Positions 1-64,000 of a DNA stretch of 64,000 nucleotides are shown in pieces. How positions within the stretch are numbered: the first letter of the stretch is position 1; the number at the start of each line of letters is the position of its first letter. Source of the DNA: Squalus acanthias (lineage: Eukaryota); NCBI GenBank assembly GCA_030390025.1, contig CM059432.1, forward strand, positions 1,674,001-1,738,000. The letters are read 5' to 3'. The notes below the pieces were generated by a model. That model made no database searches, was not told where the DNA came from, and was given only the letters and a program-made list of their open reading frames with translations. Made by a program: the position numbers and the translations under genes.

Positions 1-460
1 AGTGGAGCATAAACACCGGCACGGACTGGTTGGGCCGAATGGCCTGTTTCTGTGCTGTACATCCTATGTAAATCTACGTAGTACGCTCCAGGAAAATGAC
101 AAAAGAACCTCTTAATCTGCAAGTTGATTGTTACACGTTGTGTCTTTCTTTTCTGGGGTGGGGTGTCGGTGGAAAAACCATAAGAAACTTGTGCTTCGGG
201 AAGCAATATGCCATTTTGTTCTGAATTGTTTTCCGATTTTCCATCCAGAGTTTTGGAGCTTGCATTGAAAGAAGGTTGGCATTTTGGGAATTCTGCCGAG
301 CGCCGTGTGAAATCTCAGTACGATCACAAGCGGTTAATGCATTTGTAACAAATTCCAATGTCTGCTTTTTCTTTATGAGAGTCTTAACTGTATTCCTTTT
401 CAAGCAGGTTAAAGTATCGGATGGAGGAATTTGGTAATAGCCTCTTAAGCATTGGGACAA

Positions 461-1160
461 AAGAGCTGAATTCCAGAGGTGAGGTGAGAGTGACTGCCCT
501 TGACATCAAGGCAGCATTTGACCGAATGTGGCATCAAGGAGCCCTAGTAAAACCGAAGTCAATGGGAATCAGGGGGCAAACTCTCTGTGGCGAGTAACTC
601 ACCTTCTGACTCCTTTCCACCATCTACAAGGCACAAGTCAGGGAGTGATGGAAGACTCTCCACTTACCTGGATGAGTGCAGCTCCAACAACACTCAAGAA
701 GCTCGACGCCATCTAGAACAAAAGCAGCCCGCTTGATTGACACCCCCTCCACCACCTTAAACATTCACTCCCTCCACCACCGGCGTACCGTGGCTGCAGT
801 GTGTACCATCTACAAGATGCACTGCAGCAACTCGCCAAGGCTTCTTCGGCAGCACCTCCCAAACCCGCGACCTCTTCCACCTAGAAGGACAAGGGCAGCA
901 GGCGCATGGGAACACCACCACCTCCAAGTTCCCCTCCAAGTTACACACCATCCTGACTTGGAAATATATCGGCCGTTCCTTCATCGTCGCTGGGTCAAAA
1001 TCCTGGAACTCCCTCCCTAACAGCACTGTGGGAGTACCTTCACCACACGGACTGCAGCGGTTCAAGAAGGCGGCTCACCACCACCTTCTCAAGGGCGATT
1101 AGGGATGGGCAATAAATGCTGGCCTTGCCAGCGACACCCACATCCCGTGAGTGAATAAAG
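461..1160 (+). mobile_element. CR1/L2-group LINE 'family A' 3' fragment with internal deletion
   Basis: RT C-terminal remnants (VRVTALDIKAAFD; EDSPLTWMSAAPTTLKKLD; HRRTVAAVCTIYKMHC) and tail gggcaataaatgctggccttgccagcgacacccacatccc; same family recurs at 5355, 13153, 33095, 45030. Confidence 0.85.
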
Positions 1161-1162
1161 AA

Positions 1163-1385
1163 GTCCCACAACCCAGCTTTCTCCCCTTAACCCTGCAAAT
1201 TTGCCCTCATCAAGTACATGTCCATTTGCCTTTTAAAAGTTCCTATGGAATCTGCTTCCACCGCCCTTTCAGGTAGTGTGTTCCAGATCTTAACAACCCT
1301 CTGTGTGAAGTAATTTCTCCTCCTTTTCCCTCTAGTTCTTTTGCCAATTATTTTAAATCGATTTCCTCTGGTTACTGACCCCTCT
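1163..1385 (-). mobile_element. CR1 LINE 3' fragment
   Basis: TRGNRFK...FTQRVVKIWNTLP motif of the CR1 ORF2 C-terminus. Confidence 0.85.
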
Positions 1386-1419
1386 ATCATTGATCTTGGC
1401 AGTCCCGGGCTATGGAATG

Positions 1420-1556
1420 TGTAATATATGTGGGTAGAACAAATGAAGGACAGAGACACGATGAGTTGCTAGTCCATGTGCTTGCTTTACTAGGCCAGAA
1501 CGAACTGAGCATGCTCATACCAAACCATGTGACAAACCATGTGATAATACATTACA
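1420..1556 (-). repeat. Gypsy 3' LTR (137 bp)
   Basis: Near-identical to 5201-5349; terminal TGTAAT/ATTACA; adjacent polypurine tract (minus-strand AAGGGGGAAAGCAG). Confidence 0.93.
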
Positions 1557-1683
1557 CTGCTTTCCCCCTTAAAAGAAATGTACATATTCCCGTCTCAAAT
1601 ACAACAAAACTATGGTCCCACCTTTCCCAGCATTACATGTACCACAGAACAAAAACTCTCGGCTTTTTTTTCTGTTAATTGAA

Positions 1684-2000
1684 CTACAAATCCAGTTTAA
1701 TAACAGGTTTGTGGAGCCTTCCTGATCTCCTTACAGACGGTTTTGGTGTTGAACCAATTTTCGGGCTGTTTTGTTTTGGTTCCGAACTCAAAGATGATCC
1801 TGTTTCTATCTCAGACTTGTTTGAACCTGTTACTGAAGTCTGAACTGAGTCAAACTCCTGTATGTGTTCATGATCAAGTGGTTCAAGATCACTGTCCAAT
1901 CCAGGCCAGTAAACAAAGCTTCTTGCAATTGATTTCATGCTGACGGAACCTTGGATGTTCAATATGAAGTTCGGCCAGAATTCTATCTCTCAATGAAGTA
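1684..2000 (-). pseudogene. Gypsy integrase N-terminal remnant (catalytic core deleted)
   Basis: SMKSIARSFVYWPGLDSDLE zinc-finger-region motif jumps directly to C-terminal RRSGRLHKPVIKLDL; no DD35E core in between. Confidence 0.75.
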
Positions 2001-2297
2001 GGTACCAGACTCTGTTTCCCCACTTGATACAACCTTACTCACAAGACAATTCAGTACAACGGTTATGGAATGGTTTCAACTCTGTGTCCAGACACTGATC
2101 AGTCCGTCCATTCAAGGTGTTTTCATACACTCTTTTCAGTCCTATTGAGTCTCATCTGCAATCTCAGTTGCATTCACGGGAAAATCTTTGTCAACTGCAC
2201 CTAGCGTGAAAATCACACCTTCACCCCCAACACACGAGTCCTCATGTGGCAACCTGGACAAGGCATCTGCGATTGTGTTCTGCTTTGAAGTGCGATA

Positions 2298-3473
2298 TTA
2301 TATTGTGTAGTCATATTGTGACAACAACACTGCCCGACGTTGCATTCTTGATGCGGCCATTGCAGGGATGGCAGATTTGGGCCCCAATATTGCTAGGAGC
2401 GGTTTGTGATTGGTTATCAGGGTAAACTTTCTGCCGATCAGGAACTGTTGGAATTTCTTGATTCCAAACACTATGGCGAGTCCTTCCTTATCAATTTGCA
2501 CGTAGTTTCTTTCGCTCTTTGTGAGGGTTCGTGATGCGAACGTGATTGGTTTCTCTTGGCCATCATCCATTACGTGGCTTATGACAGCTCCCACACCGTC
2601 GCTGGAAGCATCACACGCTAACTTAAGCTCACGCTCTGTGTCGTAGTGCACAAGTAGAGCATCGCTAGAGAGACTTCTCTTACAAGCGTCGTAAACTTCC
2701 TGTTGCGTTTTCGTCCATTTCCACTGGACATCCTTCTTGAGGAGCTCCTGGAACGGAACTAACATGGTCGCTAACTCAGGTAAGGAACGTGCGTAGTACT
2801 GGACCATTCCAAGGAAAGATCTTAACTCAGACATGTTCTGTGGCTTTGGAGCATTGATGACAGCATCAACCTTTTCCTTCACTGGTTGCAAACCATTTGC
2901 ATCAACTTTCAGACCAAGGTCCACAACCTCAGGCTGCACAAAAACACATTTGCTCCTTTTCAATTTGACGTTGTGGGCATTCAACCTTTGAAGCACTAAA
3001 TCTAACACGTCTAGATTTTCTTCCTCGCTGCTTGTTGCGAGCAGCACATCGTCTTGATTGGATAAGCAATTTGGAACTCCTTGCAAATTCTTATCCATCG
3101 TAGCCTGGAGGATTTTGGGGGAGGACTTTACACCATACGGCAGCTTGGTGTATGAGTACAGTCCCTTGTTGATGGTGAGATACTGTTGACTCTCTTTGTC
3201 AATATTCAGCTGAGCGTAAGCGTGCGACAGGACAAGCTTGGAGAAAACCTTTGACCCAGAGAGTGCTGCATACAAATCTTGCGATGTAGGTAACGGGTAC
3301 TGCTCATCGTCAACTGCTTGGTTGATAGTAACTTTGTAGTCACCGCACAACTGTACAGTTTTGTCTGCTTTGGGCACTACCACAATCGGGGTAGCCCATT
3401 CACTTTTGTCAGTTTTTACTCGCACTCCATTCTCTCTGAGCTTCGCTAGCTCTTCCTCCACCTGACTTTTCAA
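2298..3473 (-). pseudogene. Gypsy pol reverse transcriptase + RNase H
   Basis: WATPIVVVPK, LCGDYKVTIN, KLPYGVKSSP, degenerate YxDD (NQDD), LRSFLGMVQYY, LACDASSDGVGAVISH, ERNYVQIDKEGLAI; broken from neighbouring ORFs. Confidence 0.93.
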
Positions 3474-3920
3474 CGCATAGGGGACCGGCCTTGCCTTACA
3501 ATAACAGGCTTCGCGTTGGACTTGATACGGATATGCACGTCATACCCAGTGATGTCCTCATAACTGTCTGTGAACATGCTTTCGTACTTGTTCAGCATCG
3601 TGTCGAGTCGCTTCTTTGAAGCATCTACACAGATGTTTTTCCAGTCTAGTTTTAACTTTCTCAACCAGTCTTTGCCCATGAGGGTTGGCCTGTTGTTGTA
3701 GCTCGCTACACTAATAGGCAGCTTTACTGACTGGCCATTGTGTTGAACTGTACATTCCATTTGTCCACATGACTCTAGGATTTCTCCGGAGTAGGTTTTT
3801 AACTCTATGGTACTCTTTGTAAATGGTATTTGATTAAACTTACTCTCATGTGTCCTTACTCATGATAGAGCAGTCCACTGCCGTGTCAATATACATATCA
3901 ACATTGATAAAAAGTTTTGT

Positions 3921-4209
3921 ACACAGATTTAAGGTGATTGGCAAAAGAACCAAAGGCGACATAAGAAAAAACTTTTTTATGCAGTGAGTGGTTAGGATCT
4001 GGAATGCACTGCCTGAGAGGGTGGTGGAGGCAGATTCAATCACGGCTTTCGAAAGGGAGTTGGATAAGTACCTGAAAGAAAAGCATTTGCAGGGCTACGG
4101 GGAAAGGGCGGGGGAGTGGGACTAGCTGAAGTGCTCTTGCAGAGAGCCGGCACGGGCTCGACGGGCCGAATGGCCTCCTTCTGTGCTGTAACCATTCTAT
4201 GATTCTATA
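3921..4209 (+). mobile_element. CR1 3' fragment inserted in the Gypsy protease region
   Basis: Plus strand reads HRFKVIGKRTKG...IWNALPERVVEADS and ends in a (ATTCTATG)n tail; splits the protease region near MYIDTAVDCSI. Confidence 0.85.
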
Positions 4210-4321
4210 AGTCTTTCTCACGACTGCTAGCGTTGCCGCTAATGGCATAGACACTGTAGGTGCCTAGTTCTTCAACATCAGGCGTGTCCACTTCAATATT
4301 GTGAACTCCTCCCTTTTGTTG

Positions 4322-4744
4322 TCACTGCTTTGCATTGCCACTAGAATGGTTCTTACTTCCTGCTTTTGATCTAGCTCTGCAAGCTGTTGAAATATGGCCT
4401 TGCTTCTGGCAGTCAAAACACTTCACATTTCTGTATTGGCAGGACTGTGGTGAGTGACTTCCATTGTAGCGATAACAATTCACTGAACTGCTCTCACCGA
4501 CATGCTTTTGACTCGCTCTCACAGCTTTAGGTTTGTTGGTGGTTTTGTGACTGTAGACCACAGCTGCACTAGTCACTTGAGTTGGACGGAGCTCCCGAGC
4601 ATTCTTAGATGCCATCTCCATAGATAGGGCAATTTTGCATGCTCTGTCAAACGTTAGATTCGGAGTGTTCAGTAACTTAGACTGTGTGCGCTCATCCACC
4701 AGTCCACACACAAACTTATCTCGCAACGCACGTTCCGTAGACAT
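4322..4744 (-). pseudogene. Gypsy gag C-terminal part with CCHC zinc knuckle
   Basis: LRDKFVCGL motif; CFDCQKQGHISTAC (CX2CX4HX4C) preceded by a degenerate second knuckle. Confidence 0.85.
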
Positions 4745-5179
4745 CTGGCCCGATCTCAGTTAGAAAAATTGCTTTCGTCCATTCACGAATTACTTTATTT
4801 GGAGCTTGAACATTCTCATCTGCACCTTCGGTCTCAATAATGCCTTAAAAAACATCTCCATCCGCTTAAGTGCAAGAACTGAATGGTTCGCGAGCTCGGT
4901 CATACAGGCCGAGGCTTCCGATGAATCCCGTAGGCACAGCCATGATTGTCCCGATCCCGTCGAACAGTGACTCAGCACGATACCTGTGTACCTGTGAGAA
5001 TCAACACCGCTGTTGCTGTGTATACAAACACACAAAGGTGAAGCACAGAGGATTCTGCATCAGCATTAATGGTAAAACATCGCAAAAAATTCAGTTTAGG
5101 TGTCACAAATTCACCTTAAACTTGTCCACTCGAAGGTTGGACACTGTGTCCTTCCATGATCCCTAAAAATGGCTTTGGG

Positions 5180-5197
5180 ATCCCATCCTCATCACCA
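5180..5197 (-). promoter_or_regulatory. Primer-binding site complementary to tRNA-Ser(GCU) 3' end
   Basis: Minus strand TGGTGATGAGGATGGGAT = TGGCGACGAGGATGGGAT with two CpG-to-TpG changes, 3 nt from the 5' LTR. Confidence 0.8.
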
Positions 5198-5200
5198 AAA

Positions 5201-5349
5201 TGTAATATACTTGGGTAGAACAAATGAGAGACAGAGACACGATGAGTTGCTAGTCCATGTGCTTGCTTTATTAGGCCAGAGCGAACTGAGCATGCTCATA
5301 CCAAACCATGTGACAAACCATGTGACAAACCAAGTGATAATACATTACA
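5201..5349 (-). repeat. Gypsy 5' LTR (149 bp)
   Basis: Match to 1420-1556 with one extra 12-bp CAAACCATGTGA-type unit. Confidence 0.93.
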
Positions 5350-5354
5350 GAAAG

Positions 5355-6375
5355 GTCAATCATCACAGCCCCAGGACATCGCTGCAGGAGTTCCTCAGGG
5401 CAGTGTCCTAGGCCCAACCATCTTCAGCTGCTTCATCAATGACCTTCCCTCCAACATAAGGTCAGAAATGGGGATGTTCGCTGATGACTGCACAGTGTTC
5501 AGTTCCATTCGCTACTCCTCAGATAATGAAGCAGTCCATGCCCGCATGCAGCAAGACCCGGACGACGTTCAGGCTTGGGCTGATATGTGGCAAATAACAT
5601 TCGCGCCACACATGTGCCAGGCAACGACTATCTCCAACAAGCGAGAGTCTAACCACTGCCCCTTGAAATTCAACGGCATTACCATCGTCGAATCCCCCAC
5701 CATCAATATCCTGGGGGGGCACCATTGACCAGAAACTTAACTGGACCAGTCATATAAATACTGTGGCAACAAGAGCAGGACAGAGGCTGGGTATTCTGCG
5801 GCGAGTGTCTCACCTCTTGACTCCCCAAAGCCTTTCCACCATCTACAAGGCACAAGTCAGGAGTGTGATGGAATACTCTCCACTTGCCTGGATGAGTGCA
5901 GCTCCAACAACACTCAAGAAGCTCGACACCATCCAGGACAAAGCAGCCCACTTGATTGGCACCCCATCCACCACCTTAAACATTCACTCCCTCCACCACC
6001 GGCGTACCGTGGCTGCAGTGTGTACCATCTACAAGATGCACTGCAGCAACTCACCAAGGCTTCTTCGGCAGCACCTCCCAAACCCGTAACCTCTTCCATC
6101 TAGAAGGACAAGGGCAGCAGGCGCATGGGAACACCACCACCTCCACGTTCCCCTCCAAGTCACACACCATCCTTACTTAGAAGTATATCGCCGTTCCTTC
6201 ATCGTCGCTGGGTCAAAATCCTGGAAATCCCCCCCTAACAGCACTGTGGGAGTACCTTCACCACACGGACTGCAGCGGTTCAAGAAGGCGGCTCACCACC
6301 ACCTTCTCGAGGGCAATTAGGGATGGGCAATAAATGCCGGCCTTGCCAGCGACACCCACATCCCGCAATGAATAA
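5355..6375 (+). mobile_element. LINE family A 3' portion (RT remnant)
   Basis: GVPQGSVLGPTIFSCFINDLP, MFADDCT, family A tail. Confidence 0.9.
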
Positions 6376-7280
6376 AGAAGTCCCACAACCCAGCTTTTTC
6401 CCCATAACCCTGCAAATTTGCCCTCATCAAGTACATGTCCATTTGCCTTTTGAAAGTTCCTATGGAATCTGCTTCCACCGCCCTTTCAGGTAGTGCGTTC
6501 CAGATCTTAACAACCCTCTGTGTAAAGAAATTTCTCCTCATTTCCCCTCTTGTTCTTTTGCCAATTATTTTAAATCTATTACCTCTGGTAACTGACCCCT
6601 CCATAGTTGACCTAAGCAATCCCAGGCTAGAATCATAGAAATTTACGGCACAGAAGGAGGCCATTCGGCCCATCGTGTCCGTGAAGGCCGAAAAAGTGCT
6701 ATCCAGCCTAATCCCACTTTCCAGCTCTTGGTCCGTAGCCCTGCAGGTTACGGCACTTCAAGCGCATATCCAAGTACTTTTTAAATGTGATGAGGGTTTC
6801 TGCCTCTACCACCCTTTCAAGCAGTGAGTTCCAGACCCCCACCACCCTCTGGGTGAAAAAAGTTCTCCTCAACTCCCCTCTAATCCTTCTACCAATTACT
6901 TTAAATCTATGCCCCCTGGTTATTGACCTCCCTGCTAAGGGAAATAGGTCCTTCCTATTCACTCTATCTAGGCCCCTCATAATTTTTTACACCTCAATTA
7001 AATCTCCCCTCAGCCTCCTCTGTTCCAAAGAAAACAATCCCAGCCTATCGAATCTTTCCTCACAGCTAAAATTCTCCAGCCCAGGCAACATCCTCATAAA
7101 TCTCCTCTGTACCCTCTCAAGTGCAATCACACCTTTCCTGTAATGAGGTGACCAGAACTGTACGCAGTGCTCTAGCTGTGGCCTAACTAGTGTTTTATAC
7201 TGTTGAAGCATAACCACCCTGCTCTTATATTCTATGCCTCGGTAAAGGAAAATATCCTGTAATGTTCTTAACCACCTTAT

Positions 7281-10200
7281 ATTAACTGGGATAGTCAGAG
7301 TGTGAAAGGCTTAGAGGGTGCGGAATTCTTAAAGTGCATCCAGGAGAGCTTTTTGAGTCAGCATGTAGAAAGTCCTACAAGAGAGGGGGCGGTACTGGAC
7401 CTAATTCGAGGGAATGTAGCTGTGCAAGTGGTAGAAGTGTCAGTAGAAGAGCATTTTGGTGACAGTGACCATAATTCGGTGAGATTTAAGGTAGTCATGG
7501 AAAAGGACAAAGATGGACCGGAAATAAAGGTTCTAAATTGGGGGAAGGCCGGTTTTAATATGATAAGGCATGATCTGGACAAAGTGGACTGGGATCAGCT
7601 ACTTGTAGAAAAATCCACATCAGAGCAGTGGGAGTCTTTCAGAAAGGAAATAGAAAGAGTACAACGCCAACATGTTCCCCTAAAGGTCAAGGGTGGGACC
7701 AACAAGCCCAGGGAACCCTGGCTGTCAAGGGATATACAAGAATGGATTAGGAAAAAAAGGGAGGCTTTTGGCAGATACAAAGGACTAAAAACAGTGGAAG
7801 CCCTAGAGGAGTATAGAAAATGCAGGGGGGTACTTAAAAAAGAAATTAGGAGAGCGAAGAGGGTGCATGAAAAAACTGGTGGGCAAAATAAAGGAAAATC
7901 CCAAGGTGTTTTATAAGTATATTAAGGGCAAGAGGATAACCAAGGAAAGAGTAGGGCCCATTAGGGACCAAAGTGGCAATCTGTGTGTGGAGCTGGAAGA
8001 CGTGGGTGAGGTTTTAAATGAATATTTTGCATCTGTGTTCACTATGGAGAAGGACGATGTAGGCATAGAAATCAGGCAGGGGGATTGTGATATACTTGAA
8101 CAAATTAGTATTGAGAGGGAGGAGGTACTAGCGGTTTTAGCGGGCTTAAAAGTGGATAAATCCCCAGGCCCAGACGAGATGTATCCCAGGCTGCTGTGAG
8201 GAAAGGGAGGAGATTGCAGGGGCTCTGACACAAATTTTCAGAACCTCTCTGGCCACAGGGGAGGTGCCAGAGGACTGGAGGACAGCTAACGTAGTACCAT
8301 TATTCAAGAAGGGTAGTAGGGATAAACCAGGGAATTACAGGCCAGCGAGCCTAACATCAGTGGTAGGGAAATTATTGGAAAAAATTCTGAGGGACAGAAT
8401 TAGTCTCCACTTGGAGAGGCAAGGATTAATCAAGGATAGTCAGCATGGCTTTGTCAGGGGGAGATCATGTCTAACCAATTTGATTGAATTTTTCGAGGGG
8501 GTGACTAGGTGTGTGGATGAGGGTAGTGCAGTTGATGTAGTCTACATGGACTTCAGTAAGGCTTTTGACAAAGTCCCGCATGGGAGACTGGTCAAGAAGG
8601 TAAGAGCCCATGGGATCCAAGGCAATTTGGCACATTGGATCCAAAATTGGCTCAGTGGCAGGAGGCAGAGGGTGATGGTCGAAGGTTGTTTTTGTGACTG
8701 GAAGCCTGTGTCCAGTGGTGTACCGCAGGGATCGGTGCTGGGTCCTTTGCTGTTTGTAGTGTACATTAATGATTTAGATATGAATGTAGGAGGTATGATC
8801 AGTAAGTTCGCAGATGACACGAAAATTGGTGGAGTGCTAAATAGCGAGGAGGGAAGCCTCAGGCTACAGGACGATATAGACGGGTTGGTCAGATGGGCAG
8901 AACAGTGGCAAATGGTACTTAACCCTGAAAAGTGTGAGGTGATGCATTTTGGGAGGACTAACAAGGCAAGGGAATACACAATGAATGGTAGGATCCTAGG
9001 AAGGACAGAGGATCTGAGGGATCTTGGTGTGCATGTACATAGATCCCTGAAGGCAGCAGGACAGGTAGATAAGGTGGTTAAGAAGGCATATGGGATACTT
9101 GCCTTCATTAGCCGAGGCATAGAATATAAGAGCAGGGAGGTTATGATGGAGCTGTACAAAACGCTAGTTAGGCCACAGCTGGAATACTGTGTGCAGTTCT
9201 GGTTGCCACACTATAGGAAGGATGTGATTGCATTGGAGAGGGTGCAGAGGAGATTCACCAGGATGTTACCTGGGCTGGAGCGCTTCAGCTATGAAGAGAG
9301 ATTGGACAGGCTGGGGTTGTTTTCCTTAGAGCAGAGAAGGCTGAGGGGGGGACCTGATTGAGGTGTACAAAATTATGAGGGGCATAGACAGGGTAGATAG
9401 AAAGGAACTTTTCCCCTTAGTAGAGGGGTCAATAACCAGGGGGCATAGTTTCAAGGTAAGGGGCAGGTGGTTTAGAGGGGATTTGAGGAAAAACTTTTTC
9501 ACCCAGAGGGTGGTTGGAATCTGGAACTCACTGCCTGAAAGGATGGTAGAAGCAGGAACCCTCACAACATTCAAGAAGCATTTAGATGAGCACTTGAAAC
9601 GCCATAGCATACAAGGCTACGGACCAAGTGCTGGAAAATGGGATTAGAATAGACAGGGCTTGATGGCCGGCGCGGACACGATGGGCCGAAGGGCCTCTTT
9701 CTGTGCTGTATAACTATGACTCTATGGGGTAAAAATTCAGTTGGTTGCGCCTCCCGTTAGCGCCTTAAGAGGGCGCTAATGGGGCGCAAAGCCGCTAACG
9801 CCCGGGCGCAGCGATGTTTGCGCCGCTCCGGAACTTAACTAGACATTGTGCGGCGGCGCTAAACTTTACCGCTGCGACCACCTGCGCGCGCAGATTGTGA
9901 CGTCATTCCATGGTGCAACGCCCTTGTGGCGCCCCGGAGCGGAAATTGAGTGGCGCCCCCTGCCTTACCGCCTGGCGCATCCAACGACCGGAAGACTGGA
10001 ACGCTATCAATCGCTGTGGGGCTGGGGGGGGCGCTATTTAAAGGGGGCCTCTTCCTGTCTTTTTCTGTGGTTGACATTTTTGCACCACTCGTTCTGAGAG
10101 AGAGAGAGAGATTCGGAGAGAGAGAAAGAGAGACTTCTGCATTGAGTCAACGCTTTGTGAGGTAGTCTTGCCTACTGATCCTAACAGTTGGCCCCCCCCC

Positions 10201-10476
10201 GCTTTAAGAACTGGCCGGCGCCAGTGTGTCTGTGTTCCCTCGCTAACTGGCAGTAGCTGCGCTGCGCTCGCGCGCTGAGTTAGCGCCTCACTGCTCGGCC
10301 TTTGCGCCTTAAGACAGGTGTGCAGCGCCTGATTTAGCGCTCCACTCACCTCCCGGGGCGGTAAAAGTGAAGTTTCCAGTCAGTGGCGATAATTAGCGCC
10401 AGGCGCTAATATTTGCGTCCAGACGATATTTGCGCCCCAAACGGGGCGCGACCTAATTTTTCCCCCTATGACTCTA
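7281..10476 (+). mobile_element. 5'-truncated CR1 LINE with frameshifted ORF2 (RT ORF 8264-9361)
   Basis: SDHN end of APE, PEDWRTANVVPLFKKG, DFSKAFDKVPH, GVPQGSVLGP, KFADD; 3' (ACTCTATG)n tail interrupted by a MITE. Confidence 0.95.
9726..10466. mobile_element. Harbinger MITE 1 (deletion derivative of 37122-41320)
   Basis: Ends GGGGTAAAAATTCAG / CTAATTTTTCCCCC; TAT TSD (9723-9725, 10467-10469); ~450 bp matches the right end and ~280 bp the left end of the autonomous element. Confidence 0.93.
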
Positions 10477-11139
10477 TTATCTACCTGTCCTGCTACCTTC
10501 AGGAATCTGTGGACATGCACTCCAAGGTCCCTCTGATCCTCTGCGCTTCTCAGTGTTCTACCATTTATAGTATATTCCCTTGTCTTGTTAGACCTCCCCA
10601 AATGCATTACCTCACACTTCTCCGGATTGAATTCCGTTTGTCACTTTTCTGCCCACCTGACCAGTCCATTGATATCTTCCTGCAGTCTACAGCTTTCTTC
10701 CTCACAATCAACCACACGGCTAATTTTTGTATCATCTGCAAACTTCTGAATCATGCCCCCTACATTCAAGTCTAAATCATTGGTATATACCACAAGAAGC
10801 AAGGGGAGCGGACTGAGCCCTGCGGAACCCCACTGGAAACAGCCTTCCAGTCACAACAGCTATGGAGAGAAAGAAAAACAATATCAGCCAGGGTTCCCAT
10901 TTCTGATCGGCCCCTGTTGGAAAACATATGTGGTTGGACGTCGGATGAGGAGGGAATCAGATTTACTTGTCAGGTAAGGTAGGCTGTCCAACACTCGCTA
11001 TCCTGACTCACAGCTGCAGAATGTCCCCCTTAGACAATTAGCAGCACTGGAGAGGTGTCTGAATGTGATATAGCACCCTCGGGAGAGAGAAGACTGAAAA
11101 TAAACAATAAAACAAAATTGAATTTAATACATTCGCTTA

Positions 11140-12515
11140 GAACGAACTTGCATTTCTATAGCGCCTTTATGTTATCCCAAAGTGAGTTACAGCCAATGAA
11201 GTTATAGAATCATAGAACAGCACAGCACAGAAGGAGGCCGTTCGGCCCATCCAGTCTGCGCCGGCTCTTTCGAAGAGCAATCCAGTTAGTCCCACTCCCC
11301 CGCTCTTTCCCCATAGCCCTGCAATTTTTTCTGCTTCAAGTATTTATCCAATTCCCTTTTGAAGGCTGCTATTGAATCTGTATCCACCTCCCGATCAGGC
11401 AGCGCATTCCAAATCCTAACCACTCGTTGCGTAAAAAGGTTTTTGCTCATGTCGCCTCTGGTTCTTTTGCCAATCACCTTAAATCTGTGAAGTAATTGTT
11501 GACGTGTAGTCACTGTTGTAATGTAGGAAACACAACAGCCAATTCACACACAGCAAGCTCCCACAAATAGTAATCAGATAATGACCAGATAATTTTTTTA
11601 GTGATGTTGATTGTGGGATAAATATTGGCACCGGAGAGAACTCCCCTGCTCTTCTTTGAATAGTGCCATGGAATCTTTCACATCCACCTGGCAGAGGGGG
11701 CCTCGGTTTAACATCTCATCCAAAGGACGGCACCTCCGACAGTGCAGCACTCCCTCAGTACTGCCCCTCCGACAGTGCAGCACTCCCTCAGTACTGCCCC
11801 TCCGACAGTGCGGCGCTCCCTCAGTACTGCCCCTCCGACAGTGCGGCGCTCCCTCAGTACTGTCCCTCCGACAGTGCGGCGCTCCCTCAGTACTGCCCCT
11901 CCGACAGTGCAGCACTCCCTCAGTACTGCCCCTCCGACAGTGCAGCACTCCCTCAGTACTGCCCCTCCGACAGTGCGGCGCTCCCTCAGTACTGCCCCTC
12001 CGACAGTGCGGCGCTCCCTCAGTACTGTCCCTCCGACAGTGCGCCGCTCCCTCAGTACTGCCCACTGACAGTGTGGCGCTCCCTCAGTACTGCCCCTCCG
12101 ACAGTGCTGCGCTCCCTCAGTACAGCCCCTCCGACAGTGCTGCGCTCCCTCAGTACAGCCCCTCCGACAGTGCAGCACTCCCTCAGTACTGCCCACCGAC
12201 AGTATGGCGCTCCCTCAGTACTGCCCCCTCTGACAGTGTGGCGCTCCCTCAGTACTGCCCCTCCGACAGTGCAGCACTCCCTCAGTACTGTCCCTCCGAC
12301 AGTGCAGCGCTCCCTCAGTACTGCCCCTCCGACAGTGCAGCGCTCCCTCAGTACTGCCCCTCTGACAGTGCGGCACTCCCTCAGAACTGCCCCTCCGACA
12401 GTGCAGCGCTCCCTCAGTGCTGTCAGTCTAGATTTCATTTTGCGCTCGAGTTTCTGGAGTGGGGTTTGAACCCAGGACCCTGAGGCGAGATTGCTACGCA
12501 CTGAGCCATGGCTAA
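11140..12515 (-). mobile_element. tRNA-derived DeuSINE (SacSINE1-like) with expanded 33-bp repeat; split by CR1 fragment 11205-11488
   Basis: tRNA-like head (gccatggctcagtg...gggttcaaacccc), central gaggtgccgtc...gatgagatgttaaaccgaggcccc, L2-like tail; TGAAGT duplicated around the CR1 piece. Confidence 0.85.
11734..12420. repeat. 33-bp minisatellite (~21 units) inside SINE
   Basis: Unit CTCCCTCAGTACTGCCCCTCCGACAGTGCRGCR. Confidence 0.97.
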
Positions 12516-12974
12516 CACCTCCTGCAATTCCTTGCCCCCGCCGCCCCCCCCCCACCCCCAAATAATCATCATGAAACAAAACGTTCTCTGAACAGGTCAA
12601 TTTATTGGCTATTATTAATAAAGGAACAGTAATTACAAAAATCTATTCATCACAGTCAGTTAGGAATATCATGAATATCTCCCGAAAGGGCACAAAAATT
12701 ATAAATTAATTTTGGAAGGTGAGTGGTTAAGATTCTGTTTTTTAATCAGAAAAAGTCTGGACTTTTATGACAAGTGCCTGGTTTAACTTTTATTGGTGGG
12801 GCCTGTTTTATAAACAGAGTTTATTGCATAACTGGGAAGTGCTGGTTCCAGAAAGAAAGTCCAGGTACAGTCATAAAAGGGCATAGAGATTGGCAGGGAG
12901 TGGGGTTGGACAATCCTATCCAGTTAGATCGTCTTATTTACCACATACCAATGTTTCTTAACCTCTTACCTTCC

Positions 12975-13697
12975 AAAGATGCACAGCAGCAACTCGCCAA
13001 GGCTTCTTCGGCAGCACCTCCCAAACCCGCGACCTCTACCGCCTAGAAGGACAAGGGCATGGGAACACCACCACCTCCAAGTCACACACCATCCTGACTC
13101 GGAAATATATCGGCCATTCCTTCATCGTCGCTGTGTCAAAATCCAAAAGTACTGTGGAAAGGCTTTGGGGAGTCAGGGGGTGAGACACTCGCCGCAGAAT
13201 ACCCAGCCTCTGACCTGCTCTTGTTGCCACAGTATTTATGTGGCTGGTCCAGTTAAGTTTCTGGTCAATGGTGACCCCCAGGATGTTGATGGTGGGGGAT
13301 TCGGCGATGGTAATGCTGTTGAATGTCAAGGGGTGGTGGTTAGACACTCGCTTGTTGGAGATAGTCATTGCCTGGCACTTGTGTGGCGCGAATGTTACCT
13401 GCCACTTATCAGCCCAAGCCTGAACGTCGTCCAGGTCTTGTTGCATGCGGGCATGGACTGCTTCATTATCTGAGGAGTTGCGAATGGCACTGAACACTGT
13501 GCAGTCATCAGCGAACATCCCCATTTCTGACCTTATGTTGGAGGGAAGGTCATTGATGAAGCAGCTGAAGATGGTTGGGCCTAGGACACTGCCCTGAGGA
13601 ACTCCTGCAGCGATGTCCTGGGGCTGAGATGATTGACTTCCAACCACCACAACCATCCTCCTTTGTGCTAGGTATGGCTCCAGCCAGTGGAGAGTTT
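12975..13697. mobile_element. LINE family A fragments in opposite orientations (12975-13143 +, 13153-13697 -)
   Basis: KMHSSNSPRLLRQHLPNP on plus; GVPQGSVLGP/MFADD on minus. Confidence 0.85.
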
Positions 13698-14140
13698 ATG
13701 CTCCACTTGAGCCTCCTCCCGTCTTTCCTCATCTAACTCTATCAGCGTAACCCTCTATTCCCTTCTCCCTCATATGTTTGTCCAGCTTCCCCTTAAATGC
13801 ATCTATACTATTCGCCTCAACCACTCCCTGTGGTAGCGAGTTCCACATTCTCACCACTCTCTGGGTAAAGAAGTTTCTTCTGAATTCCCTATTTGATTTC
13901 CTGGTGACTATCTTATATTGATGGCCTCTAGTTATGCTCTTCCCCATAAGTGGAAATGCTCTCTCTGTATCCACTCTATCAAAACCTTTCATAATTTTAA
14001 AGACCTCTATTAGGTCGCCCCTCAGCCTTCTCCTTTCAAGAGAAAAGAGACCCAGCCTGTTCATCCTTTCCTGATAGGTGTACCCTCGCATTCCTGGTAT
14101 CATCCTTATAAATCTTTTTTGCACCCTCTCCAGTGCCTCT
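13698..14140 (-). mobile_element. CR1 3' fragment
   Basis: LERRRLRGDLIEVFKI...FFTQRVVRMWNSLP. Confidence 0.9.
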
Positions 14141-14414
14141 GCATTAGTCCTGCATAGCCATTACTGAGCTATTAATGTGGTATTTCCCACAATGTTGCGT
14201 GATAATTTACTGCAACGATAAATTAAGCCATCAATTTAAAACAGAGTTTCAGTAATTTAATTTAACAAGCTGGAAATGAAGGCCACGATCCCGAAGTGTA
14301 GTACCAGCTTTCTGTTGCAGAAAGTGGTATCTTTAGCAAAGACAAACAGGACAGCAGGATTTATAGAGCGGGAAGTTTGATTGACCATGAATGAGATGCT
14401 GAGGAGGTATAAGA

Positions 14415-14746
14415 ATATAAGAACATAAGAAATAGGAGCAGGAGTCGGCCATACGACCCCTCGAGCCTGCTCCGCCATTCAATAAGATCATGGATGATCT
14501 TCGACCTCAACTCCACTTTCCTGCTTGATCTCCATATCCCTTGATTTCCCTGAGAGTCCAAAAATCTATCGATCTCAGCCTTGAGTATACTCAACGACTG
14601 AGTCTCCACAGCCCTCTGAGGTAGAGAATTCCAAAGATTCACCACCCTCTGAGTGAAGAAATTCCTCCTCATCTCAGTCCTAAATGGCCGACCCCTTATC
14701 CTGAGACTGTGACCCCTGGTTCTAGGTTCTCCAGCCAGGGGAAACA
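14415..14746 (-). mobile_element. CR1 3' fragment
   Basis: RTRGHSLRI...FFTQRVVNLWNSLP and (TTCTTATG)n tail. Confidence 0.9.
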
Positions 14747-14847
14747 GGACTTCATTTTGGAGACCACCATCAATTTTCAAATCTCAGCCTTTACAGAAGA
14801 TCCTGTAGAGCGTTCAATCTTTCACAATATCAGAACCTGGCAGGAAA

Positions 14848-15585
14848 TCACTCACCTCCCCTGTGCTCGCTGACCTACATTGGCTTCAGTTCCGGCAACG
14901 CCTCAATTTTAAAATTCTCATCCTTCTTTTCAAAGTCTTCATAGAAACATAGAAACATAGAAGATAGGAGCAGGAGTAGGCCTTTCGGCCCCTCTAGCCT
15001 GCTCCGCCATTCAATGTGATCATGGCTGATCATCCAAATTCAGTACCCTGTCCCTGCTTTCTCCTCATATCCCTTGATCCCTTTAGCCTTAAGAAATATA
15101 TCCAACTCCTTCTTGAATATATTTAATGAATTGGCCTCTACTGCCTTCTGTGGTAGAGAATTCCACAGGTTCACCACTCTCTGGGTGAAGAAATTCCTCC
15201 TCATTTCTGTCCTAAATGGCCATTTCCATGGCCTCGCCTCCTCCCTATCTCAACCACCTCCAGTCCTACAACCATCCGAGATCTCTGTGCTCCTTCAATC
15301 CTGGCATTTTGCACATCCCCGATTTTCTTCGCTCCACCATTGGCGGCCGTGCTTTCAGTTGCCTGGGCCCTAAGCTCTGGAATTCCCTCCCTAAACCTCT
15401 CCGCCTCTCTCTCCTCCTTTAAGACGCTCCTTAAATCCTCCCTCTTTGACCAAGCTTTTGGTCTCCTGCCCTAATATCTCCTTATGTGGCTCAGTTCAGA
15501 TTTTGTTTGATAATCGCTCCTGTGAAGCGCCTCGGGAACGTTTTACTACGTTAAAGGCGCTGTATAAATACAAGTTGTTGTTGTT
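14848..15585 (+). mobile_element. L2-type LINE 3' fragment, interrupted by CR1 fragment 14941-15221 (-)
   Basis: LADLHWL..., GGRAFSCLGPKLWNSLP, tail gtgaagcgcc...aaaggcgctgtataaatacaagttgttg. Confidence 0.85.
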
Positions 15586-15899
15586 TTTAGGCCCTCAGTA
15601 ACAAACGGTTAGAATCCAAAAGCGTCATGTTGTAAATGCAGCATGTAAACAATCTTGTGTCACGCTGAAGGTATCTCAAGATGTAATATTCAATATGATG
15701 AGAAAAGGGCCAGAAATAGGTTTAGCAAATGGAGAAAGCGATGATAGACCCTCTGCTGTATGCAGGTCAAATCATGGGTTGGTCAACAAATTCCATATTG
15801 TGGAATGTGTCCTTTTTCCACCTCTTCCAAACCAGTCATTCCCCAAAGGATTGAACAGTATCACCCTAGAGTCCAAAGAGATTCCTCCCCATGCTACCA

Positions 15900-16338
15900 C
15901 TTGCATTTCTATAGCACCTTTCACAAACCTCAGGACGTCCCAGAGACTTTTACACCCAATGAAGTACTACTTTGAAGTGTAGTCACTGTTGTAATGTAGG
16001 AAACACAGCAACCAATTTACACACAGCAAGCTCCCACAAACAGCAATGTGATTATGACTTTTTTTTTCAGTGATGTAGATTGAGGGATAGACATCCTTGC
16101 TATCCTACTCTGCGAAATAGTGCCGTGGAATCTTTTACGTCCACCTGAGAGGGCAGTCAGAGTCTCTTTTTAACGTCTCATCTGAAAGACGGCACCTACT
16201 AGACCGTGCAGCACTCCCTCGGTACTGCACTGGGAGTGTCAGCCTAGATATTGTGCTCAAGTCGCTGGGACGGGACTTGAACCCACAACCTTCTGACTCA
16301 GAAGCCGAGAGTGCGACCCACTGAGCCACGGCTGACAC
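15900..16338 (-). mobile_element. DeuSINE copy
   Basis: Head, central domain and tail match the other copies. Confidence 0.88.
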
Positions 16339-16376
16339 TACACAAGCCGTTTGTAAAACCATTCCTGGTCTCAGCA

Positions 16377-16700
16377 TACAAAAGCAAAATACTGCGGATG
16401 CTGGAAATCTGAAATAAAAACAGAAAATGCTGGAGACACTCAGCAGGTCAGGCAGCATCCGTGGAGAGAGAAACAGAGTCAACGTTTCAGGTCGATGACC
16501 TTTCGTCAGAACTGGAAAAAGTTGGTGATGTGACAGATTTTTAAGCAAGTGTAGGGGCAGGGAAAGGGGGGAGGGGAGGAAAGAACAAAAGGGAAGGTCT
16601 GTGATAGGGTGGAAGGCAGGAGAGATTAAATGACAAAAGGGATGATGGTGCAAAGGCAAAAGGAGATGGTAATGGGACAAGTAAAGGAACAAAAGATGTG
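16377..16700 (-). mobile_element. Penelope-like element terminal (pseudo-LTR) fragment
   Basis: Contains a minimal hammerhead motif; homologous to 20036-20140 and 19215-19315. Confidence 0.7.
16477..16513 (-). ncRNA. Minimal type I hammerhead ribozyme motif
   Basis: Minus strand AGTT-CTGACGA-A-AGGTC-ATC-GACCT-GAAACGTT-GACT: core boxes, helix II, palindromic ACGU helix III, helix I AGUU/GACU. Confidence 0.75.
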
Positions 16701-17211
16701 GATAACGCTCCTGTGAAGCGGTTTGGGGCGTTTTACTACGTTAAAGGCGCTGTATAAATGTTGCTGTTGTAAATCTCTCCTTGTATCTATGGCCCCCGTG
16801 GTTCTTGACCCCTCAACTACTGAAAACATTTTCGTTTCTCTGTAGTATCAGTTCACGGCTGTGATCCACATTTGTCTGGAGCGTACAGCAATTGCAGATG
16901 CTAATTGACTGTTGTCAGCTGTGATTTGGCGAGACAGCCTCGTTCATAAACCAGACAAAACAGTCTGTCGTTCATTCCCTGTGAGCAGCTCCACTTTACA
17001 CCAGAATTGTAGTTAGTTGACACTTTCACTGCATTAAACAAAGGTTGACAGTCTTTCATTCTGGACTGTATCTGTGCAAAATCTCTGTAAAGCCACCAAC
17101 GTAAATGATAATACATGCATACAACAACAACAACAACTTCTTGTATTTATATGGCGCCTTTAATGTAGTAAAACGTCCCAAGGTGCTTCACAGGAGCGAT
17201 TATCAAACAAA

Positions 17212-17411
17212 NNNNNNNNNNNNNNNNNNNNNNNNNNNNNNNNNNNNNNNNNNNNNNNNNNNNNNNNNNNNNNNNNNNNNNNNNNNNNNNNNNNNNNNNN
17301 NNNNNNNNNNNNNNNNNNNNNNNNNNNNNNNNNNNNNNNNNNNNNNNNNNNNNNNNNNNNNNNNNNNNNNNNNNNNNNNNNNNNNNNNNNNNNNNNNNNN
17401 NNNNNNNNNNN
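17212..17411. other. Assembly gap (200 N)
   Basis: Run of N. Confidence 1.
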
Positions 17412-17827
17412 CTGGATTTTTGTGCTTAAGTCTCCGGAACAGGTCTTGAACCCACAACCTTCTGGCTCTGAAGGCGAGTGTGCTGCCCCTTGAGCCATGG
17501 CTAAAAAAAATTGTAATTCTCGTATAAAATCAATAAAATGTGCACTGACAGAATTGGCAAATGAAAGTGCCAGGGGGTAAGAAAGTTTATATTTAACTTG
17601 AACTTTTAACCATAACATTGTGTTTTTTTTAAATATAAAGTAAAATGTTAAAAAGGTGGCTCTTAATCGTTTGAAATGCTAAAGCTGTAAATTCTCTTTA
17701 CGACCCTCCACAGACTGCATTTCAAGGCTGGTGATGAAGTGGAATTCTTAATTCACCATCCAGCACTGGAACTTTCTGTTTTTGTATCTGCTAATGGTTC
17801 CGTCCCGGACCTTTTCCAGACACCTGG

Positions 17828-18080
17828 TGGTTGGCGGGGGGGGCGGGGGTGCGGGGTGGAGGGGTGGAATGGGGACGGTGCGGGGCGGGGCGGGGAAGTG
17901 TCGGTTTCCTGTTTCCTAACCCTCTTTGTTCCCCTTCGCCCATGGCTTAAAGCTGCACTCCTTCTAGAAGTATACGTTTCCTCGTTTTGATTTTATTTGC
18001 CATGCAGCCATCGCGAGATAAATCAGCATTTGCAAAAACTGGAGAGCAGGAGAGCAGCGCAAAGAAGGGAAGGGGAGGGA
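17828..18080. promoter_or_regulatory. Candidate GC-box/ETS promoter-like segment
   Basis: Multiple GGGGCGGGG, GGAAGTG, TTTCCTGTTTCC and CATCGCGAGA in non-repeat DNA. Confidence 0.3.
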
Positions 18081-18099
18081 AATCTAACGCACTGAAGTG

Positions 18100-18310
18100 G
18101 AGCCCTGAGCTCTGGAATTCCCTAAACCTCTCCGCCTCTCTCCTCCTTTAAGATGCTCCTTAAAACCGACCTCTTTGACCAAGCTTTTGGTCACCTGTCC
18201 TAATATCTCCTTATGTGGCTCGGTGTCAAATTTTGTTTGATAATCGCTCCTGTGAAGCGCCCTGGGACGTTTTACTACGTTAACGGCGCTGTATAAATAC
18301 AAGTTGTTGT
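18100..18310 (+). mobile_element. L2-type LINE 3' tail fragment
   Basis: Same tail as 15221-15585. Confidence 0.85.
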
Positions 18311-18694
18311 TAACAGATTGTTGTTTACATCGATGGGTGAAAAGTACTTTCTGATAGATGGAAATCTGACAAAAAAGGGACAAATGCGTCCAGATTAGAT
18401 ATCATCGGGATGTAAGGAGAAATGTGCAGGGCGATGGGGAAAGAGCAGGGGGAGTGGGACTAATTGGAGAGCTCGTTCAAAGAGCCGGCACAGGCACGAT
18501 GGGCCGAATGGCCTCCTCCTGCGCTGTATCGTTCTATGATGTGGGATTATTTTGACCCTTGTGTTTACCTCTGTCAAATGACCGAAGATATTTGTTTTCC
18601 TTTATGATACCGTTGATTGAATTCTTGGTTGAATCTCAATAATTGAAATTTACAAATAAGAAGTTATTGAAAGAGAGACATTTTTTGCTGTCAT

Positions 18695-18995
18695 CGGAAC
18701 AGGAGGAGGCCATTCGGCCCCTCGAGCCTGTTCCGCCATTCAATGAGATCATGTCTGATCTGTATCTTAACTCCATCTACCCGCCTTGGGTCCGTAACCC
18801 TTAATACCCTTACCCAACAAAGATCTATCAATCTCGGGTTTGACATTTTCAATTGACCCCCCCCCAGCCTCAACAGCTTTTTGCGGGGAGAGAGTTCCAG
18901 ATTTCCACCACCCTTTGTGTGAAGAAGTGCTTCCTGACATCACCCCTGAATGGCCTGGCTCTAATTTTAAGGTTATGACCCCTTGTTCTGGACTA
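18695..18995 (-). mobile_element. CR1 3' fragment
   Basis: [16 protein letters not shown] and CR1 3' UTR. Confidence 0.85.
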
Positions 18996-19379
18996 CTTTT
19001 AGATTAGTCAGGAAGGAACGGCAAGGAGAGCTGAGATGCGATTCACAAAGTCCTTCCCTTCTTACTGTACACACCGCCTGCGCATCACCTGTTCAGCCAA
19101 TCACTGTACATGTTGCAGGGTTGAAACGTTTCGCTGTCACAGGTTTCAACACAGGGCTGGAGCAGGCAACAAACGTATCATAAACACCGAGCTGAAATAA
19201 ATGTTTTCACATATATAAGCAGAAAATTCTGGAAATCCATAGCGAGCCCATCAGTAGCTGGAACGAGAGATAAGGCAAGTTAACGTTTCATAATAAGACC
19301 CATTGTTAGGACTGAGGGAATAAAATGGCTCCACACTTTTCTAGAACTGGCCAAAACGAGAGCAAGGGAGGAGAACACA

Positions 19380-19770
19380 ACAACAACTTGCATTTAGACA
19401 GCGCCTTTAATGTAGTAAAACATCCCAGGGCGCTTCACAGGAGCGATTATCAGACACAATTTGACACCGAGCCACATAAGGAGATATGAGGACCGGTGAC
19501 CAAAAGCTTGGTCAAAGAGGTGGGTTTTAAGGAGCATCTTAAAGGAGGAGAGAGAGGCGGAGAGGTTTAGGGAGGGAATTCCAGAGCTCGGGGCCCAGGC
19601 AGCTGAAGGCACGGCCACCAATGGTGGAGCGATGGGAATCGGGGATGCTCAAGAGGCCAGAATTGGAGGAGCGCAGAGATCTCGGGGGGTTGTTGGGCGG
19701 GAGGGGGTTACAGAGATAGGGAAGGGGGGTGAGGAGGCCGTGGAGGGATTTGAAAACAAGGGTGAGAATA
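19380..19770 (-). mobile_element. L2-type LINE 3' fragment
   Basis: VFKSLHGL...GGRAFSCLGPELWNSLP and tail. Confidence 0.87.
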
Positions 19771-20035
19771 GGTAAATCATAGAACTTATAGCACAGAAGG
19801 AGGCCAATTGGCCTATGGCACCTATTCCAGTCCTGGCTCGTCTCAACGAGAGCCACATAGTCTAACGCCGCTTCCCCATATCCTTTTCTATGTATCCTTT
19901 TTCAAATAGTTGACCAATTCCTTTTTCCGATGATGTTATAGGGCTACCTCGGGCCCCCGCTACATGTTAAAAAAAGAATTCATTGGCTGTGAAGTGCTCT
20001 GGGACACACTGAGGATGTGGTAGGACGTGAACAGC

Positions 20036-20074
20036 AGGTCCTGATGAAAGGTCACCGACCTGAAACGTTAACCC
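20036..20074 (+). ncRNA. Minimal hammerhead ribozyme motif in Penelope-like end (fragment to ~20140)
   Basis: AGGTC-CTGATGA-A-AGGTC-ACC-GACCT-GAAACGTT-AACC. Confidence 0.7.
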
Positions 20075-20393
20075 TACGTCTCTCTCTCCACAGGTGCTGC
20101 CTGGCCCGCTGAGCATTTCCAGCACTTCCTCTCTTTATTTTATGAAGTGAAAACTGCCGGATGAAATATAAAGGTGGTTTCCTTCGGTCTGCGGAGAAAG
20201 CAGAGGAAAAAAGGTGAGTGAAAGATAAATGGAAAAGGCACGGGGGGAAAAAGCTGGCAGCTAAGATCTAAAGTTGTTGAAGCCAATCTTCAGACTGTAA
20301 GAATTCCCTGTGGGGAAATGTAATAATGATTACTCTTCAAGGTTTGCGTTAAACTACATTGGAGCAGTGTAGGAGGCCAACGATGGAAAGGTC

Positions 20394-20925
20394 GGCCGTG
20401 GCTCAGTGGGTAGCACTCTTGCCTCCCAGTCAGGAGGTTGTGGGCTCAAGTCCCACTCCAGAGACTTGAGCATAAAGTCTAGGCTGACTCTCCAGTGCAG
20501 TACTGAGCGAGAGCCGCACTGTCGGAGGGGCAGTACTGAGCGAGAGCCGCACTGTCGGAGGGGCAGTACTGAGGGAGCGCCGCACTGTCGGAGGGGGAGC
20601 ACTGAGGGAGCGCCGCACTGTCGGAGGTGCCGTCTTTTAGAGGAGACGTTAAACCGAGGCCCCGTCTGCTCTCTCAGGTGGACGTAAAAGATCCCACGGC
20701 CAGTATTTCGACAAAGAGCTGAGGAGTTCTCCCCGGTGTCCTGGCCAACATCACTGAAACAGATTATCTGGTCATTACCTCAGTGCTGTTTGTGGGAGCT
20801 TGCTGTGCGCAAATTGGCCACTGCGTTTCCTACATTACAACAGTGACTACACTCCAAAAGGTACTGCATTGGCTGTAAAACACTTCGGAGCGTCCTGAGG
20901 TCATGAAAGGCGCTATAGAAATGCG
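20394..20925 (+). mobile_element. DeuSINE copy with ~4 units of the 33-bp repeat (20497-20625)
   Basis: A-box TGGCTCAGTGG, B-box-like GCTCAAGTCC, central domain, tail. Confidence 0.9.
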
Positions 20926-21124
20926 AGATATTCCCTTTTTTTAACAGGGCGTACATTTTGAATGAGTAAAAAAAAATCAAGAAATTTTGGTAAATAATTA
21001 TTCATATATTAATCATTGTCCAATACAAAATATACCAGTGATGAAATGCAACGAGTCAGTTTCATAATACTGGTGCTGACTTTACCAATAATCCTGAACA
21101 AGACTGAAAATATTCTATAATCAC

Positions 21125-21497
21125 AATTCTCAACCTTGTTTACAAATCCCTCCATGGCCTCGCCCCTCCCTATCTCTGTAACCTCCTCCAGCCCTACAAG
21201 ATCTCTGCGCTCCTCCTATTCTGGACCATTGCTAATCCCTGATTTTAATCGCTCCACCATTGGTGGCCGTGCCTTCTGTTGCCAAGGCCCTAAGCTCTGG
21301 AATTCCCTTCCTAAACCTCTCCGCCTCTCTCTCCTCCTTTAAGACGCTCCGTAAAACCTACCTCTTTGACCAAGCTTTTGGTCATCTGGCCTAATATCTC
21401 AGGTGGCTCGGTGTCACATTTTCTCTGATAATCGCTGCTGTGAAGCGCCTTGGGATGTTTTACTATGTTAAGGCGCTATATAAATGCATTTTGTTGT
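21125..21497 (+). mobile_element. L2-type LINE 3' fragment
   Basis: GGRAFCCQGPKLWNSLP and tail. Confidence 0.85.
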
Positions 21498-21677
21498 AGG
21501 TGATTCTCATACCAAATCAGGTCAGAGTTTCACTACCAATGAATGGTATGGAGTAGCTCCATCAAGATGTTTGCTTTTAACTATTGATCAGAGGCAAAAT
21601 AAATGTCCATAAACACTTCAAGCTCTAGATCTGCTACATCAACAACAACAGCAGCTTGTATTTAGATCGCATAGTAT

Positions 21678-22310
21678 AATGTTAGTGTTTATTGCAAGGG
21701 GGTTGGATTATAAGAGTAATGAAGTCTTGCTACAATTGTACAGGGCCTTGGTGAGACCACACCTGGAGTACTGTGCACAGTTTTGGTCTCCTTATCTGAG
21801 GAAGGATATACTTGTCTTGGAGGCGGTGCAACAAAGGTTCACTAGATTGATCCCTGGGATGAGAGGGCTGTCCTATGAGAAGAGATTGAGTAGATTGGGC
21901 CGACACTCTCTGGAGTTTAGAAGAATGAGAGGTGATCTCATTGAAACATACAATATTCTGAAGGGGATTGACAGGGTAGATGCTGAGAGGCTGCTTCCCC
22001 TGGCTGGAGAGTCTAGAACTAGGGGGCATAGTCTCAGGATAAGGGGTCGGTCATTTAAGACTGAGATGTGGAGGAATTTCTTCACTCAGAGGGTGGTGAA
22101 TCTTTGGAATTCTCTGCCCCAGAGGGCTGTGGATGCTGAGTCTTTGAGTATATTCAAGGCTGAGATCGATAGATTTTTGGACTCGTGGAAAACCAAGGGA
22201 TATGGGGATTGTGCGGGAAAGTGGAGTTGAGGTCGAAGATCAGTCATGATCTTATTGAATGGCGGAGCAGGCTCGAGGGGTCGTATGGCCGACTCCTGCT
22301 CTATGTTCCT
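21678..22310 (+). mobile_element. CR1 3' fragment
   Basis: LYRALVRPHLEYCAQFWSP...FFTQRVVNLWNSLP. Confidence 0.92.
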
Positions 22311-22855
22311 AACTTGGGAAGTTGGGATGTGATTCTGCCAGAACGGCCAAGGATTTCCACCTCTTTAATGTATACAATTCTTTTTGGTAAACATGATTGA
22401 TCGCAGCCTGAAAGGGCGGTGGAAGCAAGTTCAACAGTAACATTCAAAAGAGAATTGAATAAATACTTGAAGGGAAAAAATATACACGACCGTGGGGAGA
22501 GAGCAGGGGGGGGAGTGGGACTAATTGGAGAGCTCTACCAAAGAGCCGGCACAGGCACGATGGGCCGAGTGGCCTCCTCCTGTTCCTATATGACATGGTG
22601 CGATATTCTGCTAGCTGAGCAGCAGCTTGGAGGCAGGAGCTGGGACAGCATCAGATTGTATTGAGGACGAATTTGCTTCCTAACCCTTGGCATTAAAATA
22701 CGTTCTGTGGTTTGGAGTCCAACCTGTGGATAGACCAGTGCCACCTCCACCTGGCTGAGTGCAATGGGCTTTGCATGTGCCGGTATAGGTGGGATCGCCA
22801 CCGGGAATAGCCCTTCATACGGTACCACGTTGTCATTCCCTGTGCCAAAGCATTC

Positions 22856-23305
22856 GCCGTGGCTCAGTGGGTCGCACTCTTGGCTCTCTGAGTCAGAAGG
22901 TTGTGGTTCAAGTCCCACTCCAGAGACTTGAGCACAAAAATCTAGGCTGACACTCCCAGTGCAGTACTGAGGGAGTGCCGCACTGTCGGAGGTGCCGTCT
23001 TTCGGATGAGACATTAAACCGAGGCCCCGTCTGCTCTCTCAGGTGACCATAAAAGATCCCATGGCACTATTTCGAAGAAGAGCAGGGGAGTTCTCCCCGG
23101 TGTCCTGGCCAAATATTTATCCCTCAACCAACATAACAAAAAACAGATTATCTGGTCGTTGTTACATTGCTGTTTGTGGGAGCTTGCTGTGCGTAAATTG
23201 GCTGCCGCGTTTCCTACATTACAACAGTGACTACACTTTAGAAAGTGCTTCGTTGGCTGTAAAGCGCTTTGAGACGTCCGGTGGTCGTGAAATGCAAGTC
23301 TTTCT
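22856..23305 (+). mobile_element. DeuSINE, near full length with a single 33-bp unit
   Basis: tRNA A/B boxes (TGGCTCAGTGG; GTTCAAGTCC), central domain, L2-like tail. Confidence 0.92.
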
Positions 23306-23669
23306 TTCAATAGTTCGCAGTCCAACAACTCTTAGTCCGGGAGTGGAATTAAACCTTCTCTGGAAGTGGACATGGAATGCAAATGGATCGGGGACCACAG
23401 TAAGAACACTTAACAAAATGTAGGCCACACTGAGATACCTTGTGGTGGCTGTTTGCAAAGTGCAGATGCCAGAGGCCAGGGAGATAGATTGAGTAGCTGT
23501 CTCCCTGGACAGCGAGTGTACAGCACACAGTATTGAGTGAACCTAACAATAGAGAGGAAATATATTGAAAATGAAGGGAACGGGATTTGGTTGCAACATA
23601 CAGTATTCGAATATACTAAATAAAATTAAAAATAAAGGGGCTACGGTATGGTAATATTTTAAAAGCTCA

Positions 23670-24200
23670 TTGGATCCTTGGTGAAACAAGGTAACCAGAA
23701 AATAGTTAATATGATTTCAGTCTATAAAAAAGGTCGAAGGGATTGTCATGGGAGTTCTGGGTCTGTTAGGTTTGTACGTACAGTGGGGGAAATAAGGAAG
23801 TGTATTATGAAGGACTGAAATGCTTCAACAGAGTACAAGCAATTAAACCAATCTAATGTGGATTTATAAAAAGCAGGTCGTGGCTAATAAGTTTATTTGA
23901 ATTGAGAATAGAACAGAGTTTGTGGACGGAGATTATGCAGTTGACATTATACATCCTGGCTTGCAGGAAGTATTTGATAAGGTCGCTCGCAAGAGCTGTA
24001 GAGTTGGCATCAAAACTCATGGGGTCCGGGGTAGAATTGTAAATTGGATTATTAATTGAACAAGCCAAAAGAACAGAGAGCAGTTATCAACAATAGTATT
24101 CCTAATTGGGCATCCAGGACCGGTGGACTCCCCCCAAGAGTCAGTGTTGGACCCTTGCTGTGTAAAATTACTTATTAATGACTTTGATTAGGGCCTTGTC
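23670..24200 (+). mobile_element. Highly diverged ancient CR1 RT remnant
   Basis: Degenerate collinear motifs: NMISVYKKG, GFIKSRSWL, AVDII...FDKV, GLPQESVL...INDFD. Confidence 0.7.
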
Positions 24201-24686
24201 AGTACGTCTACAGCTCCAGATGCTTTGGGTACAGTAGTTTAGTGGTTATGTTGCTGGACTAGTAATCCAGAGGCTGGGACTAAAAATCCTAGATGGAATT
24301 GTGAGTTTCAAATCCTACATGTTGCAGGCGGGATGGACCAGGGGCTCTTTTCCCTGCCTCTCATTTTCGTATGTCCGCCTGGCAGTTTGAGAATTTCAAT
24401 TGCGTTTAATTAAAATGAGGGAAGATTTTGATAGGGAGGGAATGGCTCCTCCTGTTTGGGGGGTGAGTAACGAGTGGGTGTTCATGAGTTTAAAATGTTC
24501 AGTGTGAGGTAGGAAACATCTCTGTACACACAGGCACTTGTTGGAGCCAGGGACTGAAAGAAAGACAGACATGGATTTCTAAAGAGCTCACACTGTTGGA
24601 GGTGTTGGGCGTGCCGAGTATTGTGCCCAGTTGGTCTTTAACTCAAGAGAGGTGGATACAAAAGTTGCGGAAGTTATGCTACAGTT

Positions 24687-24950
24687 CGTCTTCGGCAGCA
24701 CCTCCCAAAACCCGCGACCTCTTCCACCTAGAAGGACAAGGGCAGCAGGCGCATGGGAACACCACCACCTGCAAGTTCCACCTCCAAGTCACACACCATC
24801 CTGACTTGGAAATATATCGGCCATTCCTTCGTCATCGCTGGGTCAAAATCCTGGAACTCCCTCCCTAACAGCACTGTGGGAGCACCTTCACCACACGGAC
24901 TGCAGCGGTTCAAGAAGGTGGCTCACCACCACCTTCTCAAGGGCGATTAG
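24687..24950 (+). mobile_element. LINE family A 3' fragment
   Basis: Match to 841-1100. Confidence 0.85.
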
Positions 24951-25690
24951 AATCATAGAATCATAGAAATTTACGGCACAGAAGGAGGCCATTCGGCCCA
25001 TCGTGTCTGCGCCGGTCGAAAAAGAGCTACCCAGCCTAATCCCACTTTCCAGCTCTTGGTCCGTAGCCCTGTCGGTTACGACACTTCAAGTGCACATCCA
25101 AGTACTTTTTAAATGTGATGAGGGTTTCTGCCTCTACCACCCTTTCAGGCAGTGAGTTCCAGACCCCCACAACCCACTGGGTGAAAAAAAGTTCTCCTCA
25201 ACTCTCCTCTAATCCTTCTACCAATTACTTTAAATCTCTGCCCCTTGGTTATCGACCGCTCTGCCAAGGGAAATAGGTCCTTCCTATCCACTCTATCTCG
25301 GCCCCTCATAATTTTATACACCTCAATTAAGTCTCCCCTCAGCCTCCTCTGTTCCAACGAAAACAACCCCAGTCTCTGGTGGGGGGAGTCCAGAACAAGG
25401 GGGCATAACCTTAAAATTAGAGCCAGGCCGTTCAGGGGTGATGTCAGGAAGCACTTCTTCACACAAAGGGTGGTGGAAATCCAGAACTCTCTCCCCAAAA
25501 AGCTGTTGAGGCTGGGGGTCAATTGAAGATATCAAAACTGAGATTGATAGATTTTTGTTGGGTAGGGGTATTAAGGGTTACGGAACCAAGGCGGGTAAAT
25601 GGAGTTAAGATACAGATCAGCCATGATCTAACTGAATGGCGGAACAGGCTCGAGGGGTTGAATGGCCTCCTCCTGTTCCTATGTTCCTAT
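24949..25690. mobile_element. Two back-to-back CR1 3' fragments (24949-25372 -, 25373-25690 +)
   Basis: CR1 C-terminal motifs and tails pointing outward. Confidence 0.85.
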
Positions 25691-25749
25691 CCTGACACTC
25701 CATGTCACAGAACACAGATCGATGAACGGACAGTACCATTAGATCTTCA

Positions 25750-25883
25750 TGATGCGGAGATGCCGGTGTTGGACTGGGGTGGACAAAAATGAGAAGTCGC
25801 ACAACACCAGGTTATAGTCCAACAGCTTTATTTGATTTCAAATAAAACTGTTGGACTATAACCTGGTGTTGTGCGACTTCTCA
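25750..25883. mobile_element. 134-bp fold-back insertion (probable Penelope-like terminus) with 12-bp TSD
   Basis: Perfect 36-bp inverted arms 25790-25825 / 25848-25883; ATTAGATCTTCA duplicated at 25738-25749 and 25884-25895. Confidence 0.8.
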
Positions 25884-26134
25884 ATTAGATCTTCAGGTAG
25901 ACCTTTCTTTGCTAATGGTTTGGCCCCCCTGAATTTAGATGCATCACATGCTACTATATAGACCAGATTGGGAAATCTACGAACATCATTTTGCAACATA
26001 AACTGCTGTCAAATAATAATTAAGGAAGTTATGCTAAACCTTTAAAATAGGTCTCAGCGGGAGTATTACAGGGAGATTTAATAGAGGTGTTCAAAATTAT
26101 AAAGAAGAAATAAGGAGAAACTGTTTCCAGTGAA

Positions 26135-26476
26135 TCTCGCAGCACAGGAGGAGGCCATTCGGCCCATCGTGCCTGTGCCGGCTCTTTGAAAGAGCTCTCA
26201 ATTAGTCCCACTCCCCCTTGCTCTTTCCCCCATAGCCCTGCAAATTTTTCCACATCAAGTATTTATCCAATTCCCTTTTGAAAGTTACTATTGAATCTGC
26301 TTCCACCGCCCTTTCAGGCAGCGCATTCCAGATCACAACAACTCGCTGCGTAAAAAAAATTCTCCTCATCTCCCCTCTGGTTCTTTTGGCAATTATCTTA
26401 AATCTGTGTCCTCTGGTTACCGACCCTCCTGCCAGTGGAAACGATTTCTCCTTATTTACTCCATCAAAACCCTTCA
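26135..26476 (-). mobile_element. CR1 3' fragment
   Basis: TRGHRFKI...FFTQRVVVIWNALP. Confidence 0.88.
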
Positions 26477-26886
26477 CAAGGACACGCTATGTAAAAACTG
26501 GAAAAAAATAAATATCCGCAAGGCTTCTGAGCCAGTTGGGATATATTGTCGAATGCTGAAGGAATTCAGGGGAGAATTAGTGATGCTTTGCTGGATATTT
26601 TTTCAAAGGTCCGTCAATACTGGAGTTGTACATGGGGAATGGACGATAGCAGGTCTAATTTCTATATAAGGAGCAAAGCAGGAATCTGGCTATTACCGGC
26701 CAGTTAGCCTAACGCCCAGTAGGGACGGTGCTTGAGGGCGCCCTGCAGGATGCTATGAAGGGCATATAGAAAGCACAGGAGTCATAGGGAGCAGTCAGCA
26801 TGGATTTAAAAGTAATAGGTCATGCCCTATTTGAATTCTTTTTGGATGTATCTTAGCCAGTGGAAGAGGGTAATTCAGTAATTCAG

Positions 26887-27560
26887 GGTGCGGTAGTATA
26901 ATGGTTATGTTACTGGTGTAATGATCCCGTTAATTTTTTTTCCCGGGTGTGCAGCCCATTCAATTTCTCGCGCATTGATAGCTATTTGTTAACCAGAAGT
27001 AGGAAGGGATACGAGCCAAAGGCGGGTGTATGGAGTTAGGTCGCAGATCAGCCGTGATCTCATTGAATGGCGGAACAGGCTCGAGGGGCTGAACGGCCTC
27101 CTCCTGTTCCTATGTTCCTGCGCGTGCGCGGTTATTTCAATTGTAAAGCCGTTGAGCAGCCTGCGCGGGACCTCCGGATCGCCGCGTAGCCGCGCTACTT
27201 ATCGTGAACATTGTACTGGACTAATGATCCGGAGACGCGAGTTCAAATCCCACCACGGCAGCTGGGGAATTTAAATCCAGTTAATTAAATATAAAATCGG
27301 GAATATAAAACCTAGTGTCAGTAATGGTGACCATGGTCCTAAAAACCCAGGGGAAGGAAATCTGCCGTCCTTACCCGGTCTGGCCGATATGTGACTCCAG
27401 ACCCACAGCGATGTGGTTGACTCTTAACTGCCCTCTGAAATGGCTGAGCAAGTCACTCAGTTGTATTCAAGAAGGCGGCTCACCACCACCGTCTCGAGGG
27501 CAATTAGGGATGGGCAATAAATGCCGGCCTTGCCAGCGACGCCCACATCCCATGAATCCT
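26887..27560 (+). mobile_element. tRNA-derived SINE sharing the LINE family A tail, interrupted at 26919-27213
   Basis: Head ggtagtataatggttatgttactgg...gagttcaaatccc; tail gggcaattagggatgggcaataaatgccggccttgcc; related pieces at 24225-24410 and 45820-46070. Confidence 0.7.
26919..27213. mobile_element. Possible small hAT-like MITE (contains CR1 tail 26976-27118)
   Basis: Degenerate ends TAATGATCCC / GTGAACATTG; imperfect 8-bp duplication TACTGGTG / TACTGGAC. Confidence 0.35.
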
Positions 27561-28601
27561 TGGAATCTCAAAAATACAAACTCCACTTGTGAGAGGAGAA
27601 GATTAAGGCTGATGGACCGGTTGATAAATTGTCCAGATGGATTGAGAATTCGCTTTCAGCACAAAAGAGACAGGAGTGATAAACAGAAGTGGCTCTGCCT
27701 GGTAAAAGGTAACCAGTATCGTAGGGATCTGTTCTGGGACTCCAGCTGCTCACGATGTTCGGGAATGATGTAGAGTAAGGTGCCTATAGTAGTATCATTA
27801 AACTTGCTGATGACTAAACCCTTCATGATTTTGAACACCTCTATTAAATCTCCCCTTCACCGTCTCTACTCTCAGGAGAACCACCCCAGCTTCTCCAATC
27901 TCTCCACATAACTGAAGTCCCTCCCCCACCCCCGGTCCCATCCTGGTAAATCTCCTCTGCACCCTCTCCAAGGCCTTGACATCCTTCCTAAAGTGTGCTG
28001 CCCAGAATTGGACACAATACTCCCGCTGGGAATGAAAGAAGAAAGACAGACTTGCATTTCTACAGCGCCTTTCACGACCACCGGACGTCCCAAAGCGCTT
28101 TACAGCCAATGAAGTACCTTTTGAAGTGTAGTCACTGCTGTAATGTGGGAAATTTATAAAGGTTTAGCAACATATAGCTTACAGATTGAAAACAGCAAAA
28201 TCACGCGTAAACCTTCAGGTTCATAACCCATAGCTAACCCCTGAAAAACAGAAATTTCTCGGTTAATATTGAGATGTCTTTGTGAAGATATTGGACAATG
28301 TTGGTCAGGCGATATGGAAGGTCGTGGTAAGAACCTAAACTAGAACGCAGCTGTAACACTCCACTGTTAGGAGCTCATTTATCTTTCCATTTGAAGAATT
28401 TCTTTGAAGAAACGTGAAGATCGTTTATTCTTAAGAACAGTGGAATCTGGCCCAGAGTGAAAAAAATAGAACACGGTTGACATAGAATGATTACACAGCG
28501 ATTATGGGAGAATTCAGATACAGGCCCAAGTGAGAAATGTGAAAGCGATGGATTTAGTGATAACAGCCCTGGGGAGAGTGTGGGAGCAGTGATAGTAACC
28601 C

Positions 28602-29400
28602 AGGGGGGAGGGAAAAGGCAGAGGGGGTGGTTGAGAGAGGGGAAAGGGAGAGGGGGAGGGGCGATTGAGGGGTGAAGGGAGAGGGGAGACGATTGAGAGG
28701 GGGGGAAGGGGACTATTAAGAGGGGGAGGGGATGACTGAGAGGGGGAGGAGGTGATCGAGAGAGAGAGGAGATCGGGGGGGGCGATCTAGAGGGGGACGG
28801 GCGATCGAAGGGGGTAGGGGGTGATCGAGAAGGGGAGGGGCGATCGAGAGAGGGAGGGGAGATCGAGGGGGAGCGATCTACAGGGGCTGGTGGCGATTGA
28901 GCGGGGTGAGGGCTGAGGGGGTGAACGAGAGTGGGGCCTCGATCTGCAGGGGGCTGAGCGGGGGGAGGGGCCGAGTGGGGGTGGAGGGGCCGAACAGGGG
29001 AGGGGCCGAGCGTGGGGGGGAGGGGGCCAAGCGGGGGAGGGGCCAAGCGGGGAGGGGCCGAGCCGGGGGGGGGGGGCTGAGCGGGGGGGGAGGGGCCAGC
29101 GGGGGCTGGGGGGAGGGGCCGGGGGGAGGTGCTGGGGGGGAGGGGTCGAGTGGGGGGGAGGGGTAGAGTGGGGGGCGCGAACGGGGGAGGGGCCGAGCGG
29201 GGAGGGGCCGAGCCGGGGAGGGGGCTGAGCGGGGGGAGGGGCCAGCAGGGGGTGGGGGAAGGGGCCGAGCGGGTGAGGGGCCGGGGGGGGATGGGCCGAG
29301 TGGGGGGGGAGGGGCCGAGCGGGGTGGAGGGGCTGAGTGGGGGGAGGGGCTGAGTGGGGGGGGCTGAGCGGGGGAGGGGCTGAGCGGGGGGAGGTGGCGG
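28602..29400 (+). repeat. G-rich low-complexity tandem tract
   Basis: Degenerate GGGGGAGGGCGATCGA units then GGGGGAGGGGCCGAGC units. Confidence 0.9.
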
Positions 29401-29634
29401 CCTCCAGCGGTCCCTTTACGGATCTCCGGTTAGGCCGCATGTCGACCGGGTTATCCTGAATGCAGTAGATCCCGGCTCAGGCTGCTTTCAGGGAAGCCCA
29501 GTTTTTGAAAGGGGGCCTCACTTAGGCGTGAGGACTTTTATTTGCATCTCCAAAGGGCCTAACACCTATTTCCGGCCACCTTTCCAAAATTGGGCTGCCT
29601 CTACTGGAGCCTTTACCAATATGGCGGACGGCGC

Positions 29635-30517
29635 ACTTCCTAAGCTCTGAAATTCCCTCCCGAAACCTCTCCGCCGCTCTCTCTTCCTTTAAGACGCTCC
29701 TTAAAACCTACCTCTTTGACCAAGCTTTTGGTCACCTGCCGTAGTACAGCCGTGGCTCAGTGGGTAGCACCCTCGCCTCTGAGTCAGAAGGTTGTGGGTT
29801 CAAGTCCCACTCCAGGGACTTGAGCACATAAATCAAGGCTGACACTCCAGTGCCATGCTGAGGGAGTGCTGCTCTGTCAGAGGTGCCGTCTTTTGGATGA
29901 GATGTTAAACCGAGGTCCCGTCTGCTCTCTCAGGTGGATGAAAAAGATCCCACGGCCACTATTTCGAAGGAGAGCAGGGGAGTTATCCCCCGGTGTCCTG
30001 GGGCCAATATTTATCCCTCAACCAACATCACTAAAACAGATTATCTGGTCATTATCACATTGCTGTTTGTGGGAGCTTGCTGTGAGCAAACTGGCTGCTG
30101 TGTTTCCTACATTACAACAGTGACTACACTTCAAAAGTACTTAATTGGCTGTAAAGCGCTTTGAGACGTCCGGTGGTCGTGAAAGGCGCTGTAGAAATGC
30201 AAGTCTTTTTTTATAAACCCAAGTAACCCATATGCTTTTTTAACCACCTTATCAACTTGCCCTGCCACCTTTAAGGATTTGTGTATATGGACTCCGAGAT
30301 CTCTCTGCTCATTTACACTTTTCAAAATCGTGCCAGTAATAGTATACTGTCTTTCCATATTAGTCCTCCCAAAGTGCGTCACTTCACACTTCTCCACCTG
30401 TCCTAATATCTCCTTATGTGGTTCGGTGTCAAATTTTGTCTGATTTACGCTCCTGTGAAGCGCTTTGGGACGTTTTACTACGTTAAAGGCGCTATATAAA
30501 TATAAGTTGTTGTTGTT
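29635..30517 (+). mobile_element. L2-type tail (29635-29740 + 30395-30517) interrupted by DeuSINE 29749-30205 and CR1 fragment 30210-30395
   Basis: L2 tail stops at ggtcacctg and resumes at cacctgtcctaatatctcc; full DeuSINE in between. Confidence 0.8.
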
Positions 30518-30644
30518 GGGAAGTGTGCGCGCGTGCACCGCCCGCCTGACTGGATTATTAAGGGTCCATTTCACGCCTGCAAAACGGGAGTGGTGTCAAC
30601 GAATGTCTGGGCCCACAGCGTGTCTTACTGACTTCCCCCTTGAA

Positions 30645-31195
30645 CACAGTTTTGGTCTCCTTATTTAAGGAAGGATATACTTGCATTGGAGGCAGTTCAG
30701 AGAAGGTTCACGAGGTTGATTCCGGAGTTGAAGGGGTTGTCTTATGAGGAAAGGATGAGCAGGTTGGGCCTATACTCATTGGAGTTTAGAAGAATGAGAG
30801 GGGATCTTATTGAAACATATAAGATTCTGAAGGGGCTTGACAGGGTAGATGCAGAGAGGATGTTTCCCCTCGTGGGGGAATCTAGAACTAGGGGGCATAA
30901 TTTCAGAATAAGGGGAAACCCTTTTAAATCGGAGATGAGGGGGAATTTCTTCTCTCAGGGTGTCGTGAATCTTTGGAATTCTCTTCCCCAGAGAGCTGTG
31001 GAGGCTGGGTCATTGAATATATTTAAGATGGAGATAGACAGATTTTTGAAAGGTAAGGGAGTCGAGGGTTATGGGGAGCGGGCAGGGAAGTGGAGTTGAG
31101 GCCAAGATCGGATCAGTATGATCTTATTGAATGGCGGAGCAGGCTCGAGGGGCCGAATGGCTGACTCCTGCTCCTACGTCTTATGTTTGATGTCT
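30645..31195 (+). mobile_element. CR1 3' fragment
   Basis: VQRRFTRLIP...VVNLWNSLP and tail. Confidence 0.92.
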
Positions 31196-31434
31196 TATAC
31201 TTTTGCCGTAAATGGTTGACATGTTGCCAACATTACCCTCGATCCTGGACGCACTTTTGTTTAAAGCTGCAATGTGCCCGTTAAGAAACGTGTTTGGCGA
31301 ATCTACACCTGTGTTGGGATGGTGAAGAGTGCCTTGAGGCACGGCCTTCTCTCTTTGTCACGGTGACTTCACCAGCTCGTGACCCAATCTACCTCAGCGA
31401 CACCATTACACCGCGCTTGTGTGAGCCGATATCA

Positions 31435-32180
31435 CAACAACAACAACAACAACTTGGATTTATATAGCGCCTTTAACGTAGTAAAACGTCCCAAGGCGCT
31501 GCACAGGAGTATTTTAAGACAAAAAATTTGACACCGATCCAAACAAGGATAAATTAGGGCAGGCGACCAAAAGCTTGGTCAAAGAGGTAGGTTTTAAGGA
31601 GCGTCTTAAAGGAGGAGAGAGAGGTAGAGAGACGGAAAGGTTTAGGGAGGGAATTCCAGAGCTTAGGGCCCAGGCAACAGAAGGCACGGCCACCAATGGT
31701 TGAACGATTATAATCAGGGATGCTCAAGAGGGCAGAATTAGAGGAGCGCAGAGATCTCGGGGGGTGGGTTGTGGGGCTGAAGGAGATTACAGAGATAGGG
31801 AGGGGCGAGGGCCATGGAGGGATTTGAAAACAAGGATGAGAATTTTGAAATCAAGGCGCTGCTTAACCGGGAGCCAATATAGGTCAGCGAGCACAGGGGG
31901 TGATGGGTGAACGGGACTTGGTGCGAGTTAGGACACGGGCAGCCGAATTTTGGATGACCTCAAGTTTACATGGGGTGGAATGTGGGAGGCCAGCCAGGAG
32001 TGCGTTGGAATAGTCAAGTCTAGAGGTAACAAAGGCATGGATGAGGGTTTCAGCAGCGGATGAGCTGAGGCAAGGGTGGAGACGGGCGATGTTACGGAGG
32101 TGGAAGTAGGCGGTCTTTGTTATGCTGCGGATAGGTGGTCGGAAGGTTCATTTCGGGGTCAAATATGACACCAAGGTTTG
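31435..32180 (-). mobile_element. L2-type LINE 3' fragment
   Basis: Minus strand LIHAFVTSRLDYSNALLAGLP motif; (TTG)n tail. Confidence 0.9.
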
Positions 32181-33094
32181 CCAGACAGGAATTTTTATTT
32201 TTCTCTTTAAACCTCACACTTTTTCTGAGCAACAATGCCCATAGTTTGCTCCTTTACTTTATTTTCTTTAGCTCAAGCATACCGGCGGCTCTTAAAAAAA
32301 AAAATTAAATGACTAAAACATGATCTCTTGTCAATATGTGCGCTGTGTTATACACACATCGCTCCCCTGGGCCTGTCTCGCTGATTCCACCCACATCCAC
32401 ATCGCTCCCCTGGGCCAGTCTCACTCATTCCACCCGCACTTATATTAATCCCACAGGCCAAAAATTCCTCAGCAGAGTTCTGCAGCAGTGTTGCCCATGG
32501 TAACAGAATGCCTCGCAGTATCCTGCTCTCTGTAGTCAGTCAGCAAGTTCCCTTTGTTTTGGCTTTATTTATTCGTCTGTTATTTTGGAAAATGTACTTC
32601 CGAGCCATGTGGTTTAAAGACCGTAGAACCATACAGCGCAGGAGGAGGCCCTTCGGCCCATCCAGCCTGTGCCGGCTCTTTGGCCGAGCTCTCCAAATTA
32701 GTCTCACTCTCCCCCCCCACCCCCACCACCCCTGCTCTTTCCCCACAGCCCTGCAAATTTTTCCTTTTCAATTATTTATCCAATTCCCCTTTTGAAAGTC
32801 ACTATTGAATCTGCTTCCAGCGCATTCCAGATCATAAAAACTGGCTGCGTTTAAAAAAAAATTTGAAGTGTAGTCGCTGTTGTAATGTGGGAAACGCGGC
32901 CGTCAATTTGCGCACAGCAAGCTCCCACAAACAGCAATGTGATAATGACCAGATCATCTGTTTTTACTGATGTTGATTGAGGGATAAATATTGGCCCCAG
33001 GACACTGGGGAGAAGTCCCCTGCTCTTCTTCGAAATAGTGCCATGGGATCTTTTACACCCACCTGAGAGAGCAGACGGGGCCTCGTTTTTAAAA

Positions 33095-34620
33095 ATGTAT
33101 TCATTTTTATGGGATGTGGGCGTCGCTGGCAGGGCCGGCATTTATTGCCCATCCCTAATTACCCTTGAGAAGGTGGTGGTGAGCCGCCTTCTTGAACCAC
33201 TGCAGTCCATGTGGTGAAGGTGCTCCCACAGTGCTGTTAGGGAAGGAATTCCAGGATATTGACCCAGCGACAATGAAGGAACGGCCGATATACTTCCAAG
33301 TCAGGATGGTGTGTGACTTGGAGGTGGTGGTGTTCCCATGCACCTGCTGCCCTTGTCCTTCTAGGTGGAAGAGGTCGCAGGTTTGGGAGGTGCTGCCGAA
33401 GAAGCCTTGGCAAGTTGCTGCAGTGCATCTTGTAGATGGTATACACTGCAGCCATGGTACGCCGGTGGTGGAGGGAGTGGATGTTTAAGGTGGTAGAGGG
33501 GGTGCCAATCAAGCGGGCTGCTTTGTCCTGGATAGTGTCAAGCTTCTTGAGTGTTGTTGTAGCTGCACTCATCCAGGCAAGTGGAGAGTATTGCATCACA
33601 CTCCTTACTTGTGCCTTGTAGATGGTAGAAAGGCTTTGGTGACACTCGCCGCAGAATACCTAGACTCTGACCTGCTCTTGTTGCCACAGTATTTATGTGG
33701 CTGGTCCAGTTAAGTTTCTGGTCAATGGTGACCCCCAGGATGTTGATGGTGGGGTATTCGGTGATGGTAAAGTCATTGAATGTCAAGGGGCGGTGTTTTG
33801 ACTCTCGCTTGTTGGAGATAGTCATTGCCTTGCACTTCTGTGCCGTGAATGTTACCTGCCACTTATCAGCCCAAGCCTGAACGTCGTCCAGGTCTTGTTG
33901 CATGCGGGCAAGGACTGCTTCATTATCTGAGGAGTTGTGAATGGCGCTGAACACTGTGCAGTCATCAGCGAACATTCCTATTTCTGACCTTATGTTGGAG
34001 GGAAGGTCATTGATGAAGCAGCTGAAGATGGTTGGACCTAAGACACTACCCTGAGGAACTCCTGCAGCGATGTCCTGGGGCTGTGATGATTGACCTACAA
34101 TCACCACAACCATCTTCCAGTGGAGAGTTTTCCCCCGATTACCATTGACTTCAGTTTTACTAGGGCTCTTTGATGCCACACTCGGTCAAATGCTGCCTAG
34201 ATGTCAAGGGCAGTCACTCTCACCTCACCTCTGGAATTCAGCTCCTTTGTCCATGTTTGGACCAAGGCTGTAATGAGGTCGGGAGCCGAGTGGTCCTGGC
34301 GGAACCCAAACTGAGCATCAGTGAGCAGGTTATTGGTGAGTAAGTGCTGCTTGATAGCACTGTCGACGACACCTTCCATCACTTTGCTGATGATTGAGAG
34401 TAGACTGATGGGGCGGTAATTGGCCGGATTGGATTTGTCCTGCTTTTTGTGGACAGGAGACACCTGGGCAGTTTTCCACATTGTCGGATAGATGCCAGTG
34501 TTGTAGCTGTACTGGAACAACTTGGCTAAAGGCGTGGCTAGTTCTGGAGCATAAATCTTCAGCACGATAGTCGGGATGTTGGCAGGGCCCATAGCCTTTG
34601 CTGTATCCAGTGCGCTCAGC
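33095..34620 (-). mobile_element. LINE family A RT fragment
   Basis: NYRPISLLSIISKVME, QFGFRQ, ALDI, GVPQGSVLGP, MFADD, tail. Confidence 0.92.
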
Positions 34621-36332
34621 TGTTTAACGTCTCATCTGAAAGACAGCCCCTCCGTCAGTGCAACACTCCCTCAGTACTGCACTGGAATGTTAGCCTAGAT
34701 TTTTGTGCTCAAGTCTCAGGAGTGGGATTTGAACCCAGAACCTTCTGACTCACAGGTGGAAGTGAATCATAGAATCATAGAAAGTTACAGCACGGAAGGA
34801 GGCCACTTCGGCCCAAAGAGCTATCCAGCCTAATCCCACTTCCCAGCTCTTGGTCCGTAGCCCCGCAGGTTAGAGCATCCCAAGTGCACATCCAAGTACT
34901 TTTTAAATGTGATTAGGGTTCCTGCCTCTACCACCCTTTCAGGCAGTGAGTTCCAGACCCCCACAACCCTCTGGGTGAAGAAATTTCCCCTCAAATCCCC
35001 TCCAAACCTTCCACCAATTACTTTAAATCTGTTCCCCCCTTTTTTTTGACCCCTCTGCTAAGGGAAATAGGTCCTTTCTATCCACTTTATCTAGGCCCCT
35101 CATAATTTTATACACCTCAATAAGGTCTCCCCTCAGCCTCCTCTGTTCCAAGGAAAACAGACCCAGCCTATCCAGTCTTTCCTCATAGCTAAGATTCTCT
35201 ACTCCCGGCAACATCCTTGTAAATCTCCTCTGTACCCTCTCTAGTGCAATCACATCTTTCCTGTAATGTGGTGACCAGAACTGCACGCAATACTCTAGCT
35301 GAGGCCTAACTAGTGTTTTATACAGTTGAAGCATAAACCCCTGCTCTTGTATTCTATGCCACGGCCTAATAAAGGCAAGCATTCCGTATGCTTTCTTAAC
35401 CACCTTATCTACCTGGCCTGCTACCTTCAGGGATCTGTGGACATGCACTCCAAGGTCCCTTTATTCCTCTACGCTACTCAGTGTCCTACCATTTAATGTG
35501 TATTCCCTTTCCTTGTTAGCCCTCCCCAAATGCATTACCTCACACTTCTCCTTATTGAATTCCATTTGCCACTGTTCTGCCCACCTGACCAATTTATTGA
35601 TATCTTCCTGCAGTCTACAGCTTCCTTCTTCAGTATCAACCACTCAGCCAATTTTAGTATCATCTGCAAACTTCTTAATCATACCCCCTATATTCAAGTC
35701 TAGATCATTGATATATACCACAAAAAGCAAGGGACCTAGTACTGAGCCCTGCGGAACCCCACTGGAAACAGCCTTCCAGTCACAAAAACACCCATCAACC
35801 ATTACCCTCTGCTTTCTGTCTCCGAGCTAGTTTTCAATCCAACTTGACACTTTGCCCTGGATCCCATGGGCTTTTAACTTCTTGACCAGTCTGCCATGTG
35901 GAACCTTATCAAAAGCCTTGCTAAAGTCCATATACACTACATCAAATGCACTACCCTCATCTACCCTCCTTGTTACCTCCTCAAAAAATTCAATCAAGTT
36001 TGTCAGACACGACCTTCCCTTAACAAATCCATGCTGACTATCCTTGATTAATCCGTGTCTTTCTAAATGAAGATTTATCCTGTCCTTCAGAATTCTTTCC
36101 AATAATTTTCCCACCACCGAGGTTAGGCTGACTGGCCTGTAATTACTTGGTCTATCCTTTTCTCCCTTTTTAAACAAGGGTACCACATTACCAGTCCTCT
36201 GGCACCACAGCTGAAGCCAGAGAGGATTGAAAAATAATGGGCAGGGCCTCTGCTATTTCCTCTTTTGCTTCACTTAACAGCCTGGGATACATTTAATCCG
36301 GGCCTGGGGATTTATCCACTTTTAAAGCTGCT

Positions 36333-36952
36333 AAACATAGAAACATAGAAGATAGGAGCAGGAGTAGGCCATTCGGCCCCTCGAGCCTGCTCCGCCATTC
36401 GATGAGATCATGGCTGATCATCCAAACTCAGTACCCTGTCCCTGCTTTCTCCCCATATCCCTTGATCCCTTTAGCCTTAAGAAATATATCTAACTCCTTC
36501 TTGAATATATTTAATGAATTGGCCTCTACTGCCTTGTGTGGTAGAGAATTCCACAGGTTCACCACTCTCTGGGTGAAGAAATTCCTCCTCATCTCAGTCC
36601 TAAATGGCTTACCCCTTATCCTCAGACTGTGACCCCTGGTTCTGGACTGCCCCGCCATCGGGAACATCCTTCCTGCATCTAGTCTGTCTAGTCCTGTTAG
36701 AATTTTATAAGTTTCAATGAGATCCCCTCTCATTCTTCTATACTCCAGCGAGTATAAGCCCAATCGACCCAATCTCTCCTCATACGTCATTCCTGCCATC
36801 CCAGGTATCAGCCTTGTGAATCTTCGCTGCACTCCCTCCATGGCAAGAACATCCTTCCTCAGATAAGGCGACCAAAACTGTCCACAATACTCAAGGTGTG
36901 GTCTCACCAAGGCCCTGTACAACTGCAGCAAGACATCCTTGCTCCTGTACTC
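36333..36952 (-). mobile_element. CR1 3' fragment nested in the full-length CR1
   Basis: LYRALVRPHLEYC...; near-identical subfamily copy at 57420-57965. Confidence 0.9.
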
Positions 36953-37478
36953 GACCCCTTAATACATCCTCTCTCACTATGTTTATTCCATCTAATATTT
37001 CACACTCCTCCCCCCCGATAGCAATGTCTGCTTCACCCCTCTCCTTTGTGAAAACAGACGCAAAGTATTCATTAAGAACCCTACCGACGTCTCCCGCCTC
37101 CACACACAGATTACACTCATGGGGGTAGAAATTAGGTCGCGCCCCATTTGGGGCGCAAATATCGTCCGGACGCAAATATTAGCGCCTGGCGCTAATTATC
37201 GGCACTGACAGGAAACTTCACTTTTACCGCCCCGGGAGGTGAGTGGAGCGCTAAAGCAGGCGCGGCACACCTGTCTTAAGGCGCAAAGGCCAAGGAGTGA
37301 GGCGCTAACTCAGCGCACGAGCGCAGCGCAGCTGCTGCCAGTTAGCGAGGGAACACAGACACACTGGCGCCGGACACTTCTTAAAGCGGGGGGGGCCACT
37401 TGCTCCCCAGCCACACCCTGCTCATTGCAGCCTTGAATCTCAGCCTGGAGAGACCTGTAATCCATTTTGCTGCCAAGC

Positions 37479-39355
37479 ATGGAGAGGGTGAGAGAACGCG
37501 CTCATCGCTTCACCGAGCGGGCCTTGGATGCTCTGGTTGACGCAGTGGAGCGCAGACGATGCATGCTGTTCCCGGAGAGTGGCAGGAGGCCTTTGCCACG
37601 CGAGTTCAGAAGAGTGTGGAGGGAGGTGGCTCAGAGCGTCTCCTCCAGGAGCATGGTGCCCAGGACCCATGTTCAATGCCGCAAAAAGTTCAACGACCTC
37701 ACTCGGGTCGTCAGGGTGAGTGGCTTTTTCTCAATACCTCTCCATCCCTCCATCTCAACCTCACTCTATGGCCAGAGGGTCTTAAAACCCCAATGCACAA
37801 CACTCATCCAACACCTATGGCCCTTTCATCAAACACACACACACATTCTACACTTTGCATACAGTAAGGGCTATTCACCTATGGGAGGCACATCAGGCAA
37901 GACCATGGCTGTATATTGTAAGGGCTATTCACCTATGGGAGGCACATCAGACAAGACCATGGCTGTATATTGTAAGGGCTATTCACCTATGGGAGGCACA
38001 TCAGGCAAGACCATGGCTGTATATTTACTCAGATGCTGTCCTTTTTCTTGCAGGCTAAGCTGGCTCATAATCGGAGACAGCAGCAACGGACGGGTGGAGG
38101 GCGGCTTCAGCTGCAACCCCTCAGCGATCTGGAGGAGCGCGTCCACAGGATTGTGGCAAGCCGGGTGATCGGTCCCGTCGCCACTGGAGACGCCGACCCC
38201 GTTGTGGACAGCAATGGTAAGGTCATCACCTTTTTGTCCTCTGTCCTTCCACTTGTCCCTCACAATACCAGCCTTTGACACTTTCAATCCAACTTGCTAA
38301 CTCGCTGCACTTATTCTTCCCTTACTGCCACCCTGTCCTCACGCTAAAGCCACTCTTGTACCTCCCTGCTTTCAGATGGTGATTCACCAGCTGAGGAGAC
38401 GGGCCCTGAAGCTGCCACTGGGAGTGATGCTGCAGCCGAGGAGGAAGAGGAAGCCGGAGCATCAGTGCCACCCTCTCCCGAGGAAGCCCATGCCCACACT
38501 GGGAACACGCCTTCCCCGGAGGGGAGCAGGGGGGAAGGGGCTGATGATGGTGAAGCTCCAGGACCCAGCGGGCTGCAGCAACGCCATGGGGGGGGTAGGG
38601 AAGAACGGGGGCCTTCTCCCCAGAGGGAGAGTATGCCAGACACTCCTACTGCAATGGACGCAGAGGAGGAGCGGCTGATTGCAGAAATGAACAGCCAGGC
38701 GGTGGGCATGCACACTGAGCTCATGGGTGCAGTGGGAAGGGTGCCCGAATGCATTGAGTCACTGGCAAGGAGTGTGGAGCACTTCGCTGTAGCACAGGCG
38801 GATGCCACACTAACGCTTAGTGCTGCAATTCAGTCACTGGCTGCCGTGATCCCACCTCTGACTGCTCTCATACAGACTCAGATGGAGGCCACGCGAGCAC
38901 AGACTGCTGCCAACCTCGATGGTTCGTGCACATGTCCCCGGGGCTGTCACCGCGCCGCAGCAGGCCAGCAATCTGTTCTCCGGCAGATTGCTCCGGATGC
39001 TGAAGTGCTGCCCCGTGGGAGTGCCAGTGTGTCGGGCGAGCAGGGAGTTGCTGTCCTCTCTCACGATGACAGCATTCCTGCTGCCAACACTGTCACTTCT
39101 CCACTGCACTTGCCACCGCCTGTAGGACAGACTGCTGCCGCCCATGCAGAGTTGGTGCAGTCTGCAGCCGGGCCCTCCAGGCCCAGAAGTGGTCGAGGCC
39201 GTCCTTCAGGGGCATCTGCAGTGTCAGGGTCTGACGAGCAGCAGCCTTCCACCAGCCTTGCTGCAGCCACTGAGGTCCCATTACGGAGGAGCAGTAGGGT
39301 TGGAAGGGGGGAAGTGCGCAAGGGAAGGAGATCACCCTCGAAGGGCAAAAAGTAG
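37479..39355 (+). CDS. Harbinger Myb/SANT-like DNA-binding protein; predicted exons 37479-37715, 38054-38216, 38376-39355 (~459 aa)
   Basis: RAHRFTERALDALVDAV...WREVAQSVSS...RTHVQCRKKFNDL; canonical GTGAGT / TTGCAG and GTAAGG / TTTCAG splice sites with matching phases (0, 1); basic NLS-like C-terminus RKGRRSPSKGKK. Confidence 0.85.
37864..38025. repeat. 54-bp tandem repeat x3 in intron 1 of the Myb-like gene
   Basis: GTAAGGGCTATTCACCTATGGGAGGCACATCAGGCAAGACCATGGCTGTATATT at 37864, 37918, 37972. Confidence 0.97.
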
Positions 39356-39648
39356 GAGGTGTGCCAAAATGCTGGTCATTTTTTATTAAAGGCCGAGGGT
39401 CGTGGTCCAACTTTTGTTTAGTGTTTTGGACATTATCTCCAGGTTGTGAGAACCAGTTATGTTATTGACTGTTTTTTTGTGTTTATTTCTATGAGTTTGT
39501 CATGAGGAATTGACACACACAGAGTTTGTAAAATAAATAAGTTTCTGTTTTCAAAATATACATGGCTGGTGCTTGGAATTATTGGTGCCTTGGCCGGCTT
39601 AGGGGTTGCGTGCTGGGTTGATTAGTGTTTGTAGCAATGGCAGGGGCC

Positions 39649-40809
39649 CTAGAAGCGGCTTGCTATTAGTCGTTGACGGACGGCCCTTGCAGTTTGACCA
39701 TTGTGGGCCGCCCTCCCGCCTTGGTGCTGCTGATGATCATCGTCCTCGTCCTCTTCCTCCTCTTCCTCCTCCTCCTCTGGTGGTGCTACAAGGCCTGGTG
39801 GCATTGGCTGGGTCCTGAGGATTGCCATGTTGTGCAACATGCAGCACACGACTACGAAGTTCGAAACTTGCTCAGGCGAGTACTGCAGGGCTCCTCCGGA
39901 ATGGTCCAGACAGCGGAACCGTTGTTTCAGCACGCCGATTGTGCGCTCAATAATGTTCCTGGTTGCTTGATGGCTTTCATTGTACCGCAGCTCAGCAGGG
40001 GTGTTTGGCGTACGGAGCGGTGTCATCAGCCAGGTGCTCAATGCGTACCCCTTGTCCCCCAGAAGCCAACCAACTGGCTGATGCGGTGCCTCGAAAACTT
40101 CTGCCACAGTAGTCTGGCGCAGGATGAAAGCATCGTGGCAGCTGCCCGGATAGTGGGCATTGACAGCGAGAATCACCTGTCTGTGGTCACAGACCAACTG
40201 CACATTCAAGGAATGGAACCCCTTCCTGTCCCTGAATTCCTCTGCATTCTCTCGCGGAGCACGCAAAGCCACATGCGTGCAGTCAATGGCGCCCTGCACC
40301 ATGGGGAAGCCCGCTACCCTCGCAAAGCCCAGAGCACGGTCACGCTGCTTGTCTGGGGTCATAGGGAAAGAGATGAAGTCTCGTCTCCTTCTGAAGAGGG
40401 CATTGGTGACCTGACGGATGCAGCGATGCACCGCAAACTGGGAGATATTGGCGAGGTCCCCAGCAGCAGCTTGGAATGAGCCAGTGGCGTAGAAGTTCAA
40501 AGCCACTGTGACCTTCACTGCCACCGACAGAGACGTCCTGGACCTCAGCTGAGGCTGCAGATCTGGCTGCAGCAGGTGGCAGAGCTCAGTGACCACCTCC
40601 TTGCTGAATTGCAGCCTCCGCAAACACAGCTCCTCGGACATATGGATGTAGGAGAGCTGTTCACGATATACCCTGGGAGGGTAAGCTCTCCTGTACATGC
40701 GCCTGATGGCCCTCCTCCGTCTGGCCATCATTGCCACTCTCTGTCTGCGTCTCTGTATCCTCCGATTCAGCTGGAGCAGGACGACGCCCCCAATCATTGC
40801 AGCCCCCAT
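39649..40809 (-). CDS. Harbinger (HARBI1-like) DDE transposase, ~386 aa from the MGAA start
   Basis: ALNFYATGSFQ HTH region, GAIDCTH, KGFHSLNVQLVCD, PGSCHDAFIL, LLGDKGY, RNIIERTIGVLKQRFRCL, CCMLHN; uninterrupted ORF. Confidence 0.95.
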   Translation of the reverse strand: MGAAMIGGVVLLQLNRRIQRRRQRVAMMARRRRAIRRMYRRAYPPRVYREQLSYIHMSEELCLRRLQFSKEVVTELCHLLQPDLQPQLRSRTSLSVAVKVTVALNFYATGSFQAAAGDLANISQFAVHRCIRQVTNALFRRRRDFISFPMTPDKQRDRALGFARVAGFPMVQGAIDCTHVALRAPRENAEEFRDRKGFHSLNVQLVCDHRQVILAVNAHYPGSCHDAFILRQTTVAEVFEAPHQPVGWLLGDKGYALSTWLMTPLRTPNTPAELRYNESHQATRNIIERTIGVLKQRFRCLDHSGGALQYSPEQVSNFVVVCCMLHNMAILRTQPMPPGLVAPPEEEEEEEEEDEDDDHQQHQGGRAAHNGQTARAVRQRLIASRF

Positions 40810-41320
40810 ATTCTCTTTGCCAGAAAAGTAATGAGGTACAGCAACTAAAGTAGCAACAAAGTTAGGATGAATAGGCAAAACTACCTCACAAAGCGTTGAG
40901 TCAATGTAGAAGTCTCTCTCGCTCTCTCCCCGAATCTCTCTCTCTCTCTCAGAACGAGTGGTGCATAAATGTCGACCACAGAAAAAGACAGGAAGAGGCC
41001 CCCTTTAAATAGCGCCCCCCCCAGCCCCACACCGATTGATAACGTTCCAGTCTTCCGGTCGTTGGAAGCGCCAGGCGGTAAGGCAGGGGGCGCCACTCAA
41101 TTTCCGCTACGGGGCGCCCCAAGGGCGTTGCACCATGGAATGACGTCACAATCTGCGCGCGCAGGTGGTCGCAGCGGTAAGTTTTAGCGCCGCCGCACAA
41201 TCTCAAGTTAAGTTCTCGAGCGGCGCAAACATCGCTGCGCCCGGGCGTTAGCGGCTTAACGCCCCATTAGCGCCCTCTTAAGGCGCTAACGGGAGGCGCA
41301 ACCAAGTGAATTTTTACCCC

Positions 41321-42466
41321 ATGATCTCTAATAGGCCCTACCCTCTCTTTAGTTATCCTCTTACTCTTAATATATTTATAAAACATCTTTGGGTTTTCCC
41401 TGATTTTACTTGCCAAGAATTTTTCATGCTCTCTCTTTGCTTTCCTAATATCTTTTTTAATTGCATTCCTGCACTTTCTGTACTCCTCTAAAGATTCTGG
41501 AATATTTAGCCCTCGGTATCTGTCATACGCTTCCCTTTTTTTCTTTATCCTACCCTGTATGTCCCTAGACATCCAGGGGGCTCTAGATTTGTTAGTCCCA
41601 CCTTTTTTCTTTAAGGGCACATATTTGGTCTGAACCCTCCGGATCTCCTCCTTGACTGCCTCCCACTGCTCTGACACTGATTTACCTTCAAGTAGCTGTT
41701 TCCAATCCACTATCGCTAAATCCCCTCTGAGCTTAGCAAAATTTGCTTTTCCCCAATTTAGAATTTTTATTCCTGGTCTATCCTTGTCCTTTTCCATAAC
41801 TACCTTAAATCTAACTGAATTATGGTCACTAGCACCAAAATGCTCCCCCACTGATACGCCTTCTACCTGCCCAGCTTCATTCCCTAAAACTAAGTCCAGA
41901 ACCGCCCCCTCCCTTGTTGGGCTTGCTACATACTGGCTAAAAAAGTTCTCCTGGATGCATTTTAGGAATTCCTCACCCTCTATACCCTTCACACTAATTT
42001 TATCCCAGTTAATATTGGGGTAGTTGAAATCCCCTACTATTACTGCCCGATAGTTTTTGCACTTCTCAGAAATTTGTCGACATATTTGTTCTTCTATCTC
42101 CCTCTCACTGTTTGGGGGTCTGTAGTACACTCCCAGCAGTGTGATCGCCCCTTTTTTGTATTTTAATTCAACCCATATGGCCTCGTTTGATGATCCCTTC
42201 AACATATCATCCCTCCTCACAGCTGTAATAGTTTTTTTAATCAATGCCGCGAACCCCCCCCCCCTGGCTCCCTTTTTACCTCCCTCTCTATCCCGTCTGA
42301 AAATCCTGTAACCAGGAATGTTGAGCTGCCATACCTGCCCCTCTTTCAGCCATGTCTCTGTAATAGCTATAATATCATAGTCCCAAGTATCTACCTGTGC
42401 CCTCAGCTCATCTGCCTTGTTTGCTATACTCCTTGCATTGAAGTATATACCATTTAGTACAGGCAA
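41321..42466 (-). pseudogene. CR1 ORF2 N-terminus (APE endonuclease), disrupted by the Harbinger insertion
   Basis: YFNARSI, IAITETWL, YYRPPN, IVGDFNYP, LDLVLGN, SDHN. Confidence 0.93.
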
Positions 42467-42486
42467 ACCTCCTTGTTGACTACTAG

Positions 42487-43419
42487 TTAGTTTAAACCCT
42501 CCCCAACAGCACTAGCAAACCCTCCCGCGAGGATATTGGTCCCGTTCCCGTTGAGGTGCAACCCGTCTGGCTTGTAGAGGTCCCACCTCCCCCAGAAACG
42601 GTTCCAATTCCTCAGGAATCTAAAGCCCTCCCTCCCACACCATCTCTCCAGCCACGCATTCATCTGCTCTGTCCTCCTATTTCTGTACTCACTAGCACGT
42701 GGCACTGGTAGTAATCCGGAGATTACTACCTTTGAGGTCCTGCTTTTTAACCACTTTCCTAGCTCCCTAAACTCTGCCTGCAGGACCTCATCCCTCTTCC
42801 TACCTATGTCGTTGGTACCGATATGGACCACGACCTCTGGCTGTTCACCCTCCCCCCTCAGAATGCCCTGCAGCTGTTCAGTGACATCCTTGACCCTGGA
42901 ACCAGGAAGGCAACATATCATCCTGGAGCCATGTCTGCGGCCGCAGAAACGCCTGTCTGCTCCACTAACTATTGAATCCCCTATCACTATTGCTCTCCCT
43001 CTCCTCTCCCCCCCCCCCCCCGCCTGTGCAGCTGAGCCTTCCATGGTGCTGTGGACTTGGCTCTGGCTGCACTCCCCAGAGTGCACCGAATACTGGTTGG
43101 AGAGCGAGATGCACTCGGGGGACTCCTGCACTACCTGCCTGGTCCTCCTCTTCTGTCTGGCGGTCACCCATTCCCTCTCTGCCTGCACACTCTTAAGCTG
43201 CGGGGTGACCACCTCCCGAAACGTGCTATCCACGTAGCTCTCAGCCTCGCGGATGCACAGCAGTGACTGCAGCCGCCGCTCAAGCTCCGTAACCCGGTGC
43301 TCGAGCTGCTGTAGCTGGCGACACTTCCCGCACATGTGGTCGTCCAGACCACGGGAGGTGTCCAGGACTTCCCACATGGCACAGGATGTGCATTCCACGG
43401 GTGTGAGCTGCCCTGCCAT
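42487..43419 (-). CDS. CR1 ORF1 protein (zinc finger / coiled coil + SGNH esterase)
   Basis: CTSCAMW...CGKC zinc-finger-like; GDSIV, CLPG, HIGTND, DGLHLN SGNH blocks; ORF open. Confidence 0.9.
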   Translation of the reverse strand: MAGQLTPVECTSCAMWEVLDTSRGLDDHMCGKCRQLQQLEHRVTELERRLQSLLCIREAESYVDSTFREVVTPQLKSVQAEREWVTARQKRRTRQVVQESPECISLSNQYSVHSGECSQSQVHSTMEGSAAQAGGGGERRGRAIVIGDSIVSGADRRFCGRRHGSRMICCLPGSRVKDVTEQLQGILRGEGEQPEVVVHIGTNDIGRKRDEVLQAEFRELGKWLKSRTSKVVISGLLPVPRASEYRNRRTEQMNAWLERWCGREGFRFLRNWNRFWGRWDLYKPDGLHLNGNGTNILAGGFASAVGEGLN

Positions 43420-43681
43420 GCCTCTAATTAACAGTCTATTTACTAACCTAGCTGGAATAAACTTAAAAAACTTTAAGAAAGCCAAGTAAAAACACTTACC
43501 AGATACTCACCAATCAGCTCCCTCTTTTTGAACGCTACCCACTGAGCCACGGCTGACATATTAAGGGGCTTACAGAACCAAGGCGGGTAGTTGGAGTTAA
43601 GATACAGATCAGCTGTGATCTAATTGAATGGCAGAACAGGCTCGTGGGGCCGAATGGCCTCCTCCTGTTTCTATGCACCTA

Positions 43682-44807
43682 ACGTTTAACGTCTCATCCG
43701 AAAGACGACACCTCAGACAGTGCGGCACTCCCTCAGTACTGCCCCTCCGACAGTGCGGCGCTCCCTCAGTACTGCCCCTCCGACAGTGCAGCGCTCCCTC
43801 AGTACTGCCCCTCTGACAGTGCGGCACTCCCTCAGTACTGCCCCTCCGACAGTGCAGCGCTCCCTCAGTACTGCCCCTCCGACAGTGCGGCGCTCCCTCA
43901 GTACAGCCCCTCCGACAGTGCGGCGCTCCCTCAGTACTGCCCCTCCGACAGTGCGGCACTCCCTCAGTACTGCCCCTCCGACAGTGCGGCGCTCCCTCAG
44001 TACTGCCCCACCGACAGTGCGGCGCTCCCTCAGTACTGCCCCACCGACAGTGCGGCGCTCCCTCAGCACTGCCCCACCGACAGTGCGGCGCTCCCTCAGT
44101 ACTGCCCCACCGACAGTGCGGCGCTCCCTCAGTACTGCCCCTCTGACAGTGCGGCGCTCCCTCAGTACTGACCCTCCGACAGTGCAGCGCTCCCTCAGTA
44201 CTGACCCGCCGACAGTGCGGCGCTCCCTCAGTACTGACCCTCCGACAGTGCAGCGCTCCCTCAGTACTGCCCCACCGACAGTGCGGCGCTCCCTCAGTAC
44301 TGACCCTCTGACAGTGCAGCGCTCCCTCAGTACTGCCCCTCTGACAGTGCGGCGCTCCCTCAGTACTGACCCTCCGACAGTGCAGCGCTCCCTCAGTACT
44401 GCCCCACCGACAGTGCGGCGCTCCCTCAGTACTGCCCCACCGACAGTGCGGCGCTCCCTCAGTACTGCCCCTCCGACAGTGTGGCGCTCCCTCAGTACTG
44501 TCCCTCCGACAGTGCGGCGCACCCTCAGTACCGCCCCTCCGACAGTGCGGCACTCCCTCAGCACTGCCCCTCCGACAGTGCAGCGCTCCCTCAGTACTGT
44601 CCCTCCGACAGTGCGGCGCTCCCTCAGTACTGCCCCTCCGACAGTGCGGAGCTCCCTCAGTTCTGCCCATCTGACAGTACAGCGCTCCCTCAGTACTGCA
44701 CTGGAGTGTCAGCCTATATTTTTGTGCTCTCGTCTCTGGAGTGGGATTTGAACCCACAACCTTCTGACTCAGAGGCGAGGATGTTACCCACTGAGCCACG
44801 GCTGACA
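43682..44807 (-). mobile_element. 3'-truncated DeuSINE with ~30 units of the 33-bp repeat (43711-44698)
   Basis: Head at 44807, array, central domain start. Confidence 0.92.
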
Positions 44808-45029
44808 GTTACCTCTGCTGCTGAGGATCCAACAGAAATGTATTCAGCTATCCTGTCAATCCTTTTCGTCTATTGGGAAAGAAATTAGACTGTTAGCAGA
44901 GCTGAATAAGGCACCTGTCACCCATATAATGGATCCGTGTAGACCAAACTGGCTGACAGTATATCACTGATACCTGAAATTCAGGCACAGAAATTCTAGC
45001 TAGTAGAAATGCCATACTTTTACAAAAAA

Positions 45030-45590
45030 ATTTATTCATTCACGGGATGTGGGCGTTGCTGGCAAGGCCAGCATTTATTGCCCATTCCTAATTGCCCTTG
45101 AGAAGGTGGTGGTGAGCCGCCTTCTTGAACCGCTCCAGTCCGTGTGGTGAAGGTGCTCCCACAGTGCTGTTGGGGAGCGAGTTCCAGGATTTTGACCCAG
45201 CGACGATGAAGGAACGGCCGATATATTTCCAAGTCAGACTTGGAAGGGAACTTGGAGGTGGTGGTGTTCCCATGTGCCTGCTGTCCTTGTCCTTCTCGGT
45301 GGAAGAGGTCGCGGGTTTGGGAGGTGCTGCTGAAGAAGCCTTGGCGAGTTGCTGCAGTGCATCTTGTAGATGGTACACACTGCAGCCATGGTGCGCCGGT
45401 GGTGGAGGGAGTGAATGTTTAAGGTGGTGGATGGGCTGCCAATCAAGCGGGCTGCTTTGTCCTGGATGATGTCGAGCTTCTTGAGTGTTGTTGGAGAGTT
45501 GCACTCATCCAGACGAATATTCGACCACACTCTTGACTTGTGCCTGTTAGCCAGTGGAGAGGCTTTGGGGTGTCAGGAGGTGAGTGACTT
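45030..45590 (-). mobile_element. LINE family A 3' fragment
   Basis: TTLKKLDIIQDKAARLIG...; tail. Confidence 0.88.
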
Positions 45591-46129
45591 GCATAAATAC
45601 TGATATCAGGTTGTGTCTAACAGATCTCCATTCAGCAGATCTGGCTCACTCAGTTTACCTTTAACCACCTGCAACACAGCCATTCAGTCCTCCCGGGTGG
45701 TTATACCTGGGTTGGCACACCTGGTGCATTGGGTATCAGCAGGACCTTGACCCTTTGGCTTCTGTGCCATCTTATCTCCTGGCCAAAGCTTAAGGTCGCC
45801 ACGCCAATCCTCCAGGAATGCTGACCATGAAACTACCGGATTGTCGTAAAAACCCATCTGGTTCACTGATGTCCTTTTGGGAAGGAAATCCGTCGCCCTT
45901 GCCCGGTCTGGCCGATATTTGACTCTAGACCCACAGCCACCTGGTTGACTCTTAACTGCCCTCCTGAAATGGCCCAGCGAGACACTCAGTTGTACCAAAC
46001 CGCGACAAAGAACAGCGGTTCAAGAAGTCAGCTCACCACCACCTTCTCAAGGGCAATTAGGGATGGGCAACGATCGGTTGGGATGGTTGGAGGTGGGAAA
46101 TCTCCAAGAACACGTCCAGCCTTGCGTAG

Positions 46130-47410
46130 ACTAGGCTTATACTCCCTTGAGTATCGAAGATTAAGGGGTGATCTAATTGAGGTGTTTAAGATGATTAAAG
46201 AAGTTGATAGGGTCGATAGAGAGAAACTATTTCCTCTGGTGGGGGGAGTCCGGAACAAGGGGGCAGAACCTTGAAATTAGAGCCAGGCTATTCAGGGGTG
46301 ATGACAGGAAGCACTTCTTCACACAAAGGGGTGTGGAAATCTGGAACTCTCTCCCCCCAAAAAGCTGTCGAGGCTAGGGGTCAATTCAAAACTTCAAAAC
46401 GGGAATCGATGGATTTTTGTTCGGCAAGGGGTATTAAAAGAAAAGTCTTGCATTTCTATAGTGCCTTTCACCACCACCGGACATCCCAAAACACTTTACA
46501 GCCAATTAAGTACTTTTTTTGAAGTGTAGTCACTGTTGTAATGTAGGAAATGCGGCAGCCAATTTGCACACAGCAAGCTCTCACAAACAGCAATGTGATA
46601 ATGATCAGATCATCTGTTTTAGTGATGTTGGTTGAGGGATAAATATTGGCCCAGGACACCGGGGAGATCTCCAATGTTGTTCTTCGAAATAGTGCCATGG
46701 GATCTTTAACGTCCACCTGAAAGGGCAGATGGGGCCTCGGTTTAACGTCTCATCCGAAAGACGGCACCTCCAACAGTGCAGCACTCCCTCAGTACTGCCC
46801 CTCCGACAGTGCAGCACTCCCTCAGTACTGCCCCTCCGACAGTGCAGCGCTCCCTCAGTACTGCCCCTCCGACAGTGCAGCTCTCCCTCAGTACAGCACT
46901 CCCTCAGTACTGACCCTCCAACAGTGCGGCGCTCCCTCAGTACTGCCCCTCCGACAGTGCAGCGCTCCCTCAGTACTGCCCCTCCGACAGTGCGGCGCTC
47001 CCTTAGTACTGCCCCTCCGACAGTGCAGCACTCCCTCAGTACTGCCCCTCCGACAGTGCGGCGCTCCCTCAGTACTGCCCCTCCGACAGTGCAGCGCTCC
47101 CTCAGTACTGCCCCTCCGACAGTGCGGCGCTCCCTCAGTACTGCCCCTCCGACAGTGCAGCGCTCCCTCAGTACTGCACTGGGAGTGTCAGCCTAGATTT
47201 TTGTGCTCGGGTCTCTGGAGCGGGACTTGAACCCACAACCTTCTGACCCCAGAGGTGGGAGTGCTACCCACTGAGCCACGGCTGACATATTAAGGGGCTT
47301 ACAGAACCAAGGCGGGTAGTTGGAGTTAAGATGCAGAACAGCCCTGATCTAATTGAATGGCGGAACAGGCTCGAGGGGCCGAATGGCCTCCTCCTTTTCC
47401 TATGCTCCTA
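46130..47410 (+). mobile_element. CR1 3' fragment split by DeuSINE 46438-47287 (-)
   Basis: TATTAA duplicated at 46432-46437 and 47288-47293; the SINE carries ~12 units of the 33-bp repeat (46768-47177). Confidence 0.85.
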
Positions 47411-47909
47411 CCGGTTGACCGCTGTAGCTAACGTCTACTTCTCAACCAACTTGCAATCTGAGGGGCCGAATGGGTGCAAATCGCACAGGCACACGTTGTC
47501 AGAGGAGTTGCTCACTTGCCTTGTTGATTAGCTGCGTGTTAAAATAAGCAGTCTGCCGCCTCCTGTTTCGCTGGCGGTTATAAATCAGCGTACTTAACAC
47601 ACCACATGTGTGAAGTTAGAGCATCACAAAATGGTGCGAGCTGGATTTAAATAGCAATTACACTGGCATTAACAAGCTGAAGGGTGCTACAAAACAGATT
47701 CTGCAGTAAAATGCTGACCAGCCCCTTCTTACAAAACTACTTCTGCAACATGCAATATAACCAGGTAAAATACAGGCCGTACAGAACTCATGGAATCATT
47801 CAACCACAACCCAAAGCTGCAGCTATTACTAGCAATGGAAACTTAACTGTAAGAAGTTAAACTCTTGCTATTTGAGGACCTTTATTGCTATAATACCATT
47901 TAATTTTTC

Positions 47910-48677
47910 TATCATAGAATCCTACAGCACAGAAGCAGCCCATTCGGCCCATTGTGCCTGTGCCGGCTCTTTGAACGAGCTCTCCGATTAGTCCCACTCC
48001 CCCTGCTCTTTCCTCATAGCCCTGCAAATTTCTCCCCTTCATGTATTTATCCAATTCCCTTTCAGGCAGCGCATTCCACATCATAACAACTTGTTGCGTA
48101 AAAAACATTCTCCTCATCTCCCCCTCTCATTCTTTGGCCAATTACCTTAATTCTGTGTCCTCTGGTTACTGATTCTCCTGCCACTGGAAACAGTTTCTCC
48201 TTATTTGATTGATTCCTGGGATGAGAGGGTTCTCCTATTATGAGAGTTTGAGTAGAATGGGCCTATACTCTCTGGAGTTTAGAAGAATGAGAGGTGATCT
48301 ATTGAAACATACAAGATTCTGAAGGGGATTGACAGGGTAGATGCTGAGAGGCTGTTTCCCCTGGCTGGGGAGTCTAGAACCAAGGGTCACAGTCTCGGAA
48401 TAAGGGGTCGGCCATTTAAGACTGAGATGAGGAGAATTTCTTCACTCAGATGGTGGTGAATCTTTGGAATTCTCTGCCCCAGAGGGCTGTGGAGGCTCAG
48501 TCGTTGAGTATATTCAAGGCTGAGATCGATAGATTTTTGGACTCTCGGGGAATCAAGAGATATGGAGATCGACGGGAAAGTGGAGCTGAGGTCGATGATC
48601 AGCCATGATCTTATTGAATGGCGGAGCAGGCTCGAGGGGCCGAATGGCCGACTACTGCTCCTAATTCTTATGTTCTT
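47910..48677. mobile_element. Two back-to-back CR1 3' fragments (47910-48205 -, 48205-48677 +)
   Basis: CR1 C-terminal motifs and tails. Confidence 0.85.
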
Positions 48678-48934
48678 ATTTACTCTATCGAACATCTTCA
48701 TGTTTGATCATAAGTGCAGTGTCCAGACGAAGTGGATTTACAAGGCAGCGGTATAATTGCACCAGTGTCACAAAAACAATTCAGTTCCCATTTTGAAGTC
48801 TGCCCTTATTTTTATATAACACTTGAATTGATATTTATAGTCAATTAGCAAAATTACAGCAATTTTGGAAGCAAAAAAGGAGAGTTAGTTGCTGCATTGG
48901 ACTAAAGGGTACAAGCTCAGGAACAGAAGTGTAA

Positions 48935-51900
48935 CTTCACCACAATGACAAGGTGTAACTCCACCAACACTGAGAACAAGGGGAAACTCCACCAACACTG
49001 AGAACAAGGTGTAACTCCACCAACACTGAGAACAAGGTGTAACTCCACCAACACTGAGAACAAGGTGTAACTCCACCAACACTGAGAACAAGGTGAAACT
49101 CCACCAACACTGAGAACAAGGGGAAACTCCACCAACACTGAGAACAAGGTGTAACTCCACCTGCACTGAGAACAAGGTGTAACTCCACCAACACTGAGAA
49201 CAAGGTGTAACTCCACCAACACTGAGAACAAGGTGAAACTCCACCAACACTGAGAACAAGGGGAAACTCCACCAACACTGAGAACAAGGTGTAACTCCAC
49301 CAACACTGAGAACAAGGTGTAACTCCACCCGCACTGAGAACAAGGTGTAACTCCACCGTAACTGAGAACAAGGTGTAACTCCACCCGCACTGAGAACAAG
49401 GTGTAACTCCACCAACACTGAGAACAAGGTGTAACTCCACCAACACTGAGAACAAGGTGAAACTCCACCAACACTGAGAACAAGGTGAAACTCCACCAAC
49501 ACTGAGAACAAGGTGTAACTCCACCAACACTGAGAACAAGGTGTAACTCCACCGTAACTGAGAACAAGGTGTAACTCCACCAACACTGAGAACAAGGTGT
49601 AACTCCACCCGCACTGAGAACAAGGTGTAACTCCACCAACACTGAGAACAAGGTGTAACTCCACCCACAATGACAAGGTGTAACTCCACCAACACTGAGA
49701 ACAAGGTGTAACTCCACCCGCACTGAGAACAAGGTGTAACTCCACCAACACTGAGAACAAAGTGTAACTCCACCAACACTGAGAACAAGGTGTAACTCCA
49801 CCAACACTGAGAACAAGGTGTAACTCCACCAACACTGAGAACAAGGTGTAACTCCACTGTAACTGAGAACAAGGTGTAACTCCACCGTAACTGAGAACAA
49901 GGTGTAACTCCACCAACACTGAGAACAAGGTGTAACTCCACCAACACTGAGAACAAGCTGTAACTCCACCAACACTGAGAACAAGGTGTAACTCCACCAA
50001 CACTGAGAACAAGGTGTAACTCCACCAACACTGAGAACAAGGTGTAACTCCACCAACACTGAGAACAAGGTGTAACTCCACCCACACTGAGAACAAGGTG
50101 TAACTCCACCAACACTGAGAACAAGGTGTAACTCCACCAACACTGAGAACAAGGTGTAACTCCACCCGCACTGAGAACAAGGTGTAACTCCACCAACACT
50201 GAGAACAAAGTGTAACTCCACCAACACTGAGAACAAGGTGTAACTCCACCAACAGTGAGAACAAGGTGTAACTCCACCAACACTGAGAACAAGGAGTAAC
50301 TCCACCCGCACTGAGAACAAGGTGTAACTCCACCGTAACTGAGAACAAGGTGTAACTCCACCGTAACTGAGAACAAGGTGTAACTCCACCAACACTGAGA
50401 ACAAGGTGTAACTCCACCCGCACTGAGAACAAGGTGTAACTCCACCGTAACTGAGAACAAAGTGTAACTCCACCAACACTGAGAACAAGGTGTAACTCCA
50501 CCAACACTGAGAACAAGGTGTAACTCCACCCGCACTGAGAACAAGGTGTAACTCCACCAACACTGAGAACAAGGTGTAACTCCACCAACACTGAGAACAA
50601 GGTGTAACTCCACCAACACTGAGAACAAGGTGTAACTCCACCAACACTGAGAACAAGGTGTAACTCCACCAACACTGAGAACAAGGTGTAACTCCACCAA
50701 CACTGAGAACAAGGTGTAACTCCAGCAACACTGAGAACAAGGTGTAACTCCACCAACACTGAGAACAAGGTGTAACTCCACCGTAACTGAGAACAAGGTG
50801 TAACTCCACCAACACTGAGAACAAGGTGTAACTCCACCGTAACTGAGAACAAGGTGTAACTCCACCAACACTGAGAACAAGGTGTAACTCCACCGTAACT
50901 GAGAACAAGGTGTAACTCCACCAACACTGAGAACAAGGTGTAACTCCACCCGCACTGAGAACAAGGTGTAACTCCACCAACACTGAGAACAAGGTGAAAC
51001 TCCACCAACACTGAGAACAAGGTGTAACTCCACCCACACTGAGAACAAGGTGAAACTCCACCCACACTGAGAACAAGGTGTAACTCCACCCACACTGAGA
51101 ACAAGGTGAAACTCCACCGTAACTGAGGACAAGGTGTAACTCCACCAACACTGAGAACAAGGTGTAACTCCACCCACACTGAGAACAAGGTGAAACTCCA
51201 CCAACACTGAGAACAAGGTGTAACTCCACCCACACTGAGAACAAGGTGAAACTCCACCCACACTGAGAACAAGGTGTAACTCCACCGTAACTGAGAACAA
51301 GGTGTAACTCCACCCACACTGAGAACAAGGTGTAACTCCACCCGCACTGAGAACAAGGTGTAACTCCACCAACACTGAGAACAAGGTGTAACTCCACCCG
51401 CACTGAGAACAAGGTGAAACTCCACCAACACTGAGAACAAGGTGTAACTCCACCAACACTGAGAACAAGGTGTAGCTCCACCCGCACTGAGAACAAGGTG
51501 TAACTCCACCGTAACTGAGAACAAGGTGAAACTCCACCAACACTGAGAACATGGTGTAACTCCACCAACACTGAGAACAAGGTGTAACTCCACCCGCACT
51601 GAGAACAAGGAGTAACTCCACCAACACTGAGAACAAGGTGTAACTCCACCAACACTGAGAACAAGGTGTAACTCCACCCGCACTGAGAACAAGGTGTAAC
51701 TCCACCCGCACTGAGAACAAGGTGTAACTCCACCAACACTGAGAACAAGGTGTAACTCCACCAACAGTGAGAACAAGGTGTAACTCCACCCACACTGAGA
51801 ACAAGGTGTAACTCCACCAACACTGAGAACAAGGTGTAACTCCACCCGCACTGAGAACAAGGTGTAACTCCACCCGCACTGAGAACAAGGTGTAACTCCA

Positions 51901-54900
51901 CCAACACTGAGAACAAGGTGTAACTCCACCAACAGTGAGAACAAGGTGTAACTCCACCCACACTGAGAACAAGGTGTAACTCCACCTGCACTGAGAACAA
52001 GGAGTAACTCCACCAACACTGAGAACAAGGTGTAACTCCACCCGCACTGAGAACAAGGTGTAACTCCACCCGCACTGAGAACAAGGTGTAACTCCACCCG
52101 CACTGAGAACAAGGTGTAACTCCACCAACACTGAGAACAAGGTGTAACTCCACCAACACTGAGAACATGGTGTAACTCCACCAACACTGAGAACAAGGTG
52201 TAACTCCACCAACACTGAGAACAAGGTGTAACTCCACCCGCATTGAGAACAAGGTGTAACTCCACCAACACTGAGAACAAGGAGTAACTCCACCCACACT
52301 GAGAACAAGGTGTAACTCCACCTGCACTGAGGACAAGGAGTAACTCCACCAACACTGAGAACAAGGTGTAACTCCACCCGCACTGAGAACAAGGTGTAAC
52401 TCCACCAACACTGAGAACAAGGAGTAACTCCACCAACACTGAGAACATGGTGTAACTCCACCAACACTGAGAACAAGGTGTAACTCCACCCGCACTGAGA
52501 ACAAGGTGTAACTCCACCCGCACTGAGAACAAGGTGTAACTCCACCAACACTGAGAACAAGGTGTAACTCCACCAACACTGAGAACAAGGTGTAACTCCA
52601 CCAACAGTGAGAACAAGGTGTAACTCCACCAACACTGAGAACAAGGTGTAACTCCACCAACACTGAGGACAAGGTGTAACTCCACCAACACTGAGAACAA
52701 GGTGTAACTCCACCCGCACTGAGAACAAGGTGTAACTCCACCCGAACTGAGAACAAGGTGTAACTCCACCCGCACTGAGAACAAGGTGTAACTCCACCAA
52801 CACTGATAACAAGGTGTAACTCCACCCGCACTGAGAACAAGGTGTAACTCCACCAACACTGAGAACAAGGTGTAACTCCACCAACACTGATAACAAGGTG
52901 TAACTCCACCCGCACTGAGAACAAGGTGTAACTCCACCAACACTGAGAACAAGGTGTAACTCCACCAACACTGATAACAAGGTGAAACTCCACCAACACT
53001 GAGAACAAGGTGTAACTCCACCTGCACTGAGAACAAGGTGTAACTCCACCAACACTGAGAACAAGGTGTAACTCCACCCACACTGAGAACAAGGTGAAAC
53101 TCCACCAACACTGAGAACAAGGTGTAACTCCACCCACACTGAGAACAAGGTGAAACTCCACCAACACTGAGAACAAGGTGTAACTCCACCCACACTGAGA
53201 ACAAGGTGTAACTCCACCCGCACTGAGAACAAGGTGTAACTCCAGCAACACTGAGAACAAGGTGTAACTCCACCAACACTGAGAACAAGGTGTAACTCCA
53301 CCCACACTGAGAACAAGGTGTAACTCCACCAACACTGAGAACAAGGTGTAACTCCACCCACACTGAGAACAAGGTGTAACTCCACCAACACTGAGAACAA
53401 GGTGTAACTCCACCAACACTGAGAACAAGGTGTAACTCCACCCACACTGAGAACAAGGTGTAACTCCACCCGCACTGAGAACAAGGTGTAACTCCAGCAA
53501 CACTGAGAACAAGGTGTAACTCCACCAACACTGAGAACAAGGTGTAACTCCACCCGCACTGAGAACAAGGTGAAACTCCACCAACACTGAGAACAAGGTG
53601 TAACTCCACCAACACTGAGAACAAGGTGTAACTCCACCCGCACTGAGAACAAGGTGTAACTCCACCGTAACTGAGAACAAGGTGAAACTCCACCAACACT
53701 GAGAACATGGTGTAACTCCACCAACACTGAGAACAAGGTGTAACTCCACCCGCACTGAGAACAAGGAGTAACTCCACCAACACTGAGAACAAGGTGTAAC
53801 TCCACCAACACTGAGAACAAGGTGTAACTCCACCCGCACTGAGAACAAGGTGTAACTCCACCCGCACTGAGAACAAGGTGTAACTCCACCAACACTGAGA
53901 ACAAGGTGTAACTCCACCAACAGTGAGAACAAGGTGTAACTCCACCCACACTGAGAACAAGGTGTAACTCCACCAACACTGAGAACAAGGTGTAACTCCA
54001 CCTGCACTGAGAACAAGGAGTAACTCCACCAACACTGAGAACAAGGTGTAACTCCACCCGCACTGAGAACAAGGTGTAACTCCACCCGCACTGAGAACAA
54101 GGTGTAACTCCACCCGCACTGAGAACAAGGTGTAACTCCACCAACACTGAGAACAAGGTGTAACTCCACCAACACTGAGAACATGGTGTAACTCCACCAA
54201 CACTGATAACAAGGTGAAACTCCACCAACACTGAGAACAAGGTGTAACTCCACCCGCATTGAGAACAAGGTGTAACTCCACCAACACTGAGAACAAGGAG
54301 TAACTCCACCCACACTGAGAACAAGGTGTAACTCCACCCGCACTGAGAACAAGGTGTAACTCCACCCGCACTGAGAACAAGGTGTAACTCCACCCGCATT
54401 GAGAACAAGGTGTAACTCCACCAACACTGAGAACAAGGAGTAACTCCACCCACACTGAGAACAAGGTGTAACTCCACCTGCACTGAGGACAAGGAGTAAC
54501 TCCACCAACACTGAGAACAAGGTGTAACTCCACCAACACTGAGAACAAGGTGTAACTCCACCCGCACTGAGAACAAGGTGTAACTCCACCTGCACTGAGG
54601 ACAAGGAGTAACTCCACCAACACTGAGAACAAGGTGTAACTCCACCCGCACTGAGAACAAGGTGTAACTCCACCAACACTGAGAACAAGGTGTAACTCCA
54701 CCCGCACTGAGAACAAGGTGTAACTCCACCCGCACTGAGAACAAGGTGTAACTCCACCAACACTGAGAACAAGGTGTAACTCCACCAACACTGAGAACAA
54801 GGTGTAACTCCACCAACAGTGAGAACAAGGTGTAACTCCACCAACACTGAGAACAAGGTGTAACTCCACCAACACTGAGGACAAGGTGTAACTCCACCAA

Positions 54901-55346
54901 CACTGAGAACAAGGTGTAACTCCACCCGCACTGAGAACAAGGTGTAACTCCACCCGAACTGAGAACAAGGTGTAACTCCACCCGCACTGAGAACAAGGTG
55001 TAACTCCACCAACACTGATAACAAGGTGTAACTCCACCCGCACTGAGAACAAGGTGTAACTCCACCAACACTGAGAACAAGGTGTAACTCCACCAACACT
55101 GATAACAAGGTGTAACTCCACCCGCACTGAGAACAAGGTGTAACTCCACCAACACTGAGAACAAGGTGTAACTCCACCAACACTGATAACAAGGTGAAAC
55201 TCCACCAACACTGAGAACAAGGTGTAACTCCACCGTAACTGAGAACAAGGTGAAACTCCACCAACACTGAGAACAAGGTGAAACTCCACCAACACTGAGA
55301 ACAAGGTGTAACTCCACCAACACTGAGAACAAGGTGTAACTCCACC
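48935..55346. repeat. 28-bp tandem satellite, ~229 units
   Basis: Consensus GTGTAACTCCACCAACACTGAGAACAAG. Confidence 0.99.
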
Positions 55347-55494
55347 TTGCCACGTTTACATCGGCACATTTTATTCTAAAAGCGGACATCGGAATTTATA
55401 ATAGGAAACGTTGACACAATATTGTGATAAAATCTGACAACAGGGGGTAATGTTTTGCAGACTCTTATGAGACTCGGCTGCCCCGTGTCCTGAC

Positions 55495-55945
55495 TCGCAC
55501 CCTGTCCCGTTCACCCATCACCCCCTGTGTTCGCTGACCTACACTGGCTCCCGGTCGGCAACGCCTTGATTTTAAAATTCTCATACTCATGGTCAAATCC
55601 CTCCCTATCTCTCTCATCTCCTCCAGCCCCACAATCCCTCAGATCTCTGTGCTGCTCCAATTCTGGCCTCTTCCACAATCCCCGATTTTCATCGCTCCAC
55701 CATTGGCCACCGTGCCTTCAGCTGCCTGGGCCCTAAGCTCTGGAATTCCCTCCCTAAACCTCTCCGCCTCTCTCTGATCTTTTAAGACGCTCCTTAAAAC
55801 CTCCCTCTTTGACCAAGCTTTTAGTCACCTGTCCTAATATCTCCTTCTGAGGTTCGGTGTCAAATTTTGTTTGATAATCGCTCCTGTGAAGCGCCCTGGA
55901 ACGTTTTACTACGTTAAAGGCGCTGTGTAAATACAAGTTGCTGTT
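55495..55945 (+). mobile_element. L2-type LINE 3' fragment
   Basis: ITPVFADLHWLPV...; tail. Confidence 0.88.
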
Positions 55946-56635
55946 AATGTTTTTACAAGAAGTGTGTGCAGATGTAAGATAGTCAATGCATTATTGCTTA
56001 GTGATTATTTCAATATCACAGTGTGTAGGGGGTGGTGGTTTGTGTCAGCTTCACCTCTGACTTCTGAGCGGTTCGACTCGCTCCCACTCCCTTGGTTCTA
56101 GACCTTGGACTTATTTGGGGGTTGTGATAAAAAGTGCAGCAGACAACTGAGTTTGGTGCAAGAACTTTGATCTTTATTCAAGAAAGTAAAACACAACACA
56201 AACACTCTTAACACTCTAAAGGTGGGGAACACTTTGGTACACGCGAGGGAAATAACGTTAGAAGAATACTTCACCCCTCCCAATCCCACTTCACTAGCTA
56301 GGTTGGACTCTGGAGAACCAGGGATAATGCTCACCAAACGAATCCTTGACAGTTGAGAGTTAGGGATTAGAGTCTTTTGAGTAAAAGGTTTGGTGAGGCC
56401 CTTGTTGCCGCGAGGTGTCCGATGGTCACTGAGGCAGTCGCTCTGGTCTCTTCTTGCGTGTCGGCCTACTTCTGGAGCTGTTGGCCTTCTTTGTTGAACT
56501 TCTTTCATTTGAACTCTGCCTCTGTTTAAACTGTCTTCTTCTGAGCTGTGGAACTGCCTTCTTGCAGAACTGTGGAAACTGCCTTCTGCCTGCTTGTTGA
56601 ACTCTTTGCTGCTGTGTAACTCTACTGGAGAACTC

Positions 56636-57965
56636 ATAGAATCATAGGGGGAAAAATTCAGCTGCTTGCGCCTCCCGTTAGCGCCTTAAGAGGGCGCTAA
56701 TGGGGCGTAAAGCAGCTAACGCCCGGGCGCAGCGCCGCCCACGCCTCCCGAAAAATTCAGCGGGAGGTTAGCGGCGGCGCCAGCCGGTAGCGCCCTGTGG
56801 CGCTGCGCTGCCGGCGATGACGTCATCGCCGTGCGCAGCACCCCGCGCGCGCTCCAGCCGCGATCTTCAGTCGCGCCCCCTGACTTACCGCCAGACGCTA
56901 TGTCCGACGGGTTCAGGGAGGCGTACGTGCGGCCGGGGCGGCGATATTTAAAGGGGAGGTGGCAGGCGGCCATTTTTGTTGCTGGCCGCCTGCCAGCACC
57001 TGCCCCCGTTGCTGTCCCCGGCCCCCGTGAAGCCCCCCCACCGTGAAGTGCCGGCTGCGCTCCAAGAGCCCGGCACTTCTCTTGAGTGCCGGGCTCTTTT
57101 GCCGGCACTCCCGATCCCTGGGGGCCCAGCTGGGCCCCGGTTCGCGCTGCGCAGGGTCCCTCCCCTTTAAGAAGGGGAGGAAGGCCTGCAATACCGCGGC
57201 GCGACGTGCCGCAGCGCATGGCGCTGCGGCACGTAGCGCCAGGATATTCCCTCGCAGCGCCCCAAGAGGGATGCGGGGTGCTTCCAGTGGCGCCCCGCTT
57301 CCCTCTTGGGGCGCAACCACTGAAGTTCCGGCGCGGGGCCGCTAATTTTTTCGGGGCGCTAAAAGTCGCGCCCCGGCGAGGTTAGCGCCCCAAATGGGGC
57401 GCGACTCAATTTTTACCCCATAGAATCATAGAAGATAGGAGCAGGAGTAGGCCATTCGGCCCCTCTAGCCTGCTCCGCCATTCAATGCGATCATGGCTGA
57501 TCATCCAAATTCAGAACCCTGTCCCTGCTTTCTCCCCATATCCCTTGATCCCTTTAGCCTTAAGAAATATATCCAACTCCTTCTTGAATATATTTAATGA
57601 ATTGGCCTCTACTGCCTTCTGCGGCAGAGAATTCCATAGGTTCACCACTCTCTGGGTGAAGAAATTCCTCCTCATCTCAGTCCTAAATGGCTTACCCCTT
57701 ATCCTTAGACTGTGACCCCTGGTTCTGGACTCCCCGACCATCGGGAACATCCTTCCTGCATCTAGTCTGTCTAGTCCTGTCAGAATTTTATAAGTTTCAA
57801 TGAGATTCCCTCTCATTCTTCTAAACTCCAGCGAGTATAAGCCCAATCGACCCAATCTCTCTTCATACGTCATTCCTGCCATCCCAGGTATCAGCCTTGT
57901 GAATCTTCGCTGAACTCCTTCCATGGCAGGAACATCCTTCCTCAGATAAGGCGACCAAAACTGCA
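56636..57965 (-). mobile_element. CR1 3' fragment inside the solo LTR (tail split by MITE 2)
   Basis: QFWSPYLRKD...; AACTC duplicated at 56631-56635 and 57966-57970. Confidence 0.87.
56647..57419. mobile_element. Harbinger MITE 2
   Basis: Ends GGGGGAAAAATTCAG / CAATTTTTACCCC; ATA TSD (56644-56646, 57420-57422); interior diverged from the autonomous copy. Confidence 0.92.
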
Positions 57966-59291
57966 AACTCGAACTTGAACTGTTGTGCTGGAGAACTGGA
58001 GAACTCCCTTCTTACTGAACTGTCTTCTTTAACTGCCCAACTTGCTTCTCCTGGACTCTGTAACTCCAGCACTGACTTCTGCTAAAAACAGGCTTTCAAT
58101 TGAACTCGAAACTGCAGAACTGCCTTCTGTTGAACTTGAACTGTTGTACCTGCTGAACTGACTTCTTGAGAAAGCAGCCTTTCAATTATACTAATTGAAG
58201 CTTCCTTATCAAAACCAAATCAAATCCCGGTCATTGTAAGATTTTTGGAGGCCTCATTAACAGTAATGACTTTACTAGCGTATTAACTGGTTTGTAAATG
58301 TGTGAAGTGGTTTCAGGATAGCTCCATCCTGTCGATCTGTTGTTTAATCGGAGTTTGAATTGTCCTCATGTTTTGGGTTTCTTGACTGGGCCTAGGACTT
58401 CTATAGAGTATCTGTTTTATGCATGTCTTTAATGGGTTCTGTAATCGGTTTGATGGGGCCTGTCTCTGGGTGGGACTGTCTTCTCCCAGGGTCTATTGTT
58501 CAAATGTTAATGTCTGCTGGGCTTGAGTGAGGTCATCCCGGTTCCCCAGACAGTGTAATTAACTGCAATAACCAAAACTGCTTTTACAGAGGTCGAACCC
58601 AACTCCTTGTCCCTTTACAGGCCCAGACATGTTTTTAAAATGCCAAAACATGGGTTTTTTTGTTCTTAAATTCCTTATGTTAGGCCCAAATGTATTTTTA
58701 TCACTCTGAGGTAGTTCCAAAGTCCTTTTTCCTTAGGTTTTGGGGATCTGCAAATTTTGGAAACCTTACAAGTGTTTGAGTTAAAAACTTCAAATTGTTT
58801 GGAGCAGGGAGTTAGTTCATTTGCATGAAGCTGTCAGCAATTTGAAACTTAAAAATATGACGTGGAACATATTGTCTGAAGTCTGCTGAAAGTCATAAAA
58901 CTTTGACCGGCAGAGTACAGAGTAGAAGGACTTTGAAACATTGGGAGCCGAGATTTTTCAACTTGGAATACGCAATGTTGTTTAAGTTCATTGGGTCCAC
59001 CCTTTACTATTTGGCGGAATTGGTTCACTGGCAATAACTTACATGTATTACAGAGAATGACTCAGTATTTACAGAACAGAAACAGGCCATTCGGCCCAAC
59101 TGCTCCGTGCCGGTGTTTCTGCTCCACACGAGCCTCCTCCCACCTACTTCATCTCATCCCATCAACATATCCTTCTATTCCTTTCTCCCTCATGTGTTTT
59201 TCTAGCTTCTCCTTAAATGCATCTCTGCTGTTCACCTCAACTGTTCTATGCTGTTCACCCCTAGTTCTAGACACTCCAGCCAGGGAGTTTC

Positions 59292-59733
59292 AGCTGTGGC
59301 TCAGTGGGCAGCACCCTCACCTCTGAGTCAGAAGGTTGTGGGTTCAAGTCCTACTCCTGAGCACAGAAAGCTAGGCTGACACTCCCAGTGCAGTACTGAG
59401 GGAGTGCTGCACTGTCGGAGGTGCCGTCTTTCGGATGAGATGTTAAACCGAGGCCCCGTCTGCCCTCTCAGGTAGATGTAAAAGATCCTATGGTACTATT
59501 TCGAAGAAGAGCAGGGGAGTTCTCCCCGGTGTCCTGGGCCAATATTTATCCTTCAATCAACATCACTAAAACAGATTATCTGGTCATTATCACATTGCTG
59601 TGTGTGGGAGCTTGCTGTGTGCAAATTGGCTGCCGTGTTTCCCACATTACAACAGTGACTACACTTCAAAAGTACTTCATTGGCTGTAAAGGGCTTTGAG
59701 ACGTCCGGTGGTCATGAAAATCGCTGTAGAAAT
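59292..59733 (+). mobile_element. DeuSINE copy
   Basis: Head, central domain, tail. Confidence 0.9.
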
Positions 59734-60035
59734 GTGGTAGCAAGTTCCACATTCTCACCACTCTCTGGGTAAAGATGTTTCTCCTGAACTCCCTATTGGA
59801 TTTATTAGTGACTATCTTACGTTGATGGCTCCTAGTTTTAGCCTCCCCCACAAGTGGAAACATCTTCTCTACGTCTACCCTATCAAACCCCTTCATAATT
59901 TTAAAGACCTCTATCAGGTCACCCCTTAGTCTTCTCTTTTCAAGAGAAAAGAGCCCCCGCCTGTCAGTCCTTCCTGATAGTTATAGCCTCTCAGTCGTGG
60001 CATCATCCTTGTAAATCTTTTTTGCGCCTTCTCCA
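59733..60035 (-). mobile_element. CR1 fragment (its 3' part probably 59070-59245)
   Basis: RGDLIEVFKI...FTQRVVRMWNLLP. Confidence 0.8.
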
Positions 60036-60294
60036 CTATGTTGAAGCTAAGTTGGAACATGCAGTATGCTGTATGGGTTTGAGTACCTCTTATTGCTAGA
60101 CTAAAGCATTATAGAGTCATAAGAGTCATAACGGCACAGAAGGAGGCCATTCGGCCCATCGAGTCCGTGCCGGTTATGCCTGGTAGTATTTGGGTGGTAA
60201 CAATATAGAACATTGGATATGTGCCCCAATAGTTCCACTTGCAGAAGCCAAGATTTCCCACTTTTAGCAAGATCCCTTACAAGCAAAGAACGTA

Positions 60295-61096
60295 GGGGGA
60301 AAAATTCGTTTGGTTAAGAGGGCGCTAACGGGGCGCAAAGTAACTAGCGCCCGGGTGCGGTGATTTTTGCGCCGCTCGTGAAATTGACCAGACATTTTGC
60401 GGCGGCGCTAACCACTACCACCACGATCTCCTGCGCCCGCAGATCGTGACATCAGTCGAGCGCGCAACGCCCCGGTAGCGCCCCGGACCGGATATTGAAT
60501 GGCGCCTCCTGCCTTTCCGCCTGCCGCTAGCAACGACAGGTTGAGGGGAGCGTTTTGCAGTCGGGAAGGGACTGGGGGAGCGCTATTTAATGGTGAACGC
60601 TTCCTGCCTTTTTTTGTTGGTGACATTTTTGCACCACGCATTCTGAGAGAGAGAGAGAGAGAGACTTCTGGAGAGATTCAACGCTGTGTGAAGGAGTTTT
60701 GGGTACTGAGCAGCACTTTGCAGCTTCATTTTGATTTGCCCTTCCTTGCATCTATTTAGAAGAGACTATGGGGGCTGCACTCTGAGCTCTTTCCCTGGGC
60801 CTCTCCATTGTTCTTTCCAGGAGATTTGATGCACAGGTCTCTCCAGGCCGAGATTCAAGGCTGCAATGAGCAGGGTGTGGCTGGAGAGAAAGATCGACCC
60901 TCCCCTTTAAGAACTGGCCGTTCCTCGGCGTTAGCGCCTTAAGAGAGGTGTGTAGCACCTGATTTAGTGCGCCAATCACCTCCGGGGGTGATAGAAGCCA
61001 AATTTGCAGTCGGGGGCGATAATTTGTGCCAGGCGCTAATCTTAGCGCCCGGCCAATAATTGCGCCCCAAACGGGGCGATACTGAATTTCTCCCCC
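60295..61096. mobile_element. Harbinger MITE 3
   Basis: Ends GGGGGAAAAATTC / GAATTTCTCCCCC; GTA TSD (60292-60294, 61097-61099); retains the start codons of both Harbinger genes. Confidence 0.92.
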
Positions 61097-61572
61097 GTAA
61101 AGTCCTACCAGGGCATATTACCTAGAAATGGCACCACAGAAACAGTCCGCCCGGCCCAACTGGTCCGTCCCAGTGTTTACGCTCCACATGAGCCTCCTCC
61201 CACCCGATGGGAGTACGTGTGGAAACCGTGCTTAGTTACTGCTTGGGAAGGAAACCGGAGCGGCTCTTTGCTCGTTGATTTTATGCAATTATATCATTCC
61301 TACTTCTCAAAGCCTTCCGGCTGCTTTTTCGAAAACGAGGGAAGTGATTTTTGAAGGAAAGGTATTTGTATTCTTAATTACAAAGGCTTTGATTGCTTTT
61401 TATTTGTTTCCCTGAAGTATCTCAACTGGGGAAAAAGGATGACCTCTGACCTTTACTCAAGAGCATCAAACAACAACTTGCATTTATATAGCGCCTTTAA
61501 CGTAGTACGACATCCCAAGATGCTTCACAGAAGCGATTATCCCTTTGCTCCTCCACCCCATTTAGACTCTTA

Positions 61573-62308
61573 GGGCTGGATTTTGATACTGGGGCGGGTT
61601 GGGGTCGTGTCATCCGCATTTCGTGTTATCCACCCGACTGCAATTGGATGTGGGAGATTGATGCAATTTTCACTTAATTGGGCAATTGAGTTCCAGCATG
61701 TGGGAACCCATGACCCAATTAGTGGTTTCAGTCTGAAAGTCGCCTCTGATGATGTCATCATTGCAGGTCAGAGACTGCCTGGCCTTTGCTGTGAGAGGAC
61801 CTGGATGCAAAATGAGCAGCATCTCAGAGAGAGAGAGAGAGAGAGAATTTTTTTTGCAACCAAGTCCTCTCAGGCAGTCTCTGAAGACATTCAATGCAGC
61901 AGCATCAGAGGCGACTTTCAGACCTAATACTACTACTACCTTCATCACAATACTACTACTACCGTCATCACATCTCCATTGTAATAGTGGACCTGCAGCT
62001 GATAGTCAGCTGTCCACTTGTGCTCCCGCCAGGTTTCACTGGCGTGTTTCACATCAGGCGTACTTCACGTTGGAAAAGGGTTAAACTAGCTAAAACGTTT
62101 CAAAATGGCATTACAGAGCCAATTTAGGGCTTGTTAAGGGCTTTAATGGCCTCTCCCGCCTCTTGGAGGCGGGACGGAGTCGGGAACCCCACGACCGATT
62201 TTGTCAAAATTGCGTGGAGTCGGGATGGGGTCGGGACCCCCGAATCTGCAACTTTAACCCCCCACACGCCTCCAAACCTGACTCCACGGGTCATTGAAAA
62301 TCCAGCCC
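61573..62308. mobile_element. Second-family PIF/Harbinger-type MITE (736 bp)
   Basis: 12-bp perfect TIR GGGCTGGATTTT / AAAATCCAGCCC; canonical TTA TSD (61570-61572, 62309-62311). Confidence 0.87.
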
Positions 62309-63089
62309 TTATTGTCCAAGCAGTTATCCTCCAACTACAACCTTAGTCGCTAGTACAACTCGAAACCCAGCGTGATTAATTCTTCTGTTTCGTGAGGCCG
62401 AGGGGTTAATTCTGCGTTGACCTCTTCCTTGGTCTCTGCTCCTGGTCTGTCTCCTCGCACTTACATAAATAGCTTTGCTTTTATATATCACTCGTTGCTG
62501 GCAAAACAGTTTATCCCTTCACCCACTTTCTCACGGTTCGAAAAGGCAGCTGTCATCGTCGTCATGGCTTCCTTATCTCGCCGTGTCCTTCGAAAGTGCA
62601 GCAAATCTTGCCTGGCCTTTGCAGCTGTACTGAGGCTAAGACAGCAGTCAGTCTTCAGCAGTCTGAAGCAATGATAATAATCCAGGACGCCGATTGGAAC
62701 CTGATCAAGCTTCCCAGCATGCCTTCTGAATGGCCAAGTTTAACAGTTCTGTGTTCAATTCTTTGTTGATAATACTTTTAACCGCACGCTGCTCTTTGAG
62801 CAAGTAATCCAGGGTTTCGAGCCCATCCTTTTAGTTTTCCTTAAAACGGGTATTAAAATTCCATATTGAAAAGTCCATAATGCTCCATTAGTGGGTGTGT
62901 CACGATCTAGCCTTGGGCTCTTGTGGACCTCGGGCCGCCTTCTTTCGTCTCGTACCACCTAAACCACGCGATACCGTACATGTTGCATTTAAAAAAAAAA
63001 CAAAGCAGTGTGAAACAAGTTGGCATCCCAAACTTTTTCGGAACTAAATATGAAAATTTGAAATATTATGGATCTTTTAAGACAATGTA

Positions 63090-63572
63090 ATAAGAACATA
63101 AGAAACAGGAGCAGGAATAGGCCACTTGGCCCCTCGAGCCTGCTCCGCCATTCAATAAGATCATGGCTGATCTTGGGCTCAAAGCCACTTCCCCGCCCGC
63201 TCCCCATAACCCTTCACTCCCTTATCTTGCAAAAATCTGTCTATCTCCACCTTAAATGTATTTAATGACCCAGCCTCCACAGCTCTCTGGGGCAGAGAAT
63301 TCCACAGATTTACGACCCTCTGAGAGAAGAAATTCCTCCTCATCTCAGTTCTAAAAGGGCGACCCTTTATTCTGAGACTGTGCCCCCGAGTTCTTGATTT
63401 TCCCCACGAGGGGAAACATCCTCTCTGCATCTACCCTGTCGAGCCCCCTCAGTATCTTATATGTTTTGATAAGATCACCTCTCATTCTTCTAAATTCCAA
63501 TGAGTATAGGCCCAGCCTGCTCAACCTTTCCTCATAAGTCAAACCCCTCATCTCTGGAATTAACCTAGTGAA
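63090..63572 (-). mobile_element. CR1 3' fragment
   Basis: LGLYSLEFRRMRGDLI...FFSQRVVNLWNSLP. Confidence 0.9.
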
Positions 63573-63576
63573 TCAC

Positions 63577-64000
63577 GGCAACACGGTGACATAGTGGTTA
63601 GCACTGGTGCCTCACAGCGCCAGGGACCCGGGTTCGAATCTGACCTCAGGTGACTGTCTGTGTGGAGTTTGCACATTCTCCCCGTGTCTACGTGGGTTTC
63701 CTCCAGGTGCTCCGGTTTCCTCCCACAGTCCAAAAATGTGCGGGTTAGGTTGATTTGGCTATGATAAATTGACCCTTAGTGTTAGGGGGGGGATTAAATA
63801 TGTGGGGTTATGGGGATAGGATGGGATATGTTAGGGGGAATTAAATACGTGGGGTTACAGGGGTAGGGTGGGATATGTGTACTGTGGGGATTAAAGCAGG
63901 GACAGGGTACTGGACTTGGATGATCAGCCATGATCGTATTGAATGGTGGAGCAGGCTCGACGGGCCGAATGGCCTACTCCTGCTCCTAGATTCTATGTTT
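63577..64000 (+). mobile_element. HE1-like V-SINE with CR1-derived tail
   Basis: tRNA head (tagtggttagc...gggttcgaatc), V-domain gtgtggagtttgcacattctccccgtgt...ccggtttcctcccacagtccaaa, CR1 3' UTR tail. Confidence 0.88.

Follow-up and report, generated by a model that had tools for sequence, protein, structure and literature searches.

Is the Harbinger-type element lodged in a CR1 LINE of Squalus acanthias a transposon that still moves, or an old copy that has simply stayed intact? In the window, that is the whole 64,000-nucleotide stretch analysed, this structurally complete element spans positions 37122-41320 (4,199 bp) and carries two genes (Table 1). The first-pass annotation had read it as a two-gene Harbinger and a candidate for natural activity. 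Our results support the first part, through the anatomy of the element and the splicing of its family, and weaken the second, since the family is heterogeneous and this copy departs from its majority, with Gln67 replacing Arg in the transposase. We propose, with a probability of about two thirds, that this is a full-length two-gene Harbinger in a CR1 LINE, one member of an abundant cartilaginous-fish family, both of whose frames have likely been kept by slow neutral change and not by present activity. Rather than an element of proven activity, we probably have an old passenger here.

Table 1. Features of the Harbinger element, its CR1 host and the related MITEs (positions in the window)
Feature	Positions	Strand	Remarks
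Host CR1 LINE	36960..43506	-	PF13472, PF03372; cut by Harbinger; truncated near 36960, short of the RT domain
Left target-site duplication ATG	37119..37121	+	directly abuts element; empty form in 4/4 runs
Left TIR, 12 bp	37122..37133	+	11/12 against right end; three MITEs have the same end
Left subterminal region	37134..37400	.	CpG-rich; TTAGCGC and GGGGCGC repeats, predicted Myb-protein binding sites
Myb/SANT exon 1, 79 aa	37479..37715	+	DNA-binding domain, PF13873, PF13837; GT donor
Predicted intron 1	37716..38053	+	GT-AG, frame kept
Myb exon 2	38054..38216	+	3' boundary confirmed by intron 2 joint
Intron 2, 159 bp	38217..38375	+	159-base joint, GT..AG; spliced at family level
Myb exon 3	38376..39355	+	open frame up to the stop, with an acidic low-complexity region and a basic tail at the C-terminus, a predicted nuclear signal
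Shared 3' region	39356..39648	.	poly(A) motifs, both strands
Transposase gene, 386 aa	39649..40809	-	triad D176-D252-E288; Gln67 where family has Arg
Predicted short intron, transposase 5' leader	40816..40884	-	donor 40884, acceptor AG ending 40815 or 40813; motifs only
Right subterminal region	41040..41308	.	same motifs as on the left
Right TIR, 12 bp	41309..41320	-	sequence of ends compared
Right target-site duplication ATG	41321..41323	+	directly abuts element
MITE 1, 741 bp	9726..10466	-	internal-deletion derivative, 94.8% like element ends; TSD TAT
MITE 3, 773 bp	56647..57419	-	sister family, 72-74% like ends; TSD ATA
MITE 2, 802 bp	60295..61096	-	sister family, 73-80% like ends; TSD GTA

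On the left the element ends in GGGGTAGAAATT, and its right end, taken as reverse complement, is GGGGTAAAAATT; the likeness of these terminal inverted repeats (TIRs) ends after 12 bp, which is below the usual 25-50 bp, yet within the range of 5-1042 bp (PMC4482050, partial text). When the element and one ATG are taken out, the CR1 ORF2 frame is unbroken. All four runs examined by contig alignment contain a joint passing over 4,202 bases, which corresponds exactly to this empty form. Because other CR1 copies yield the same joint, it is not assignable to this locus and was rejected as a sign of insertion polymorphism, and in these four runs no listed piece spans either junction. Both TIRs, the perfect duplication and the clean empty site in the host frame, as first described, are confirmed. 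The subterminal motifs TTAGCGC and GGGGCGC occur in 4 + 2 copies on the left and 3 + 3 on the right, with none in the 3.3-kb interior. Preserved CpG-rich ends had been counted as a further mark of the copy, and they are present (CpG observed/expected 0.79 and 1.16, the flanks having 0.30 and 0.42); they were rejected as evidence that the copy is young, since the ends of the three MITEs keep them equally (0.85-1.0), which makes them a family trait.

The transposase frame is uninterrupted and holds the three DDE motifs attributed to it, GAIDCTH at residue 173, GDKGY at 251 and IERTIG at 287. It matches PF13359 (DDE_Tnp_4; E 1.2e-38, 132.7 bits, cut-off 24.8), and its predicted structure has a pLDDT of 90 and a pTM of 0.84. 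No solved structure matched it by sequence, and a Foldseek search found nothing at E 0.001; its weak rows, DDE transposases and integrases among them, were not counted as support. The whole catalytic triad, present in this copy, is kept in only 52 of the 109 homologues that cover all three columns. A TATA-like box at 41011 was read as a motif from the sequence, and the joint of the predicted leader intron was absent among the 15 joints listed (63 further). Two residues are unusual, D194 (N in 103/113 homologues) and A236 (P in 86/113), and both are absent from the variant rows listed.

The Myb/SANT gene comprises three exons that encode 459 aa, with GT-AG introns and no internal stop. Exon 1 matches PF13873 (E 1.3e-9, 38.3 bits, cut-off 21.7) and PF13837 (E 1e-6), as well as one protein, from Narcine, at 50%, which did not align with exon 2 or exon 3. 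For exon 3 we found no Pfam match and no homologue at E 0.001 among 8,000 candidates scored. The joint of intron 2 was present in both RNA-type runs (X16 and X19) and in neither of the two DNA runs (X1 and X3, depth 0). That runs X16 and X19 are RNA is a guess, which this joint supports; none of the listed runs containing the words is on record as RNA. Splicing of the family Myb gene in these RNA-type runs, which come from two organisms, means that the family is not silent; the RNA contigs are family-level and not assignable to this locus. Intron 1, which contains a 54-bp unit three times (37864-38025), had no joint among the 15 listed (63 further), and in one RNA-type contig the sequence continues past its donor. 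The gene had been called spliceable, and this holds for its GT-AG boundaries, its open frame and intron 2, but not so far for the intron 1 joint among those listed. The poly(A) signals ascribed to both genes were also found, as motifs: AATAAA at 39532 and ATTAAA at 39385 on the plus strand, and AATAAA at 39487-39482 and 39387-39382 on the minus strand. AATAAA on both strands of the gap arose in 1.5% of 20,000 shuffles. The distal pair crosses, so the two predicted transcripts would overlap.

Twenty-four runs were listed for 443 words sampled from the element, and four of them were examined by contig alignment. Half or more of the words are carried by 18 of the 24 runs, from seven organisms whose runs contain 55-91% of them, while four runs (X21-X24) contain almost none. 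In the two DNA runs 34,640 and 52,460 contigs aligned, with depth in 30/30 bins; these counts include 452 bases of CR1 flank and are not a copy number, and summed contig depth was taken neither for copy number nor for expression. The Harbinger family is abundant and heterogeneous. Highly diverged copies and inactivating changes relative to the consensus had been named beforehand as findings that would speak against activity, and each was seen in part: 43% and 41% of the aligned DNA contigs are only 90-95% alike to the element, and in this copy at least four letters (37849, 39399, 39549 and 40610, among the 39 in-element rows listed of 197) face another letter in 96-100% of family depth in all four runs. 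The change at 40610 is of the CpG type and yields Gln67, in a column where Arg stands in 62 of the 95 homologues covering it (Gln in 5/95) and in 16 of the 19 rows of alignment A1. Another letter holds over half of the depth in 17 of the 39 listed rows; ten of these are coding, and nine of the ten change the amino acid, although contig depth shares are noisy and the rows were tool-selected. This 9:1 ratio was rejected as a non-neutral signal (p 0.18, with a neutral share of 0.72 assumed, not computed). Over exon 1, 11 of 458 bases separate the main RNA-type contig from this copy, and five of the eight changed codons are silent, a hint that subfamilies may have diverged under selection. For each of the longer RNA-type contigs listed, the difference from the element amounts to 0-20 letters.

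What, then, do two open frames mean in this genome? At 0.1-0.5% neutral change, both Harbinger frames would stay open with a probability of 0.34-0.93. With a shark mutation rate of 7e-10 per base per generation (PMC10587355, partial text), four changes in 4,199 bases would correspond to about 1.4 million generations (0.7-6.8 million), the rate being taken from another species. Both this age and any harm from the private changes are inferred. The host CR1, which is older than the Harbinger insertion and has lost its RT, retains an open esterase-like ORF1 (42487-43506) and the endonuclease part of ORF2, with 450 stop-free codons across the empty site and a further 339. Since this older, RT-less LINE is equally open, open frames do not mean that the element is alive, and in a slow-clock genome the same case shows that open frames, clean duplications and CpG-rich ends are not proof of activity. 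The main lesson is cautionary: such a genome preserves intact-looking dead elements. No host exon was found in the eight non-repeat ORFs scanned, a small subset of those in the window.

Several findings sit less easily with an old passenger. The four private letters amount to only 0.1%, a lower bound that is also compatible with a young sub-lineage, and they may be common to a few near-identical copies or include assembly errors. The triad is whole, unlike that of most homologues, Gln67 recurs in some of these and the predicted fold is confident; the family Myb gene is spliced in two organisms, most changed exon 1 codons are silent, and the depth shares, the choice of rows and the borrowed mutation rate all loosen the estimates. 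Might this copy, or the sub-lineage closest to it, be an autonomous element in working order, from a family still transposing in the germ line and moving MITE 1-type elements? We consider this unlikely. The open frames, whole triad, ends, splice and poly(A) motifs, the family splicing and the mere four near-private letters among the rows listed would all fit it, and the runs of one organism (code A) are without 9-17% of the copy's words, as if the insertion were absent there. However, incomplete contigs would account for the missing words equally well, a conserved Arg is Gln at position 67, nine of ten minority coding letters alter the protein, MITE 1 departs at 38 of 734 bases, this copy is 0-20 letters away from each of the longer RNA-type contigs listed, and the dead CR1 in which it sits, though older, is just as open.

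The sharing of the family among seven organisms could also point to recent horizontal transfer, as for Harbinger-Snek, with a young copy at this locus; Harbinger precedents exist in sea kraits and between teleosts (PMC8437027, partial text; PMC9179366). This appears improbable, as the transposase falls, in a quick tree of 46 rows, within a 39-row clade of cartilaginous-fish proteins and one unnamed row (SH-aLRT 100), no close non-shark donor was found (the best named match being 66%), and slow shark substitution accounts for the sharing without transfer. A domesticated gene pair of the HARBI1/NAIF1 kind, under host selection, is very improbable. All close relatives of the transposase are named 'putative nuclease HARBI1' in databases and both frames are open, but the TIRs, the duplication, the empty forms, the position inside a CR1 and tens of thousands of related contigs speak against it, and the protein groups with many long-branched Pristiophorus paralogues, not with short-branched cross-order sets. 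The locus is a transposon and not the domesticated HARBI1/NAIF1, as had been concluded from the start. HARBI1 and NAIF1 are of the same two protein types, but they are host genes that arose some 500 million years ago (PMC9392472, partial text), whereas the shark element is multi-copy, with ends and a duplication. An old passenger of an abundant family thus remains our preferred reading.

How does the shark element compare with known systems? Harbinger-Snek of Laticauda is likewise a vertebrate two-gene, high-copy element with non-autonomous derivatives; 269 intact full-length copies are reported in L. colubrina and one in L. laticaudata, with RNA reads over both genes, and activity has been suggested rather than shown (PMC8437027, partial text). 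Since intact, expressed sea krait Harbingers are published, the novelty implied by the first-pass annotation was too high. The horizontal transfer that brought in Harbinger-Snek is dated there to 15-25 million years ago, whereas the shark transposase nests among cartilaginous-fish proteins; the two are likened by description. In zebrafish, Harbinger3_DR and Harbinger3N_DR similarly combine a transposase with a Myb-like protein, a 3-bp duplication, an extended palindromic target (a putative one in the shark family) and a non-autonomous partner (PMC2836001; PMC3016246, partial text). There the target is a 15-bp palindrome around a CWG core, while the shark sites show ATG, TAT, ATA and GTA with a GANTC-like flank; and Harbinger3_DR was rebuilt from a consensus and shown to be active, whereas the shark copy is natural and known from sequence. 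In these sources, vertebrate Harbinger transposition is demonstrated only with the rebuilt zebrafish element, so a natural pair, if working, would help in studying sequence-selective integration as well as transposition by two proteins. In elephant shark, a 2022 survey detected no Harbinger, and it asked for a look at further cartilaginous fishes (PMC9179366); the Squalus acanthias element is a fully mapped shark example.

Four broad Harbinger/PHIS features are present, namely TIRs, a 3-bp duplication, a DDE_Tnp_4 transposase with a whole triad and a Myb/SANT gene. NuwaI and NuwaII, PHIS elements of animal hosts, likewise have two ORFs, for a DDE transposase and a Myb/SANT protein, and a short TIR that starts with GGG as in the shark element, which is about 4.2 kb against their averages of 4.5-4.7 kb (PMC4482050, partial text). 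All four family insertions in the window have 3-bp duplications, and none of these is the TWA of strict PIF/Harbinger (Han et al. 2015), the CWG of NuwaI, the TNA of NuwaII (C-TNA-G) or the ANT of Pangu, although the NuwaII C...G flank occurs at two of the four sites (PMC4482050, partial text). It is by duplications and description, not by a tree, that the shark element is set apart from NuwaI and NuwaII.

By analogy with Harbinger3_DR and Ping/Pong, binding of the repeated subterminal motifs would fall to the spliced Myb protein, which would also carry the transposase into the nucleus. Cleavage at the 12-bp ends by the DDE transposase would leave a clean empty site, and insertion, with a 3-bp duplication, would be into a short palindrome, here likely GANTC-NWN-GANTC, which the 8-bp CR1 tail spells exactly. 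MITEs sharing the element ends would move in trans. A MITE of the element's own had been reported in the same window, and MITE 1 is indeed deletion-derived, with 38 differences from the element in 734 bases. It sits in the 8-bp tail of a CR1, and MITE 3 in the tail of a minus-strand CR1. It is tempting, though doubtful, to see here a natural shark Harbinger lineage that still jumps, with a YAY/RTR duplication class outside the described PHIS groups and the CR1 3' tail as its palindromic target. Such a lineage would drop into abundant, harmless CR1-tail sites, and this copy would be a ready two-protein, sequence-selective integration system that needs no consensus reconstruction. Together the four sites give 28 of 40 matches to the palindromic consensus, a score reached by none of 200,000 random sets; with one CR1-tail site kept p is 0.001-0.007, and without both it is 0.51. 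Two features of the family are odd, its non-TWA duplications and a target motif that CR1 tails match, and MITE 2 retains the first codons of both genes.

Our results show that the locus is a transposon and not a domesticated gene. It belongs to an abundant Harbinger family of shark type, of which it is a complete copy, and transcription is seen at the level of the family. This copy itself is, with a probability of roughly two in three, a slowly ageing passenger. The first-pass annotation had separated it from the domesticated HARBI1/NAIF1 genes, which is upheld here, and all the parts it described (TIRs, TSD and empty site, an uninterrupted transposase with three DDE motifs, a spliceable Myb/SANT gene and poly(A) signals for both genes) were found again. 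The two ends are alike at 11 of 12 bases, where the likeness stops, and ATG lies directly outside both. When the element and one ATG are removed in silico, the CR1 ORF2 frame is restored with 450 stop-free codons, and the exact empty form (4,202 bases skipped) is present in all four public runs compared, two of DNA and two of RNA type, which confirms the 3-bp duplication. These joints probably derive from other CR1 copies; neither junction of this locus was bridged by any contig among those listed for the four runs.

Features of the window
Feature	Position	Strand	Description
Harbinger element	37122-41320		4,199 bp; terminal repeats, flanking ATG duplication
Transposase frame		minus	386 aa; all three motifs named by the first-pass annotation
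Myb gene		plus	three GT-AG exons; 459 aa; Myb/SANT domain in exon 1
Myb intron 1 repeat	37864-38025		54-bp unit, three times, 98% alike
MITE 1	9726-10466		internally deleted; 94.8% like the element
MITE 2	60295-61096		sister family
MITE 2 joint	60768-60810		first transposase codons joined to first Myb codons
MITE 3	56647-57419		sister family
Host CR1 ORF1	42487-43506	minus	339 codons open; SGNH/GDSL esterase-like domain
Host CR1, ORF2 end	36428-37121	minus	at about 36960 ORF2 codon 450 is joined to 3' CR1 sequence; RT domain lost
LTR-retrotransposon remnant	2298-4759	minus	broken; RT and RNase H matches
28-bp satellite	about 48800-55400		about 228 units
GC-rich tandem repeat	about 11600-12500, 43600-44900, 46600-47250		seen as repeated translations
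Assembly gap	about 17210-17420		run of N

The transposase matches PF13359 (E 1.2e-38) and its structure is predicted confidently (pLDDT 90, pTM 0.84). A protein search gave 255 matches at E 1e-50; among the 120 listed, the closest come from cartilaginous fishes and carry the automatic name 'putative nuclease HARBI1' (66% for the best, from Pristiophorus), and a quick tree of 46 rows groups it with Pristiophorus paralogues within a shark and ray clade. These relationships suggest a cartilaginous-fish host. Other Harbinger-transposase-like sets (P0004/P0005, P0010/P0012, P0038/P0039 and P0008/P0015/P0016/P0021/P0022/P0030) span orders of sharks and rays on short branches and have no whole DDE triad; they may be transposase genes that cartilaginous fishes have domesticated, distinct from HARBI1. 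On the opposite strand, the two RNA-type runs each show splicing of intron 2 of the Myb gene and the two DNA runs show none. This bears out the corresponding stretch of the gene model and demonstrates, for two organism codes, transcription and splicing of the family. The C-terminus of the Myb protein is a basic tail, and the protein also has an RGRP stretch resembling an AT-hook. The 293-bp gap between the genes carries poly(A) motifs in both orientations (AATAAA falls on both strands in 1.5% of shuffled gap sequences). The distal motifs cross (39532 on the plus strand, 39487-39482 on the minus strand; crossing region 39382-39537), so convergent transcripts would overlap by at least 50 bases if those signals were used. 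Such overlapping 3' ends could form double-stranded RNA, and self-silencing through it is our guess.

The family is large. Of the 24 public runs listed, 18 contain 50% or more of the 443 words sampled, under seven organism codes, and depth covers 30 of 30 bins across the element in each of the four runs compared. Matching contigs number 34,640 in one DNA run and 52,460 in the other, and of these 43% and 41%, respectively, are just 90-95% alike. Joints of further internal deletions were also seen. Three shorter elements of the window share their ends with the element: MITE 1, and MITE 2 and MITE 3, which are 72-80% like it. The Myb-side leader of MITE 2 resembles a contig loose end from the public runs, which points to a sister autonomous family.

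The copy had also been proposed as a candidate naturally active vertebrate Harbinger, a reading that is supported in part. Its completeness and the splicing of its family stand; its open frames do not show activity, and four near-private letters, Gln67 among them, speak against it. Of 197 difference rows 40 were listed, 39 of them inside the element; among these a different letter holds more than half of the depth at 17 positions, and at 37849, 39399, 39549 and 40610 it makes up 96-100% in all four runs. The CpG-type change at 40610 turns transposase residue 67, which lies where a predicted helix of the N-terminal domain ends in the structure model, into Gln. Among 95 homologues, 62 have Arg in this place and 5 have Gln; among 19 close homologues, Arg is found in 16. 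Ten of the minority letters in the listed rows fall in coding sequence, and nine of these alter the protein, weak evidence that fits drift. That this copy is still functional is unlikely, although four such letters amount to little divergence (0.1%), the family is expressed, and the catalytic triad, kept by only 52 of 109 homologues, is whole here. The principal RNA-type contig covering exon 1 continues unspliced into intron 1, and of 458 bases 11 differ between it and this copy. The host CR1, which must predate the insertion, serves as an internal control: its frames of 339 and 450 codons are equally open, although it ends before the RT domain. By computation, a neutral copy 0.1-0.5% off its parent keeps both Harbinger frames open 34-93% of the time. 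Several results point away from activity of this copy and none demonstrates it. As for the age of the passenger, at the mutation rate given for the epaulette shark (7e-10 per generation, PMC10587355) four changes correspond to some 1.4 million generations, a rough figure because one of the changes falls at a CpG, some of them may have been passed on from a small sub-lineage or reflect errors of assembly, and further changes may still be hidden. Other CR1 copies continue normally past the breakpoint of the host CR1, as contig loose ends indicate.

In the zebrafish and rice systems both proteins are described as required, the Myb protein binding the ends and bringing the transposase into the nucleus, with clean excision (PMC2836001, PMC9392472). 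By analogy, the Myb protein here would bind subterminal motifs and import the transposase, and excision would be clean. The ends, about 560 bases, hold seven TTAGCGC and five GGGGCGC on either strand, with none in the 3.3 kb interior; since these motifs are restricted to the ends and kept in all three MITEs, they are likely Myb sites. The four insertions of the window carry 3-bp duplications (ATG, TAT, ATA and GTA; YAY/RTR on either strand), and none fits the TWA, CWG, TNA or ANT that define the groups described in PMC4482050. Their flanks suggest a target GANTC-NWN-GANTC, and among 200,000 random sets none reached the score of the four sites together. Two sites in CR1 tails carry this signal, however (p 0.001-0.007 with one, 0.51 with neither), and the element's own site fits five of eight target positions. 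Perfect GANTC-NNN-GANTC sites left unfilled in the window occur only at 24950 and 34764, in 8-bp repeats resembling CR1 tails. An extended target is already reported for the superfamily (PMC2836001, PMC3016246).

Vertebrate Harbingers that are intact and expressed are already in the literature. Laticauda colubrina is reported to carry 269 fully intact copies, and in L. laticaudata one copy is both intact and expressed (PMC8437027); expression is also described for a coelacanth insert as well as in medaka and salamander (PMC9179366). Dozens of families are called 'potentially active' on the criterion of two open ORFs (PMC4482050), and in the grey reef shark Harbinger-type elements are noted to be the most common DNA transposons (PMC12498223). 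Among the titles listed, we found no publication devoted to an elasmobranch Harbinger family, in a search with subscription journals, Dfam and Repbase outside its scope. Elsewhere in the window, each of the three minus-strand frames of the 28-bp satellite stays open for more than 2,100 codons, as a side effect of the repeat sequence itself.
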